Part shown: piece after piece, positions 1 to 64,000 of the stretch
Layout of the letters: every line of letters begins with the position of its first letter
Position numbering within the stretch: position 1 is the stretch's first letter
NCBI GenBank assembly: GCA_945892985.1
Contig: CAMDDU010000003.1
Coordinates: 62,060-126,059 of the forward strand
Length of the DNA: 64,000 nucleotides
Source: Bordetella parapertussis
GTDB taxonomy: Bacteria; Pseudomonadota; Gammaproteobacteria; Burkholderiales; SG8-39
Direction of reading: 5' to 3'
Translations under genes and position numbers: made by a program
Notes under the pieces: generated by a model
Database searches by the model: none
Told to the model about the DNA's origin: nothing
The model's input: only the letters and a program-made list of their open reading frames with translations

Positions 1-222
1 CTCGAACCGGCCGGCAAAGCAGAATCCCTTGGCATGCGAAGCACGCGCCTTGTGTTTGCCGAATACACCGTTGAGCGTGTCGACGAGTTCGGTCGGCGTG
101 GTTTGGTCCATTGCCGGTTTAGCGGCCATGTTGTCGGCGTTCATGGAAGCGCAACCGGCCGCAGAGCCGGCGAAACCGATGATCAGAAGCTTGCGTAGGG
201 TGCGTTGTTTGATGCCTTGCAT
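1..222 (-). CDS. catalase-related peroxidase (SrpA-like), N-terminal 74 codons only, lipoprotein-type signal; rest lies outside the window
   Basis: Not in the ORF track because there is no stop inside the window. Minus-strand ATG at 220-222 with GGGAGA 7 nt upstream. My translation is MQGIKQRTLRKLLIIGFAGSAAGCASMNADNMAAKPAMDQTTPTELVDTLNGVFGKHKARASHAKGFCFAGRFE. It shows a lipobox-like AAGC, then the LNGVFG...RASHAKG motif I associate with catalase-related peroxidases. Confidence 0.6.
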   Translation of the reverse strand, partial: MQGIKQRTLRKLLIIGFAGSAAGCASMNADNMAAKPAMDQTTPTELVDTLNGVFGKHKARASHAKGFCFAGRFE

Positions 223-388
223 GTGAGGTCTCCCGTGTTGATTGGTATAGGCCCGGGTCCGTGGTGGACGAAGACAGGCTGGTTGCGTAATCGGGCGGCG
301 CACGAAATGGCAACTGGGAGGTAGTCGGATCACGCTGTAATTCCTTACAGCGCCGGCGGCACGTCCTGCGCGCAACACGCCGGTCCAG

Positions 389-576
389 TTGCGCCGGTGG
401 GCACTTGACGCTGCCGTAGGAGCAGAACACACAGCAATCGCCCGCCAGCGGCCGCGGCAGTTTGTGGCAGGTCTTGCAATCAAAAAAACGCAGGCGTCGG
501 TGGGCATTTCCTCCACCGCGGTGGCGCCGCAAGCGGGGCAGGTCACAAGCACCGCGAGTTTGCATTCGCCGATCAT
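389..576 (-). pseudogene. GDCCVxC-domain small Cys-rich metal-binding protein, reading frame broken at a homopolymer
   Basis: One minus-strand frame from ATG 574-576 reads MIGECKLAVLVTCPACGATAVEEMPTDACVF. A second frame (ORF 119..565) continues FFDCKTCHKLPRPLAGDCCVFCSYGSVKCPPAQ. The two halves of one domain are joined at a T7 run (plus-strand A7 at 482-488). The 3' end is uncertain because the frame stays open to 119. Confidence 0.6.
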
Positions 577-735
577 CACCTTGGCGCGAGCGAGTACATC
601 TTCGCGAGCGGGGGTCACCAGGCGACTAAGGTCGCCATTGAGCGGCCGGGCAGGCGTGCGAAACCCGCTTGCGCAGGTCCGTCCCCAATGGCCGGTTAGC
701 CGTCATTTATGAGTGCCGGTCTCTTCTACCTGATG

Positions 736-1191
736 CTACGGCCTTGGTTGGCCGGCGTCGTTTAGTCTTTCACCGTAAATCATTCGTGCAACTTGCGCTT
801 CGGCGGCAGCAGTCTCGCACTGAGGGCATGGTCGAGAGGTGGAGTAGAGGACGCTGCCAGCAAGACTCGTACGGCCTAGGAGTCGCTGTGCATCGCGAAT
901 TGCCTCTCGTTCAGCGTGAGCGGTTGGATCGCCGCGCTTGACTACGCGACTTGGACCTTCGCCAATGATCGCCCCATCCGCCACCAAGACTGCGCCGTAG
1001 GCCTGATCACCCCATGACTCAGCAAGCCGTTTCATCGACTCTGCGGCTTCAATCCAGCGTCGTTCCGGTTTGGATGGTGCATCCGAGCGCTCCGCAGATG
1101 AGGCAAGGCGCCAAACGAACATAAGAGCCACAGCAGCGACCGCTCGAGCCAAACCGTTGCGACGGGAGCGACTGAAAGGCGAGGTGGTCAT
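736..1191 (-). CDS. CMP/dCMP-type zinc deaminase (TadA/guanine-deaminase-like fold) with twin-arginine signal peptide
   Basis: Catalytic motifs HAEREAI and PCPQCETA. The N-terminus MTTSPFSRSRRNGLARAVAAVALMFVWRLASSAE looks like a Tat signal. Confidence 0.7.
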   Translation of the reverse strand: MTTSPFSRSRRNGLARAVAAVALMFVWRLASSAERSDAPSKPERRWIEAAESMKRLAESWGDQAYGAVLVADGAIIGEGPSRVVKRGDPTAHAEREAIRDAQRLLGRTSLAGSVLYSTSRPCPQCETAAAEAQVARMIYGERLNDAGQPRP

Positions 1192-1306
1192 CGAGCGTCT
1201 CCTGACGGCTAACGTTAAAGCTGCCCGGCGCGCAGCATACGCCGCGAAGCGGCATTCTGCGGCTGTGTGTCCGCGCCGAGTGAAATGTTATGTTCCTTGC
1301 ATGGCA

Positions 1307-2395
1307 CTAGCCGATCGCCGCGTTCACCCGCGGCATGACTTCTTCGGCCATCAGCGTCATCGAGCGCTTGGCGAGAGCCGGGTCCATCCAGTCATGGCAG
1401 GGGTAGAGCAGGGTGCCGAAGTCGCCCACTTGTTCGCGAAAGGCGAGGATCTGGTCGACCACGCTGTTGACCGTGCCGGTGACGACCAGTTTTTCGGTGA
1501 CGTACTCGGTGGTGATCTTGGAGTCGGGCTCGCTCTGGTCGGCCTTGAACAGGTTGGAACGGCCGGCAAAACCGACGAGCTTGCGCACCAGTTGCTTGAA
1601 GTAGAAATGGTAGGGGCCTTCGGGGGAATGGCCGTAGCGCTTGGCGGTGGCTTCGTCGTCGGCGACAAAAATGGATTTCGCCACGCGCCATTCGGAGGTG
1701 TTGGCTTTTGCGCCCACGGCTTCGCGGCCCTCGGCGTACTTGGGCCAGTGCGAGGCCACCCACTGGGGCAGCAGGAAGTTGGCCGAGATCGGCTGCCAGC
1801 CGCGCTTGGCCGCTTCGGTCACGCCCTTGGAAAAGGGGGCGACCGCGGTCACGACGATCTGCGGGTGCGGCGACTGGTAGGGCTTGAGAATGGTGCCCTG
1901 GCCGATTTCCGGGATCATGGTCTTTTCAGTGGTCACGGAAAAATGCTTGCCGATCAGCTTGTAAGGCCCCTCATTTTTCCAGATCTCGAGCACCATGTTG
2001 ATGCTCTCGAGGAACATCTCGTTGCGGTCCTTGCCGAAGTTGCCGAACACCTCGGCGTCGGACATCAGGCCGCCGGGGCTGATGCCCATGATGAAGCGGC
2101 CCTTGAGCATGTGATCGAGCATGGCCACCTGTGCCGCAATGGCCGCCGGATGCGAGTTGGGCATGTTGATGGTGCCGGTGCCCAGCATGATCTGCTTGGT
2201 TTCGTGCACCAGGCTAGACAGGAACATCATGCAGGAGGTTACATTCTCGGCGAGGTCGGTGACGTGCTCGCCAACGTAGGCTTCGCAAAAGCCGAGCTTG
2301 TCGGCGAGCAGGATGGCCTCGCGATCCTCGATCAGCGTCTCCCAGGCTTTGCGTCCGGGCGGGTGCAGCGGCATCATGAATGTTCCGAGCTTCAT
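1307..2395 (-). CDS. LLM-class (luciferase-like) flavin-dependent monooxygenase, limonene-1,2-monooxygenase-like
   Basis: 362 aa, MKLGTFMMPLHPPGR...EAYVGEHV...GISPGG, typical of luciferase-like monooxygenases. GGAGAA lies upstream of the ATG. Confidence 0.75.
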   Translation of the reverse strand: MKLGTFMMPLHPPGRKAWETLIEDREAILLADKLGFCEAYVGEHVTDLAENVTSCMMFLSSLVHETKQIMLGTGTINMPNSHPAAIAAQVAMLDHMLKGRFIMGISPGGLMSDAEVFGNFGKDRNEMFLESINMVLEIWKNEGPYKLIGKHFSVTTEKTMIPEIGQGTILKPYQSPHPQIVVTAVAPFSKGVTEAAKRGWQPISANFLLPQWVASHWPKYAEGREAVGAKANTSEWRVAKSIFVADDEATAKRYGHSPEGPYHFYFKQLVRKLVGFAGRSNLFKADQSEPDSKITTEYVTEKLVVTGTVNSVVDQILAFREQVGDFGTLLYPCHDWMDPALAKRSMTLMAEEVMPRVNAAIG

Positions 2396-2440
2396 TGTTT
2401 TCTCCGGTCTGTTGCTTTTTGGGTTGGCGTGGTAATTGGT

Positions 2441-3442
2441 TCAGGTGAGCGGATCTGGCGACACCAGTCCGCCGCTCTCGACCGAGCGGTTGACCGCTTC
2501 CAGGGTCAGCACATTGGCGAGCATCTCGTCGGTTCTGACCGGGTAGGCCGCCCCGCCCATGGCCGCGGTGGCAAAGGCTTCGAGGTTGGCGCGCACCGCC
2601 GGGTGCGGTGGGAAAAAGCGCATTTCCGGCGTGCCGTTGCGGTGGCATACGCCGACGTCCCAGCCGGTGGGCAGTTCCGGGTGGGTGCGGTCGCGGATTT
2701 CCATCCAGCCCTTGGAGCCGTACACGGCAAAGCGGCCGACAAACGGCGTGGCGAGCATGGCGCTCAGCAGCGCATTCGCGCCGCCGGGAAAGCCCAGCAT
2801 GATGCCCAGGGTGTCGCCATTGGCGAAGTTGCTGCCGCGTGTGGACAGGCGCGCCCACACCGATTGGGGCAACCCGAGGCAGGCGATGGAAAGATCGACC
2901 AGATGGATGCCGGTTCCGGTGAGCGGGCCGTTGGGCGCGAGAACCGGTGACAGGCGCCAGTTGTCAGGCGGCAGGGCGAGGAATTTGTCCTGGCTGAAAT
3001 TGGCCTCGATTTGCAGGATCTCGCCGAACTCGCCGGCCTTGAAGCGCTGGCGCAACTCGATCATGGCCGGCTCGAAGCGGCGTTCGTGGCCTATGCCCAG
3101 CGTGACGCCGGCCTTTTTGACGGCAGCGATCGCGCGCCTGACGTCCTCGCCAGTCAGGCACAGGGGTTTTTCGCAAAACACGTGCTTGCCGGCGCGTGCC
3201 GCCTGCTCGATCTGTTCGGCATGGAAGCGGTGCGGGGTGCATAGCACCACGGCGTCGACATCCGGCGCCTGCAGGGCCGCGTCGAAACTTTCCGAGGCGC
3301 GCATGCCCAGGGCGGCCGCGGCATCGCGTCCGGCCGGGTCGGGGTCGACGCCCACAAGGGGGCGGATGACGCTGCTCGTGGCGAGGTCGCGGGCGATGGT
3401 GCGGCCCCACCAGCCCATTCCGATAATGGCTGCGCGAATCAT
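2441..3442 (-). CDS. Gfo/Idh/MocA family NAD(P)-dependent oxidoreductase
   Basis: N-terminal Rossmann motif MIRAAIIGMGWWG and the family motif VFCEKPL. Confidence 0.8.
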   Translation of the reverse strand: MIRAAIIGMGWWGRTIARDLATSSVIRPLVGVDPDPAGRDAAAALGMRASESFDAALQAPDVDAVVLCTPHRFHAEQIEQAARAGKHVFCEKPLCLTGEDVRRAIAAVKKAGVTLGIGHERRFEPAMIELRQRFKAGEFGEILQIEANFSQDKFLALPPDNWRLSPVLAPNGPLTGTGIHLVDLSIACLGLPQSVWARLSTRGSNFANGDTLGIMLGFPGGANALLSAMLATPFVGRFAVYGSKGWMEIRDRTHPELPTGWDVGVCHRNGTPEMRFFPPHPAVRANLEAFATAAMGGAAYPVRTDEMLANVLTLEAVNRSVESGGLVSPDPLT

Positions 3443-3624
3443 ACTTTTAGTCCGTGTCTGTTCAATGTCGAAGCGGTGTGCATGGCGTCCTCCTGGGTCC
3501 GGATTTGGTCCGGGTTGCGGGTCCTTGGCGCGATGCCGGCGACCCTGTGATTTGGCGCCAATACTAGCTATAATTTATCAATTGCTCAATAAAAAAACGC
3601 AGCTTCTCAAGGAGAGTGGGTAAC

Positions 3625-4596
3625 ATGAAAAAAACAGCACGCGGCAGCGCAGCAAAGGGTAGCGTCGCAGTCATAGGCCTGGGGATCATGGGCTCGTCCA
3701 TAGCGGCCAACCTTGTCAAGGCGGGTTTTCGTGTGCGCGGTTACGACGTCGTCGCGGCACGGCGCAACGCGCTCGTTCGGGCGGGCGGCACTGCGGCCGC
3801 GAGCGTGGCCGAGGCGGTAAAGGGGTGCACCCGTGTCATCACCTCGCTGCCCAGCCCGGGGGCGCTTGACGCCGTCGCCGAGCAACTGGCCGGGCATGCC
3901 GGGCGTTCCACTGTGGTGGCCGAGGTCAGCACCCTGACGATTGCGGACAAGGAGCGGGTGCGGGCGCGGCTCGCCGGCAGCGGGATTGAATTGCTCGACT
4001 GTCCGCTCTCGGGCACAGGCGCGCAGGCCAGGGTCGGCGACCTCGCGGTCTACGCCAGTGGTTCGCCGGCGGCGATCCGTCGCATGAAACCGGTGTTCGC
4101 AGGGTTTGCGCGCGTGCAATACGACTTGGGCACCTTCAGCAACGGCATGAAAATGAAGCTCGTGGCCAATCTTCTGGTGGCCATCCACAATGTCTCTGCA
4201 GCCGAGGCCGTCCTGCTGGGCACACGCTCGGGGCTGGACGCCGACACCATTGTGCGGGTGGTTGCCGACGGCGCCGGTGGTTCGCGCATGCTGCAGGTGC
4301 GCGGCCCGATGATGGCGCGGCGCAATTACCTGCCGGCGACCATGAAAATGGAAGTCTGGCAAAAAGACATGGCCATCATCGCCGGCCTGCTCAAGGAAGT
4401 GGGTGCCGCGGCGCCGCTCTTTACCGCGACGGTACCCATTTACGACGCCGCCATGGCGCTGGGCATGGAGGAGCAGGACACCGGCGGCGTGCTCGCTGTG
4501 CTCGAGCGCTGGTCTTCTCCGGCGGCAAAGCCCGCACGTCCCGCACGTATCGGGCGGGTCGCACGTCCGGCGCGTCCGGCCAAGCGTAAAAAGTAA
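3625..4596 (+). CDS. NAD(P)-dependent beta-hydroxyacid dehydrogenase (3-hydroxyisobutyrate dehydrogenase family) with basic Ala/Pro/Arg-rich C-terminal tail
   Basis: VAVIGLGIMGSSIAANL dinucleotide-binding motif. AAGGAGA at 3609-3615 favours ATG 3625 over the GTG at 3616. The tail reads PAAKPARPARIGRVARPARPAKRKK. Confidence 0.75.
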   Translation: MKKTARGSAAKGSVAVIGLGIMGSSIAANLVKAGFRVRGYDVVAARRNALVRAGGTAAASVAEAVKGCTRVITSLPSPGALDAVAEQLAGHAGRSTVVAEVSTLTIADKERVRARLAGSGIELLDCPLSGTGAQARVGDLAVYASGSPAAIRRMKPVFAGFARVQYDLGTFSNGMKMKLVANLLVAIHNVSAAEAVLLGTRSGLDADTIVRVVADGAGGSRMLQVRGPMMARRNYLPATMKMEVWQKDMAIIAGLLKEVGAAAPLFTATVPIYDAAMALGMEEQDTGGVLAVLERWSSPAAKPARPARIGRVARPARPAKRKK

Positions 4597-4730
4597 AAAA
4601 TAAGCGTCGGTAGCTGCAGCGGGGCTGCCGCCCGGCGCAGGGTGATTGCCTTAAAACCCGCGCCAGGCTTGGCTTTTCAGGTGATTGCCATGTACGATTT
4701 GCGTCGATTATCCGGGCAATCGGCGAGGAC

Positions 4731-5849
4731 GTGAGTACGATGACATTCCGATATCTAATGAGGGTCGCTGCGGCGACTGCGCTCGTATGCCTGGCGGCAG
4801 CGTCGCCGGCGCGTGCCCACGATTGCGCCGGGATCGCCGAGGACGCGAAACGGCTGCTCTGCTATGACGCGGCGTTCGGTCGTGCGGCGCCCACATTGCC
4901 TGCAATGCCTTCGGGGGCCGTGGCCCGGCCGACTTCGGGCGCACCTCCCGCAACGCCGGCAACGCCCGCACAGGCGGCTTCCGCTGCGGCGGTCGCCGAG
5001 GCTGAAAAAGCACGCCTCAAGGCCGATGCGAAAAAGGGCCGAAGCCTGGTCGAGGCCTGGGACCTCGATCCGGACACCGCGCTCGCCCCGTTTGAGTTAC
5101 GGGCTTACAAGCCGATGTACCTGCAGATCCTGTCGCATACCAACAAGGTCAACGGCCAGCCTTCCTCGGCGCAAGCGGCCAACAACGTGGTGACGCCGCT
5201 GGACCTCCAATCCAACGAATTGCAATTCCAATTGAGCGTCAAGACCAAGGCCTGGGACCGGATCCTGGGTAACAACGGCAGCCTGTGGCTAGGCTACACC
5301 CAGACCTCGCGCTGGCAGGCGTACAACGCTTCCAACTCGAGGCCGTTCCGGGAAACCAATTACGAGCCCGAGGCGATGTTCGTGCTCAATACGCCCGGCA
5401 ATATCGCCGGCTGGCAGTCGCGCATGAGCAGTGTCAGCCTCACCCACCAGTCCAACGGCCAATCCAGTCCGCTGTCGCGCAGCTGGAATCGTGTGATCGG
5501 CCAGTGGGGCCTGGAAAAAGACAACACCACCCTGCTGATACGGCCCTGGTGGCGCATTCCGGAAAAAGCGGCGCGCGATGACAACCCGGGTATCGAAAAT
5601 TTTGTCGGTCGCGGTGAACTGGTGCTGGCCCATCGCATGGGCGAGCACGTGGTTTCATTTCAGGGGCGCCACGCACTGCGCACAGGCGAGAACGCGCGCG
5701 GTTCTGCGAAGATCGATTGGGCCATTCCAATGGCCGGTTACCTCAAGGCCCACCTGTCGCTTTTTTCTGGTTACGGGGAGAGCCTCGTCGACTACAACCA
5801 CCGCCAGACGCGCATCGGCTTGGGGGTGTCGCTGGTTGAGTGGCGCTAA
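4731..5849 (+). CDS. pldA: outer-membrane phospholipase A (OMPLA)
   Basis: Signal peptide ending ASPARA; YKPMYL, LQFQLS and LWLGYTQ; catalytic HQSNG. The C-terminal beta-barrel ends VSLVEWR. The start may be ATG 4740. Confidence 0.8.
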   Translation: MSTMTFRYLMRVAAATALVCLAAASPARAHDCAGIAEDAKRLLCYDAAFGRAAPTLPAMPSGAVARPTSGAPPATPATPAQAASAAAVAEAEKARLKADAKKGRSLVEAWDLDPDTALAPFELRAYKPMYLQILSHTNKVNGQPSSAQAANNVVTPLDLQSNELQFQLSVKTKAWDRILGNNGSLWLGYTQTSRWQAYNASNSRPFRETNYEPEAMFVLNTPGNIAGWQSRMSSVSLTHQSNGQSSPLSRSWNRVIGQWGLEKDNTTLLIRPWWRIPEKAARDDNPGIENFVGRGELVLAHRMGEHVVSFQGRHALRTGENARGSAKIDWAIPMAGYLKAHLSLFSGYGESLVDYNHRQTRIGLGVSLVEWR

Positions 5850-5858
5850 GCGGGGCGT

Positions 5859-6581
5859 CTAGGCACGGCCCGCGCGGCTGCGTGCGCAGCGCGGCTTCGC
5901 GGCGGTGGCTCTGCCGCCCAGCAGCCCCGGATAGACCGAAGGCGCTCCCGCCAGGAATGCGCTGATGGCGTGGCCGGCGCTGGCGGCAAAGTCCTGCTCG
6001 ACCGGCGCACGGTAGATAAAGCGGCGGATGGCGTAATAGAACATGCCGCCGTGCAGTTTCCAGACGAACTCGATTTCGGCCCGCGTCACCGGTTCGGTGC
6101 TTTTTACCCGGCAATGCTGTCGCAATTCAAGGCAGATCGCCACCAGCAGGCGGCGCTGGATGAGGCCGATGTAGCGGCGGTTGAAGCCGGTGTCGGCAAG
6201 CCCCGCGTACATGTAGATGCGTATCCATTCGGGCCGGTAAGTGGCCTTGGCGTAGTCCTGGTAGAAGCCGAGCAGCCTGTCATGCAGTGGTTGGGTGCGG
6301 TCTTGTATGCGCTGCAGCCATTGCGCATCCCAGCGGCCGAGAAAGACCTCCTTGAACACGCGCTCGATCAGGGCCTGCTTGGACGGGAAGTAGCGGTACA
6401 GCAGCGGCTGGGTGACGCCCAGTTGGCGCGACAGTTCACGCGTCTGGCCCGAGAACCCCACCTCTGAGAAGTAGGCGATGGCGCCGTCGACGATTTTGCG
6501 TTCGCGTGCTTCCGGGCTGAGGCGGCTTTGCGATGGTTTGCGTGCCACAGGTTTGCTTTTCTTTGCTGAAGGGGAGGGCAC
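5859..6581 (-). CDS. TetR/AcrR family transcriptional regulator
   Basis: HTH region AIAYFSEVGFSGQTRELSRQLGVTQPLLYRYFPSK. Divergent from the 6777 gene. Confidence 0.8.
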   Translation of the reverse strand: MPSPSAKKSKPVARKPSQSRLSPEARERKIVDGAIAYFSEVGFSGQTRELSRQLGVTQPLLYRYFPSKQALIERVFKEVFLGRWDAQWLQRIQDRTQPLHDRLLGFYQDYAKATYRPEWIRIYMYAGLADTGFNRRYIGLIQRRLLVAICLELRQHCRVKSTEPVTRAEIEFVWKLHGGMFYYAIRRFIYRAPVEQDFAASAGHAISAFLAGAPSVYPGLLGGRATAAKPRCARSRAGRA

Positions 6582-6628
6582 GGGGGAGACCGATCACGGA
6601 TCAAGGCGGGCAGATTTTCTTTCGGATG

Positions 6629-6638
6629 ATGCTAGCAT
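6629..6638. promoter_or_regulatory. 10-bp perfect palindrome ATGCTAGCAT in the TetR/LVIVD divergent intergenic region (candidate operator)
   Basis: Read directly from the sequence; about 48 nt upstream of the tetR start. There is no experimental or motif-database support. Confidence 0.25.
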
Positions 6639-6776
6639 GTGCATGTCCGCAGTAACAATGCGAAGCATAGCAACGGGTGCCGCTGCCATCACGATTTTTT
6701 TCATGGCGGTGGCGCGATTTAACCCGGCGTTCGATAAAATACGCCTCCACACCTTCCATTCATCTAGGGTCCGCAC

Positions 6777-8027
6777 ATGAACAAACTTTCCTCCGGTGGA
6801 GCATCGCGCGCCGATCAGACGCTGGCCCTTAACATGAAGTTGCTGGCGCACCACGAGCTGGCTGGTTTCGGCGGGCTGGGCGAGGGCATATCCATGCAGC
6901 TTACCGGCGACGGCCGCCGCATCCTGTGGCTGGCGCACGAGGCTGCGCCGAAAAACTTCACCGGTGTCGATGTGACGGACCCGCGCAATCCCAAGCTGGT
7001 GGTGCAGACCGACCTGCCGCATATGCGCGTGCGTTCCAATTCGCTCGATGTGGTGGGCAACATCATGGCGGTGGCCTACCAGACGAAGGAGGCCGGCCTC
7101 AAACCGGCCGGCTTCGATCTGTTCGATATCAGCGTGCCCGAGTCGCCCAAACTCATTTCGCACTTTGACTGCTCCGGGCCGCATTCGCGCGGCGTGCATG
7201 CGCTGTGGTTTGTCGACGGCAAGTACGTGCATATGGCCTCGGGCGCGCCCGATTTTCAGCCGCGCAATCCGCTTGACGACCAGATTTACCGCATTGTCGA
7301 TGTCTCCAATCCGTCCAAGCCGGTCGAGGCCGGCCGCTGGTGGCTGCCTGGCACGCGCGAGGGGGACGAGGCACCACCGCCGCCGCGCCTGGCCGCGCCC
7401 TTCGACATGGGCTTTCGCGCCCACAACACCAACGTCTTTCCCGAGCGCCCCGACCGCGCCTATGTCGGCTACATCGACGGCGGCGCGCTGATCCTCGATA
7501 TCAGCGACATGAACAACATCAGGCTGGTGTCGCGCTGGAGTTATTCACCGCCATTCAACGGTTTTACGCACACCGTGCTGCCGCTGTTCAGCCGCGACCT
7601 GCTGATCGTCAGCGACGAGTGCGTGCTCGATGACGGCGCCGACTGGCCCAAGCTCGCCTGGGTGGTGGACGCGCGGCTTGAAACCAACCTCGTACCCATC
7701 GGCACTTTTCCCGCGCCGCCCTACGAGGCTTTTGCCAAGCGTGGCGGACGCTTCGGCGCCCATAACGTGCACGAGAACATCCCGGTATCAACTTCGTTCA
7801 AGTCGGACTCCATCATCATCGGCACCTTTTTCAACGCCGGCGTGCGTGCTTATGACGTGTCCAATCCCTACCAGGTGCAGGAGATTGCTTATTACGTGCC
7901 CGGTGCGCCCAAGCTATCGCCGGCTGGCGCCGTGCAACTTAACGACATCTACGTCGACGAGAACCGCATCGTTTACACGGTGGATCGTTTCACCGGCGGC
8001 TTGTACATACTGGAAATGACGATCTGA
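6777..8027 (+). CDS. LVIVD-repeat beta-propeller protein of unknown function
   Basis: 416 aa with repeated hydrophobic-strand motifs, including DLLIVSDE, ALILDISD and GNIMAVAYQ. This resembles the LVIVD repeat family (family recalled from memory). Confidence 0.55.
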   Translation: MNKLSSGGASRADQTLALNMKLLAHHELAGFGGLGEGISMQLTGDGRRILWLAHEAAPKNFTGVDVTDPRNPKLVVQTDLPHMRVRSNSLDVVGNIMAVAYQTKEAGLKPAGFDLFDISVPESPKLISHFDCSGPHSRGVHALWFVDGKYVHMASGAPDFQPRNPLDDQIYRIVDVSNPSKPVEAGRWWLPGTREGDEAPPPPRLAAPFDMGFRAHNTNVFPERPDRAYVGYIDGGALILDISDMNNIRLVSRWSYSPPFNGFTHTVLPLFSRDLLIVSDECVLDDGADWPKLAWVVDARLETNLVPIGTFPAPPYEAFAKRGGRFGAHNVHENIPVSTSFKSDSIIIGTFFNAGVRAYDVSNPYQVQEIAYYVPGAPKLSPAGAVQLNDIYVDENRIVYTVDRFTGGLYILEMTI

Positions 8028-8038
8028 CATCAATACTT

Positions 8039-8167
8039 GTCATTGCGAGCGCAGCGAAGCAATCTCATCACCATTCACCATTGTGACTGGCGATTCAATG
8101 CCACAAGATTGCCGCGTCCCCTCCGGGGATTAGCTGCGGGGCATCGGCTTCGCCTCCTCGCAATGAC
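8039..8167. repeat. 129-nt hairpin / MITE-like element, copy 1
   Basis: Perfect 11-bp terminal inverted repeats GTCATTGCGAG (8039-8049) and CTCGCAATGAC (8157-8167). They are extended by GCGAAGC / GCTTCGC after a small bulge. Confidence 0.8.
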
Positions 8168-8189
8168 CGACGGCAATAGGCTGGAAAGC

Positions 8190-8282
8190 ATCGCCAGTTC
8201 GTCAGCCAAGGCCTGGTCGAAAACCTGCAGCGCCTGCGCCGTCACCGGCAGCGTGACGCCGTGGCTGGCCGCCTCGGCCACC
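8190..8282 (-). pseudogene. duplicated, diverged fragment of the 3' part of the 8496..9404 dehydrogenase gene
   Basis: ORF 8075..8281 begins MAEAASHGVTLPVTAQALQVFDQA, identical to the C-terminal region of the intact gene. It then diverges and runs into the hairpin element. Confidence 0.75.
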
Positions 8283-8336
8283 TCGTTTCACCGGCGGCTT
8301 GTACATAATGGAAATGACGATCTGACATCAATACTT

Positions 8337-8465
8337 GTCATTGCGAGCGCAGCGAAGCAATCTCATCACCATTCACCATTGTGACTGGCGATTCAATGCC
8401 ACAAGATTGCCGCGTCCCCTTCGGGGATTACCTGCGGGGCATCGGCTTCGCCTCCTCGCAATGAC
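8337..8465. repeat. 129-nt hairpin / MITE-like element, copy 2
   Basis: Same element as 8039-8167 with 2 internal substitutions. Terminal inverted repeats lie at 8337-8347 and 8455-8465. Confidence 0.8.
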
Positions 8466-8495
8466 GACGGGGGCGGACGTGGTTTTTTAAGCCTT

Positions 8496-9404
8496 CTAGC
8501 GTCCGGCTGCGCGCCAGTACGCCGGCAGATTCACCACATCGGCATCGCCCAGTCCGTCAGCGGAGGCTTGGTCGAAAACCTGCAGCGCCTGCGCCGTCAC
8601 CGGCAGCGTGACGCCGTGGCTTGCCGCCTCGGCCACCATGGTGCGCAAATCCTTGCGCACGCCATCGACGTGAATGGTCACCGGCGCGCTCTTGTCGCCG
8701 TTGAGGTTGGCAACGATGGCAGGGCCGCGCGTGCGCAGTGTTCCCGGGGCGCCCGAGGTGTCTGAGAAAATGTCGATCATGCGCTGCGGCGTCAGACCCA
8801 GGGGCTTGACCAGGGCGAGGGCCTCGCCGAAGCTTTGCCAGAACACCAGCAGCGGCAGGTTGATGGCGAGCTTCATCAGTGCGCCTGAGCCCACCGGTCC
8901 CAGATGCTCGATGCGGCGGCAGAGTTTTTCGAGCAAGGGGCGGGCCAATGCGACGGCGGCATCGCTGCCGCCGACAAACGCAAAGAGCTTGCCCTCGCGC
9001 GCCGGGCCGACGGTACCGCCAACCGGGGCGTCGATGAACAGTGCGCCTTTGGCCTGCGCGTCGCGGGCGAGCGCGACCACGGTTTCGGGGCGCACCGTGC
9101 TCATTTCAATAAACAACTTGCCTGTCCTTGCCCCGGCGAGCAGCCCCCGGTCGCCGCGGTAGGCGCTTTCCAGCGCCGCATCGTCGGACATGATGGAAAT
9201 GACAATGTCGCAGTCGCGTGCGAGTTCGGTCGCAGTGGCGGCCACTGTTGCGCCGGCCGCCACAAGCGCCTCGGCTTTGGCGCGCGTGCGGTTCCACACG
9301 CTGACCGCATAGCCCTGCTGCAACAGTCGTTCGACGAGGGCCGCGCCCATGCGGCCGATGCCGCATACGCCGATGCGTGCTGCGCTTTTGGGTAAAAGGC
9401 TCAT
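8496..9404 (-). CDS. NAD(P)-dependent beta-hydroxyacid dehydrogenase (6-phosphogluconate/3-hydroxyisobutyrate dehydrogenase family)
   Basis: RIGVCGIGRMGAALVERL Rossmann motif. The start is taken at internal Met MSLLPKS (ATG 9402-9404), with GGAG 6 nt upstream, rather than the ORF-track start at 9467. Confidence 0.75.
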   Translation of the reverse strand: MSLLPKSAARIGVCGIGRMGAALVERLLQQGYAVSVWNRTRAKAEALVAAGATVAATATELARDCDIVISIMSDDAALESAYRGDRGLLAGARTGKLFIEMSTVRPETVVALARDAQAKGALFIDAPVGGTVGPAREGKLFAFVGGSDAAVALARPLLEKLCRRIEHLGPVGSGALMKLAINLPLLVFWQSFGEALALVKPLGLTPQRMIDIFSDTSGAPGTLRTRGPAIVANLNGDKSAPVTIHVDGVRKDLRTMVAEAASHGVTLPVTAQALQVFDQASADGLGDADVVNLPAYWRAAGR

Positions 9405-9494
9405 GCTGATCTCCGTGGTTTTGCGTGCTTGCGACCGGGTTGCCCGATGCCCGCATGATAAAATCAAGCTGCTATTTTCGCATGATCACAGGCT

Positions 9495-10577
9495 GTGACG
9501 CCGCCCCGAGTCCCCATTGCCATGAACCAAGTCTCCTCCCAGGTGGATCCCCTTGCGACCAAGCTGCCGGTCACTATCATCACGGGGTTTCTCGGCAGCG
9601 GGAAAACCACGCTGATCCGGCGTCTGCTGACCCACCCTGACATGAACCGGGTGGCAGTGGTGATCAACGAGATCGGCGAGATCGGCATCGACAACGACCT
9701 GGTGCGGATGTCATCCGAGAACGTCACGCTGCTGGCCAACGGCTGCCTGTGTTGCACCGTACGTACCGACTTGCAGGAAACCCTGCGCGAGTTGTTCGGC
9801 CAGCGCCGTGCCGGGCAGATTGCTGATTTTGACCGCATCGTCGTCGAGACCACCGGCCTTGCCGACCCGGCTCCTGTGGTGCAGACCCTGGTCAGCGACA
9901 CCATGCTGTCGGCGCATTACCGCCTTGATGGCGTGGTGACGCTGGTGGATGCGGTCAACGGCATCTCCAATATCGAGACCACTCCCGAGGCGCAAAAGCA
10001 GATCGCGCTTGCTGACCGCATCATCATCACCAAGTCGGATCTGGTCAGCGAGGCTGAACTGGCCACGCTGCGTGAACGCGTTGCCGCGGTCAATCCTCGC
10101 GCCGACGCCGTGGCGGCGGTGATGGGAGAGATCGATCCGGCGCTGCTGACCGGACTTGGCCTGGCCAGCGCACGGGCTGGCGCAAGAACCCTGAGCTTTC
10201 TGGGTGAGGGGGGGGCGCAGCCGGGTTCGGGCGAGCGCTACCTTGGTGCGCGGCTGCCGGCGCGCCATGATTCTGGCATTCGCACGCTTTCACTGCGCTT
10301 TGACAAGCCGTTTTCCTGGGAGGCGTTTTCTGCCGCCATGGATATGCTCACCAGCTTGCGTGGTCCGGACTTGTTGCGCGTGAAGGGCATTGTCAATGTT
10401 GCGGGCAAGCCGGTGGTGGTGCAGGGCGTGCAGCATATTTTCCATCCGCCGCTGCATCTTGACCAATGGCCGAGCGAAGACCGTGATACGCGTATGGTGT
10501 TTATCAGTCGCAAGCTCGATGAGGCGATGATTCGCGGCCTGTTCGCCGCGGTCGGGGCGTTGTTGCCCGGCGCTTAA
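9495..10577 (+). CDS. COG0523 / CobW-family G3E GTPase (putative metallochaperone)
   Basis: P-loop GFLGSGKTTL, CxCC motif GCLCCT, and ETTGLADP. The start could be ATG 9522. Confidence 0.8.
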   Translation: MTPPRVPIAMNQVSSQVDPLATKLPVTIITGFLGSGKTTLIRRLLTHPDMNRVAVVINEIGEIGIDNDLVRMSSENVTLLANGCLCCTVRTDLQETLRELFGQRRAGQIADFDRIVVETTGLADPAPVVQTLVSDTMLSAHYRLDGVVTLVDAVNGISNIETTPEAQKQIALADRIIITKSDLVSEAELATLRERVAAVNPRADAVAAVMGEIDPALLTGLGLASARAGARTLSFLGEGGAQPGSGERYLGARLPARHDSGIRTLSLRFDKPFSWEAFSAAMDMLTSLRGPDLLRVKGIVNVAGKPVVVQGVQHIFHPPLHLDQWPSEDRDTRMVFISRKLDEAMIRGLFAAVGALLPGA

Positions 10578-10583
10578 AAAAAT

Positions 10584-10609
10584 GGGGCTGCGCGCTTTGC
10601 GGCAGCCCC
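10584..10609. terminator. bidirectional intrinsic terminator between convergent genes
   Basis: GGGGCTGC (10584-10591) pairs with GCAGCCCC (10602-10609). It is flanked by an A-run upstream and CTTT downstream. Confidence 0.55.
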
Positions 10610-10634
10610 CTTTGGCAGCAAGTGCGGGATTGGC

Positions 10635-11774
10635 TTAGCGCCCCTTTATCTTGATCTTGAACAGTTTGCGTGCGTTGCCGCCCATGATGCGCTGGCGGTC
10701 GGCGCCGGACAGGCCTTTGACGCTCTTGATCAGGCCGACCGGATCGTCCTCACCCATGTCATACGGATAGTCGGTGCCCAGCATGACGTGGTCCGAGCCG
10801 TACTTGCGCACCAGATTAGCAAGCATTTCCGGATCGAAGGTGATGGTGTCGAAGTACATCTTGGCGAGATAGCTCGAGGGCGCTTTTTTGATCACGGTGC
10901 GCAGGTCTGCGCGGGCGCGGTGGGCGTGATCCATGCGCGCCCAGTAGTGGGCAAGATAGGCACCGCCGTGGGCGACGACCACCTTCAGCTTCGGGTTGCG
11001 CGCCATCACGCCGTCGAGGATCAGGTGGCTGACGGCGATGGTGGTGTCCATCGGATTACCTATGACGTTGTTGAAGTAGTGGTCGACCAGGCGCTTGCCC
11101 TCTGTGAAGCCCACCGGGTGCAGGAATAGCGGCATCTCGAGTTCCTCGGCGCGGCGGAAGAATTTTTCCAGTTTCAGTTTCGGGTCCGTAAGATCCATGC
11201 CGTTGACGTTAGTGTTGAGTTCCACGCCACGCAGGCCCAGCACTTTTGATGCATATTCGAGTTCCTTGACGGCCATGTCGGCGTTTTGCAGCGGCACGGT
11301 GCCGATGCCGACAAAACGGTCTGGATTGCCGGCCACCAGGCCGGCAATGCCCTCGTTGACTTCGCGCGATAGCGTGCGCCCTAGCGCAGGCTCGGCCCAG
11401 TAGTAGTACTGGAAGGGGGCCGGCGAGACCGCCTGTATATCAATGCCCATCTTGTCCATGTCGCGCAAGCGCACCGGAATGGAGGACAACTTGGGTGCGC
11501 GTCCCGCCATTTGTTTGATGTTGACCTCGTTGGTCAGCGCGTTGGCGTAGATCACGCTGGGCTCATATTGTCCCGGTTTGAGATGCGCAACCTTGGCGGC
11601 AACCGCGGTGTTCAGGTAGTGGCAATGGATGTCGATGCGCAGGTCGGCAGTCTTGCGCTTGCCTTTTGTCACTGAGGAGGCGCGCACCGCGGTGACCGCC
11701 TTGCGTTTGGTTGCCGCGGCGCGGCCGTGGCGATGGGCGGGGTCGGTGCAGTTGGGGGAGCAGGTATAGAGCAT
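10635..11774 (-). CDS. amidohydrolase-2 family protein (ACMSD-like metal-dependent hydrolase/decarboxylase)
   Basis: IDIHCHYL metal-binding motif, HPVG, VVAHGG and GTDYPYD. It has a basic ~45-aa N-terminal extension, so the true start is uncertain. Confidence 0.7.
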   Translation of the reverse strand: MLYTCSPNCTDPAHRHGRAAATKRKAVTAVRASSVTKGKRKTADLRIDIHCHYLNTAVAAKVAHLKPGQYEPSVIYANALTNEVNIKQMAGRAPKLSSIPVRLRDMDKMGIDIQAVSPAPFQYYYWAEPALGRTLSREVNEGIAGLVAGNPDRFVGIGTVPLQNADMAVKELEYASKVLGLRGVELNTNVNGMDLTDPKLKLEKFFRRAEELEMPLFLHPVGFTEGKRLVDHYFNNVIGNPMDTTIAVSHLILDGVMARNPKLKVVVAHGGAYLAHYWARMDHAHRARADLRTVIKKAPSSYLAKMYFDTITFDPEMLANLVRKYGSDHVMLGTDYPYDMGEDDPVGLIKSVKGLSGADRQRIMGGNARKLFKIKIKGR

Positions 11775-11945
11775 GGGGTCAGGTCCGTTTGGTGTTTGTT
11801 TGTTGTAGGGCCGAATTTTTCCGGTGCTTATGCTGCCGGATTGGATAAGCCCTTGTATTTTAGCCCAAGCCCGGGCTCTCCCCCGGGCGTCGTATCAGGT
11901 CGAGCGCAAGACTTGGCGGTGATGCGTTAAAATCCGCGTCACCTG

Positions 11946-11972
11946 ATTGTCATGATTGTCACAATAACGAAA
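11946..11972 (+). promoter_or_regulatory. Pho-box-like direct repeats upstream of the DUF47-pit operon
   Basis: GCGTCAC-CTGA-TTGTCAT, i.e. GTCA cores at 11-nt spacing, then a third GTCAC. The match to CTGTCAT-N4-CTGTCAT is only partial. Confidence 0.3.
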
Positions 11973-12011
11973 ACCGGGGTGCCAACCAGGCGCCCCTTTG
12001 GAGGCCAGACC

Positions 12012-12659
12012 ATGTTGTTCGCAAAGCTGCTGCCGCAGGATGGCAACTTTTTCGAGATGTTCAACCAGCACGCCGATTGCATCGCCAAGGCGGCGCGCGC
12101 GATGTCGCAGCTGGTGGCCAACTACGATAATCCGCAACTGCGCGAGCAGCATGCGCGCGAGGTAGATGATGCGGAGCACGCGGCGGATCGCATCACGCAC
12201 GAGGTCAACAAGACGCTGCACCGGACCTTTATCACCCCGATCGACCGCGACCAGATCCACTCGCTCATCAATACCATGGATGATGTGGCGGACCTGATCC
12301 AGGACTGCACGGAAACCCTCGCCCTTTACGACGTCCATCATGTGACCGACGAGATTGTGCGCTTGGCCGAGCTGAGCGAGAAATGCTGCCTCAGGGTGCG
12401 TCACGCCGTTTCCCTGATCGGCGACCTGTCCAAGGCGAGCACCGCCGAGGCCGCCCTGAAAACATGCGAGGAAATAGACCAACTCGAGTCGGATGCCGAT
12501 CGCGTGCTTCGCTCGGCCATGAGCAAGTTGTTTCGCAACGAGCCCGATGTGCGTGAGGTGATCAAGCTGAAGGCGATATTCGAGCTGCTTGAAACAATCA
12601 CCGACAAGTGCGAGGACGTGGCCAACCTGATCGAGGGCATTGTCCTTGAAAATTCCTGA
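12012..12659 (+). CDS. DUF47 family protein (PhoU-like Pit accessory protein)
   Basis: MLFAKLLPQDGNFFEMFNQHA... with GGAGG 8 nt upstream of ATG 12012. It lies immediately upstream of a PiT transporter, the usual pairing. Confidence 0.8.
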   Translation: MLFAKLLPQDGNFFEMFNQHADCIAKAARAMSQLVANYDNPQLREQHAREVDDAEHAADRITHEVNKTLHRTFITPIDRDQIHSLINTMDDVADLIQDCTETLALYDVHHVTDEIVRLAELSEKCCLRVRHAVSLIGDLSKASTAEAALKTCEEIDQLESDADRVLRSAMSKLFRNEPDVREVIKLKAIFELLETITDKCEDVANLIEGIVLENS

Positions 12660-12682
12660 GTCGGGTCGGGCATGATCCAATT

Positions 12683-13693
12683 ATGACGACCGGCCAGGTT
12701 GCGCTTTGGGTGATCGTCTTGCTGGTGTTGCTGGCGCTGGCTTTCGATTTTATGAACGGCTTTCATGATGCCGCCAATTCCATTGCCACGGTGGTGTCCA
12801 CCGGCGTGCTCAAGCCGGCGCAAGCGGTGCTGTTCGCGGCGTTTTTCAATTTCGTCGCAATTTTCATCTTTCACCTGAGCGTCGCCGCCACAGTCGGCAA
12901 GGGCATTGTGCAGCCCGGGGTGGTGGACACGCATGTGGTGTTCGGTGCGCTGGTGGGGGCCATCACCTGGAACATTGTCACTTGGTACTACGGCATTCCG
13001 AGCAGCTCCTCGCATGCGCTGATCGGTGGCATCGTTGGCGCCGTAATAGCCAAGGCCGGCATCGGCGCGCTGATCGGGGCGGGGGTGTTCAAGACGGTGG
13101 CGTTTATTTTTGTGTCGCCATTACTCGGGTTTTTGCTCGGCTCGATGATGATGGTGCTGGTGGCCTGGGTGTGCCGCCGGGCGACACCATCCCGTGTTGA
13201 CCGATGGTTTCGCCGCCTGCAACTGGTGTCGGCAAGCGCATACAGCCTTGGCCATGGCGGCAATGACGCGCAGAAAACCATTGGCATCATCTGGATGCTG
13301 CTTATCGCCACCGGCTATAGCGCCGCCGGCGACAGTTCGCCGCCAACCTGGACCATCGTCTGTTGCTACGCCGCGATCGCGGCCGGCACGATGTTTGGCG
13401 GTTGGCGCATCGTCAAAACAATGGGGCAGCGTATAACCAAACTCAAACCAGTGGGTGGCTTTTGCGCCGAGACGGGGGGGGCGGTAACCCTGTTCCTTGC
13501 GACAGCGCTCGGCATTCCGGTATCGACAACCCACACCATCACCGGCGCCATTGTCGGGGTCGGCGCGGTGCGTGGCGCCGGCGCGGTGCGCTGGGGGGTC
13601 GCCGGCAACATCGTTTGGGCGTGGATATTCACCATCCCCGCCAGTGCCTTTGTCGCCGCCGTATTCTACTGGCTGAGCATGCTTATTTTCTGA
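12683..13693 (+). CDS. pitA: inorganic phosphate transporter, PiT family
   Basis: 336 aa polytopic membrane protein with the two PiT signature repeats GFHDAANSIAT and GGNDAQKTIG. Confidence 0.85.
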   Translation: MTTGQVALWVIVLLVLLALAFDFMNGFHDAANSIATVVSTGVLKPAQAVLFAAFFNFVAIFIFHLSVAATVGKGIVQPGVVDTHVVFGALVGAITWNIVTWYYGIPSSSSHALIGGIVGAVIAKAGIGALIGAGVFKTVAFIFVSPLLGFLLGSMMMVLVAWVCRRATPSRVDRWFRRLQLVSASAYSLGHGGNDAQKTIGIIWMLLIATGYSAAGDSSPPTWTIVCCYAAIAAGTMFGGWRIVKTMGQRITKLKPVGGFCAETGGAVTLFLATALGIPVSTTHTITGAIVGVGAVRGAGAVRWGVAGNIVWAWIFTIPASAFVAAVFYWLSMLIF

Positions 13694-13876
13694 TTTTCAG
13701 CCGCATCGTAGTCTGGAAACGATCGACTGGCGCGGGTTTCCAGCTTGTGTTGCAGGCGGGGGTCCTGCGGCCTTCCGAAGCGCGATACGGACTACTCCAG
13801 TCGGTTTAAACTGACCCCTGCCCGAGGCGAGCCTTAAGCGTTACCCTGCCAGCCATTCACTAATGGAATCTCTCTC

Positions 13877-14575
13877 ATGAGCACTCAGCCAGCCGAACCC
13901 GTCGCTGCATTGGACGACACCGTCAGCGTATCGATTGCGGTCGCCGATTTCAGCCCATCCGAGATGTACGTATTTTTACGCGACGCGGTGGTGCCGCGTC
14001 CGATCGCCTGGGTATCGACAATGAATGCAGCAGGGCAGACCAACCTGGCGCCCTTCAGCTTTTTCAACGTCGTCAGCCCCTATCCGCCGACCATAGGCTT
14101 TAGCATAGGCCCGCGCGGTGACAATCACAGTTCGGGCGAGCGACTGATCAAGGACACCCTGCTGAACATACGCGCCGTGGGCGAGTTCGTCGTCAACATC
14201 GTGCCCGGAGGCCTGCTCGAACCAATGGTGAAATGTTCCGACCCGCTGGCTCATGGGGAGAGCGAATTCGACCATGCCGGTCTTGTGCCTGTGCCCTCGA
14301 CGCTGGTGCGGCCGCCGCGCGTGCGCGGTGCGCCGGTTTCGCTCGAATGCCGCACTCATTCCATCACGGAGATCGGTGTGAACACCTGGGTCATGGGTAC
14401 GGTGGTGCACATACACGTCGACCGCAAGGCTTATCTTGGTTCTACCCCGGCGCTCAAGCACCGCATCAACGTGGTCGCCGATGCCGCCAATCGGCCGGTC
14501 GGAAGGCTAGATCGCGCCAACTACACGCGGGTGACGGACCTTGAGGTGCAATGGCGTCAGGAAGGCCCGAACTAG
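13877..14575 (+). CDS. flavin reductase family protein (FMN-binding split barrel)
   Basis: PRPIAWVSTMNAAGQTNLAPFSFFN is characteristic of the flavin reductase-like domain. Confidence 0.75.
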   Translation: MSTQPAEPVAALDDTVSVSIAVADFSPSEMYVFLRDAVVPRPIAWVSTMNAAGQTNLAPFSFFNVVSPYPPTIGFSIGPRGDNHSSGERLIKDTLLNIRAVGEFVVNIVPGGLLEPMVKCSDPLAHGESEFDHAGLVPVPSTLVRPPRVRGAPVSLECRTHSITEIGVNTWVMGTVVHIHVDRKAYLGSTPALKHRINVVADAANRPVGRLDRANYTRVTDLEVQWRQEGPN

Positions 14576-14628
14576 AAGATCCGCGTGCCGGCCTTGTTGC
14601 GCGTATAGAAAACCGAATTGGAGGTGTC

Positions 14629-14982
14629 GTGGGGAAATTGCTCCTGCTGTGGCTGATTAATGCCCTTGCCTTGCTGGCCTTGCCTTATGTAGTGCCCTCG
14701 GTGCAGGTCGAGAGCTTCGCCGTCGCACTGGTGGCCGCGCTCGTGCTCGGCTTTGTCAACACGCTGATCCGGCCTGTGCTGGTGCTGCTGACCTTGCCGG
14801 TCAGCATTGTCACGCTGGGCCTGTTCGTTTTTGCCATCAACGGCTTGCTCTTCTGGATGGTGGCGTCATGGCTGGAGGGCTTTCACGTCGCGGGTTTTTG
14901 GTCGGCGGTGTTGGGGGCCATCGTCTACGGGATTATTTCCTGGGCGGCGAGCGCGCTGGCGTTTGGCGACCGGCGCGCCTAG
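14629..14982 (+). CDS. small membrane protein of the phage-holin-4_2 / DUF360 (YvlD-like) family
   Basis: Four hydrophobic helices (LLLLWLINALALLALPYVV ...). GTG 14629 is preceded by GGAGG. The ORF-track start at 14551 overlaps the previous gene. Confidence 0.6.
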   Translation: MGKLLLLWLINALALLALPYVVPSVQVESFAVALVAALVLGFVNTLIRPVLVLLTLPVSIVTLGLFVFAINGLLFWMVASWLEGFHVAGFWSAVLGAIVYGIISWAASALAFGDRRA

Positions 14983-15063
14983 GCCGGCTATCACGGTCGG
15001 CGTCTAAAAATACGCATCCAAGCTGCTATATTGTCATCCCGTTTTGATTGCTGATCAGTGAAC

Positions 15064-16623
15064 ATGAAGAAGGTCGGTCGTAACGATCCGTGCCCTTGCG
15101 GTAGCGGAAAAAAATACAAGCTGTGCCATCAGGCGATTGATGAAGGCATGCCGGCTGTGCCGGTAAATACTGCTGTGACGGAAAAGGCCGCGCTCGAAAG
15201 CCGGTTCGTCAATCAGGGTAACGCGCTGCAGGCGCAGGGCCTGCTGGACGAGGCGGTGATGTGTTATCGCCAGGCTGTGGAAATCAATCCGGCCGCGGCC
15301 GAACTGCACAGCAATCTTGGCAACCTGCTCGACAGCCTTGGCCGGACCGAAGAGGCGGTGGCCAGTTACCGCAAGGCGCTCGCGCTCAAACCGGAGGTCG
15401 CCGAGTTGCACAGCAATCTCGGACTGACATTACAGACGCTGGGCCGCTCCGAAGAGGCAGTGGCGTGCTACGAAAAGGCCGTTGCGATAAAGCCCGGGTA
15501 TGCCGGCGCGCATTTCAACCTTGGCCTCGCGCTGCAGGCTCAGGGCAGGCACGAGGCTGCCGCGACGCGTTACAGGCAGGTTCTCGCGCTGCGACCGGGC
15601 TATGCGCAAGCCCACAACAATCTGGCCAATGCGCTCGAGTCGCTCGGGCGGCTCGATGAGGCGATCGTAAGCTACCGCGATGCGGTCGCCCTCGACCCCT
15701 TACTGCTTGCCGCCCGCAACGGGCTGGCGTCGGTGCTCGGCCGTCTGGTGCCGCTTTGGCACGTGCCAATGATGAACGACACCATTCGCAATGCGGCTTA
15801 TTACGAGGCGCTGCGCGCGGCGGTCACGCCCGATTCGAACGTATTCGAGATCGGCACCGGATCGGGGCTGCTGTCCATGATGGCTGCGAAGCTGGGGGCG
15901 AAAAGCGTGACTACCTGCGAGGCCGAGCCGATTGTCGCCGCAACGGCGAAACGGGTCATTGCGGATAACGGCCTTGATCAACGTATCCGCTTGCTCGCCA
16001 AAAAATCCACCGATGTGCACGTGGGCGAAGACCTGTCGCAGCCGGCGGACATCCTGGTTTCAGAAATTCTCTCCAGTGAGTTGCTTGGCGAGCGCGTGCT
16101 GTCGAGCATAGAGGACGCCAAGCGACGGCTGCTCAAGCCCGGCTGCCGCATTATCCCCGCTGCCGGCAGCATCATGATCGCGCTGTTCGGTGGCGAGGAT
16201 ATTGGCAGCAATCTTGCCGTCGGGGACGCCTGTGGTTTCAATTTACGTCAGTTCAACGACATTGTGCCGCGGCGCCAGACCATTGCGCGCAGCGACCTCA
16301 CGATCGAAATGCTCAGCGCTGATACCGAGGCGTTTCGTTTTGATTTCGAGAGCGCCATCGTCGCGGCCCCGGAGGTAAAGACCTTGAACATTCCGGTGAC
16401 GGCGGCGGGGCTCTGTCTTGGGTTCGTTCAATGGATACGCTTGGAGATGTTCGCCGACATCGTGTTCGAGAACCACCCGTCGGTCAAGGCAGCGGCATCG
16501 GGTTGGACACGCTGCGCTTATGTGTTCGCCTCACCCGTTGAACTCAAAGTCGGTCAGGTCGCGGTCGTGTCTGCGGCGCATAACCGCGTGATGCCGTGGT
16601 TTGAATTGCAGGGCGTCGAGTAA
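15064..16623 (+). CDS. SEC-C motif / TPR repeat / class I SAM-dependent (PRMT-like) methyltransferase fusion protein
   Basis: N-terminus KKVGRNDPCPCGSGKKYKLCH (SEC-C zinc motif), about 6 TPR units, then VFEIGTGSGLLSMMAAKLGA...ADILVSEIL (SAM-binding motifs I and post-I). Confidence 0.7.
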   Translation: MKKVGRNDPCPCGSGKKYKLCHQAIDEGMPAVPVNTAVTEKAALESRFVNQGNALQAQGLLDEAVMCYRQAVEINPAAAELHSNLGNLLDSLGRTEEAVASYRKALALKPEVAELHSNLGLTLQTLGRSEEAVACYEKAVAIKPGYAGAHFNLGLALQAQGRHEAAATRYRQVLALRPGYAQAHNNLANALESLGRLDEAIVSYRDAVALDPLLLAARNGLASVLGRLVPLWHVPMMNDTIRNAAYYEALRAAVTPDSNVFEIGTGSGLLSMMAAKLGAKSVTTCEAEPIVAATAKRVIADNGLDQRIRLLAKKSTDVHVGEDLSQPADILVSEILSSELLGERVLSSIEDAKRRLLKPGCRIIPAAGSIMIALFGGEDIGSNLAVGDACGFNLRQFNDIVPRRQTIARSDLTIEMLSADTEAFRFDFESAIVAAPEVKTLNIPVTAAGLCLGFVQWIRLEMFADIVFENHPSVKAAASGWTRCAYVFASPVELKVGQVAVVSAAHNRVMPWFELQGVE

Positions 16624-16706
16624 GTCAGCCGGTGATGCGCTGGAAAGAGCCGCCTGGCGCGGCTTCCCAGCCGCCAGACTGAAAAAATGTTGGACCGTTA
16701 GGCGGA

Positions 16707-17843
16707 TCAGGCCACCGCTGAAAGTGGCCTGGCGACCCGTTTGATCCCCATGTCCTTCAGTGCGAGGGCCACCGCGCCGACCATATTGCGCATTTCATTG
16801 GCGTCGATGGCGCCGATGCAGCCGACGCGGAAAGTCTCCATCTTGGTCAGTTTGCCCGGATAAAGGATGTAGCCGCGGTCGCGCAGGTGGGCGTAAAAAG
16901 TGTCGAAGCGGTAATTCGGATCATCCGGGGCGTGGAAGGTGACGATGATTGGCGCCTGTATCGTCTTGGCAAGGAAGGGCTTGAAGCCCAGGGCCGCCAT
17001 GCCTTCGATCAGCGTGTCGCAATTGGCCTGGTAGCGCGCCCCGCGTGCGCGCTGTCCGCCGGCGGCTTTGAATTGGTCGATGGCGGCGCGCAGTGCCGCG
17101 ATGACATGGGTGGGGGGCGTGTAGCGCCAGCGGCCGTTCGATTCCATGTAGGCCCACTGGTCATGCAAGTCCATCGCCAACGAATGGCTGTTGCCGGCGC
17201 ATTCCTCCAGCACCGATTTTCGCGCGATGACAAAGCCCATGCCAGGCACACCTTCAAGGCATTTTCCCGAGGCGGAGATGAGCGCGTCGAAAGGCATTTT
17301 TTGTGCGTCAATCTCAATGGTACCGAAGGAGCTCATGGCATCGACAATGAGTCCCTTGCCGCGTTTCGCGCATTCGGCGGCGATATCCGCCAGCGGGTTG
17401 AGAATGCCTGCGCTGGTTTCGCAGTGCACCTGCGCGACATGCGTAATGGCCGGGTCGGCATCGAGCGCGTCTGCGATCATTTTTCCGGTCGCCGGCTTGT
17501 CCTCGGGAATGGCCAGTTCAACGGCGTCGCGTCCGAGGTATTTGCAGATTTTCAGGATGCGCTGGCAGTAGGCGCCGTTTTGCGGCACCAGCACCTTGCC
17601 GTTGCGGGGCACGATGGTGCCGATGGCCGCCTCGACGGAAAAGGTACCGCTGCCCTGGAGTGGAACGCAGACGTGGGTGGATCCGGCATTGGCGATGGCG
17701 AGGATGTCTTCGCGCAGGCTGGCCACGAGGGCGTTGAAGGCTGCATCCCACGATCCCCAGTCGCGCAGCATCGCCTGCTTGGTGGCGAGCGAGGTGGTCA
17801 TGGGCCCGGGGGTGAGTAGAATGGGTTCGTTGCCGATGATCAT
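16707..17843 (-). CDS. phnW: 2-aminoethylphosphonate:pyruvate aminotransferase
   Basis: [10 protein letters not shown]...LRDWGSWD...[16 protein letters not shown], typical PhnW including the PLP-lysine region. It sits in a phosphonate locus. Confidence 0.85.
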
Positions 17844-17969
17844 GATTAGTCCCTCAATGGAAACGGCCAGAATTGCAGCGACCAGGGCGTCAGTTTAGCG
17901 GTTGTGAGCCCGGATGCGCCAGCGACCGTGGCGCGCACCGTTGCCGACTTGGTGCGGACGCAGCCCCAG

Positions 17970-19067
17970 TCAGGCGAGGGCGCCGACAAAATTGCGCCCG
18001 CGCGGACCTTGCATCGCGTCATCGATCATGCCGCGGGCCGTTTTTTCATCCACGCCATAGGCCGAGAATTGCGTGTCCACGCCAAGCATGCCGAGGAAGG
18101 CCTCTAATGCGGATGCCGGGTCGCCGACATCGGCGCCGAACACGCGGCCAAGCACGGCATCGCGGTCCGCTCGCTTGCCCTGCGCCAGCCGCCAGACCAT
18201 GGGAAGCGTGAAGGAACAGGCCAGGCCGTGCGGCAGGCCGTGCAGCAGGGTCATGTCGTAGGAAATGGAATGGGCCAGCGCGGTTTTGGTGTTGGAGAAG
18301 GCAAGGCCGGCGAGCAGGCTGGCCCGTGCGGCTGCGGTGCGTAGCGCCGGATCGTGGGGGGTTTTCAGCAAAGAGGGAAGCGTTGCAAGGACAGTGCGCG
18401 CGGCTTCAACCGCAAGCGTGTCGGAGATGGGGTTTGAATTGACGTTCCAGATGGACTCAAGCGCGTGCGACAAGGCGTCCAGCCCGCTATTGCGCGTGAC
18501 CGTCTCCGGCAAGGACAAAGTCAACTCCGGATCGACCAGCGCGGCCTGCGGCCAGGTTTCGTTCAGGTGTAGCGAGTATTTTTTTGGTTGGGCGGAGGTG
18601 CGGTCCCATAGGGTTGCCCAAGGTGTGACTTCGCTGCCGGTACCTGCGGTGGTCGGTACGGCGATCATCGGCAGGGCGCGGGTGACGGCCGGTGTCTTTC
18701 CGGCCGCGAGCGCGGCATGGATCTCGGAAAAATCACCGCTGGCGACACCCGGCAGCAGCATTTTTGCGCTGTCCAGCACCGATCCGCCGCCGACCGCGAG
18801 CACGATGCAGTCAGGATGTTTTGTCCAGAACGCCTTGTAGGTTTTACTCACCCAATCGAGTTCTGGATTAGGTTGCACGTTGTCGATCACGCCGGCCAGG
18901 CGCTTGCCCAGCATGGCTTCTAGCCGCGCGAGCAGTCCGGTGCTGGCGGCCTCAGGAAACGTCACAAGGACTGCATGCTTCTCGCCTAGCAATGCCGGCA
19001 GGCGCTCGAGCACGCCCCAGCCGAAATGAACGGCGACAGGGTTGTGGTACTGCCATGGCGTGCTCAA
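17970..19067 (-). CDS. iron-containing (group III) alcohol dehydrogenase, phosphonoacetaldehyde-reductase-like
   Basis: LAVGGGSVLDSAKML and His-rich metal motifs (ALSHALE, LAHSISY). A TTG at 19067 follows GAGAGG and lies 10 nt after the phnE stop. The alternative ATG at 19118 would overlap phnE by 41 nt. Confidence 0.7.
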   Translation of the reverse strand: MSTPWQYHNPVAVHFGWGVLERLPALLGEKHAVLVTFPEAASTGLLARLEAMLGKRLAGVIDNVQPNPELDWVSKTYKAFWTKHPDCIVLAVGGGSVLDSAKMLLPGVASGDFSEIHAALAAGKTPAVTRALPMIAVPTTAGTGSEVTPWATLWDRTSAQPKKYSLHLNETWPQAALVDPELTLSLPETVTRNSGLDALSHALESIWNVNSNPISDTLAVEAARTVLATLPSLLKTPHDPALRTAAARASLLAGLAFSNTKTALAHSISYDMTLLHGLPHGLACSFTLPMVWRLAQGKRADRDAVLGRVFGADVGDPASALEAFLGMLGVDTQFSAYGVDEKTARGMIDDAMQGPRGRNFVGALA

Positions 19068-19077
19068 GGTGAACCTC

Positions 19078-19875
19078 TCAGATATAGCGTTTGCGGATGC
19101 TTGCAGATAGCAGGTCAATGGTGGTGACGAACAGGATGATGATCAGCAGTACGGCGCAGGTCTGGGCGTACTGAAAGCCGCGGATGACCTCATAGAGCAC
19201 CACGCCGATACCCCCGGCGCCGACCATGCCGACCACCGAGGCTGAGCGCACATTCGACTCGAAGCGGTAGAGCGAGTAGGAAATCCACAGTGGCATGACC
19301 TGCGGAATAACGCCAAAGACGATTTCCTCGATGGCGAGGGCGCCGGTGGCGCGCACCCCTTCGACCGGGCGCGGATCGATGGCCTCGACCGCCTCGGAAA
19401 AGAGTTTGGCCAGCGTGCCCGTGGTGTGAATCCACAGGGCCAGAACCCCGGCAAAAGGACCAAGGCCGACGGCGACGATGAACAGCATTGCGAACACCAT
19501 CTCGTTGATGGCGCGGCAGGCGTCCATCATGCGACGCACCGGCTGGTAGACCCAGGCGGGCACGATGTTGGATGAGGAAAGCAGTCCGAAGGGGACTGCG
19601 CAGATGATCGCCAGAACCGTTCCCCATACGGCAATGTGCATCGTGGTGATCATCTCTTTGAGATAAATCTCCCAGTCGCGAAAGTCTGGCGGAAAAAATT
19701 CACTGGCGTACTTGGCCATGTTGCCCGAGTCGCGAAACAAGTCGAGCGGGCGTATCTCCGCGCCGTTCCAGGCCCAGCCGAGAAAAATCAGGAACGCCGC
19801 CCAGCCAAACAGTTGCGGCAGGGTGCTGCCCGCGGCGGGGTCTGCGGGCAGCGTCAGCGGGGCGGCGGTGCTCAT
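19078..19875 (-). CDS. phnE: phosphonate ABC transporter permease
   Basis: 265 aa with [16 protein letters not shown] and the [14 protein letters not shown] motif typical of PhnE. Confidence 0.85.
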
Positions 19876-19878
19876 GTT

Positions 19879-20844
19879 TTATTTGACCAGTTTGGCCAGG
19901 TCGGCGAGCTTGCGGTCGATCTCGGCGATTTTGGTGGTGCGTTCCTGACTATTCATCTTGTCGTCGTTCTCGAACTTGATGCGGTCCTTGTACAGCTCGA
20001 GTTGGCGGATGGGCACCAGTTGCAGGTCGGTCGAATCGCGAAAGCCGGCAATTTGCTGCATGCCCTTGAGAATGTCCTTTTCACGCTGGTCCTTGCCGTA
20101 GCCGAGGACAAATTTCTTGATTTTTTCCTTCATGTCGGCGGGAAGATCCTTGCGCCAGACCAGCGGGTCACGCGGGATAAGCGGTGATGTCCAAAGAATC
20201 TTCACTTCAGCATGCTTGGCGGGGTCACGCAGCTTGAGTTTGTCCAGTTCTTCGCTGTTGTTGGTGGCGACATCGACCTGCTTGTTGATCACCGCCAGCA
20301 GGTTGCCGCCGTGATTGGCGCTGCGGGTGACGCGAAAGACGTTCTTGGGATCGAGTTTGCGCTGGCTGAATACGTAGTAGGTGGGGACCAGCGTGCCGGA
20401 CGTCGATTGCGGGTCGCCCATACCGAAGGACAGGCTCTTGCCATTGGCGATCATGTCGTCTATGGACTTGAGCGGGCTGTCGCGGTGGGTGATGACATAG
20501 GAGTAGTAGCCTGGCCGGCCCTCAAGGTCGATGAACTGTGCAAACACCTCGCCGCTGGCGCGGTCTACGGCCTCGATCGCCGATTTGTTGCCGTGCCAGG
20601 CCACCTGCAGTTTGCCGAAGCGCATGCCTTCGATGATGCCGGTGTAGTCGGTTGCGAAGAACCCGTTGATCTTGGTTCCTGTCGCCTTGGACATATCATC
20701 AAGGAAGGGCTGCCAGAGCTGTTTTAGCGCCGAGGAGGAATCTGTGGAGATAATGCCGAAATTTATTTCCTGTTGCGCATGCACGTTTCCGGCGAACAGT
20801 ACGGCGGCGGCAAGTCCTAACAGGGCTTTGAGTTTTGATTTCAT
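19879..20844 (-). CDS. phnD: phosphonate/phosphite ABC transporter substrate-binding protein
   Basis: The start is taken at MKSKLKALLGLAAAVLFAGNVHA (ATG 20842-20844, AGGAGA upstream). The PhnD-like body includes INFGIISTDSS and DPQSTSGTLVP. Confidence 0.85.
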   Translation of the reverse strand: MKSKLKALLGLAAAVLFAGNVHAQQEINFGIISTDSSSALKQLWQPFLDDMSKATGTKINGFFATDYTGIIEGMRFGKLQVAWHGNKSAIEAVDRASGEVFAQFIDLEGRPGYYSYVITHRDSPLKSIDDMIANGKSLSFGMGDPQSTSGTLVPTYYVFSQRKLDPKNVFRVTRSANHGGNLLAVINKQVDVATNNSEELDKLKLRDPAKHAEVKILWTSPLIPRDPLVWRKDLPADMKEKIKKFVLGYGKDQREKDILKGMQQIAGFRDSTDLQLVPIRQLELYKDRIKFENDDKMNSQERTTKIAEIDRKLADLAKLVK

Positions 20845-20909
20845 GTCTGGCTTCTCCTGGGGGGGGCGTGAGATGGATGCAGCGAATTCGTGTATGCAGG
20901 TGTCTAAGT

Positions 20910-21758
20910 TCAGGCCGCTGCGGTGGCAGGAGCCGATTTTTCTACTAATGAGCCGACCGATTCGGTGCCATCCAGCAGTTCCTCGACGGCTGCGCCATAG
21001 AGCGACTGCAGCATGGGCGGGGTCAGAGTGTCGGAGGGGCCGTCGTAAATAACCTCGCCCAGGCGCAGCGCGATGGTGCGCGGGCAAAAGCGCCGTGCGA
21101 ACTGCACCTGGTGCAGCGACACCAGCACGGTGATGCCGTGTTCGCGGTTGATGCGGGCGAGGATTTCCATGACGTTGCGCGCGCTCTCGGGGTCAAGCGA
21201 CGCGATGGGTTCGTCGGCAAGAATGACCTTGGCGCGCTGTACCAGGCAGCGCGCGATGGCAACGCGCTGTTGCTGTCCGCCTGAAAGCGTGCTGGCGCGC
21301 TGGTAGGCGATTTGCTCTATGCCGACCGCCTTGAGCGCGGTATAGGCCTCGAGTTTTTCAGCCTGGGTGAAGCGACCGATGATGCTGCGCCACAACGGCA
21401 CGCGTGGCAGCAGGCCGGTCAGCACATTGGTCAGAACGCTCAGGCGGCCAACGAGATTGAATTGTTGAAAGATGAAACCGATGTCGGCGCGCTTGGCGCG
21501 TATGTCGGGCGCCACCTTGCCGTTTGTTTGTATGGCGTGTGAACCAACGCGCACAGTACACGGGCCCGGATCGGCGGCGAGAAACCCCGACAAGTGGCGC
21601 AGCAGGGTGGACTTGCCCGATCCGGATGCGCCTATCAGCGCCACCATTTCACCCGGTTTTACGACAAGGCTGGCCTGCTTCAAGGCGGGATGACCCGCGC
21701 CGAAGGATTTGCTCAGGCGGCTGATTTCGATTCCGGCGGGTGAATGGTCTGCTTGCAT
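20910..21758 (-). CDS. phnC: phosphonate ABC transporter ATP-binding protein
   Basis: Walker A GASGSGKST, signature LSGGQQQRVAIAR and Walker B ILADEP. Confidence 0.85.
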   Translation of the reverse strand: MQADHSPAGIEISRLSKSFGAGHPALKQASLVVKPGEMVALIGASGSGKSTLLRHLSGFLAADPGPCTVRVGSHAIQTNGKVAPDIRAKRADIGFIFQQFNLVGRLSVLTNVLTGLLPRVPLWRSIIGRFTQAEKLEAYTALKAVGIEQIAYQRASTLSGGQQQRVAIARCLVQRAKVILADEPIASLDPESARNVMEILARINREHGITVLVSLHQVQFARRFCPRTIALRLGEVIYDGPSDTLTPPMLQSLYGAAVEELLDGTESVGSLVEKSAPATAAA

Positions 21759-21797
21759 ATCAGTTTATTTTTATCAGGATGATTATTAGCTGCAATC

Positions 21798-21815
21798 ATT
21801 ACGGCAATATGACAT
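21798..21815 (-). promoter_or_regulatory. candidate Pho box upstream of phnCDE
   Basis: The minus strand reads ATGTCAT-ATTG-CCGTAAT (about 11/14 to CTGTCAT-N4-CTGTCAT). A TAATAAT -10-like element follows 9 nt downstream (plus 21782-21788). Confidence 0.35.
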
Positions 21816-22038
21816 CACAGAACGACACGTAAATCAGCATAAAAAAGCAGCATAAAAAAGGCCGCGCTTGGCGCCAGTCTTTTCGCGACGCTGCCTACGC
21901 CGGCAACGCCCCACTTGCTTTTCCCTGTGCGCCAAGCGGTGTTTTGTCCTGGTGCGAACAGGGAGTCAACAGGGAGTCAGATGCCTTGTGCCTTTGCTTT
22001 GCGTCTCTTTTGGGTGTTTTTGTGTATTTCTGCGCACA

Positions 22039-22058
22039 GTAGATTGTTGACAATCTAC
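22039..22058. promoter_or_regulatory. perfect palindrome GTAGATTGT-TG-ACAATCTAC, candidate GntR (PhnR) operator overlapping a TTGACA -35
   Basis: 9-bp arms read directly from the sequence. TTGACA at 22047-22052 and TTTAAT at 22071-22076 (18-nt spacer) form a promoter-like pair just upstream of phnR. Confidence 0.5.
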
Positions 22059-22074
22059 AAGCTGTCGCGGTTTA

Positions 22075-25561
<3,487 letters not shown>

Positions 25562-25570
25562 CAGGCTGAA

Positions 25571-27259
25571 GTGCAGAACCTGCTGAACCTGCTGTCAGCT
25601 GTAGCCCTTTTGGTTTGGGGCACCCACCTTGTGCGCGCCGGCATCCTGCGCATTTACGGCGCGAAGTTGCGCGATGTTTTGTCGCAAAGCGTCAACAACC
25701 GGTTTTCCGCCGTCCTGGCCGGACTGGGGGTGACCGGACTGGTGCAAAGCAGTACGGCGACGGCGGTTATCGCCACCTCGTTTGCAGGTCGCGGTCTTAT
25801 CGCCACCGCATCGGCACTGGCCATCATGCTTGGAGCGGATGTCGGCACCAGCTTGATGGTGCAGGTGTTTTCCTTAGACCTGTCATGGCTGTCGCCGCTG
25901 CTGCTGTTCTGTGGTGTGGTGTTGTTCCTGTCGTGGCAAAACAGCACGGCCGGGCGCATTGGTCGCGTGCTTATCGGGCTTGGGCTGATTATTCTTGCGC
26001 TCAAGCTGATTATGGTGGCGACGCAGCCGTTCACGCAGGCGGCCGGGGTGAAGGTGATATTTGCCTCACTGACCGGGGATTTGATGCTCGATATGCTGGT
26101 CGGCGCGCTGTTCGCGGTGCTCTCCTATTCCAGCCTCGCCGTGGTGCTGTTGACGGCAACGCTGGTGTCCACCGGCATAATTTCGGTCAAGGTCGCGTTG
26201 GCCTTGGTTTTGGGGGCCAATCTGGGCAGCGGTATTCTTGCCGTGCTGACCACCTTGAATATGAGCCCGGAAGCGCGGCGGGTACCGCTAGGCAACCTCA
26301 TTTTCAAAGTGCTTGGCTGCCTGCTGTTTGTACCGTTTATCGGTCCGGTGCAGCAGTTGCTGGCTTCGCTCGATGCCGACCCCCAGAGAATGGTGGTCAA
26401 TTTTCACCTCTTGTTCAATGTGGTCCTGGCTGTGGTTTTTATTTATGCGACAGAACCGGTGGCGCGGCTGACGGCCCGTATCCTGTCGGCGCCGCGACGT
26501 GGTGATGACCCATCCCGGCCGCGCCATCTGGATCCGAGCGCGCTTGCCACGCCCTCACTTGCCATCGCCTGCGCCGCCCGGGAGGCGCTGCGTCTGGGAG
26601 ACGTCATAGAGACAATGCTCAAGGGCGTGCTCACAGTGTTGCAGACCAATGATCTTGCGCTGGGCAAGAGCCTCTGTGCAATGGAGGACACCGTGGATGA
26701 TCTCTACACGGCCATAAAACTTTACCTGACCCAGGTAAGCCACGAGGCGCTGGGTGACGCGGAAAGCCGGCGCTGGACGGACATTGTCACCTTTGCCATC
26801 AATATGGAGCACGTGGGGGACATGCTCGAGCGCATCCTGATCGACCTTGAGGAGAAGAAAATCCTGAAGAACCGGAATTTTTCCGAGGCTGGCATGGCGG
26901 AAATTTGTGATCTGCATCAACGACTGGTCGCAAACCTGCAACTTGGCTTATCAGTTTTTTTGGAAGGCGACTTGAAGAGCGCGCAACGCCTGATCGAGCA
27001 AAAGACGCAGTTTCGTAATGTGGAAATAGCGTATGCCGACAATCATCTTCGTCGCCTGCTTGACAATACGCCGCAAAGCGTTGAAACCAGCTCGCTTCAT
27101 CTTGACCTGATCAGTGACATGAAACGCATCAATTCGCACATTTGCTCGATTGCCTATCCGATTTTGGAGCAGGCCGGTGTTTTGAACCACAGCCGCCTGC
27201 GCGAGACCCAGTTGAGCGTGGCCAGTGGCGCAGTCAACGGCGCGCCGCGTGCAAGCTGA
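25571..27259 (+). CDS. Na/Pi-cotransporter family protein with C-terminal PhoU-like domain (YjbB/NptA-like)
   Basis: GTG start. The duplicated Na/Pi cotransporter motifs are LVQSSTATAV and LGANLGSG. The C-terminal helical region is PhoU-like. Confidence 0.8.
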   Translation: MQNLLNLLSAVALLVWGTHLVRAGILRIYGAKLRDVLSQSVNNRFSAVLAGLGVTGLVQSSTATAVIATSFAGRGLIATASALAIMLGADVGTSLMVQVFSLDLSWLSPLLLFCGVVLFLSWQNSTAGRIGRVLIGLGLIILALKLIMVATQPFTQAAGVKVIFASLTGDLMLDMLVGALFAVLSYSSLAVVLLTATLVSTGIISVKVALALVLGANLGSGILAVLTTLNMSPEARRVPLGNLIFKVLGCLLFVPFIGPVQQLLASLDADPQRMVVNFHLLFNVVLAVVFIYATEPVARLTARILSAPRRGDDPSRPRHLDPSALATPSLAIACAAREALRLGDVIETMLKGVLTVLQTNDLALGKSLCAMEDTVDDLYTAIKLYLTQVSHEALGDAESRRWTDIVTFAINMEHVGDMLERILIDLEEKKILKNRNFSEAGMAEICDLHQRLVANLQLGLSVFLEGDLKSAQRLIEQKTQFRNVEIAYADNHLRRLLDNTPQSVETSSLHLDLISDMKRINSHICSIAYPILEQAGVLNHSRLRETQLSVASGAVNGAPRAS

Positions 27260-27272
27260 GGAGAGAAAAACG

Positions 27273-27836
27273 GTGTCTATTTCCATCCTGGAAATCTGTG
27301 AGTTGTTTGAGCGCAAAGGGCATATGGCGTACTCAGGGGAGGGAGTGAGCCAGTTGGAGCATGCGCTGCAAAGTGCGCATCTGGCAGAAACAGCCGGGGC
27401 GACGAGCGCGCTCATCAGTGCCAGTTTTTTGCACGACCTGGGACATTTGCTTAACGATAGGAGGGAAACCCCGACGATGAGCGGTGTCGATGACACGCAC
27501 CAGTATTTTGCCATTCCCTTTTTGCGCGGTGTCTTTGGCCCCCAAGTGCTGGAACCCATTCGCCTGCACGTCGAGGCCAAGCGCTATCTTTGCCGCTTAC
27601 GCCCGGACTATTGGGCTTCGCTCTCGCCCGATTCGAAGCGAAGCCTGGAATTGCAAGGGGGCATTTATGCGCAAAAGGAGGCTGATGCGTTTATCGCCCG
27701 CCCGTATGCCGCGGATGCGGTTCGGCTTCGGATGTGGGATGACAATGCCAAGGTGACGGGGCATGAGACGCCGCCACTGGCGCACTTTGCCACGCATCTG
27801 CGCGCTTGCGCGCTGCCGGCAAGGCAAAGCGTCTGA
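27273..27836 (+). CDS. HD-domain protein of the phosphonate-operon-associated (PhnZ-like) clade
   Basis: GTG 27273 follows GAGGAGAG. The His/Asp ligand pattern is QLEHALQSA...FLHDLGHLL...HQYF...LHVEAKRYL...WDD, at a PhnZ-like length of about 187 aa. Confidence 0.65.
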   Translation: MSISILEICELFERKGHMAYSGEGVSQLEHALQSAHLAETAGATSALISASFLHDLGHLLNDRRETPTMSGVDDTHQYFAIPFLRGVFGPQVLEPIRLHVEAKRYLCRLRPDYWASLSPDSKRSLELQGGIYAQKEADAFIARPYAADAVRLRMWDDNAKVTGHETPPLAHFATHLRACALPARQSV

Positions 27837-27892
27837 AGGTGAAGGCTGCCGCGTTCTTGCGTGTTTGCCAGAGTTGACGGGGCTGTGAGATT

Positions 27893-28735
27893 TTGACCCT
27901 GAGTTTCGAGGTCACCATGTGGGTGCTGGGCGCCGCGCTGATGCACGCCGTCTGGAACACCATTATCAAGTCGAGCAAGTCCAAGCTGCTGGACACCACC
28001 TTGATGGTGTTTTTCGGCAGTCTGATCGCGCTGCTAATCATTCCATTTTTGCCACTGCCTGCGGCCGCATCATGGCCCTGGATCGCGGCATCGGTGACGC
28101 TGCATCTGTTTTATTATTTCGCCCTGATCGGTGCTTATCGTCATGGCGACTTATCGCACAGCTATCCGCTGATGCGTGGCGGGGCGCCGCTGCTGGTTGC
28201 GCTGATCGGACCGGTGGTCTTGCAAGAGCAACTGCCGCCAATCGCATGGATGGGAATCGGGCTTATCAGTTTTGGCATTATCGCGCCGGCGCTAAGGTCT
28301 CTGGCGCATCCTGGCACCCATCGCGCGACGGCCTTCGCGCTTGCCAACGCGACGATCATCGCTGCCTACACCCTGGTGGACGGCAAGGGGGCTCGCCTGT
28401 CCGGTGACCCGATCGCCTATTCGATGTGGCTGTTTTTTCTGGATGGTTTCGCACTCTGCGGCTATACGTGGGTGACGCGCCGTAAGGAGTTGCTCAGCTA
28501 CACGAAAGCGCGGTGGAAACCCGGCCTGGTTGGTGCGGTGTTCAGCATGGGCGCCTATGTGATTGCCATATGGGCCATGACCAAGGCCCCGGTGGCCATG
28601 GTCGCGGCATTGCGGGAAACCTCCGTCATCATTGCCGCGGTGATCGGCGCGACTTTGCTGAAAGAGCCACTCGGTGCCTGGAGAATTATCGGTGCGGCGC
28701 TCGTTGCAATCGGAATTCTGACGCTCAAGCTGTAG
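27893..28735 (+). CDS. EamA/DMT-superfamily transporter
   Basis: 10-helix hydrophobic profile in two EamA-like halves. The start may be ATG 27917. Confidence 0.7.
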   Translation: MTLSFEVTMWVLGAALMHAVWNTIIKSSKSKLLDTTLMVFFGSLIALLIIPFLPLPAAASWPWIAASVTLHLFYYFALIGAYRHGDLSHSYPLMRGGAPLLVALIGPVVLQEQLPPIAWMGIGLISFGIIAPALRSLAHPGTHRATAFALANATIIAAYTLVDGKGARLSGDPIAYSMWLFFLDGFALCGYTWVTRRKELLSYTKARWKPGLVGAVFSMGAYVIAIWAMTKAPVAMVAALRETSVIIAAVIGATLLKEPLGAWRIIGAALVAIGILTLKL

Positions 28736-28828
28736 CCGGTCTCGGGCAGCTTCGGGCGGTCGCGCCCGGCCCCCTGCTGGGGCGTGGCGTACAATGCGCG
28801 CTTTCCGCACCTTGATCCCCCTTAATTT

Positions 28829-30226
28829 ATGGTTCGCACGCGATTTGCTCCAAGCCCGACCGGCTATCTTCATCTAGGCGGCGCCCGTACGGCCCTGTTT
28901 GCCTGGGCCTATGCCCGCAAGCATGGCGGAAAATTCATTCTGCGCATCGAGGATACCGATCTTGAGCGCTCGACCGCGGCCTCTACGCAGGCTATTTTGG
29001 ACGGCATGAAATGGCTGGGGCTTGATCATGATGAGGGCCCGTTCTACCAAATGCAAAGGCTGGATCGTTATCGCGAGGCGGCAGAGGCCTTGCTGCGTGA
29101 TGGCAAGGCCTATTGGTGTTATGCCAGCAAGGAGGAACTCGATGTCATGCGCGAGCAACAGCGCGCGCGCGGTGACAAGCCCCGCTACGATGGACGCTGG
29201 CGTCCGGAGAATGCGAAGCGGCTCGGATTGGTGCCACCGGCCGGGGTAAAACCGGTTCTGCGGTTCAGGAATCCGGATGATGGCGAGGTGATATTCAAGG
29301 ACCTCGTCAAGGGTCCAATCACCATTGCCAATCGTGAGATCGACGATCTGGTTCTGCTGCGCGCCGATGGCGTGCCGACTTACAACTTCGGGGTGGTCAT
29401 CGACGACCGCGACATGGAAATCACGCATGTTATTCGCGGCGATGATCACGTCAATAACACGCCGAGGCAGGTCAACCTTTATCACGCACTGGGGGCGAAG
29501 CTGCCCGAGTTTGCCCATGTGCCGATGATCCTCGGGGCGGACGGGGAGCGTTTGTCCAAGCGTCATGGCGCGGTGAGCGTGATGCAGTATCCGGAGGATG
29601 GCTACCTGCCCGAGGCGATGCTCAATTACCTGGCTAGGTTGGGTTGGTCTCACGGCGATGAGGAGGTGTTCACGCTGGAGCAGTTCATCGAATGGTTTGA
29701 TCTCAGTCACATCAGCCACTCGGCTGCGCAGTTTAATCCTGAAAAATTGCGTTGGCTGAATCATCACTACATGAAGGCGCGACCCAATGTCAATTTAGCC
29801 GCACTGGTGAAGTCGAGGATTGAGGCCGATGGCGGGCGGTTTGATGGCGGGCCTGAATTGGAGCCGGTGGTCGGTTTGCTCAAGGATAGATCAGAGACCC
29901 TGGCGGTGCTGGCCGAGGAGGTCATGATGTTTTATGGCGATTCGCATGCGGCCCCTGAATTGCTCGCGCAGCACGTGACCGCGGAGGTGAAGCCGGCGCT
30001 GATCGATCTCGCCGTCCGGCTTGCGGGTATTGCCGACTGGACGAATGAGGGTATCAGCGCCGCCATCAAGGGCGTGTTGGAGGAGTTCAAGCTGAAAATG
30101 CCCAAGCTTGCCATTCCGGTGCGCGTTGCAGTGTTCGCTCGTCCGCAGACGCCTGATCTTGTCGCGGTGCTTTGCCTCGCCGGCAGGGAGAGGGTGATTG
30201 CCCGTTTGCGCAGCGCTACGGCCTGA
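28829..30226 (+). CDS. gltX: glutamate--tRNA ligase
   Basis: [24 protein letters not shown] (HIGH region) and the KMSKS-equivalent LSKRHG. Confidence 0.95.
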
Positions 30227-30271
30227 ATATTCAAGTCGTTCATCCAGGCAAGTAATTTTTCATCCAGGCAA

Positions 30272-30301
30272 TTTACAGGGATAGTAATTTACCCTTATAA
30301 T
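30272..30301 (+). promoter_or_regulatory. sigma70-type promoter for the tRNA-Ala/tRNA-Glu pair
   Basis: TTTACA (30272-30277), 18 nt, then TATAAT (30296-30301). The first tRNA starts 13 nt downstream. Confidence 0.55.
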
Positions 30302-30313
30302 GACGGGCTTCGT

Positions 30314-30389
<76 letters not shown>

Positions 30390-30425
30390 ACGAATCTGTG
30401 TAGTAGAGCAACATGGGCAGATTTT

Positions 30426-30501
30426 GTCCCCATCGTCTAGAGGCCTAGGACATCACCCTTTCACGGTGAGTACGCGAGTTCGAATCTCGCTGGGGACGCC
30501 A
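30426..30501 (+). tRNA. tRNA-Glu (anticodon TTC)
   Basis: 76 nt, GTCCCCATCGTCTAGAGGCCTAGGACATCACCCTTTCACGGTGAGTACGCGAGTTCGAATCTCGCTGGGGACGCCA. Anticodon loop CTTTCAC, encoded CCA. Confidence 0.95.
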
Positions 30502-30871
30502 ATAAATTCAAGGCGTTACAAAATAAAAACACGGATATAACGCCTTCGTGTCTAGTTTATATCTAGACCGCGTAGAAAAAACGGCAGGCGCAACGCCCGC
30601 TGGCAGATACAAACTTAGCGCGGTTCGCACAGTTGCCGCGCAATGCGCCTCAGCAGTTCGGTCGTTTCAACTATTTTGGCAACCCCGCCTAAGGCCATGA
30701 TGATCTGCGCTGCCTGACCCGTTTGCCGAAACCTGCTTGATGATCGTCGCCGGGTTTATACGGCCACCTCGCTGGTGAAGTTGCCCTTGTGAGGGCCATC
30801 AATCATGCTATGCACGTCAAGTAATTTGTTTGGCTATTGGGGGCAGTTGCATTTGAATATATTCCTCAAGC

Positions 30872-31852
30872 TCATTCCACTTTGGCACCCGATGATCGAA
30901 TCACGCGCGCCCACTTCTCTTTCTCGGCGCGCATGAATTCGCCGAAGGCCTCTGGCGTGCCCGCAGGCAGGATCTCAAAGCCCTGATTTACGAGTGCCTC
31001 GCGCACCGATGGCACGAGGATCGCCTTGTTCAGCTCGCTATTGAGGCGCCGCAATATTGCCTCCGGCGTTCCGGCCGGTGCGGCAAAGCCGAACCACGCG
31101 GTGACGTCGAAGCCGGCGACACCGGCTTCGGCTACCGTGGGAAGCTCCGGCCACCAGGAAACGGGGCGGGGCGTCGCGACCGCAAGGGCGCGCAGCTTGC
31201 CGCCCTTGGCAAGGCCCACGGCATTTGGCGCATTGGGGAACATCAACAGTACGTCGCCCGTCACCACCGCGTTCACCGCCTCTGGAGTTCCCTTGTACGG
31301 GACGTGAACGCCGCGCACGCCGATGAGCGTGCCGAACAGCTCTCCGGCCATGTGATGCGAGGTGCCGTTGCCCCCCGAGGAGAAGGTGAAGCGCTCCGGC
31401 GCTGCCCGGATGAGCGCGATCAGCTCGGGCACCGTGCGCGCTGCGACGCCGGTTCCTACGATGAGAACATTGGGGCTAGACGCGACGAGCGCCACCGGTG
31501 CGAAATCGCGCATCGGGTCGAATGAAAGCTTGGGGTAAAGCGACGGTCCGATGCCGTGTGTCGCGATGCTGTTGCCCAACAAGGTATAGCCGTCGGCGGG
31601 GGCTTTGGCGACCGCCTCGGCCGCGAGCATTCCGCCCGCGCCGGGACGGTTCTCGATCACAAACGACTGCCCGAGCTGCTTCGCCAGCTGGTTGCCGAGC
31701 ACGCGCGCGAGGATATCCGAAGTCGAGCCCGGCGACAGCGTCACGACGATCTTCACCGGCTTCACCGGGTACTCCTGCGCGTTGGAACCGGCCGCGATGG
31801 CCGACAGTACTGCAGAAACAATGAAGCCTACGAATTTCAAACGACCTTGCAT
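30872..31852 (-). CDS. Bug-family (TctC-like) tripartite tricarboxylate transporter substrate-binding protein
   Basis: The start is taken at MQGRLKFVGFIVSAVLSAIAAGSNAQEYPVKPVKIVV (ATG 31850-31852). The family motif is PGSTSDILARVL...ENRPGAGG. Confidence 0.85.
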   Translation of the reverse strand: MQGRLKFVGFIVSAVLSAIAAGSNAQEYPVKPVKIVVTLSPGSTSDILARVLGNQLAKQLGQSFVIENRPGAGGMLAAEAVAKAPADGYTLLGNSIATHGIGPSLYPKLSFDPMRDFAPVALVASSPNVLIVGTGVAARTVPELIALIRAAPERFTFSSGGNGTSHHMAGELFGTLIGVRGVHVPYKGTPEAVNAVVTGDVLLMFPNAPNAVGLAKGGKLRALAVATPRPVSWWPELPTVAEAGVAGFDVTAWFGFAAPAGTPEAILRRLNSELNKAILVPSVREALVNQGFEILPAGTPEAFGEFMRAEKEKWARVIRSSGAKVE

Positions 31853-32336
31853 GCGCCCCCCCTTGATTTGTATTAGTACAGATACTCCCATGCTTTGGTG
31901 GATCACGACGGCTTATCTCAGCGCGGTTGGTGATGCGAGCACCTCAAGGGGCTTCAGCAGTTAGGTCGCCGCGATGATTTTGGCGGCTAACCGCACTCCG
32001 GTGACGCGGGGAGAGGAAATAAGTTTTGTTAAGTTTTCGGGTTCAGAGCGGCAATCATTGAAACTGAATTAAAAAGTGGCCTGTCTGGATAATCTCGAAA
32101 ATAAATCAGCAAGAATACGCTGAAGAAAAGTGCGCGTTGTTTTGCGTACGCTTGTTTCTACCTTATGTTGGCCGGCATTTTCACACGTCCTGCCACCTGC
32201 TCTAACCACCAGCTGTCAACGAAACACCAGATCCCGCACAGCTGCTTGTTCTGGGTATGGTTTGACCAACATCATTCGCTAAATAAGCCTTAATTGAAAT
32301 GTCGCAACAATCCGACGGACTTCGAAAAAGAAATCT

Positions 32337-33668
32337 ATGAGCAGTGCCAACAATACAAACGAGTTGCTTGATACCGGCCTGCGCGCCCAGAACAGCGGTC
32401 GCATGGATGAAGCTGCACGCATTTTTCAACAGGTTCTAACCGCGGATCCGCGCAACGTCCGGGCATTGAATACATACGGATTGTTTCTTGAAAAAACCAA
32501 AGAGCAGTCAAAAGCTGAAGAATTTTTGAGACGCGCCATTCAATACGCCCCGCATGTACTCGACAGCTATGTCAATCTGGGTTTTGTCCTGCATAGCGCG
32601 GAAAAATTCGACTTGGCCATCGATTGCTGCCAGCTTGGCTTGAAACTGTTTCCAGACAATCGCTACCTGCAAAACAATCTCGCAACCAACCTGCACAGCG
32701 CAGGCAAATACGATGAAGCTATCGATCTTCTAAAAAAAATGATCGCCTTGGATCCGAGCCATACCGGTGCGCGCTATCACATCGGCAGGATATACATGGA
32801 CCTTGACGACAGCACCGAGGCAGTGAATTTTTTCATCGAGGCCCTACAGTTCAATCCGAACGACCATCTGTCCCTCAGCGCCGCCGGAGAGTGCCTGTTA
32901 AAAACCGGTCGGGCCGGCGAGGCGTTGGACATGTTCGACAAGGCGCTGCAACTGGGCGGCTTCGACAACCGCATCACATCACTCAAGACGCTTACGCTGG
33001 CCGAACTGGGCCGAACGCAGGAAGAGAACTGGTTGTCCGACCCGCACCGGCTCGGGCAAATATCCATCATCTCTGAAATCGGCTACAGCCGCGAAGACAT
33101 GCTCGCCCTCAACCGCGAATTGTCGGAATTTGCGTCGAATCACCCAACCCTACGCAAAGACCCCAAGGAAAACGCCGTCTACAAGAGCTGGCACAGCAAA
33201 AACATCGCCTTCGATGGTAATCCGGCGGTGGAAAAACTCAAACATTTCATTGCCTATGCCTGCGACAAACGGCTGAAAACCCTGGCGCAAGAGGATCCCC
33301 TCCATCCTTTCGTGAAAACCGTGCCGCGCGAAACCGATCTGTTCCTATGGGCGGTAAAGATGCAGGGTGGTGGTCAGTTCACCCCACACACCCATCCGGC
33401 CGGATGGCTGAGCGGGGTGTATTACGTTGACATTCCCGACGTTGTCTCGGCCGCGAACTCAGGCGAAGCGGGCTGGCTCAAACTCGGCCCACCAAGGGCT
33501 GACTTCAAGCTGACGCGGCAACCGATCACCCGCGCGGTCAAGCCCGAACCGGGCATGTTGGTTACCTTTCCCTCGTATATCTGGCACGACACGGTCCCTC
33601 TGCCCGAAGAAATAACCCAGCAGCGTCTTTGCCTCGCTTTTGATATTTTGCCGATGAATCGAAGGTAA
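32337..33668 (+). CDS. TPR-repeat protein fused to a C-terminal 2OG-Fe(II)-oxygenase-like domain (2OG-FeII_Oxy_5 / TIGR02466-like)
   Basis: N-terminal ~230 aa of TPR units. The C-terminus reads FTPHTHPAGWLSGVYYV...GMLVTFPSYIWHDTVP, a double-stranded beta-helix pattern with the first His ligand in HTHP and the distal His in WHDT. It sits in a lower-GC block. Confidence 0.6.
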   Translation: MSSANNTNELLDTGLRAQNSGRMDEAARIFQQVLTADPRNVRALNTYGLFLEKTKEQSKAEEFLRRAIQYAPHVLDSYVNLGFVLHSAEKFDLAIDCCQLGLKLFPDNRYLQNNLATNLHSAGKYDEAIDLLKKMIALDPSHTGARYHIGRIYMDLDDSTEAVNFFIEALQFNPNDHLSLSAAGECLLKTGRAGEALDMFDKALQLGGFDNRITSLKTLTLAELGRTQEENWLSDPHRLGQISIISEIGYSREDMLALNRELSEFASNHPTLRKDPKENAVYKSWHSKNIAFDGNPAVEKLKHFIAYACDKRLKTLAQEDPLHPFVKTVPRETDLFLWAVKMQGGGQFTPHTHPAGWLSGVYYVDIPDVVSAANSGEAGWLKLGPPRADFKLTRQPITRAVKPEPGMLVTFPSYIWHDTVPLPEEITQQRLCLAFDILPMNRR

Positions 33669-33764
33669 TACAGGCAGCGCAGGCAAACAAAAAGGGCTCC
33701 GCGGCGCCCTTTGTTCCATTAAGGAATTTTTTGTGCCATTATGGTGCTATGGAAAAGAAACCCC

Positions 33765-33974
33765 ATGGCCATCAATGTCAAACTGTCTGAAAACTTGGTC
33801 GAGCAGGCCAAGACCCACGCACTGATCCAGCACCGCTCGGTGCCCAAGCAGATCGAGTACTGGTCGCAGATCGGCAAGATTGCGGAGGAGAACCCGGACC
33901 TGCCGTTCTCCATGATCCGTGACATCCTAGTGGCGGATCAAGAGGCGGTAGTCGCAGAATACGTTTTTAGCTGA
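33765..33974 (+). CDS. ParD-like type II antitoxin family protein (no cognate toxin gene seen)
   Basis: MAINVKLSENLVEQAKTHALIQHRSVPKQIEYWSQIGKIAEENPDLPF resembles the ParD-like family (recalled from memory). Confidence 0.55.
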   Translation: MAINVKLSENLVEQAKTHALIQHRSVPKQIEYWSQIGKIAEENPDLPFSMIRDILVADQEAVVAEYVFS

Positions 33975-34189
33975 TGCGCCTGCTTGGCCCTGCCGTATTC
34001 GACTAAATTGTGAGCAGCGTTGGCATGGGCTACGCTATCGAACTCAATGATTACCACGCGCTGCAGCATACCGGCTTCATAGACATTATTAGGCATTCCC
34101 CATGCATGGAAAAGCAGTCCTTTGCGCGTTCCACCACGCACGGACGCAGCCTGCAATTTGTGTCGGGCCAAGGGCGAATGACTGGGCAT
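33938..34189 (-). pseudogene. degenerate DUF1330-like remnant
   Basis: ORF contains ...SVRGG...QRVVIIEFDSVAHANAAHNLVEYGRAKQ, resembling the C-terminal half of DUF1330 proteins (R.LVRGG ... VVIEF.S...A..WY.SPEY). The N-terminal half is unrecognisable and the ORF overlaps the parD-like gene end. Confidence 0.35.
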
Positions 34190-34759
34190 TCAGTGAAGGA
34201 CGCACGATTGGGAGTCCGGTGGAACCATGGTGAGCGCGGGGCCGTGGGCATGTCGCCGAAGAAGCGGATGGTACCGCGCCGTCCGTGTGCCCCAAAGCCA
34301 CCTCCCTTCGCGGAGCGCATTCACGGTAACAAAAAGTTGTCCATGAGGCAGTACACCCCCGCCCGGTACTAACCGGTTCCCCAAAAAAAACATCGCCCGC
34401 ACCACAGGAATAGCAAAAAGCCCAGCATGGACGGAATGCACCCCAATAAGCCCATCGGTGAATATTAAGCCTGTTTCTCAGATGCACGAATAACTCGTTG
34501 CCGGCATTGCGCCTTTCTTGCCTGCCCTGGCCGCCCCAATTGCCCGGCATGCATATGGGCCGGCAGATTATGTGTTGACAGCACATACTTTTTCATCAAC
34601 AATCATCCGAAGCGTAAAGCTTGGACGCAACACACGTTTTCTGCGCAGCACATACATTTGCCCATGTCACGCGTCGCAGATCGAAAAGCACAGAGCACTG
34701 CCGGCGCCGGACATTGAGGCTTTCAATATCCATATGGTTCGATAGGAACGGGAGGGAAC

Positions 34760-35761
34760 ATGCGTTTTCGTCAAATCGCAGGCGCGTCATTCTTGCGTCG
34801 AAAGTTGTGGTCGGCCATAGCGGCCGTCCTGCTCGCTCTGTCCGGGTCCGTGATGGCGCAAAACTTCCCGTCAAGGCCGGTAAAAATCATTGTGGGATTC
34901 GCTCCGGGCGGCGGAAGCGATATTGTGGCCCGGGTACTCGCGCAAAAGTTAAGTGATGTATGGGGGCAATCGGTGGTGGTGGAAAACAAGACTGGCGCCA
35001 GCGGCATCATCGGTGCCGACGCGGTGGCGAAATCCACGCCCGACGGTTATACGCTTCTTGTCTCTTCAGCGACAAGCACCGCGGTTGCTGCCTCGCTGAA
35101 TCCCAATCTGCCATATGACGTGTTGAGGGATTTTTCAATCGTAACGGTTATCGGCACGACCCCGACCGTACTGGTGATCAATCCCGCCCTGGTACCAAAA
35201 TCGTTTAGTGAGTTCGTCTCGTACGCAAAAGCCAATCCCAACAGCACCTTCTTCGGCGGTTCAGGCATTGGCTCCACCGGGCACCTTACGGGGGAACTGT
35301 TTAACATGTCCGTCAACATCAAGACCGGTCACGTTCCCTACAAAGGGGAACCGCCCGCCCTGACGGACATTATCAGCGGCAATCTGACTTTCATGTTCTC
35401 GTCATTGCCGGTGGTATTGCCATTCGTCCGGAACGGCCAATTGCGCGGCCTTGCTGTTACCAGCCTGCAACGCTCGCCGGGGGCGCCTGAATTGCCGACA
35501 GTGGCCGAATTGGGTTTTCCCGAGATGGAAAGCGTTGCATGGAACGCACTCTATGCACCCTCCGGAGTACCCAAGCCCGTGATTGCGCGCATTCATTCTG
35601 ACGTCACGACAATTCTTCAGCTTCCCGACGTCAGGGAACGCTTCCGGCAGCTCGGAATCGAGGTTGTCGGCAACACGCCCGAGCAGGCAACCGCCTATTT
35701 AAGAGCCGAAATCACCAAGTGGGGGAAAGTTATAAGACAGGCAAATGTACGCATTGACTAG
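34760..35761 (+). CDS. Bug-family (TctC-like) substrate-binding protein
   Basis: Signal peptide, then QNFPSRPVKIIVGFAPGGGSDIVARVL...ENKTGASG. Confidence 0.85.
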   Translation: MRFRQIAGASFLRRKLWSAIAAVLLALSGSVMAQNFPSRPVKIIVGFAPGGGSDIVARVLAQKLSDVWGQSVVVENKTGASGIIGADAVAKSTPDGYTLLVSSATSTAVAASLNPNLPYDVLRDFSIVTVIGTTPTVLVINPALVPKSFSEFVSYAKANPNSTFFGGSGIGSTGHLTGELFNMSVNIKTGHVPYKGEPPALTDIISGNLTFMFSSLPVVLPFVRNGQLRGLAVTSLQRSPGAPELPTVAELGFPEMESVAWNALYAPSGVPKPVIARIHSDVTTILQLPDVRERFRQLGIEVVGNTPEQATAYLRAEITKWGKVIRQANVRID

Positions 35762-35981
35762 CCGGGCCGCCATGGTCTGTCGGCCCGATCGCGGCAATTG
35801 TCGGTGGCGAAGCAGATGAGCCATCTAAAGCCAGCCTGCGATCGACGCATGTGCCGCGCGGCAAGACCTCGCCCCGCCTAAATCGCGGAATCAGCCAGAC
35901 ATCAGCAGCAGCCGGTTCTGTGCACGTCTAACAACAAGCATCCCCCACGCGCCATCAAGATAGAAGGAAAAGGAAGAATTT

Positions 35982-37100
35982 ATGAGGATTACTGCAGTAG
36001 AGGCAATTCCGTTACGCATGCCACTTGCCCACCCCTACGAAATTTCGGTGGGTACGCGGCAAGAGGCCTACATCGTGATAGTCGTGATTCGAACCGATGA
36101 GGGGGTCGTCGGTTACGGGGACACGTCATCGGTGGACGGTATGCCCATCGCTTCAGAGACACAGGCAAGCATAGTTGCAATCGTACGCGACCATTTGTCA
36201 CCCATGCTTATAGGCGAGAATCCGCTGGAAGTTCCAAAGCTTATCGACAAAATGAATACCAGCATCTTTGGCAACAACTACGCAAAGGCTGCCATCGACA
36301 GTGCCCTCTATGATTGTGCGGGCCAAGCGCTCAATTTGCCGGTGTATATGCTCCTCGGCGGACGGCGTCGTGACACGGTTCTCTTGTCCGCCGGGGTAGG
36401 CGCGCGCGATCCGGCGATGGCCGTCAAGACTGCGGAGGACGCGCTTGCGGCAGGATATCGTTCCCTGAAGGTCAAGGTCGGGTTCGGCCACAAGCGGGAC
36501 TTTGAAAATGTCCGCGCGATACGGGATATGGCCGGCCCCGATATCCCGATCAGAATTGACGCTAACGCGGGCTGGAGTTTCGTCTCCGCGGTGCAGGCGA
36601 TACGGCGATTGGAGTCCTGCGACCTCCAGTTGGTCGAGCAGCCCCTGAAGCGTTATGACTTTGCCGGAATGGCGGCACTTGCAGCCGCCGTGGACGTGCC
36701 GATTGCGGCCGACGAGATGGTTGCCTCCCCAGAAGACACGCAGAACATGATCCGCTTTCAAGCGGCTGAAATGGTGAACATGAAGGTCATGAAGCTCGGA
36801 GGCCTGTGCCAGGCACTCCGCGCCACGCATATTCTCGATGCCTGCGACCTGCAGTATTGGGTGGGGACAATGGGTGAAACCGGAATCGGCGTCGCGGCCA
36901 ATTTGCACTTCTGTGCTGCGGTCAAGTCGCTTCCGGTTGCGAATGAAGGTGCCCGGCCCGCGCCGTATTTCCTTGGCGATGACGTGATCGAGCAGCCGTT
37001 CGTGGTCAAGGACGGGTGCGTCTCCATTGACCAGATTTCCCGGCCCGGCCTTGGCATTGAGGTGGATTGGAAACAAATTGCCCGTTATCGAATCGATTAA
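35982..37100 (+). CDS. enolase-superfamily enzyme, muconate-lactonising / dipeptide-epimerase (MLE) subgroup
   Basis: KxK motif LKVKVG, metal ligands in IRIDANAGW, LVEQP and AADE, and a second-base Lys in NMKVMKLGG. Confidence 0.75.
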   Translation: MRITAVEAIPLRMPLAHPYEISVGTRQEAYIVIVVIRTDEGVVGYGDTSSVDGMPIASETQASIVAIVRDHLSPMLIGENPLEVPKLIDKMNTSIFGNNYAKAAIDSALYDCAGQALNLPVYMLLGGRRRDTVLLSAGVGARDPAMAVKTAEDALAAGYRSLKVKVGFGHKRDFENVRAIRDMAGPDIPIRIDANAGWSFVSAVQAIRRLESCDLQLVEQPLKRYDFAGMAALAAAVDVPIAADEMVASPEDTQNMIRFQAAEMVNMKVMKLGGLCQALRATHILDACDLQYWVGTMGETGIGVAANLHFCAAVKSLPVANEGARPAPYFLGDDVIEQPFVVKDGCVSIDQISRPGLGIEVDWKQIARYRID

Positions 37101-37238
37101 GAGTGTCTCGTGCCGGGCTTACGGTCGCCAATGCAGGACGGCCGATGCGCGTCGAATGTATCCGTCGCACCGTAAGACAGACTTGAGGAGACTTTCCTGA
37201 ACTCGCGTTCGCGTACCAGCTCACCGAAAGGCTTTAAT

Positions 37239-38255
37239 ATGCATTTGTGTGCACAAAACTTCTGGTTTAGGGGAGTGCTTCGGTCCCGTAGCTATTCGAT
37301 CCGCCTTCTCGCCTGCACCTTGGCGTTTGCGTTCATCGGCACTGCCACAGCCACCGCACAGGAGTATCCAGTGCGCGCTATAAAAATTGTTGTGGCGTCC
37401 CCGCCGGGCGGGGGTACTGATATTCTCGGAAGGCTGATTGCGGAACGACTGGTTGCTAAGTGGGGGCAGCCGGCGTTCGTGGAAAACCGCGGAGGAAACG
37501 CGGGAAACATTGGTGCAGAAGCGGTGTCGAAGTCTGCGCCAGATGGGTACACCATTCTTCTAGTAGCTCAGGGCGCGCTAGTAATCAATAAGAATCTCTA
37601 CAAAAAGCTTAGCTACGACCCGGAGAGCTTTGTGCCTGTGTCGCTAGTGGCAGTAACGCCTGCAGTTTTGATACTGAACCCAAAAATGCCTGCACAGAAC
37701 CTAGGCGAGCTGATTGCTTATGCGAAGATCAATCCAAACAAGCTAAATTACGCAACTCAGGGCGTGGGCACTTCGGCCCATCTGACGGCAGAACTGTTCA
37801 ATTCGATGGCGGGCGTGCGCACCGTTCATGTGCCTTATAGAGGCACAAGCCCTATGCTTGTAGATCTGATAAGCGGTGAAGTGTCGATGACGTTCGGTGA
37901 ACTTGCGACAGCCGGGCCGTACGTTCGCGCGGGGAAACTGAAAGTGATAGCAATCGCAAGTGAGACGAGGAGTGCTTTGGCACCAGAACTGCCAACCTTA
38001 GCTGAGGTGCTCCCCGGTTTTACTTCAATTACTTGGTGGGGGATGGTCGCACCTGCGGGTACTCCAGTATCGATAGCGGCAAAACTTTCAGCCGCCGTGA
38101 CTGAGGCGCTAAAGCATCCTGAGGTGGCTCGGCGACTAAGTGAGCTGAGTATTGAGGGCATCGGCGGTACTCCACAGGACCTAGTGAATTTTATGCGTCA
38201 GGAGCGAACGCTTTGGGGGAAGGTGATTCGCGATACCGGTGCGAGTGCGGACTAA
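37239..38255 (+). CDS. Bug-family (TctC-like) substrate-binding protein
   Basis: Signal peptide ending ATATAQEYPVRAIKIVVASPPGGGTDILGRLI...ENRGGNAG. It is the first gene of the ~50% GC block. Confidence 0.85.
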   Translation: MHLCAQNFWFRGVLRSRSYSIRLLACTLAFAFIGTATATAQEYPVRAIKIVVASPPGGGTDILGRLIAERLVAKWGQPAFVENRGGNAGNIGAEAVSKSAPDGYTILLVAQGALVINKNLYKKLSYDPESFVPVSLVAVTPAVLILNPKMPAQNLGELIAYAKINPNKLNYATQGVGTSAHLTAELFNSMAGVRTVHVPYRGTSPMLVDLISGEVSMTFGELATAGPYVRAGKLKVIAIASETRSALAPELPTLAEVLPGFTSITWWGMVAPAGTPVSIAAKLSAAVTEALKHPEVARRLSELSIEGIGGTPQDLVNFMRQERTLWGKVIRDTGASAD

Positions 38256-38259
38256 TGCT

Positions 38260-39093
38260 ATGCAGATAAAGCCTATAACCAGTGTGATCGGCGCGGAAGT
38301 GATCGGAGTCGATTTGTTGGAGCCGCTGGACGAGCTGATGTTCAAGCGCATTGAACAAGCTTGGCACGATAATGTAATTCTGCTTTTCCGCGGACAGAAT
38401 CTCGACGAGAATCAGCAGGCGAGCTTCTGCGCACGCTTCGGAAAGTTGGTGGCCTCGCTCAACGCAGAGATGTTGAATCGGCCTGGCCAACATCCGGCTG
38501 TGATGTATATTTCGAACATCGTTGAGAATGGTAAGTTAATCGGGGCGCTGCCAGATGGTGAAGTGGTATTCCACTCCGATCAGTGCCACGCTGAGTGCCC
38601 GGCAATGGCGACCATGCTCTATGCGCTAGAAATTCCGTTTAGCGGTGGTGACACTTTATTTGCAAACATGTATGCCGCATACGATTCTCTGCCCCTAGAT
38701 CTAAAGAATAAATTGAATGGAAGATACGCTGAGAATGTCTACGATTACGCCCCAGAGACTATCGCGCGCGGCGGTTCTAGAATTCGAGAAGGTGTGAAGC
38801 ATTGTGCCCACCCAGTGTTCCGTACCCATCCAGTTACCGGGAAGAAGGCGCTCTACGTTAATCGTTTGATGACGGACCACATTGTCGGTTTGCCTGAATT
38901 CGAGAGTCGCGAAATCCTAGACTTCCTATTCATACATGTCGAGCAGCCGGAATTTGTGTATTCCCATCACTGGGCAGTCGGTGATTTGATGCTCTGGGAC
39001 AACCGGTGCAGCCTGCATGCGCGCACTAATTTCGACGCTTCGGCACGTCGTAAGTTGAGGCGAATTACCGTGCAAGGAGAGCGACCGAGCTAA
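38260..39093 (+). CDS. TauD/TfdA-family Fe(II)/2-oxoglutarate dioxygenase
   Basis: MQIKPITSVIGAEVIGVDL, HxD in VFHSDQCH, distal His in CSLHARTNF, and Arg in RRKLRRITV. It starts 4 nt after the Bug gene stop. Confidence 0.8.
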   Translation: MQIKPITSVIGAEVIGVDLLEPLDELMFKRIEQAWHDNVILLFRGQNLDENQQASFCARFGKLVASLNAEMLNRPGQHPAVMYISNIVENGKLIGALPDGEVVFHSDQCHAECPAMATMLYALEIPFSGGDTLFANMYAAYDSLPLDLKNKLNGRYAENVYDYAPETIARGGSRIREGVKHCAHPVFRTHPVTGKKALYVNRLMTDHIVGLPEFESREILDFLFIHVEQPEFVYSHHWAVGDLMLWDNRCSLHARTNFDASARRKLRRITVQGERPS

Positions 39094-39378
39094 GCGCAAG
39101 GATTTTCCTTCATATCATGAGGTTAATTGGATCTATTGCTCCATTTTGTTTCAGATTAATCAGCTAGTTGAGCTGGAACTGTCAGGACTCCAATTGTCGG
39201 TTAGCCCAGCGTTGGCGGCGACACCACCTCTGGTCTCGTTCACGCCGAACTGCATGCCCTACCCCGCGCTAAATTCCACCAATCCGCCCCCGTTTTTTAA
39301 ACTCGCTCCATCTGGCGGGCTTTAAACGGTTAATCGAAGCGCAATATCAACCAATAGATACTAGGACCGGAGCCGAAC

Positions 39379-40566
39379 ATGGACGTTGCACTCAAGGGAA
39401 TCAAGGTGCTGGACCTAACCAGCTATATAGCAGGTCCGTTTGCAACCATGTTGCTAGGAGATCTTGGGGCTGAAATACTTAAGATTGAGCAGCCTGGTCA
39501 GGGAGACGTGTTCCGCTCCGCCGATAAGAATTCTTCTCTATACAGCCCACTATTCCGTGGATTCAACCGCAACAAACGAAGCATGACCCTCAACCTAGCC
39601 TGCGCTGAGGGTAAGGAGATATTCTGGAAATTGCTGAAATCGGCGGATGTGGTAGTCGAAAATTTCCGTCCCGGCGTGGTCGAACGGTTGGGAATAGACT
39701 ACGAGAAAGTTAAGGCGAGAAACCCACGTATAGTGTATTGCTCTATTTCTGCTTTCGGGCAGCAAGGGCCATACAGCGCAAAGCCGGGCTACGACACGAT
39801 CGGACAGTCGCTAAGCGGCTTGCTAAGCCTGCTGACCAACCTAGCTGACCCGAAGGGTCCAGGCGCCCCTTTTTCAGATCACTTGGGTGGACTATACGGC
39901 TGCTACGGAATACTGGGAGCCTTGATGGCACGCGAGCGTACCGGGGTTGGCCAAAGGGTAGAAACATCCTTGCTTGCTGCCACCATGAGCTTTATCGGCT
40001 TCAGCATCACCCAGTATCTGGACCTGGGTGCGAAGGAAGTACCTAATATGGTCAGCCGCCTTCACCAGGCGCAAATTTACGCCTTCATCTCCCAGGATGG
40101 ATTACCCTTTGTCGTGCACCTGTCCCACCCGAGGAAATTTTGGGAGGGCCTTACTCAGACCATCGGTCGCCTAGATCTACGCGAGGATCCTCGCTTCAAG
40201 GAAGCGCACTCCCGCGAAGAAAACTACTTTCAACTAGAGGCCATTCTCAGAGAAATCATTCAAACAAATACACGGGACTACTGGATCGCCAAGTTTGAAG
40301 AGAACGACGTGCCTTGTGCTCCGATTAAACGAATTGACGAAGTACTTGTCGATCCACAGGTCGAGTTCCTGGACCGGCTGGTGAATGTGGAAGGGCCCAA
40401 TGGAGAAAAGGTTCACTTCGTCAGGAACGGTGTCACATTTAGCGCAACGCCCACCGTCGAACCACAACGCCCCCCGTCGTTGGGTGAGCACAGCCTGGAA
40501 ACTCTGAGGGCGATCGGCTACTCCGACTTGGAGATTGAGAAACTTCAGTCACAGGGCGTCATATAG
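39379..40566 (+). CDS. family III CoA-transferase (CaiB/BaiF type)
   Basis: GIKVLDLTSYIAGPFATMLLGDLGAEILKIE and VVENFRPGV are characteristic. Confidence 0.8.
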   Translation: MDVALKGIKVLDLTSYIAGPFATMLLGDLGAEILKIEQPGQGDVFRSADKNSSLYSPLFRGFNRNKRSMTLNLACAEGKEIFWKLLKSADVVVENFRPGVVERLGIDYEKVKARNPRIVYCSISAFGQQGPYSAKPGYDTIGQSLSGLLSLLTNLADPKGPGAPFSDHLGGLYGCYGILGALMARERTGVGQRVETSLLAATMSFIGFSITQYLDLGAKEVPNMVSRLHQAQIYAFISQDGLPFVVHLSHPRKFWEGLTQTIGRLDLREDPRFKEAHSREENYFQLEAILREIIQTNTRDYWIAKFEENDVPCAPIKRIDEVLVDPQVEFLDRLVNVEGPNGEKVHFVRNGVTFSATPTVEPQRPPSLGEHSLETLRAIGYSDLEIEKLQSQGVI

Positions 40567-40971
40567 GAAGACGTCCACGATAGGTAAATGATCTACCCTT
40601 TACCTGAACATCGGTAGCAATTGAAGTGATAGGGTAGATCGTTGTAGGGAATGTTGCTAACCGCTGCTCTGAGCCAGAAGTACGTTTGTAACAGCTCGGC
40701 TGTTGATCAGCAGAAAACACGCTCGCTTCAACTGGTACCGATTTAAGGGGCTAGATCACCTTCGATGCTGTACATTTTGAATGGTTCGTTGCATTTGCTT
40801 TATCCAACGGTAGATAAGGAGTTTTCGTTTAAATAGATATTGTTTAGTAGTTCTATTTTTAGTGGCCTTTTTGAAAGTAAGAAATTAATTCTTTGTATTG
40901 TTGCTGTCGCTCATAAAAAGTTACAGATCGGGCAGTTCGATAGTTCACGATGTTTTTTGGAGGGGGGTACC

Positions 40972-42066
40972 ATGCAATTAACGAATTTCTTCTTTCGCGG
41001 CCTGAAGGCTTTTTCGCTGGTGGCTATTGCCGCAGTCTTGGGTGGTTCGCCTGTTGCTTATTCGCAGGCAGGGGCAGGAAAGGGCAAACTTGCGGCAATC
41101 ATTGAGGCCGCATCTAAAGAGAAGGAGGTTGTTTTTCAGGCACCTGATCCAGAGACAGGCCTTCCTGCTGCTGACTTCCTGAGAGATATGGCTGCCATAA
41201 CGGAGCGGCTATACGGTATCAAGGTCAACATTCGAATCGACAATTCGTTAAATTTCCCAGCATCTGTCGCGAAGGCGATCACTGAGATACGTTCTGGTGC
41301 TGCGCCCAGCTATGACCTTATGTTCCAGAATGCCGTATCCGGACTTCCTCTTTACGTTAACAAGGCCTATGAGCAGATTCCTTGGTTAGAACTGTTTCCA
41401 CAACTTACGCCCCAGGATCTAGCTTGGAATGGCATTACGCCCATCGTAGACACGCAATTCATACTACCGATCTACAACACGCGCCTAGTCAGGCCACAGG
41501 ACGTGCCCAAATCTTGGGATGATCTGCTCAACCCTAGGTGGAAGGGAAAGCTTGGGGTGCTGGTTAACTACGAACCTTGGGCGCTCCTTTCGCAGCCTAA
41601 CGCCTGGGGCGAGGCGAAGACTATGGCTTTCCTAAAGCGTCTGCTGGAGCAGTCACCGAAGCTTGGCCGGCTCCCCGAGTCCCATGAGCGTGTTCTTTCG
41701 GGTGAGACACCTATAGCTTCTTTTGGACAACGTGAGCGGACGCTGTACTACAAGGAACAACGTAGCGCCCCAATGGGGGTGGTTGAATCGGCTGACCCGG
41801 CGCTGGTGTACGTCTATATCTTCGTGGTCCCTAAGGGAGCAAAGAATAAGAACGCAGCGATGCTCGTTGCTGCAGCGATGATGTCAAAAGAGGGGCAGGA
41901 GCTTCACCAAAAATATCGGAATTCCACATCCATGTTCCGCCCGGGAACACCTGCAGCTGCTTTTGCAAAGACTCACAAGGTCATTGTCCCGGATCTTGAC
42001 TTTATTACGAGCAAGGACTACGCGGAGTTGACCAAACGGATCAGCAGCATTTTGGCGCAGCGGTAG
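40972..42066 (+). CDS. ABC transporter periplasmic substrate-binding protein (Fe3+/polyamine-type fold, substrate unknown)
   Basis: The start is taken at MQLTNFFFRGLKAFSLVAIAAVLGGSPVAYS (GGAGGGGGG upstream). Followed by a matching permease and ATPase. Confidence 0.7.
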   Translation: MQLTNFFFRGLKAFSLVAIAAVLGGSPVAYSQAGAGKGKLAAIIEAASKEKEVVFQAPDPETGLPAADFLRDMAAITERLYGIKVNIRIDNSLNFPASVAKAITEIRSGAAPSYDLMFQNAVSGLPLYVNKAYEQIPWLELFPQLTPQDLAWNGITPIVDTQFILPIYNTRLVRPQDVPKSWDDLLNPRWKGKLGVLVNYEPWALLSQPNAWGEAKTMAFLKRLLEQSPKLGRLPESHERVLSGETPIASFGQRERTLYYKEQRSAPMGVVESADPALVYVYIFVVPKGAKNKNAAMLVAAAMMSKEGQELHQKYRNSTSMFRPGTPAAAFAKTHKVIVPDLDFITSKDYAELTKRISSILAQR

Positions 42067-42307
42067 CAGTGGATGCGGGTTCTCTTTGCGGTGGTATTTA
42101 GTCGACTTAGCATCATCTCTTTGTTGATCACTCGCGCTTTCAAGAGCCTATTTCGTAAGTGCGATCTGTATGTAGGTGTCCTTGAAAAATCCGTGACGTG
42201 GGAAATTCTTATGGGCGTGTCTCGGAGCTTAAACAGAATACTGATTATGAGATGAATCATCGAGTCATGAAAATTCAATGCTGTTTAATTGAAACGGGAC
42301 GGATTGG

Positions 42308-44008
42308 ATGAGGGTATCGCGTGCTTTTATGCCGGTTTTGGGGGTTGCGCTTGTCGGTGTTTTGCTCATTCTGGGCCCACTGTTGGCAACTGCTTGGATC
42401 AGTGTCACAAATGGCACTCCTGGCCATGGTGAACTTACCATGGAGAATTTCACCAAGGTGGCAACAGATCCGTTCGGTTACAAGGTATTGCTCAATACAT
42501 TAGTATTTGCCGTAGGAGCTACGGTAATAGCTATAGGCATCGGTGCGCCTCTTGCCTGGGCCGTAGCCCGTACCGATTTGCCTTTCCGTAAGTCAGTGAT
42601 CCTATTGCTTGGAATGATTCTGATTGTTCCTGGTTTTCTTCAGGCAATGGGTTGGGCTTTAATGCTAAGCCCTAACATCGGGATCGTTAATCGTGCGTTG
42701 ATAGAACTGTTTGAATTAGAGAACGCACCGTTTAACATCTACAGTCTCGCCGGAATGACCTTTGCGGAAGGCCTAAGCCTTGTGCCCCCGGCTTATTTCA
42801 TCATCTCTGCCGTATTCGCCGGGATGGATGGCAGCTTAGAGGAGGCGGCATATATGAGCGGGGCAGGTAAGTTTCGCACTTTTTTTCGAGTGAACTTACC
42901 TCTCGCTTGGCCGGCCATCGTTGCGGCAGCCATTTACGTATTTGTACTGGCATTCGCGGTGTTCGAAGTACCAATGGTGCTTGGGTTTCCGGATCGGATA
43001 TTTGTTTTCAGCACTATGCTCTATTTTCTAGTTCATTTGCAAAGTGCGGGTTTGCCAGAGTACGGTATTGCGGCATCTTATGGGGCGGTAGTGATGATAG
43101 CTAGCTTGGTGATGGCTGTTTATTACTCCCGCCTTATCCGCAACAGTAGGAAATACGCGACGATAACGGGCAAGGGGCGGCGCAGTAAATTGTTGTCGCT
43201 AGGTAAGTGGAGGCCTTTCGCCGTTATGCTTGTGGTGCTCTACTTTCTGTTGGCGTTGGGCCTACCCTTACTTGTTCTGATTTATTATTCTTTGTTGCCG
43301 TTCTTTCAGCTTCCTTCCATGGAAGCGCTAGGCTCGATGACATTGCAGAACTACGTCAACATTTACACTCGTCAGGGATTTCGGCCGCTGCTGAATACTG
43401 GTATTCTCGTGGCTGTCGTGCCTGTGGTGGTTGTATTTATTTCTGGCGCGATATCGTGGGTTGTGGTGCGTTCCCGCATTCGCGGTCGGTCGATAATTGA
43501 CAACATCGCCTTCTTGCCGATCGCGGTTCCTCGGATCGTCCTTGCAGTGTCTATCCTTTATCTTGCTCTGGCGATGCGTGAGTTCCTTCCTATCTATGGC
43601 ACGCTAATGGTCGTTGCCATCGCGCATGTCATTGCTTTTATGAGCTTTGCTACACGCACGCTAAATGGGGCGATGCTCCAAATTCACCCTGATCTTGAGG
43701 ATTCGGGGCGTCTGAGTGGAGCGTCTCTCTCGCGTGTCCTCAGAAAGATCACGGGCCCGTTGCTAAAGCCAGCGCTGTTTTCTGCCTGGTTTTGGGTGAT
43801 GCTATTGTCGTTCCGCGAGGTAACTATGGCGGTAATTCTTACTTCGGTGGATAGCGTTGTGCTCCCTGTGCAGATATGGAACCTCTGGAATACTGGATCG
43901 ACGCACCAGGCGGCGGCTGGGGCGGTGGTCCTCGCGGTAATCGCGTTGGCTTTGATGCTCATGATGCGGCGCCTTACTGAGCGTGTGTTTGCCCCTGGTG
44001 GGCATTGA
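42308..44008 (+). CDS. ABC transporter permease, fused two-domain type (FbpB/AfuB-like)
   Basis: 566 aa, about 12 helices, and two EAA-like loops (EEAAYMSGAGKFRTFFRV and LEDSGRLSGASLSRVLRKI). Confidence 0.8.
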   Translation: MRVSRAFMPVLGVALVGVLLILGPLLATAWISVTNGTPGHGELTMENFTKVATDPFGYKVLLNTLVFAVGATVIAIGIGAPLAWAVARTDLPFRKSVILLLGMILIVPGFLQAMGWALMLSPNIGIVNRALIELFELENAPFNIYSLAGMTFAEGLSLVPPAYFIISAVFAGMDGSLEEAAYMSGAGKFRTFFRVNLPLAWPAIVAAAIYVFVLAFAVFEVPMVLGFPDRIFVFSTMLYFLVHLQSAGLPEYGIAASYGAVVMIASLVMAVYYSRLIRNSRKYATITGKGRRSKLLSLGKWRPFAVMLVVLYFLLALGLPLLVLIYYSLLPFFQLPSMEALGSMTLQNYVNIYTRQGFRPLLNTGILVAVVPVVVVFISGAISWVVVRSRIRGRSIIDNIAFLPIAVPRIVLAVSILYLALAMREFLPIYGTLMVVAIAHVIAFMSFATRTLNGAMLQIHPDLEDSGRLSGASLSRVLRKITGPLLKPALFSAWFWVMLLSFREVTMAVILTSVDSVVLPVQIWNLWNTGSTHQAAAGAVVLAVIALALMLMMRRLTERVFAPGGH

Positions 44009-44033
44009 CGTAACGGGGAATCCGGACTGGAAT

Positions 44034-45128
44034 ATGGGAATGCTTAAGATCACCAATCTGTCTAAGAAATTCGAGGTGACGGATGGCAAGACAATTGCGG
44101 TGCGAAACCTTGATCTCGAGGTGGAGAAGGGAAAATTTTTTGTGTTGTTAGGCCCTAGCGGATGCGGTAAATCGACACTGTTGCGTTGCGTGGCGGGGTT
44201 GGAAGGAATCGAGGAAGGGGAGATTTCTCTTGATGGTCGGTTGGTAAGCTCCGCTGAGCGGTGCTTTTCTGTTGATCCCGAAGACCGTGGGATTGCGATG
44301 GTGTTCCAGACGTATGCGATCTGGCCCCATATGACGGTGTTTGACAACGTCGCTTTTCCTTTGACTGAGGCGAAGAACGCAAACCTTTCACGAGCCAAGG
44401 TTCAAGCCAAAGTGAAGGACATTCTCGCGCTGGTACGGCTTGCAGACTATGGAGCGTATTCAGCAGCAACCATGAGCGGTGGTCAACAACAGCGGATAGC
44501 TCTTGCACGAGCCCTCGTGCGCGAACCTAAGTTACTGCTAATGGATGAGCCTCTTAGCAATCTAGATGCAAAGCTACGTGAGGAGATGCGCGACGAGATC
44601 AAGCAATTGACCCGTGCCCTAGGCGTGACCACGCTGCACGTTACTCACGATCAGACTGAAGCTATGGCTCTTGCTGATTCGCTGGCGGTTATGTCTGCTG
44701 GAAAGATCCTGCAATTAGGCGAGCCTGAACATCTCTATCGGCGTCCCGTGAATCGGATGGTTGCTGAGTTCCTTGGGCGGACGAATTGGTTGACTGGCAA
44801 AGTGGATGGAACGAACCATGCGCAGACAGAGATGGGTGGCGTATCTGTGATACTACCGGCGTCCACGGCTCTGGGGTCAGATATTCGTTTGGGAATACGA
44901 CCGGAATGGGCGGAACTGACTCGCGATCCGCACGGTGGACTGGACGAATACCGCGGCATAGTGACTGGCAGGAGTTTTCTCGGGGACATCGTTGTTTATA
45001 AGGTTAAGGTGGGCGGTGTGGAACTGTTGATTAAATCTAATGCGCCTGACATACCAGCGTATGGGGAGGTGACCGTATTGGTTCCTCCGGACAGGTGGGT
45101 TGTGTTCTCTGGTTTGGGGGCGGAGTAG
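44034..45128 (+). CDS. ABC transporter ATP-binding protein (PotA/FbpC-like with C-terminal TOBE-type domain)
   Basis: Walker A GPSGCGKST, signature MSGGQQQRIALAR and Walker B LLMDEP. Confidence 0.85.
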   Translation: MGMLKITNLSKKFEVTDGKTIAVRNLDLEVEKGKFFVLLGPSGCGKSTLLRCVAGLEGIEEGEISLDGRLVSSAERCFSVDPEDRGIAMVFQTYAIWPHMTVFDNVAFPLTEAKNANLSRAKVQAKVKDILALVRLADYGAYSAATMSGGQQQRIALARALVREPKLLLMDEPLSNLDAKLREEMRDEIKQLTRALGVTTLHVTHDQTEAMALADSLAVMSAGKILQLGEPEHLYRRPVNRMVAEFLGRTNWLTGKVDGTNHAQTEMGGVSVILPASTALGSDIRLGIRPEWAELTRDPHGGLDEYRGIVTGRSFLGDIVVYKVKVGGVELLIKSNAPDIPAYGEVTVLVPPDRWVVFSGLGAE

Positions 45129-45209
45129 GTCGTATCACCGCCAGAATTTGGGGCAGATGCAATGATGCAGCTGCTGGTAAGGGGCAACCGGTAAGTTAAG
45201 GGGGGGAGA

Positions 45210-46340
45210 ATGTCGTTAAAGGACCGCTATGCAATTGTCGGCGTAGGCAACACCCGTGTTGGAAGGATTCCGGAGATGAGCGACTACGGACTCCAAGTGC
45301 AGGCCGCTAAGCTTGCGATGGACGATGCCGGTATGACCAAGGCGGACATCGACGGCATGATTACCCATAGCCATATGTTGGGGGGGGTTCGGGTGCATCA
45401 CCAACGAGTCGCGCAGCGGTTAGGCATGAACACACGGTTCGGAGTATCTATTTCTAGCGGTGGCTCCACCTCGTGCATGATGGCGCAATTAGCTGCCGCG
45501 ACCATCGAGGCCGGAATGTGTGAGGCCGTGCTGTGTGTGCACGGTGATAAGTCTTTGACCCGCGGTGGCGATACGCATGATGGGGATAAGGAATTCGGGC
45601 CCGAGTACGGAATGATTGGCGCTGCTGCAAATCACGCCTTCGGCCTGACGCGACATATGCATGAATTTGGCACGACGCATGATCAACTTGGCGCGATTGC
45701 CGTTGCGGCGCGTAAGCATGCAATGCTGACGCCGCACGCGCAAATTAAGAAGCCGATGACGCTGGACGATTATCACAACTCACCCTGGATCGTCTGGCCT
45801 TACCACATGTTTGACTGCTGCTTGCGCAGTGATGGAGCTGCCGCTTTTATCGTTACATCTGCGGAGCGCGCTCGTGACCTGAAGACCCGTCCGGTGTACA
45901 TCATGGGTATGGGCACAGCCAATAATTCACGTGGTCCGTATTTTGGTAACCATCCAATTGTAACGGGCGGTAAGGAATCGGGTGAACAAGCATTTAGCAT
46001 GGCTGGTTTAACACCCAAGGATATCGATTTTGCGCAGATCTACGACTGCTTCACTTACATCGCAATGGTGACCTTGGAGGATTATGGGTTTTGTAAGAAA
46101 GGCGAGGGCGGTCCATTTGTCACTGGAGGCCGTATTGAATTGGGCGGTGAACTGCCGATGAATACTGCTGGTGGTATGTTGTCCGAGGGTTATGTGGAAG
46201 GAATGTTAGGCATCGTCGAGGCGGTGCGGCAGCTGCGCGGCGAGTGCGGTGCACGGCAGGTTAAGGATGCCGAGATTGGTATCGTCAGTGGTAATGGAGG
46301 TAACGCCGTGTGCCATTCCACTCTAATTCTGCGCCGCTAG
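45210..46340 (+). CDS. thiolase-like protein of the SCP-x / DitF / Ltp type, canonical catalytic cysteines not evident
   Basis: Thiolase-fold N-terminus YAIVGVGNTRVGR. At the expected nucleophile site the sequence is SISSGGSTS, and the C-terminal CxGGG-type motif reads SGNGGN (by-eye alignment only). Confidence 0.65.
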   Translation: MSLKDRYAIVGVGNTRVGRIPEMSDYGLQVQAAKLAMDDAGMTKADIDGMITHSHMLGGVRVHHQRVAQRLGMNTRFGVSISSGGSTSCMMAQLAAATIEAGMCEAVLCVHGDKSLTRGGDTHDGDKEFGPEYGMIGAAANHAFGLTRHMHEFGTTHDQLGAIAVAARKHAMLTPHAQIKKPMTLDDYHNSPWIVWPYHMFDCCLRSDGAAAFIVTSAERARDLKTRPVYIMGMGTANNSRGPYFGNHPIVTGGKESGEQAFSMAGLTPKDIDFAQIYDCFTYIAMVTLEDYGFCKKGEGGPFVTGGRIELGGELPMNTAGGMLSEGYVEGMLGIVEAVRQLRGECGARQVKDAEIGIVSGNGGNAVCHSTLILRR

Positions 46341-46362
46341 ACGGCGCGCAGAAAGGAAAACC

Positions 46363-46770
46363 ATGATTGAATATCACAAGCCGCTTCCTGTACCTAATGA
46401 AGACTCCGTACCTTTCTGGGAGGCGGCAAAGCGACACGAACTGTCGTTACAGCAATGCAAGGCGTGCAGCGCCTTCAGGTTTCCCCCGGTACCTTTGTGC
46501 CCTGAGTGCAATGTGATGGGTGGCGATTGGACCCGGGTCAAAGGGCAGGGAAAGATTTACTCCTTTGTCGTGTTTCATCGTGCCTTCCACAAAGGTTTTG
46601 AGGACAAGCTACCCTATGCCGTGGCACTGGTGGAGCTAGACGAAGGCCCGCGCGTGATGAGTAATATTATCGGCGTGCCGCCGGATCAGCTGAAATGCGA
46701 TATGCGAGTGGAGGCATTTTACGATGACGTAACTCCCGAGGTGACGTTGCCACAGTTCAGGCTAGTGTGA
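46363..46770 (+). CDS. DUF35 Zn-ribbon/OB-fold protein (partner of thiolase-like enzymes)
   Basis: PFWEAAKRHELSLQQCKACSAFRFPPVPLCPECNV (C4 zinc ribbon) followed by an OB-fold segment GKIYSFVVFH. Confidence 0.8.
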   Translation: MIEYHKPLPVPNEDSVPFWEAAKRHELSLQQCKACSAFRFPPVPLCPECNVMGGDWTRVKGQGKIYSFVVFHRAFHKGFEDKLPYAVALVELDEGPRVMSNIIGVPPDQLKCDMRVEAFYDDVTPEVTLPQFRLV

Positions 46771-46784
46771 ATGCCCGGGGGCTT

Positions 46785-48227
46785 TCATGTCATCGTAAAG
46801 GAGGGAGGGATGATCTCGTTCACCGATTTGCCGGTCCAGTGCCAAGTCGGAACCGCGTCCCAGAGGGTGTTGGCCCCAGTTTGTAGCTTTTCCATCAAGG
46901 GTTCTTCCTGGGTACGGAGGTAGTTCCCGTTCGAAACTAGAACCTCTCCATTGACAATGACGGTCTTAATATCACGGCTGGTTGCGCTTTCAACCAGCGA
47001 GCGTACTGGGTCGCGAACAGCGCCAAAGGCGATGTTGGTCAAGTCGATGACAATTATGTCCGCCTTGGCGCCCGGGCTTAGACGGCCAATGTCATCCCGC
47101 CCTAGGAGGCGTGCACCGCCTAGTGTTGCAGCATTAAAAACGTCTCGTGGATGACCAGAAGTGAACTTGCGATCTGCCATGCGTGAAGCAATGGAGGCAC
47201 ACCGCATCTCAGAGATCATGTCCTTCGGGTAGGTATCCGTTCCAAGCGACATTGGAATGCCAGCGTCCTTGTATCGGTCGAGTGATTCCATCACGATGCC
47301 AAGAGTCATGTATTTAAGCGGGCTGTATGACACAGCGGAACCTGAGTCTGCGATGATGGCGAGGTCGTTTCCATAGGGGTAGTTCACCCAACTATGATGG
47401 TTTAGAAAAATGCAGTGCGCGAGCGAGGTTCGCGGGCCTAGAATTCCACTGCGCTGTAGAAGCTCGATCGGCGAGCAGCGGTGCCGGCGCAGAATCTCGT
47501 GAAACTCGAGTAGGTTCATCGCTGTATGGATCTGGATCGGGATGCCGATGTCGTCCGCTATCGGTTTTACCTTAGCTAGGGTTTCTGGCGTGCAGGTGTC
47601 TACCTGTCCCGGAAATAGCATGGCTGTCACGAGCGGATTGTTTGATGCGTGCAGTTTTTTGGCGAATGCGAGCGCCTTAGCCATTCGCTCGGAGCCACGC
47701 TCCTCATTCCACTGGTAGTGTTGCCGTCCTTCCGCGTCGAAATAGTAATCCGCATCTCGGAAGCGCAGACCGGTGACGCAGCGAATTCCGACGTCGGCAA
47801 CGAGGTCTACGTAGTCTTGTAGCCCTTTTTCGGCCCCGCCATAATCAAGTACTGTGGTTGAACCACCCTTAAGGCAGTGGATCAGGCAGAAACGCACGGA
47901 CACATCCAACGTTTCCAAGTGATGGGGAACGTGCTTGTCCTTCATTGGGCCCGCATGCGATAGGTAGTTCGAGCCCAGGAAGTCAGGTTTGTCTGCATCG
48001 GTAAGCATGTAGTCGCCGGCGTTGCTCCCAGTGTGGACGTGCGAATTGATGAATCCGGGGGAAATCAGTGATCCGGGGGCGTCGATCGTCCGGTCAACAG
48101 CTCCGGCGTATTCTTTACCAACGAAAACGATATGGTCATTCTCGAAGACGACGGAGCCGTTTTGGATGACTTCATGCTGCTTTCCATCGAACCCGATAAC
48201 GTACTTTCCGCGGAGCAAGGTTTTCAT
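46785..48227 (-). CDS. amidohydrolase-superfamily protein (chlorohydrolase / aminohydrolase, ATZ-TRZ/SsnA-like)
   Basis: SPGFINSHVHTG (HxH metal motif). 480 aa. Convergent with the DUF35 gene, leaving only 14 nt between the stops. Confidence 0.7.
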   Translation of the reverse strand: MKTLLRGKYVIGFDGKQHEVIQNGSVVFENDHIVFVGKEYAGAVDRTIDAPGSLISPGFINSHVHTGSNAGDYMLTDADKPDFLGSNYLSHAGPMKDKHVPHHLETLDVSVRFCLIHCLKGGSTTVLDYGGAEKGLQDYVDLVADVGIRCVTGLRFRDADYYFDAEGRQHYQWNEERGSERMAKALAFAKKLHASNNPLVTAMLFPGQVDTCTPETLAKVKPIADDIGIPIQIHTAMNLLEFHEILRRHRCSPIELLQRSGILGPRTSLAHCIFLNHHSWVNYPYGNDLAIIADSGSAVSYSPLKYMTLGIVMESLDRYKDAGIPMSLGTDTYPKDMISEMRCASIASRMADRKFTSGHPRDVFNAATLGGARLLGRDDIGRLSPGAKADIIVIDLTNIAFGAVRDPVRSLVESATSRDIKTVIVNGEVLVSNGNYLRTQEEPLMEKLQTGANTLWDAVPTWHWTGKSVNEIIPPSFTMT

Positions 48228-48261
48228 AACATATAGTCCCGATGAGATTGCAAGGTGTTGA

Positions 48262-48441
48262 TTTCCACTGAATTGTGAGCCGGGTTTTTCATTGAATTTT
48301 GAGCCACCCTGTTTGAATCTTTATTATGACTCAGGTTGTGGATATCTTTCTGGTTCTGGACTCCTTTTTCGGTTGAGTTGAGCTGCTCTTGAAGCGGTAA
48401 CTCTTGTTCCCGGTCTCAAGGATGTGGCAATGGTGGGTGCG
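48262..48441 (-). mobile_element. IS21-family remnant: last 36 codons of istB plus the terminal repeat region
   Basis: Minus-strand translation of 48441..48331 is RTHHCHILETGNKSYRFKSSSTQPKKESRTRKISTT-stop, matching the IstB C-terminal pattern (L)THH.HI.E..G.SYR(F/L)K. Homology is cut by an in-frame TGA at its 5' side. Downstream are two copies of TGAATTKTGAGCC (48269-48281, 48293-48305). Confidence 0.7.
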
Positions 48442-48540
48442 ACTTGTTCAAACAACTAAAAGCCAGTTGTGCCGCATGGGTTTCAAGCGCTTTCTCCAGA
48501 ATACAATGGTTGGGCGCGTTGCCCTGGGTCGGGCTGTTTC

Positions 48541-49983
48541 TCAACGCATGTTCACATTTTTAAACGGTAATGCGCGTAAATCCGCCGTTGCCGGCCCCGG
48601 CGCATCGCAGTCGATAATTTGGACGCATAGCGGGCTAAAGGCGGCGCGGAAGCGATTTTTGGCTTTTACGCACAGCAGCCTGGTGGCGCTGAGATTTATT
48701 CCGTGCAGTTCGAAGAACGCGGGGTCATCCGCGGGCTTTCTATCACTAGCGACGATAACTTGTATTCCACCCACTTCGAGCACCGCAGTTGCGCCAAGAC
48801 ATACTTGTGCACCGAAATCAAACTGACCACGATTTTTATATTGACCATCCGTTAAACGAAGGACGCGCGCGGGCACCTTAACCATGGCGCCAAAATCACG
48901 GCTTGTCCGTGCGCCGAACTCAGCGTCAATCGACGCGCCAGTGCCAGCCTGTCTGGCCCTTTGGACAAGGGGTGCATCGGCGAAAAATGCGAATACAACG
49001 GCTTGCGGATGTTTGAACTCAAGCAGCGCCCGAAAAAGCGTGGTCGAGTCGGCGGCACCGCCTGAGCCAGGATTGTCGGCGGAGTCGATGATGGCAACTA
49101 GCCCGGGTGGGGCGAGGAGGGCCTGGCCAAGCGCGACGTTCGGACCGGGCAGGCTAACCCGGAAATCGTTTTTTCTTTCCTGCCAGGCGTGCGCCAGCGC
49201 AATAGCGGCATGGCGCGCAGCCGATTCTTCCTTGGCCCAGACCATTACCTTTGCCGCACATTGCGGACTGTCGGCGTAGGGAAAACCGCCGCAGAGCGAA
49301 ACGTCGAGTACCCCGGCGCCCTCGGCTTCGCGCGCTGCGAGCATCAAGCCGCGCATTGGTTCGCTATCGGTCCGCATGTTAAAACTGGATAAAACCATGC
49401 CGGTGGAGACGATCGTGCAATGCGGCGCCGGATCTCCCGAGGCGATCCGGGCCAGAGTCTTGAGGAGTCTGGCGGCGGTGGCGCGCAGGTCTGACGCGCA
49501 ATTGGTGCGCGAAACGGTGGCAAAGTCGAGCAATTCGGCTATTCCAGGGTGCAGATTGGCGTGCAAGGCGAAACTGGCGGCAAGAGGTGTGTTGCCGATG
49601 GCCCGACGTACTGCGCGTAGAAGGTCAATATCTGGAGATACGCGCTCACTTGTGATGGCGGCACCATGCAGGCAAATGTAGACCGCATCCCATCGGTCCT
49701 GGGCGAGCTCCGTGCAAATTTCAGACACGATGCGCCCAAACATGGCCTCTTCAATCGGCCCTCCGGGCATGGCAGCCGCACAACGCAAAACGCTTACGTC
49801 CCAATCGTAATTTGCGGCAATAAAATCATTAACCGCTGCGAGTTCCGTTTCCCCGTCCGCAGACGTGTTCAGTGCCTCAGTTCCTTTTTGCCACATCAGG
49901 CCTTCGAAGGAATCGAGTGTGGTGGGAGCGGGACTGAACGCATTGCCTTGAAACCAAAAACGCGCGACTGCGAGTTTTTTCAT
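48541..49983 (-). CDS. M81-family metallopeptidase (MlrC-like)
   Basis: MKKLAVARFWFQGNAFSP resembles the family N-terminus (...HETNTFSP). 480 aa, with the ICLHGA region and an MlrC-like C-terminal domain. Confidence 0.6.
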   Translation of the reverse strand: MKKLAVARFWFQGNAFSPAPTTLDSFEGLMWQKGTEALNTSADGETELAAVNDFIAANYDWDVSVLRCAAAMPGGPIEEAMFGRIVSEICTELAQDRWDAVYICLHGAAITSERVSPDIDLLRAVRRAIGNTPLAASFALHANLHPGIAELLDFATVSRTNCASDLRATAARLLKTLARIASGDPAPHCTIVSTGMVLSSFNMRTDSEPMRGLMLAAREAEGAGVLDVSLCGGFPYADSPQCAAKVMVWAKEESAARHAAIALAHAWQERKNDFRVSLPGPNVALGQALLAPPGLVAIIDSADNPGSGGAADSTTLFRALLEFKHPQAVVFAFFADAPLVQRARQAGTGASIDAEFGARTSRDFGAMVKVPARVLRLTDGQYKNRGQFDFGAQVCLGATAVLEVGGIQVIVASDRKPADDPAFFELHGINLSATRLLCVKAKNRFRAAFSPLCVQIIDCDAPGPATADLRALPFKNVNMR

Positions 49984-50145
49984 TCCTCTTCCCTAATCCG
50001 GGTGTTTCGTACGCGAGCCGGGATCGGAGGCAATGCGCTGAGGCGGATATGGGGGCGATGTTCGGTTCATGCGGCGACGCCGTGGTAAAGGAAGAATAGG
50101 GGATACAGATGTACAATTCCTGCACGAACGCGCGGTGGATGGTGC

Positions 50146-51216
50146 GTGACTAAGCTGTTCGCCCGGGAGCTATCGGGCTGCGGGCCGGTCAGGAAAAAAT
50201 TTAACACAGCGACACTCATGATGGAAGTTACCATGCACAATGCCTCGAAGCAGGGCGATGATAATGTGGGGGCGATGAGCGCTGATGCATCACGGAACCC
50301 CGGTTCTGAATTGCATCCTGATCTGCAGACCTTGCTTAAATTCTATCAGGAAGCGCGCGCCAATCCGCCGGAATCCCTGCTGCATCGTCCCGGACTCATT
50401 GGCTCCCCGAGCTTTTTCGGTATTGCCGAACTGCAACGGCATTTGGCTAATCCGCTGATCCAGCCGAACATGATTGACGTGGTATTCCAGGGTAAAAAAG
50501 TGCCGCTTGAACCGGCTTGCTTTTACAAAATTGTGCAGCAAAAGAAACTTTTTTTCATGGACAAGCGCTTTATCGAGGAATATCTCACGCGTGGCGCATC
50601 GGTGTTGTTGGAGGGGCTCGATTTACTTGATCCGGGCATCAACGCCTTCGCTGCGCGGTTGGATGCGGGTTTTTCGTGCGCACTGACCAATGCGGAGGCG
50701 TTTTTCTCGCAGCAGGCGAATGAGGTCTACGGCGGGCACCTGGACACGGATGATGTTCTTGTCATCCAGCTCTCTGGCGAAAAAAAATGGCGTCTCTACA
50801 ATCGGCAGGCCCCGCGCATGGTCAATCTTGTCGATCTGAGTCCTGCGCAAATGGGTCGGCAGGTTGCCGAATTTGTGCTTAAACCCGGCGATGCCCTGTA
50901 TGTGCGTAGCGGCGTGCCGCACAAGTGCGAAACACCCGGCAGCCATAGTCTGCATATTTCATTCGACCTGTGTGACCGGATTCCCAACATCAACCAGACA
51001 CTTGAAGCCGGATTGGCGCGCTATCAAGAGGATTGTGCCCCGCCCTATACCCCCGTGGCCGAGGTGGCTTCTCGCTTTGCTGGATTGCTGCAGTCGGACG
51101 CTTTCAAGGCGGAAATGGCGCAACGCACCGAGGCCTTGAGTCATGATGCGAAGGTGTTTCGCGAAAATATCGGTAACGCAAGCCAGCAAGGCTACCTGCA
51201 TCGATTCATGAAATGA
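50146..51216 (+). CDS. JmjC / cupin-4 domain protein (putative Fe(II)/2OG oxygenase)
   Basis: GGHLDTDDVLVIQLSGEKKWRLY (HxD) and GVPHKCET...HSLHISF (distal His). The start is uncertain (GTG 50146, ATG 50218 or ATG 50233). Confidence 0.6.
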   Translation: MTKLFARELSGCGPVRKKFNTATLMMEVTMHNASKQGDDNVGAMSADASRNPGSELHPDLQTLLKFYQEARANPPESLLHRPGLIGSPSFFGIAELQRHLANPLIQPNMIDVVFQGKKVPLEPACFYKIVQQKKLFFMDKRFIEEYLTRGASVLLEGLDLLDPGINAFAARLDAGFSCALTNAEAFFSQQANEVYGGHLDTDDVLVIQLSGEKKWRLYNRQAPRMVNLVDLSPAQMGRQVAEFVLKPGDALYVRSGVPHKCETPGSHSLHISFDLCDRIPNINQTLEAGLARYQEDCAPPYTPVAEVASRFAGLLQSDAFKAEMAQRTEALSHDAKVFRENIGNASQQGYLHRFMK

Positions 51217-51433
51217 ACGGCTTGTCGAATTTTTTTCGGTAGTGCGGCACATTCGTGCAAGCGTGCTGCAGCGACCGCTTCACTCATGCCAACTGCAGTG
51301 TACGCAGTTCCCCCGGCGGGACTTTCTCGATTGGTTCGAGCGGAAGTCCAGATGTTTCGCCGCCCTTTGCCTGTACAGCAGTCTTTTCGAAGGTTAATTT
51401 TCTTATTCTCCGCGTCTCTATGGCTTTTTCTCT

Positions 51434-51874
51434 TCAGGTTTCGGCACCCGCCTCGTCGACGAAATGGCCTCTTATCTGTGTCGATTTTCCGCGAAACAGC
51501 GCGACAAGATCGCCATCTTGATTGGTTACGCGGACATCGTAAATGCCGTGCCGCCCGCTCATGTTTTGCTCTGTCGCGGTGGCGGTGAGTAGCTCCCCCA
51601 ACTGGGTCGCGCGAAGAAATTCTATGGAGCAAGCGGCGGCCACCGCACGCTTGTTGTGGCTGCTGCATGCAAACGCGAAGGCGGTATCCGATAGCGTGAA
51701 TATCATCCCCCCATGGGCGATCTTGTGGCCGTTGACCATGTCTTCGCGGATTCGCATGCACAGGCGGGCGAATCCGGGGCGGACCTCCAGAACTTCAATG
51801 CCAAGCGCAAGCGCACAGCTGTCTTCTTTCTGCATTATTTTTGCCACTGCGACGGCTAGTGTGTTGGGATCCAT
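51434..51874 (-). CDS. paaI: hydroxyphenylacetyl-CoA thioesterase
   Basis: Hotdog fold, NGHKIAHGGMIFTLSDTAFAFAC, close to E. coli PaaI as I recall it. Confidence 0.8.
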   Translation of the reverse strand: MDPNTLAVAVAKIMQKEDSCALALGIEVLEVRPGFARLCMRIREDMVNGHKIAHGGMIFTLSDTAFAFACSSHNKRAVAAACSIEFLRATQLGELLTATATEQNMSGRHGIYDVRVTNQDGDLVALFRGKSTQIRGHFVDEAGAET

Positions 51875-51877
51875 GTT

Positions 51878-52663
51878 TCAGCGTCCTCTGAACTGTGGGG
51901 CGCGTTTTTCGATAAAAGCCTTGACGCCCTCGCGATAATCGTCGCTGACGCCGAGCTTGCGCTGGATATCCCGTTCCAGATCCAATTGGGTGTCGAGCGT
52001 GCTGTTGGCGCTCTCTTGCAGCGCGTGCTTGATGGCGGCTATACCGAGCGTGGGCGCGGTGGCAAAATGCGCCGCGAGCTTCCGTGCCTCGGGGAGCAGG
52101 TCGGCGTCATCAACGGCGCGCCAGATCAATCCCCACTCAGCGGCTTTTTCTGCGGATAATTTTTCCCCCAGCATCGCAAGGGCGCGTGCCCGCGCGTCGC
52201 CGACCAAGCGGGGTAGCCAGTAGGTGCCGCCAGAGTCCGGTATCAGGCCTATCTTGCAGAACGCCTGGACGAATGATGCCGATTTGGCGGCAATTACAAA
52301 ATCACAGGCTAGTGCGATATTGGCACCGGCACCAGCTGCGACGCCGTTTACCGCGGCGATGACCGGCAGGGGCAGAGCGCGCAATGCGCGGACCAGTGGA
52401 TTGTAGTACTCGCCGATGGTATGCCCCAGATCGGGGGGCGCAGCACCGGGACTCATGTTGCGCTGTTCAAGGTCCTGTCCGGCGCAAAACCCCCGTCCGG
52501 CTCCGGTGATTATAAGAGCGCGGGTTTCGGGAGTTTTTTCGATGGTCTCTAGCGCGGCACGCATTTCGGCATGCATTGCCGCGGTGAAACTGTTGAGCTT
52601 TTCCGGCCGGTTTAGGGTGAGTACTGCATAACCATCGGCCTGCTCGAGAAGGATGTCACTCAT
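51878..52663 (-). CDS. paaG: 2-(1,2-epoxy-1,2-dihydrophenyl)acetyl-CoA isomerase (crotonase family)
   Basis: The start is taken at MSDILLEQADGYAVLTLNRPEKLNSF (ATG 52661-52663). TGAGRGFCAGQDL and LDTQLDLERD...DYREGV.AF..KR.PQF align along the full length with E. coli PaaG from memory. Confidence 0.8.
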   Translation of the reverse strand: MSDILLEQADGYAVLTLNRPEKLNSFTAAMHAEMRAALETIEKTPETRALIITGAGRGFCAGQDLEQRNMSPGAAPPDLGHTIGEYYNPLVRALRALPLPVIAAVNGVAAGAGANIALACDFVIAAKSASFVQAFCKIGLIPDSGGTYWLPRLVGDARARALAMLGEKLSAEKAAEWGLIWRAVDDADLLPEARKLAAHFATAPTLGIAAIKHALQESANSTLDTQLDLERDIQRKLGVSDDYREGVKAFIEKRAPQFRGR

Positions 52664-52981
52664 GCGTGCGCTCGCTTTGCGTGTTTTTTCTGGCAAGAAG
52701 TCTAGCATCCTGTGTACGCTAATCGGACCGATAAAAATCGATGGCCAGCGGGCTTGTTGCAGGTTCCTCTCTTTTGCATGCATTGTCGCGGGGCAATTGC
52801 TCTGAGACAGCGATCTGTTCATATATTACTTCGGACCTCGAAAAAGCGGCCTCTAGGGCCAGGGCTGTCGTCAGGGTTGATCGCGTGAAGGAGAATTTTT
52901 TTGTGCTTGTTTCGGTGCTTTTCCGTCGTTTTGGAGCCCGGCCGCCTTGACAGGCATTTGCCATGGCACGAGAATGAACTC

Positions 52982-53104
52982 TATGATTTTCTGTGTCCAT
53001 CGCAGTCTGTTTTTTCTCTTTTCAAGGGACCTGCGCGCGGCCTGACGCTGTAATGCGTCGCGAATATGAAAGCCACAGACTAGACGCTGTGGCTTTTTAG
53101 TTTT
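52982..53104 (+). ncRNA. candidate small RNA or terminator-controlled leader upstream of argD
   Basis: TTGACA (52947-52952), 17 nt, GAGAAT (52970-52975), then about 120 nt ending in a strong intrinsic terminator at 53069-53104. No family assignment is possible by eye. Confidence 0.3.
53069..53104 (+). terminator. intrinsic terminator
   Basis: Perfect 10-bp stem AAAGCCACAG / CTGTGGCTTT, 8-nt loop ACTAGACG, followed by TTAGTTTT. Confidence 0.65.
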
Positions 53105-53147
53105 AGCCAAAATTATCGGATGTAACGATTTTCTGAAAGAGAGAAAA

Positions 53148-54326
53148 ATGAAGTCAAGTGACTACCCGCTAAATGCATTGATGCAGATAACCAGCCGGCC
53201 TGAACTGGTGTTTGTTTCCGGTGAGGGTTCCTGGTTGTCTGATAGCGAGGGACGCCGCTATCTGGATTTCATTCAAGGATGGGCGGTCAACTGTCTGGGC
53301 CATTCGCCTAAGGAAATTGTCGATGCCCTGGACAAGCAGGCGCGCACGCTCATCAACTGCAGCCCAGCCTTTTACAACGAACCGTCGACGCGCCTTGCGC
53401 AGATGATTACGGCAACATCCGGGCTCGATCGGGTATTTTTTGCCAATAGTGGCGCGGAAGCCAATGAGGGTGCGATAAAACTGGCGCGTAAATGGGGTGG
53501 ATTGCACCGCAAGGGCGCGTACAAAATCATCACCTTCGACCACGCATTTCACGGGCGCACGCTTGCGACCATGTCGGCGTCGGGTAAGCCCAATTGGGAC
53601 AAATTATTCGAGCCCAAGGTGCCCGGTTTCCCGAAAGCCGACCTGAACGACCTTGCTTCGGTCAAGGCGTTGCTGGCCGACGATGTGACCGCGATCATGC
53701 TTGAGCCCACGCAAGGTGAGGCGGGTGTTTTGCCGGCGACTAAGGATTTTTTGCAAGCATTGCGCGAACTCACGCAACGCGAGGGGATGTTGCTTATTTT
53801 GGACGAGGTGCAAACAGGGATTGGCCGCACCGGGACTCTTTATGGATTTGAGCATTCCGGGGTTCGTCCTGACATCATGACCTTGGGCAAGGGGATTGGC
53901 GGCGGTGTTCCGCTCGCGGCGCTGGTCGCGGCAGAGGCGGTCTGCTGCTTTGAAACGGGCGACCAGGGGGGGACTTATAACGGCAACGCGCTCATGGCCG
54001 CCGTCGGTTGCGCAGTAATGCAGACGGTTGGCGCGCCAGGCTTCCTGCAAAGGGTAAACGAGGCTGGCGGTGTGCTGCGTGCCGGACTGCTTGCCTTGTC
54101 CGTGAAGCACGGTTTGGGAGAGGTCCGCGGTGACGGGCTGCTGCAGGCGCTGGAACTCGGCAGTGACATTGGTGCTGCGCTGGTTGAGCAGGCGCGTGTT
54201 GAGGGGCTTCTGCTCAATTCACCCCGGCCGGCGACCTTGCGTTTCATGCCCGCGCTGAATGTTTCAGACGCGGAAATCCGGCAAATGCTCGCCGGTCTGG
54301 ACAGCCTGCTTGTTCGCCTCAAATAA
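53148..54326 (+). CDS. argD: acetylornithine aminotransferase (class III PLP aminotransferase)
   Basis: [29 protein letters not shown] and TLGKGIGGG (PLP lysine). Confidence 0.75.
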
Positions 54327-55071
54327 GCCCGCGCAAGCCGTCCCATAACAGTTTTGTACCGGTTAGGAAGAATGCGACGTAGACAATCCTGAAGAACAGG
54401 ACGGGGTCGATGCGCTTATGCAGCCACACGCCAAGTCGTGTGCCTGCGACGCCAAGCGGGATAAGGGCCAGGGACGTCAGCAGGTTGCGGGCATCGAACA
54501 GATCCAGCCCCCAATAGGGCAGGATTTTGGCGTAGTTCATACTCCCGAAAAAAATCAGGGAGGTCGCGACGAACGCTGTTTTATCCAGCCGTTGAACCAG
54601 CAGGTACACCGATAAGGGAGGCCCCCCCGCGTGCGCAACAAAGCTGGTAAATCCGGAAATGCTGCCCCAGAACCAGCCATGGCCTGCCGATAGCTGCGGG
54701 CGTTCGACGCCATGTTTTTTTGTCAGGTTGTAAGCGAGAAATCCTAACGAGATCAGGCCCAGCATCAAACGGATCCAGTCGTTGTTTAGGTGGCTGAAAG
54801 TCAGTGTTCCGGCAATGATGCCGATGAATCCGGCGGGAACAATCACCTTCATTACCCGTTTGTCCCATTTGCCCCAATAGGCCTGGAACCCGGTTAGGTC
54901 CATGATGCACAGGACAGGCAGCATGATCGCGGCCGCCTGCGGAGGTGCGATGACCAGCGCCATAATTGGAACGCCAAAGCCGCCGACGCCGCCTCCGAGC
55001 CCGCCCTTGGAAATGCCGGTCAGGAGCACGGCGACGACAGCCACCAGCCAGAACCACGGATCGGTGATCAA
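54319..55071 (-). CDS. TauE/SafE (DUF81) family anion exporter
   Basis: [19 protein letters not shown] motif and about 8 helices. Convergent with argD, overlapping it by 8 nt. Confidence 0.75.
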
Positions 55072-55144
55072 ACCGCTGCCTTGAGGACTTTTCCGGTCTG
55101 GCTGGTCTTGCAGATTGTGCTATCCGTCATTTTGTGGGCGATGT

Positions 55145-56203
55145 TCAGAGCAGTTTGCATACGGCTTTGGTTACGTCAGCGGTGGTGGCGTTGCCACCCA
55201 GGTCGGGGGTGAATATCTGACGCGCCGTGACCGTTTCGATGGCCTTCATCAGCTGCTTCGCAGCGGCGGGCTCGCCCAGATGCTCAAGCATCATCGCAGC
55301 GGTCCAGAATGTGGCGATGGGATTGGCTATGCCTTTTCCCGTGATGTCAAAGGCCGAGCCGTGTATCGGTTCGAACATCGACGGGAATTCACGCTCCGGA
55401 TTCAGGTTTGCGGTGGGCGCGATGCCCAGACTCCCTGACAGTGCCGCGGCCAGATCGGAAAGAATGTCGGCGTGCAGATTGGAGGCGACGATGACATCGA
55501 GCGACTCCGGTTTGCTGACCATCATGGTGGTGACCGCATCAACGAGAACCCTTTGGATTTTAACTTTCGGGTACTCCTTTGCGACTTCGTAAAACACCTC
55601 ATCCCACAACACCATGCCATGGCGTTGCGCATTGGATTTTGTGACGAGTGTGAGATGCCGGCGCGGCCGTTTCATGGCCAGTTCAAAAGCAAACCGGTGG
55701 ATGCGGGCCGAGCCACTACGGGTGAATACGGAGATTTCGGTGGCCAGCTCCGCGGGAAGTCCGCGATGCACGCGACCGCCCGAGCCGGAATATTCGCCCT
55801 CTGAATTTTCACGGATGATCACCCAGTCGATCTTTTCGGCATTCTTTAACGGACTTTGCACGCCTGGCAGCACCCGCGCCGGTCTAACGTTGGCATATTG
55901 GTCAAAGCCCTGGCAGATGGGCAGGCGCAAGCCCCATAGCGATATGTGATCGGGCACCTTGGGGGACCCCACCGCGCCAAAGAAAATCGCGTCGAATTTC
56001 TTCAGCTGCTCAAGGCCGCCCTCCGGGATATACCAACCACGGCGCAGGTAAAGGTCGCTGCCCCATAAAAAAGTCTTGAAGTTGAAGGCGAAACGGCCAG
56101 AGCTTTTGGCGACTCCATTTAATACCCGGATTCCCGCCGGTATGACTTCCTTGCCTATACCGTCGCCGGGGATTGCGGCGATCCGAAAAAGTTTTTTAGC
56201 CAT
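55145..56203 (-). CDS. tartrate dehydrogenase/decarboxylase / D-malate dehydrogenase family (isocitrate-isopropylmalate dehydrogenase superfamily)
   Basis: The start is taken at MAKKLFRIAAIPGDGIGKEV (ATG 56201-56203). Motifs: IIRENSEGEYSG, NLHADILSDL and GSAFDITGKGIANP. Confidence 0.7.
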   Translation of the reverse strand: MAKKLFRIAAIPGDGIGKEVIPAGIRVLNGVAKSSGRFAFNFKTFLWGSDLYLRRGWYIPEGGLEQLKKFDAIFFGAVGSPKVPDHISLWGLRLPICQGFDQYANVRPARVLPGVQSPLKNAEKIDWVIIRENSEGEYSGSGGRVHRGLPAELATEISVFTRSGSARIHRFAFELAMKRPRRHLTLVTKSNAQRHGMVLWDEVFYEVAKEYPKVKIQRVLVDAVTTMMVSKPESLDVIVASNLHADILSDLAAALSGSLGIAPTANLNPEREFPSMFEPIHGSAFDITGKGIANPIATFWTAAMMLEHLGEPAAAKQLMKAIETVTARQIFTPDLGGNATTADVTKAVCKLL

Positions 56204-56356
56204 ATGCGTGGGAATGTATAGATTGCGATGAAGCGGAAAGCGCATGTTGTACGTATGGCGAAGGCGCGTCAAGGCAGGGCATGTTGTGGGCGAGTGATAG
56301 GCTAGAATCCGTCTTGGAAAATCGCGCTTGTTTCAAGGCGCATCGGACCGTTCGCC

Positions 56357-57031
56357 ATGAACCTGCTTGCAATCGAAACCTCGACTGAATATCTCTCCCT
56401 CGCGCTGTCGCGACAGGGGCTGGTTTTCGATCGCCTGATCTTGGCTGGACAAAGGCACTCGGAATTATTGCTGGACGAACTTGACGCTTTACTGGCGTCC
56501 TCGTGTGTCACCATGGCGGAGGTAGATGCGGTGATATTCGGCGCAGGGCCAGGTTCGTTTACCGGCTTGCGCATCGCCTGCGGAGTCGCCCAGGGCCTCG
56601 CGCTGGCGCGTGGGATTCCCTTGATTGCCATCGGCAGTCTGGAAGCGCTGGCAGAGGCCGCACAGGCGGAAAAGGTGGTGGTCTGTCTCGATGCCCGCAT
56701 GGGGGAGGTCTACCACGGAGCCTATGTAAAGTGCGGGTCGGCAAAGTGGAAAGAAATCTGCCCTCCGGGTCTGTTTGCCCCAGAATCGGTTCCTGCGCTT
56801 CCTGGAAAGGGCTGGACTGGTTGCGGTAGTGGTTTTGTGCTTCATGGAGCGATGCTGCAAAAACGCTATGGTGATTCGCTCGTTGCGACGATGCCGGATT
56901 TTTTTCCGCAGGCTTCGGCGATGTTGCGCCTTGCAGTGCCTCGCTTCTTGAACAACGAGGGTATTGATGCGGCCCTTGCGGCGCCATTTTATGTCCGCGA
57001 CAAAGTAGCGCTTAAAACAAACGAACGTTGA
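56357..57031 (+). CDS. tsaB: tRNA t6A37 biosynthesis protein TsaB
   Basis: MNLLAIETSTEYLSLAL...GPGSFTGLRIACGVAQGLA. Confidence 0.85.
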   Translation: MNLLAIETSTEYLSLALSRQGLVFDRLILAGQRHSELLLDELDALLASSCVTMAEVDAVIFGAGPGSFTGLRIACGVAQGLALARGIPLIAIGSLEALAEAAQAEKVVVCLDARMGEVYHGAYVKCGSAKWKEICPPGLFAPESVPALPGKGWTGCGSGFVLHGAMLQKRYGDSLVATMPDFFPQASAMLRLAVPRFLNNEGIDAALAAPFYVRDKVALKTNER

Positions 57032-57047
57032 AACTTCCCGGATTCCA

Positions 57048-57509
57048 ATGAGTGCCGTCCTGCAAGCCCGATCAGAGCTGAGACCCATGTTGCCCACTGA
57101 TCTTAATGCGGTGATGCGCATCGAGGAGGAGATCTATGAGTTCCCGTGGACCCGCGGAAATTTTCGTGATTCTCTCGCCGCCGGCTATCGTTGCTCGATG
57201 CTTTTGGAGGCAGGACAGGTCCTCGGTTATGCCGTCCTCATCCACGCGGCGGATGAGGCGCACCTGTTGAACTTGAGTATTGCGCTAAGTTTCCAGGGTC
57301 GCGGTTTTGGCGGACGACTGCTGGAGTCGGAAATGGCGGCCGCGCGCGATTATGGCGCGACGCAGCTGTTCCTTGAGGTTCGGACCTCGAATATCGGGGC
57401 CCAACGACTTTATGCGAAGCACGGATTCGATGTGATAGGAATGCGGCGAAATTATTATCCGGCACGCGATGGACGGGAGGACGCAAACGTCCTTTCTCGA
57501 AAGCTTTGA
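57048..57509 (+). CDS. rimI: ribosomal-protein-alanine N-acetyltransferase
   Basis: GNAT fold: IEEEIYEFPW and acetyl-CoA motif QGRGFGGRLL. It sits after tsaB as in many genomes. Confidence 0.8.
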   Translation: MSAVLQARSELRPMLPTDLNAVMRIEEEIYEFPWTRGNFRDSLAAGYRCSMLLEAGQVLGYAVLIHAADEAHLLNLSIALSFQGRGFGGRLLESEMAAARDYGATQLFLEVRTSNIGAQRLYAKHGFDVIGMRRNYYPARDGREDANVLSRKL

Positions 57510-58282
57510 GTTCACGCCGCGGGATTCTGTTGGAAGAGTTGGGCCTGGCCCCGGTCTGGCGTTCACGCGATTGTGAGATAGACCAAGGCAGGGACGAAGC
57601 GCTTGCAAGGGCTTCTGCCGAGGTCATCGGCAATCCAGCGCCTTTGCCGATATCCATTAGAACAACGGGGGCAGACTCCGATCGTCCAGCGCGAATAGTG
57701 CGTATGGACTGGCCCGCACTTAAGCAAAGCGTTGAGGCTTGCGACGCCTGCGGCTTGCACAAGAGTCGGAAAAAGACGGTATTCGGCGTTGGTGACGAAA
57801 CAGCGGATTGGTTGCTGATCGGGGAGGCCCCAGGGGTGGAGGAAGATGCGCGTGGCGAGCCCTTCGTCGGCCAGGCCGGGCTGTTGCTGGACAACATGAT
57901 TGCAGCGATCGGATTGGAGCGGGGGAAAAACGTCTATCTATCCAACATCCTTAAGTGTAGTCCTCCGGGGAACAGGAATCCGGATCCGGGCGAGGTGGCG
58001 CAGTGCAGGCCGTATTTGTCACGTCAGCTTGCGTTGATCCGGCCAAAGCTTATTCTTGCGATGGGGCGATTCGCTACGCAAGCCCTTCTGGGTACCGATG
58101 CGAACATCGTCAGCTTGCGCGGCCGCGTGCATACCTACGAGGGCGTACCCGTGATTGTTACTTACCATCCGACGTATCTGTTGCGCACGCCTGCGGACAA
58201 GTTCAAGGCGTGGGAAGATCTTTGCCTGGCCAGCAAGACGATGCATGGCTTGCTTTCTGGCGCCCAGACCCCAAGCGACTGA
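57506..58282 (+). CDS. family 4 uracil-DNA glycosylase with N-terminal extension
   Basis: CDACGLHKSRKKTVFGVGD...LLIGEAPGVEED...GEPFVGQAG...NILKCSPPGNRNP...HPTYLLR. A TTG start overlaps the rimI stop. Confidence 0.8.
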   Translation: MSSRRGILLEELGLAPVWRSRDCEIDQGRDEALARASAEVIGNPAPLPISIRTTGADSDRPARIVRMDWPALKQSVEACDACGLHKSRKKTVFGVGDETADWLLIGEAPGVEEDARGEPFVGQAGLLLDNMIAAIGLERGKNVYLSNILKCSPPGNRNPDPGEVAQCRPYLSRQLALIRPKLILAMGRFATQALLGTDANIVSLRGRVHTYEGVPVIVTYHPTYLLRTPADKFKAWEDLCLASKTMHGLLSGAQTPSD

Positions 58283-58573
58283 TACGTCATCAGGGGTATT
58301 GACGCGGGCAGCGACCTCTAGCGCACGCTGCCCACGGCAGGATGGCGTTAGTTAGTAATGGGCTAGCGGATGACCCCTTGGAATCTGAGCGCGTATTCTG
58401 CGGCGGAGCCTCCAGCGGGGAGTCCTCCTCCGCATTGAACAGCGACGGTGATGTTCATTTGGGCGAGCGGCAAATAGGCGTCTACTTTAGAATCGGACTT
58501 CCCCACCGCGGAGGCGCTCAGTAAGTGCCCATTTCAAGATCATGTTCAGGCGCAATAGCTTAATGTCCCGACC

Positions 58574-60310
58574 TTGGTCGGGGCGATGCGCTTGCGCTGC
58601 TGCTGGTCCGGCATGATCCGTTTTCGCACATTCCAGAGCCGGGTCGTTTTCTTCTTTCTCGGATTGTTGTCTCTGGTTCAATTGGTGGTCTTCCTGACCG
58701 TCGATATTACCAATGCCCGATACGCAAAACGGCAGATCGAGGTGGCGTTGGAACTTGGCGTGGTCGGGCTTAACCGGTTGATCGAAATCCGAACCGAGCA
58801 ACTGTCCCAGACGGTGAGAATGCTTGCGGCCGATCAGGCTTTCAGGGCAGCCATGGGCGGTGCTGACGAGAATGCCGCGCGCACAATCCTGCAAGCCTAT
58901 CGCGAACGTGTTCGCGCCGATATGTTGATGTTGACCCTTCCGGCGAAGGGCTTGTCCGGCAGAGGCATTGTCCCGGAACTCGATGCCGTGTTACGGAGTG
59001 CCGAGAAAGGCGAACGTGCCTGGGCCGTCGTTACGATTGATCAGATTACCTACCAGGTCCTGGTTCAGCCAATCGAAGCGCCGGGAAGACTGTCATGGGT
59101 GGTGGCCGGCTTCAAAGTAGGTGATGAACTCGCGCGCGAGCTTGGGCAGTTCACGAAACTTGATATTTCGTTTGTGCAGACGGATTCTACGGGGGCATCA
59201 GCGATCCTCGCGACATCACTCGCTCCGCCGCAGCGAGCAGGACTTGCCACGGCGGTCTCTGCCATTGCCGCCGGGGCGGACCGCATCATCGAGTTCAGTA
59301 TCGCCGGCGAGGACTATCTCAATCTTGCCACGCCCATCGGGGTGCGCGGAGAAAAACCGGTGAGCGTGATTATGCAGCGTTCCCTCGGGCAGGAGTTAAA
59401 ACCCTTTCAGCAGTTGCGTGCAGCCGTCTTCGTGCTTTCCTGCGGTGGCCTTGTTCTTTCGCTGTTCGGCGCGTTCTACATCGCCCGGAGCGTGACTGAG
59501 CCGGTGAGGGCATTGGCCCGTGCCGCTCGCAGTGTCGAGACGGGAAATTACGACCAAGCCGTGGAAGTGGCGCAGCAGGACGAACTTGGAGATCTCGCGG
59601 CAAGCTTCAACCGCATGACGCGCGGCCTGGCGGAGCGGGACAAGGTGCGAAATCTCCTTGGCAAGGTTGTCTCGCATGCCATTGCGGAAAAACTTTTGTC
59701 ACAGGACGTTATGCTGGGTGGCGAAGAGCGCGAGGTCACCGTGATGTTCGCGGATTTGCGCGGGTTTACCTCTTTTTGCGAGAAGCAACCGGCACAAGAT
59801 GTGGTTGCCGTACTCAATTTATACCTGACGCGCATCAGCGAAATCATCGAGGCCAACAACGGTGTGGTGGACAAATATCTGGGCGATGGGGTGATGGCCT
59901 TGTTCGGGGCGCCGGTCTCATATGATGATGATTGTGGCAATGCGCTCAGGGCATCGCTGCAAATCCGCAATGCGCTCGCTGAAATGAATCTGGCGATTCA
60001 GACGCGGGGAATGCCCTCGCTTGATTTGGGCATCGGGGTGAACACGGCGATGGTGGTGGCTGGCAACATGGGCAGTCCGTCCCGGCTCAACTACACGGTT
60101 GTCGGCGACGGTGTGAACCTTGCGGCGAGGCTGCAGGCCCTGGCAAAGGACGGTGTTTTCGGTATGGGGGTGATTACCACTGAGGCGACCCTCAGCCGCT
60201 CCAGGCGCCGCTTCGACACGCGGTTTTTGGGTGAGGTCGATGTGCGCGGCAAGAGTGCGCAGGTGACTGTTTATTCGGTTTTGGCGGAATCGGCTACGCC
60301 TGAGGCGTGA
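58574..60310 (+). CDS. membrane sensor adenylate/guanylate cyclase (periplasmic domain - HAMP - class III cyclase)
   Basis: Two TM segments flank a ~250-aa periplasmic region; HAMP (ELGDLAASFNRMTRGLAERD); cyclase core VTVMFADLRGFTSF...KYLGDGVMALFGAP. The start may be ATG 58613. Confidence 0.75.
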   Translation: MVGAMRLRCCWSGMIRFRTFQSRVVFFFLGLLSLVQLVVFLTVDITNARYAKRQIEVALELGVVGLNRLIEIRTEQLSQTVRMLAADQAFRAAMGGADENAARTILQAYRERVRADMLMLTLPAKGLSGRGIVPELDAVLRSAEKGERAWAVVTIDQITYQVLVQPIEAPGRLSWVVAGFKVGDELARELGQFTKLDISFVQTDSTGASAILATSLAPPQRAGLATAVSAIAAGADRIIEFSIAGEDYLNLATPIGVRGEKPVSVIMQRSLGQELKPFQQLRAAVFVLSCGGLVLSLFGAFYIARSVTEPVRALARAARSVETGNYDQAVEVAQQDELGDLAASFNRMTRGLAERDKVRNLLGKVVSHAIAEKLLSQDVMLGGEEREVTVMFADLRGFTSFCEKQPAQDVVAVLNLYLTRISEIIEANNGVVDKYLGDGVMALFGAPVSYDDDCGNALRASLQIRNALAEMNLAIQTRGMPSLDLGIGVNTAMVVAGNMGSPSRLNYTVVGDGVNLAARLQALAKDGVFGMGVITTEATLSRSRRRFDTRFLGEVDVRGKSAQVTVYSVLAESATPEA

Positions 60311-60313
60311 TGC

Positions 60314-61609
60314 TTAGTGCTTTTCGATCCCGATGAGGTGCATCGAATCGCCCTGCTTTTGATTAGATGCATGCCGTTTCATGATCAGCCACATCGTCGT
60401 TGATACCGACAGTCCGAACAGGATGATAATGGTGTTGATGTGAAAGTTGTATTTGATCATCAGGGCGTAGAGTGCAAGCATGAAGAGGATGTTCAGATTC
60501 TCGTTAAAATTCTGCACCGCAATGGAGTGCCCCGCGGATAGCAGCACGTGGCCGCGGTGTTGCAGCAGGGCGTTCATTGGCACGACAAAAAAACCGGCTA
60601 CTGCGCCGATCAGAACAAGCAGGAAGTAAACCAGCGGCATCCAGGTCACGAAAATCAGGATACAGACAAAAAATCCCATGATGATACCGAGTGGCAGCAC
60701 GGACAGGGATCGGCGTAGCGGCACAAAGCGCCCGGCTAATATGGCGCCGATCGCGATACCTACGGCCACAACCCCCTGCAAAATCGCGCCTCGATCCAGA
60801 GGCAGGTGCAGATGGCTTTCGGCCCATTTGAGCACAATGAACTGCAGGGTCGCGCCGGCGCCCCAGAACAGGGTGGTTACCGCGAGCGAAATCTGCCCGA
60901 GCTTGTCGCGCCAGAGTACGGTCAGGCATCCGGCAAAATCGCGTATCAGAATCAGCGGATTGGTTTGCTGTTTGGGGTAGCGCGCACCGGTGTCGGGTAT
61001 ATGCAGGTTGACTGCTGCCGCCAACAGGTACATGACCGCGATGATCAACAGCGCGGCCTCGTGCGGTGTGTTGACGCCGGTATCGATAAACGGGAAATCG
61101 ATAGAGAGCAACATGGCGGCAATTTTAGGGCTGATCAACATGCCCCCCATCATGGTGCCAAGAATGATGGAGGCGACCGTCAGTCCTTCGATCCAGCCGT
61201 TGGCGACAACCAGTTGTTGCGGCGGCAGCATTTCGGTGAGGATGCCGTATTTTGCCGGCGAATAGGCTGCGGCACCCAAGCCGACGACTGCGTAGGCAAG
61301 GAGTACGGTGAGATGCTCAGGAATCCCGGCGGGAGTGATTTCCTGGGTGAAAAAGAGCAGGCAACAGCCGACAATTTTGATCGTATTCGTAAAGAACATG
61401 ACGCGCCCCTTCGGGAGCGCGTCGGCGAAGGCGCCGACGAACGCAGCGAGGACGACATAAGACACAGTGAAGAAGAACTTGAGCAGGGGCGTCATCCACG
61501 CCGGGCCTTTGAGTTCTATCAGCAGGGCGATTGAAGCGATCAACAACGCATTGTCGGCAAGCGAGGAGAAAAACTGTGCCCCCATCACGGTGTAAAAGCC
61601 GCGCTTCAT
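60314..61609 (-). CDS. lplT: lysophospholipid transporter LplT (MFS)
   Basis: MKRGFYTVMGAQFFSSLADNALLIA... and 12 helices, LplT-like N-terminus. Confidence 0.7.
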   Translation of the reverse strand: MKRGFYTVMGAQFFSSLADNALLIASIALLIELKGPAWMTPLLKFFFTVSYVVLAAFVGAFADALPKGRVMFFTNTIKIVGCCLLFFTQEITPAGIPEHLTVLLAYAVVGLGAAAYSPAKYGILTEMLPPQQLVVANGWIEGLTVASIILGTMMGGMLISPKIAAMLLSIDFPFIDTGVNTPHEAALLIIAVMYLLAAAVNLHIPDTGARYPKQQTNPLILIRDFAGCLTVLWRDKLGQISLAVTTLFWGAGATLQFIVLKWAESHLHLPLDRGAILQGVVAVGIAIGAILAGRFVPLRRSLSVLPLGIIMGFFVCILIFVTWMPLVYFLLVLIGAVAGFFVVPMNALLQHRGHVLLSAGHSIAVQNFNENLNILFMLALYALMIKYNFHINTIIILFGLSVSTTMWLIMKRHASNQKQGDSMHLIGIEKH

Positions 61610-61936
61610 CGATCCGTTGGTTCCGTATTAAGTTTCGTGATTGGGAGGATAAGTGCGCGGGAGACGGGCCCGCTGCCCGGCTTGAGAGCCTTTAGCTGTT
61701 CCGAATCCGTCAAAACCCCAAACTCGGTGTTGCCGCGCCGGCACCTTGCGGTGCTTGTCATGCTTGCTTTCCTTTGTTGCGTCAACTGCCAAAATCGCAG
61801 CGTGGCGATTTATACCACGAAAAACCGGCTCCAGTTGTAGTCTGCCGCTAGTGATTAAGCGGTGCCACCTCTCGTATAATGTGAGGGGATATGTTACGAA
61901 ACACGGGTGTCACCATTCACGCTCCAAGCCCAGTCC

Positions 61937-63034
61937 ATGCCCCGTCCAATACGCGCAAGCTTTAATTTGTCGTCCTTCGGTCACAATCTGGCCGTGGTGC
62001 GCCGGTGCGCGCCGCGAGCCCGGATCTGGGCGGTGGTCAAGGCCGGTGGATATGGGCATTCACTTATGCGTGCGGCGCGCTCCATGGCCACGGCCGACGG
62101 CTACGCACTGCTCGATCTGGACGAAGCCGTCAGGTTGCGTGAGTCGGGTACGAAAAAGCCTATTCTTTTACTTGAGGGGCTCTTCGACGAGCGGGATCTT
62201 GCTGTGGCCGCAAGCCATGACCTCACGGTGGTGGTGCATGAGCGGGGGCAGGTTGCGATGCTGGAAAAAGCCGCAGTGTTACGAAAAATCCCGGTTTATC
62301 TGAAGCTGAACAGCGGCATGAACCGGCTTGGGTTTGTCTTGGCTGACGTATCTCGCATGTTCTCGCGCCTGGGCGAGTGTTCCGCGGTGTCGCAGATTAC
62401 GCTCATGAGCCACTTTGCCGATGCGGACGGCACAAGCGGCGTGGATTGGCAGTTGAACGCCCTGGCTGCCGCGACAAAGGATTTTGCCGCTCCGCGCAGC
62501 TTTGCCAATTCGGCTGCCATCCTGCGCCATCCGGCAACGCACGCCGACTGGGTGCGCCCGGGAATAATGCTCTACGGTTGCTCTCCGTTTGCCGATCGGA
62601 GCGCAGCAGATCTCGGGCTCCGGCCGGTCATGACCTTGTCCAGTGAAATCATTGCTGTGCAGCAATTGTGCAAGGGCGACACGGTTGGCTACGGCAGGAC
62701 ATTTAGGGCTGAGCGGTCCATGCGCATTGGTGTGGTGGCCTGCGGCTATGCCGACGGGTATCCGCGACATGCACCAAGCGGCACGCCGATATTGGTGGAT
62801 GGAGCACGAAGCGGGACGGTGGGCAGCGTCTCCATGGACATGTTGTGCGTTGATCTGACCGATCTTCCGGGTGCCGGCATCGGGTCTGGCGTGACGCTGT
62901 GGGGTGAGGGTTTGCCCGCCGACGAAGTTGCCATGGCATCCGGGACGATTAGTTATGAATTACTGTGCGCTCTGGCTGCGCGGGTTCCCCAAATTGAAGT
63001 TCAGTCTGCCGGTAAAAATGATGGCGAAGCCTAA
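61937..63034 (+). CDS. alr: alanine racemase
   Basis: The start is taken at MPRPIRASFNLSSFGHNLAVVRR. PLP-lysine region AVVKAGGYGHS; the C-terminus has SMDMLCVDLT and ISYELLCAL. Confidence 0.85.
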   Translation: MPRPIRASFNLSSFGHNLAVVRRCAPRARIWAVVKAGGYGHSLMRAARSMATADGYALLDLDEAVRLRESGTKKPILLLEGLFDERDLAVAASHDLTVVVHERGQVAMLEKAAVLRKIPVYLKLNSGMNRLGFVLADVSRMFSRLGECSAVSQITLMSHFADADGTSGVDWQLNALAAATKDFAAPRSFANSAAILRHPATHADWVRPGIMLYGCSPFADRSAADLGLRPVMTLSSEIIAVQQLCKGDTVGYGRTFRAERSMRIGVVACGYADGYPRHAPSGTPILVDGARSGTVGSVSMDMLCVDLTDLPGAGIGSGVTLWGEGLPADEVAMASGTISYELLCALAARVPQIEVQSAGKNDGEA

Positions 63035-64000
63035 GTCTGTCTACAGTTGCACCGAGTGCGGCGCAACCGCACCGAAGTGGCAGGGGCAATGTCCCGGGTG
63101 CGGCGCCTGGAATACATTGGTGGAAAGCGTGGCCGAGTCGGCTGCCAGCACGCAGCACCGTTACAGCGGTCTGGCCAAACCGGCGCAGTTGCAGCCTCTG
63201 TCCGAAGTGCGCGCCAAGGAACTTCCGCGTGTTCCAACCGGAATAGGTGAATTCGACCGGGTTCTGGGGGGCGGACTGGTTGCCGGACAGGTTGTGCTCA
63301 TAGGAGGCGATCCGGGCGTGGGGAAATCGACGCTGCTGCTGCAAGCCCTGGCGCAGATGTCGCAGTCGCAGCACGTGGTTTACGTGAGCGGGGAGGAGTC
63401 AGCCGAACAGATCGCGATGCGCGCTTCTCGACTCGATATCGACGCTGGGAGGCTAGACCTGTTGGCAGAAATCCAGTTGGAGAAAATTTTCTCGGCGCTG
63501 CAGGATGCCAAGCCCCAATTCGCCGTGATCGATTCGATCCAGACCGTCTACTCAGATGCACTGAGCTCGGCACCCGGGTCGGTGGCGCAGGTGCGCGAAT
63601 GTGCCGCGCAACTCACCCGGCTGGCCAAAAGCATTGGCATAACTATCATCCTTGTGGGGCACGTAACCAAAGAGGGCGCGCTTGCCGGGCCGCGTGTGCT
63701 TGAGCATATTGTGGACACCGTGCTTTACTTTGAGGGCGATACCCATCAGAGCTTCCGGCTCATCCGCGCAATCAAGAATCGTTTTGGCGCGGTGAATGAA
63801 CTCGGCGTGTTTGCAATGACGGAAAAGGGGCTGAAGGGGGTTTCCAATCCATCGGCCATTTTTCTATCCCAGCACGCCGAGCCGGTAGCCGGTTCCTGTG
63901 TCCTGGTGACGCAGGAAGGGACACGGCCGCTGTTGGTTGAGGTACAAGCGCTCGTGGATACGGCGCACGCCCCCAATCCACGCCGGCTTTCGGTGGGGCT
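63021..64000 (+). CDS. radA: DNA repair protein RadA/Sms, N-terminal ~326 codons (continues beyond the window)
   Basis: Not in the ORF track (no stop in the window). My translation is MAKPKSVYSCTECGATAPKWQGQCPGCGAWNTL (zinc finger), then Walker A GGDPGVGKSTLLLQ and KNRFG. The start overlaps the alr end. Confidence 0.9.
   Translation, partial: MAKPKSVYSCTECGATAPKWQGQCPGCGAWNTLVESVAESAASTQHRYSGLAKPAQLQPLSEVRAKELPRVPTGIGEFDRVLGGGLVAGQVVLIGGDPGVGKSTLLLQALAQMSQSQHVVYVSGEESAEQIAMRASRLDIDAGRLDLLAEIQLEKIFSALQDAKPQFAVIDSIQTVYSDALSSAPGSVAQVRECAAQLTRLAKSIGITIILVGHVTKEGALAGPRVLEHIVDTVLYFEGDTHQSFRLIRAIKNRFGAVNELGVFAMTEKGLKGVSNPSAIFLSQHAEPVAGSCVLVTQEGTRPLLVEVQALVDTAHAPNPRRLSVG

Follow-up and report, generated by a model that had tools for sequence, protein, structure and literature searches.

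A candidate CoA-transferase-coupled retro-aldolase module built around a thiolase-fold protein and a stand-alone DUF35 partner

Within a window of 64,000 nucleotides, by which we mean the whole stretch of DNA that was analysed, a block of nine genes probably encodes a module that imports a non-steroid carboxylic acid and cleaves it as its beta-hydroxyacyl-CoA, using a retro-aldolase coupled to a CoA-transferase, a reading to which we assign a probability of roughly 55%. Judged from its sequence, the thiolase-like protein of the block has the catalytic residues of Ltp2 and Sal, two retro-aldolases with a thiolase fold. Follow-up of the original prediction, which could not match this combination of genes to a described pathway, likewise found none.

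Gene content and composition of the block

Pfam searches recovered all nine of the predicted genes where they had been placed, with only minor start-codon corrections, which came from gene callers on near-identical metagenome contigs. On the forward strand, the block opens with a TphC-like TctC/Bug periplasmic carboxylate-binding protein (37239..38255; TctC, 243 bits) and, starting 4 nt past its stop on those contigs' gene calls, a TauD/TfdA-family Fe(II)/2-oxoglutarate dioxygenase (38260..39093, ORF 38239-39093; TauD, 219 bits). These are followed by a family III (CaiB/BaiF/Frc) CoA-transferase (39379..40566; CoA_transf_3 at full length, 373 bits), an ABC substrate-binding protein of the Fe3+/polyamine/AEP-type cluster (40972..42066 by the same gene calls, ORF 40840-42066; SBP_bac_6/8), a fused two-domain ABC permease (42308..44008; two BPD_transp_1 stretches), an ABC ATPase with a TOBE domain (43989..45128 from gene calls on locus L092, Pfam-searched ORF 43983-45128; ABC_tran and TOBE_2), the thiolase-fold protein with its predicted aldolase-type active site (45210..46340; Thiolase_C_1), and a stand-alone DUF35 protein as its predicted partner subunit (46363..46770; zf-ChsH2 and OB_ChsH2_C). 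A PRK06151-like amidohydrolase lies convergently on the reverse strand (46785..48227; Amidohydro_1), and 14 nt separate the DUF35 stop at 46770 from its own stop at 46785, just as had been claimed.

The block is compositionally distinct, but the predicted value of ~50% GC was slightly off, as the genes have 51-55% GC; 2-kb windows reach down to 0.50 GC because of three AT-rich gaps (241-405 nt, 41-50% GC). GC3 is 0.55-0.62 from 37239 to ~51216, compared with 0.65-0.78 in the flanking housekeeping genes. The description of a coherent nine-gene set holds for a conserved core, but not in the sense of one tight operon, given gaps of 285, 405, and 241 nt and unequal linkage among the genes. Since no regulator gene was found for the block either, co-expression cannot be assumed. 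One could instead regard the block as a mosaic of two to three independent modules (TctC-TauD; CoA-transferase; ABC system plus aldolase pair; amidohydrolase) that handle different compounds. The three gaps and the convergent amidohydrolase would fit such an arrangement, as would the very large numbers of Bug genes and family III transferases in such genomes (PMC2864759), whereas the uniform GC3 between 37239 and 51216 argues against it. Together with the recurrence data below, this leads us to consider a mosaic rather unlikely.

The active site of the thiolase-fold protein

The structure model of the thiolase-like protein (pLDDT 81, pTM 0.87) is most similar to PDB structures 4u4e, CtSal (9myr), and TcLtp2 (6ok1), with TM-scores of 0.86-0.89. 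The same three entries outrank all true thiolases, consistent with the proposed analogy to Ltp2, and the PDB sequence ranking runs from 4u4e (5.5e-79) through TcLtp2 (1e-60) and CtSal (1.9e-52) to thiolases at 1e-45 or weaker. Both motifs quoted in the original prediction, SISSGGSTS and SGNGGN, are present in the translation, and alignment with BbsB and Ltp2 confirmed that the catalytic Cys is gone, Gly85 being found in its place. Every one of the 117 homologues has Gly85, Tyr278, and Asp279. Both thiolase histidines are replaced by Tyr, one within Y278-D-C280-F and the other at Y328, whereas the true thiolases 7yvy and BbsB align Cys, His, and His with Gly85, the Y278/C280 motif, and Y328, respectively. 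The Ltp2 analogy also extends to individual residues, as an ungapped alignment with TcLtp2 places Y278 on Y294 and Y328 on Y344. The catalytic pair of TcLtp2 is reported to be Tyr294/Tyr344, and Tyr302 and Cys304 of CtSal are essential by mutagenesis (PMC12329534). The thiolase-like protein thus appears to combine the catalytic residues of TcLtp2 (Tyr294/Tyr344) and CtSal (Tyr302/Cys304). Each of the 117 homologues retains Cys280 or Tyr328 and 0/117 lack both, although the associated Fisher p of 3e-8 makes the support look stronger than it is, the homologues being phylogenetically related. Two details of the original description require adjustment. "Cys-less" is correct for the nucleophile but imprecise overall because Cys280, which corresponds to the catalytic acid Cys304 of CtSal, is retained. 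The C-terminal CxGGG Cys is indeed absent, but this is not diagnostic, as two true thiolases on the same branch, BbsB (7pxp) and the Pyrococcus furiosus enzyme (7yvy), do without it too.

These residues weigh heavily against a genuine retro-Claisen thiolase of the BbsAB or archaeal DUF35-thiolase kind that employs another Cys as its nucleophile. The database name of the protein is acetyl-CoA acetyltransferase, its best NCBIfam match is the equally named PRK06158 (341 bits, under the 421-bit cut-off), and two cysteines, Cys89 and Cys203, are close to the active-site region. However, Cys89 is conserved in just 37/117 homologues, the nucleophile position is Gly in every one of them, both oxyanion/base histidines have become Tyr, and CtSal, with the same Gly, is unable to thiolyse (PMC12329534). 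We therefore disfavour this explanation as very improbable.

Of the characterized relatives, TcLtp2-ChsH2(DUF35) is the steroid C3 side-chain aldolase of Thermomonospora curvata. It shares with the block's pair an SCP2-type thiolase fold, the Gly at the nucleophile position, the YDxF Tyr with a second Tyr, and a DUF35 partner with a canonical C4 zinc ribbon, here C32-x2-C35-x10-C46-x2-C49. It differs in sequence (~34% identity, YDHF rather than YDCF), in that its DUF35 is the C-terminal domain of a MaoC hydratase instead of a free 135-aa protein, and in its setting, as steroid genes, an acyl-CoA dehydrogenase, and a hydratase are all missing from the block, and activation is predicted to proceed by CoA transfer rather than ligation. 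CtSal-Shy(DUF35), the bile-acid C5 side-chain aldolase of Comamonas testosteroni, has the same Tyr-Asp-Cys motif (Y302/C304 for Y278/C280) and nucleophile-position Gly, at a TM-score of 0.89. In contrast, identity is 32%, Sal has Gln where Tyr328 is found here, its CoA-pyrophosphate-binding Arg216 is replaced by Pro192 (most homologues have Arg), and the hydratase-fused Shy DUF35 has a Cys3His zinc site, unlike the stand-alone C4 protein here. The DUF35 proteins of these two systems are also the top PDB matches of the block's DUF35 (6ok1_B, 2e-30; 9myr_B, 1e-28). The closest solved structure overall, 4u4e of Sphaerobacter thermophilus (40% identity, TM 0.86), similarly has no nucleophilic Cys and has the motif Y-D-S-F; it is annotated only as a putative thiolase, and as no functional data were found for it, it provides no substrate clue. 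BbsAB, the benzoylsuccinyl-CoA thiolase, and the archaeal thiolase/HMG-CoA synthase/DUF35 complex resemble the block in that their DUF35 subunit is a separate, stand-alone partner of a thiolase-fold subunit, and the Bbs pathway also includes a family III CoA-transferase. Both are more weakly similar (E 9e-36 and 2e-34) and, unlike the block's protein, are true thiolases because the nucleophilic Cys and the two histidines are retained.

Recurrence of the module in other genomes

A neighbourhood survey covered 72 independent related loci, with a 10-kb range for the CoA-transferase. The predicted pairing of the thiolase-like and DUF35 genes is real, as the two are adjacent at every locus (72/72), and a family III CoA-transferase lies ≤10 kb from the thiolase-like gene in 51/72, its homologues there showing 44-68% identity. 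This core association is far beyond chance. In the group of loci with 49-53% identity, 45/46 have the CoA-transferase nearby, while ~20 Binatia-type loci (70-74% identity) have none within 10 kb. The order CoA-transferase, TctC, thiolase-like, DUF35 is found in at least 25 loci. The conserved core therefore consists of the CoA-transferase, thiolase-like, and DUF35 genes plus either TctC or the ABC system, and the module is widespread among uncultured bacteria.

Other members recur in subsets of loci, namely the ABC importer with its fused permease, a TauD orthologue, and an MR_MLE-family gene. Next to the triad, L038, L047, and L079 carry TauD orthologues of 47-48% identity; L087 also has a TauD gene there. 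Among distant loci, TauD recurs in only ~5, and elsewhere a luciferase-like (LLM) monooxygenase or a Rieske oxygenase takes the oxygenase place. L005 and L007, the closest relatives, have no TauD, which would be expected of a mosaic, as would the absence of the amidohydrolase from all distant relatives. However, the same gene families reassemble in varied orders in independent lineages (L007, L005, L087, L038, L047, L051, and L091), and in the nearest relatives the CoA-transferase identity (65-68%) tracks that of the thiolase-like protein (79-83%). In the cultured relative Variovorax SRS16 (47% identity), MaoC hydratase genes adjoin the pair, as in the steroid-type route to a beta-hydroxyacyl-CoA.

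The consistent CoA-transferase neighbour indicates CoA-ester chemistry. This speaks against a protein of the PhlABC/MucABC type, whether a CoA-independent C-acyltransferase or a scaffold, and against biosynthetic aldol condensation, readings to which we give hardly any weight. PhlB is a DUF35 protein, and PhlC and MucABC components are structurally related to the model (TM 0.81-0.84), but PhlC matches are far weaker (E 1e-20, C-terminal half only) and neither the block nor the related loci contain a PhlA/KAS-III-like gene.

Uptake, activation, and the proposed route

The TctC protein strongly matches terephthalate-binding proteins (8hka, E 2e-81; 7ndr, E 7e-75), with about half of the aligned positions identical by eye, and their pocket is partly kept (Q150 and T242 retained; P86A, F30S, F194T, and N197E; compared against PMC8556258). 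PDB matches of the ABC substrate-binding protein are weak (E 6e-6), but its 71-72% orthologues adjoin the thiolase-like gene in L001/L007 and L005. The permease has 73-77% orthologues in these loci, 33-37% homologues in 10/46 distant loci, and a homologue in L091; the ATPase has a 70% orthologue in L001/L007. The CoA-transferase has D167 at the position of Asp169, the catalytic residue of E. coli Frc, but the glycine-rich insertion of Frc is missing. It scores under every NCBIfam equivalog cut-off, and in both NCBIfam and the PDB it comes closest to formyl-CoA and dicarboxylate transferases. TauD is 32% identical to its E. coli namesake and has a complete facial triad (H105/D107/H253 for H99/D101/H255) as well as R264/R268 matching R266/R270, whereas the taurine contacts H70 and Y73 are lost. 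Its best PDB match is RdpA (6d1o, 3e-45), and it reaches 178 bits against the taurine dioxygenase profile (cut-off 313 bits).

The originally proposed order of import, CoA transfer, hydroxylation, and C-C cleavage is plausible. In the route that we propose, the acid would be captured by the TctC protein and/or the ABC system, and TauD probably supplies the hydroxyl, which it may add to the free acid before CoA loading, with a retained Arg as the putative binder of the anionic substrate group; alternatively, the substrate might arrive with its beta-hydroxyl. The CoA-transferase would then form the beta-hydroxyacyl-CoA without ATP, and the aldolase-DUF35 complex would split this thioester into a short acyl-CoA and an aldehyde or ketone, with Tyr278 as the predicted base deprotonating the beta-hydroxyl and Cys280 and/or Tyr328 as candidates for enolate protonation. 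The short acyl-CoA would probably be recycled as CoA donor to the next substrate molecule. Similar logic is seen in formyl-CoA transferase/oxalyl-CoA decarboxylase and in pairs of a CoA-transferase and a lyase such as succinate-hydroxymethylglutarate CoA-transferase with HMG-CoA lyase. In each of them, a polar acid receives CoA from a family III transferase, and C-C cleavage then restores a short acyl-CoA that may act as donor. The cleaving enzymes there come from unrelated families, a ThDP-dependent decarboxylase and a TIM-barrel lyase, rather than a thiolase-fold protein with DUF35, and Frc has the glycine loop that the block's transferase lacks.

Non-aldolase chemistry is conceivable because TbSLP, which has YDCF and no nucleophile, weakly decarboxylates malonyl-CoA (PMC12329534). 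The thiolase-fold protein might accordingly decarboxylate a beta-carboxyacyl-CoA of the malonyl-CoA type, the CoA-transferase moving the product's CoA to the next dicarboxylate as in the oxalyl-CoA system. The transferase's closest relatives and the resemblance of TctC to a dicarboxylate (terephthalate) binder favour this cycle, as does a MatB-like malonyl-CoA synthetase gene seen by eye near the module in five Beijerinckiaceae loci. We nevertheless judge it improbable, as TbSLP reaches only 0.005 s-1 and CtSal has no such activity (PMC12329534), the cycle offers no obvious role for invariant Tyr278, the presumed base for the beta-hydroxyl, and hydroxyl-installing enzymes (TauD, LLM, Rieske, MaoC) recur beside the module.

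Within the retro-aldolase route as it exists in this lineage, the amidohydrolase might remove an amide or amidine group. It was predicted to be ATZ/TRZ-like; the Amidohydro_1 domain and convergent position stand, but the HxxE glutamate of ATZ/TRZ-type enzymes is lacking, the motif being H-T-A-M-N where a paralogue retains H-V-Y-E. HxH, His, His, and Asp are retained, and NF004801 is matched at 411 bits (cut-off 416 bits). The two closest relatives (L001/L007 and L005) have orthologues of 64-69% identity in the same convergent arrangement, but none are found near distant homologous loci. Because TauD and the amidohydrolase are missing from most related loci, their places in the pathway are weakly supported. 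Two flanking genes are of less certain membership. An MlrC-like M81 metallopeptidase (48541..49983, reverse strand; DUF1485 and MlrC_C) shares the amidohydrolase's strand and has the GC3 of the block (0.60), but our survey of related loci found none near the homologues. Upstream, an MR_MLE protein of the enolase superfamily, MLE subgroup (35982..37100, forward strand; MR_MLE_N/C; best PDB match 2p88, E 7e-62), may be an accessory part of the system; its GC3 of 0.67 is like the flank and unlike the block, but 9/46 distant loci have relatives of 26-32% identity close to the module.

Residues and fold of the thiolase-fold protein

The protein encoded at 45210-46340 on the plus strand has an SCP2-type thiolase fold, as indicated by its match to Pfam Thiolase_C_1 (177 bits) and by Foldseek TM-scores of 0.86-0.89 to 4u4e, 9myr, and 6ok1. 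Its closest solved relative in sequence is a putative thiolase from Sphaerobacter thermophilus (4u4e, E = 5.5e-79), followed by the steroid aldolase TcLtp2 (6ok1_A, 1e-60) and the bile-acid aldolase CtSal (9myr_A, 1.9e-52), while the true thiolases rank below these aldolases (7yvy from Pyrococcus furiosus, 1e-45; BbsB, 9e-36; an archaeal thiolase, 2e-34). An AlphaFold model of the protein (pLDDT 81, pTM 0.87) gave the same ranking by fold as by sequence. The original prediction held that the nucleophilic Cys had been lost and that the protein resembles Ltp2-type aldolases, and both points were upheld. In residue-level alignments with 7yvy and BbsB, Gly85 occupies the position of the nucleophilic Cys, Tyr278 (within YDCF) that of the HDAF histidine, and Tyr328 that of the GHP histidine. 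Thus, each member of the true-thiolase triad (nucleophilic Cys, HDxF His, and GHP His) is replaced, which effectively excludes a true thiolase, and the protein also scores below the cut-offs of all NCBIfam thiolase models. The alignment to TcLtp2 is free of gaps around both tyrosines and pairs Y278 with Y294 and Y328 with Y344, the two residues given as the TcLtp2 catalytic pair in the CtSal paper (PMC12329534). In CtSal itself, the pair is Tyr302/Cys304 (YDCY), the second Tyr is replaced by Gln, and the Gly in the nucleophile position precludes thiolysis (PMC12329534). Both candidate general acids are present in the window protein, Y328 being of the Ltp2 Tyr344 type and C280 of the Sal Cys304 type. 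Judged from these matches, the active site is a predicted hybrid of a Sal-type Cys280 and an Ltp2-type second Tyr328. Because this Sal-type acid is retained, the earlier description of the protein as "Cys-less" is inaccurate. The C-terminal CxG Cys is indeed missing, as had been claimed, but its loss is uninformative since the true thiolases of the 7yvy/BbsB branch also lack it in the alignment. One point is discordant: R216, through which CtSal touches the CoA pyrophosphate, corresponds to Pro192 in this protein, although most homologues have Arg at the position. By both residue and fold criteria, we classify the protein as a putative thiolase-fold aldolase of the Ltp2/Sal kind, with which it has the fold, the nucleophile-position Gly, the catalytic Tyr, and a general acid in common.

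A set of 117 full-length homologues (49-99% identity) was used to examine conservation. Gly85, Tyr278, and Asp279 are invariant in all 117. At positions 85/278/280/328, 60 homologues have G-Y-C-H, 32 have G-Y-C-Y, 16 have G-Y-S-Y, and seven have G-Y-C-G, with G-Y-A-Y and G-Y-P-Y found once each. Every homologue therefore carries Cys280 and/or Tyr328 and 0/117 are without both (Fisher p = 3e-8, a value inflated by shared ancestry), a pattern that would fit an enzyme which requires a single general acid and can take it from either of the two sites. Both the hybrid site and the covariation of residues 280 and 328 bear on how such enzymes may have evolved from SCP2 thiolases. A PhlABC- or MucABC-like acyltransferase is highly improbable, as the match to PhlC (E = 9e-21) is confined to the C-terminal half, the nucleophilic Cys88 of PhlC is replaced by Gly, and there is no gene for the KAS III-like PhlA in the block or in related loci.

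The adjoining gene (46363-46770, plus strand; Pfam), separated by a 22-nt gap, encodes a free 135-aa DUF35 protein with a canonical C-x2-C-x10-C-x2-C ribbon, whose best matches are the DUF35 domains of two aldolase complexes (2e-30 and 1e-28). In ChsH2 and Shy, the DUF35 domain is fused to a MaoC hydratase, whereas the window protein is unfused, and no MaoC gene was detected in the block by Pfam or in the gene calls. To our knowledge, only two thiolase-fold aldolases have been characterized biochemically, both of them steroid-specific and both paired with a hydratase-fused DUF35. The window locus has neither the fusion nor the steroid context of the characterized Ltp2/Sal members, and it further differs in its hybrid set of catalytic residues and in having a CoA-transferase as partner.

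Recurrence of the gene set in other genomes

A scan of species-representative genomes yielded 80 loci with homologues of the thiolase-fold gene, and contig look-ups raised the total to ~98, a figure that counts four contigs nearly identical to the window as well as a single plasmid locus. The close relatives all come from metagenome-assembled genomes (MAGs) of Binatia, Thermodesulfobacteriota, and Alpha- and Betaproteobacteria. For neighborhood counts, we considered the 72 distinct loci having at least 4 kb on each side. The DUF35 gene lies immediately 3' of the thiolase-like gene in 72/72, and a family III CoA-transferase gene is found within 10 kb in 51/72. The latter is present in 45 of the 46 loci in the 49-53% identity group vs 5/25 in the 66-79% group (L005 included), which is mostly composed of Binatia, and the Binatia loci are without a CoA-transferase. 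All-against-all clustering of neighborhood ORFs placed CoA-transferase, TctC, thiolase-like, and DUF35 genes in this order in at least 25 loci. The nearest independent relatives, L007 (identical in sequence to L001; 83%) and L005 (79%), have the fused-permease ABC genes in common with the window (70-77% identity), as well as a convergent amidohydrolase gene (64-69%) and then a CoA-transferase gene (65-68%). TauD orthologues (47-48%) are located beside the gene triad in L038, L047, and L079, while L087 contains a contiguous series of isochorismatase, TauD, GMC oxidoreductase, CoA-transferase, thiolase-like, and DUF35 genes. Elsewhere, the oxygenase next to the module is luciferase-like or Rieske-type, and other recurrent elements are the fused-permease ABC importer and a gene of the MR_MLE family. 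In the cultured Variovorax SRS16, whose homologue is the best plasmid-borne one yet only 47% identical, the context is different and includes a hydratase: the thiolase-like/DUF35 pair is flanked by CoA-transferase, crotonase, and MaoC hydratase genes. From this pattern of recurrence, the conserved unit consists of the transferase, the aldolase-like pair, and a carboxylate receptor, and the hydroxyl-installing and amide-hydrolyzing enzymes vary by lineage. No steroid-catabolism families were seen in the annotation of the window from 15 to 60 kb or in the related loci.

Together with ~90 relatives, the window locus forms a large sister group to the steroid enzymes, whose members have an unfused DUF35 and a CoA-transferase as partner and lie outside any steroid context. 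Its proteins are labeled "acetyl-CoA acetyltransferase" or "thiolase family protein" in source databases and NCBI family models, and these labels appear to be wrong, as proteins with such active sites are predicted to be incapable of thiolysis.

Several neighborhoods contain other recurring genes. A set of Binatia and Thermodesulfobacteriota MAG loci (L008-L029 and L066) encode thiolase-like/DUF35 pairs that are 70-74% identical and have no CoA-transferase nearby; their recurring neighbors include a UbiD-like decarboxylase and a carbonic anhydrase (recognized by eye from ORF-cluster sequences), and, by Pfam, a small Oxidored_molyb protein and a molybdenum hydroxylase. Five Beijerinckiaceae MAG loci (L031, L036, L061, L064, and L069) have a cassette of CoA-transferase, TctC, thiolase-like, and DUF35 genes preceded by two cupin genes and a Rieske oxygenase gene and followed by a second CoA-transferase-like gene and an acyl-CoA synthetase gene, the product of which resembles the malonyl-CoA synthetase MatB by eye. 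Near the closest relatives are genes for molybdenum hydroxylases, for additional amidohydrolases, and for a polysaccharide-deacetylase-like protein, none of which is in the window. These neighbors offer a suggestive hint of a nitrogen-containing acid substrate or a link to N-heterocycles.

Partner enzymes and a candidate route

The family III CoA-transferase (39379-40566, plus strand) matches its Pfam profile over positions 1-366 of 366 (373 bits), and its D167 aligns with Asp169 of the E. coli formyl-CoA transferase Frc. A formyl-CoA transferase was rejected given an alignment gap at the Frc loop GGNAGGGGQPG and a score of 237 bits vs a cut-off of 504 bits. The TauD-family protein (plus strand, ending at 39093, with an ORF start at 38239 and a gene-call start at 38260 in near-identical contigs) has a complete facial triad and the 2-oxoglutarate-binding Arg, with H105, D107, H253, and R264 corresponding to H99, D101, H255, and R266 of E. 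coli TauD. The taurine contacts are gone (H70 is Ser and Y73 is His), and the protein falls below all equivalog cut-offs, including NF007104 (178 bits vs 313 bits); contact residues and this score together rule out a taurine dioxygenase sensu stricto. A second Arg of the E. coli TauD set, R268, is also retained, which suggests that the substrate may be an anionic free acid. The GMC oxidoreductase gene beside TauD in L087 prompted the speculation of a carnitine route (gamma-butyrobetaine to carnitine to carnitinyl-CoA to betaine aldehyde and acetyl-CoA), which stays speculative, given that the window TauD does not belong to the gamma-butyrobetaine hydroxylases and neither importer is betaine-type. 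Gamma-butyrobetaine and formate/oxalate assignments were both ruled out on family cut-offs and contact residues.

The TctC protein (37239-38255, plus strand; Pfam and ORF listing) matches the terephthalate-binding proteins 8hka (E = 2e-81) and 7ndr (7e-75), with about half of the aligned positions identical by eye. The TphC pocket includes P86, Q150, T155, and T242 (PMC8556258). Q150 and T242 are kept in the window protein, T155 is Ser, and the remaining changes are P86A, F30S, F194T, and N197E. On the basis of these altered residues, we rejected terephthalate as the ligand of this TphC relative; they point to a related but different dicarboxylate, possibly less planar or cation-bearing; the Asn197-to-Glu change might accommodate a cationic group. 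Three TctC/Bug genes occur within 8 kb (30872-35761 and 37239-38255). Annotation of the window from 15 to 60 kb revealed no gene for a TctA/TctB membrane component, and these receptors are apparently orphans. The ABC importer comprises a binding protein (ORF start 40840, gene-call start 40972, ending at 42066), a fused permease (42308-44008), and an ATPase (43983-45128), all assigned on the plus strand; no informative solved relative was found for the binding protein (best E = 6e-6).

HxxE is a defining motif, containing the catalytic Glu, of the ATZ/TRZ/deaminase branch of the amidohydrolase superfamily. The window amidohydrolase (46785-48227, minus strand) conserves the metal ligands in its H-V-H, I-H-T, A-H-C, and G-T-D-T motifs (alignment, by eye), and this Glu is absent, the corresponding residues being H-T-A-M-N. 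Orthologues in L001/L007 (11607-13049) and L005 (11589-13031) have H-A-A-M, while a paralogue in L001/L007 (4121-5731) keeps the motif as H-V-Y-E. A standard deaminase or chlorohydrolase is therefore unlikely, and the replacement suggests changed chemistry within this PRK06151-like group.

The model with the best support is a predicted ATP-independent route of uptake, CoA transfer, and retro-aldol cleavage. An acid would be imported, hydroxylated by TauD unless the hydroxyl is already there, and converted to its CoA ester by the family III CoA-transferase; the thiolase-like/DUF35 complex would then perform a retro-aldol cleavage, and the short acyl-CoA product would be re-used as the CoA donor. 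The analysis establishes the active-site residues, the fold, and the linkage of the genes, from which we infer this order of steps, the CoA recycling, and the participation of TauD and of the amidohydrolase. A Frc/Oxc-type decarboxylase cycle would draw upon the dicarboxylate flavor of the transferase and TctC and, as its sole other support, upon the very weak malonyl-CoA decarboxylase activity of the YDCF protein TbSLP; we consider it distinctly improbable. More broadly, the retro-aldol route may exemplify a widespread ATP-independent "CoA-shuttle aldolase" module, in which a family III CoA-transferase and a carboxylate-binding protein accompany a thiolase-fold aldolase and its free DUF35. 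Such a module would shorten polar beta-hydroxy acids, their hydroxyl being oxygenase-made, by a C2/C3 unit. We assign this reading a probability of roughly one in three. The oxygenase (TauD here, luciferase-like or Rieske-type elsewhere) would replace the dehydrogenase/hydratase steps of beta-oxidation, and, if true, Ltp2/Sal enzymes would be a general bacterial tool for C-C cleavage in Binatia, Alpha-, and Betaproteobacteria rather than a steroid specialty. As originally predicted, the combination matches no described pathway: the searched literature gave steroid systems only and no paper on a CoA-transferase/TctC/thiolase-fold aldolase/DUF35 module, and a seeming mention of DUF35 in a fitness-genomics preprint proved to be DUF3584. 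The locus offers a solid entry point to a large group of mis-annotated enzymes, although its chemistry as such is unsurprising. Characterizing one member would put right a mis-annotation that is widespread, establish a new class of substrate for thiolase-fold aldolase chemistry, and possibly provide aldolases able to form C-C bonds on CoA esters.

Organization and surroundings of the block

The nine genes and their order are as originally described (ORF listing and Pfam), as are the convergent DUF35 and amidohydrolase genes with 14 nt between their stops. The block is compositionally distinct from its flanks, with GC3 of 0.55-0.62 from 37239 to ~51216 vs 0.65-0.78, although its genes are 51-55% GC rather than the ~50% first proposed. 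Near-identical contigs, the gene calls of which give the shorter TauD and ABC binding protein starts, are present in several metagenome assemblies, so the source of the window is an uncultured organism. The plus-strand series is broken by three AT-rich gaps of 285, 405, and 241 nt, so the block probably comprises several transcription units. Gaps of this length, together with TauD and amidohydrolase genes that are only patchily conserved, would be expected if the block were a mosaic of unrelated modules, but its uniform composition and the repeated re-assembly of the same families in other loci make this rather unlikely. No regulator gene was found within 10 kb on either side of the CoA-transferase gene (gene calls of a near-identical contig), and an Rfam search of 33500-50500 (E up to 1) returned no riboswitch or RNA leader. 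Promoter and terminator scans gave site numbers below, or not above, those of shuffled sequence, and a repeat search for a shared operator returned only short chance-level matches.

The block is flanked by genes for a TPR protein with a C-terminal 2OG-Fe(II) oxygenase domain (32337-33668) and a JmjC-domain protein (50146-51216), and just upstream of it, at ~33741-34088, are a ParD-like antitoxin ORF and a 115-aa ORF (coordinates converted from the gene calls of L092, a near-identical contig). An MlrC-like M81 metallopeptidase gene (48541-49983, minus strand) has the strand and codon composition of the amidohydrolase gene; neighborhood comparison found none near homologous modules elsewhere. 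Farther upstream, 16707-25561 holds a complete, known 2-aminoethylphosphonate catabolic cluster encoding a PhnW transaminase, a PsrA-type Fe-alcohol dehydrogenase, PhnE and PhnD transporter parts, a GntR/FCD regulator, the phosphonoacetate hydrolase PhnA, and the phosphonoacetaldehyde dehydrogenase PhnY. All six of the genes submitted to NCBIfam scored above their cut-offs, the GntR/FCD regulator being assigned by Pfam only, and the cluster is followed by a gene for a Na/Pi cotransporter with PhoU domains.
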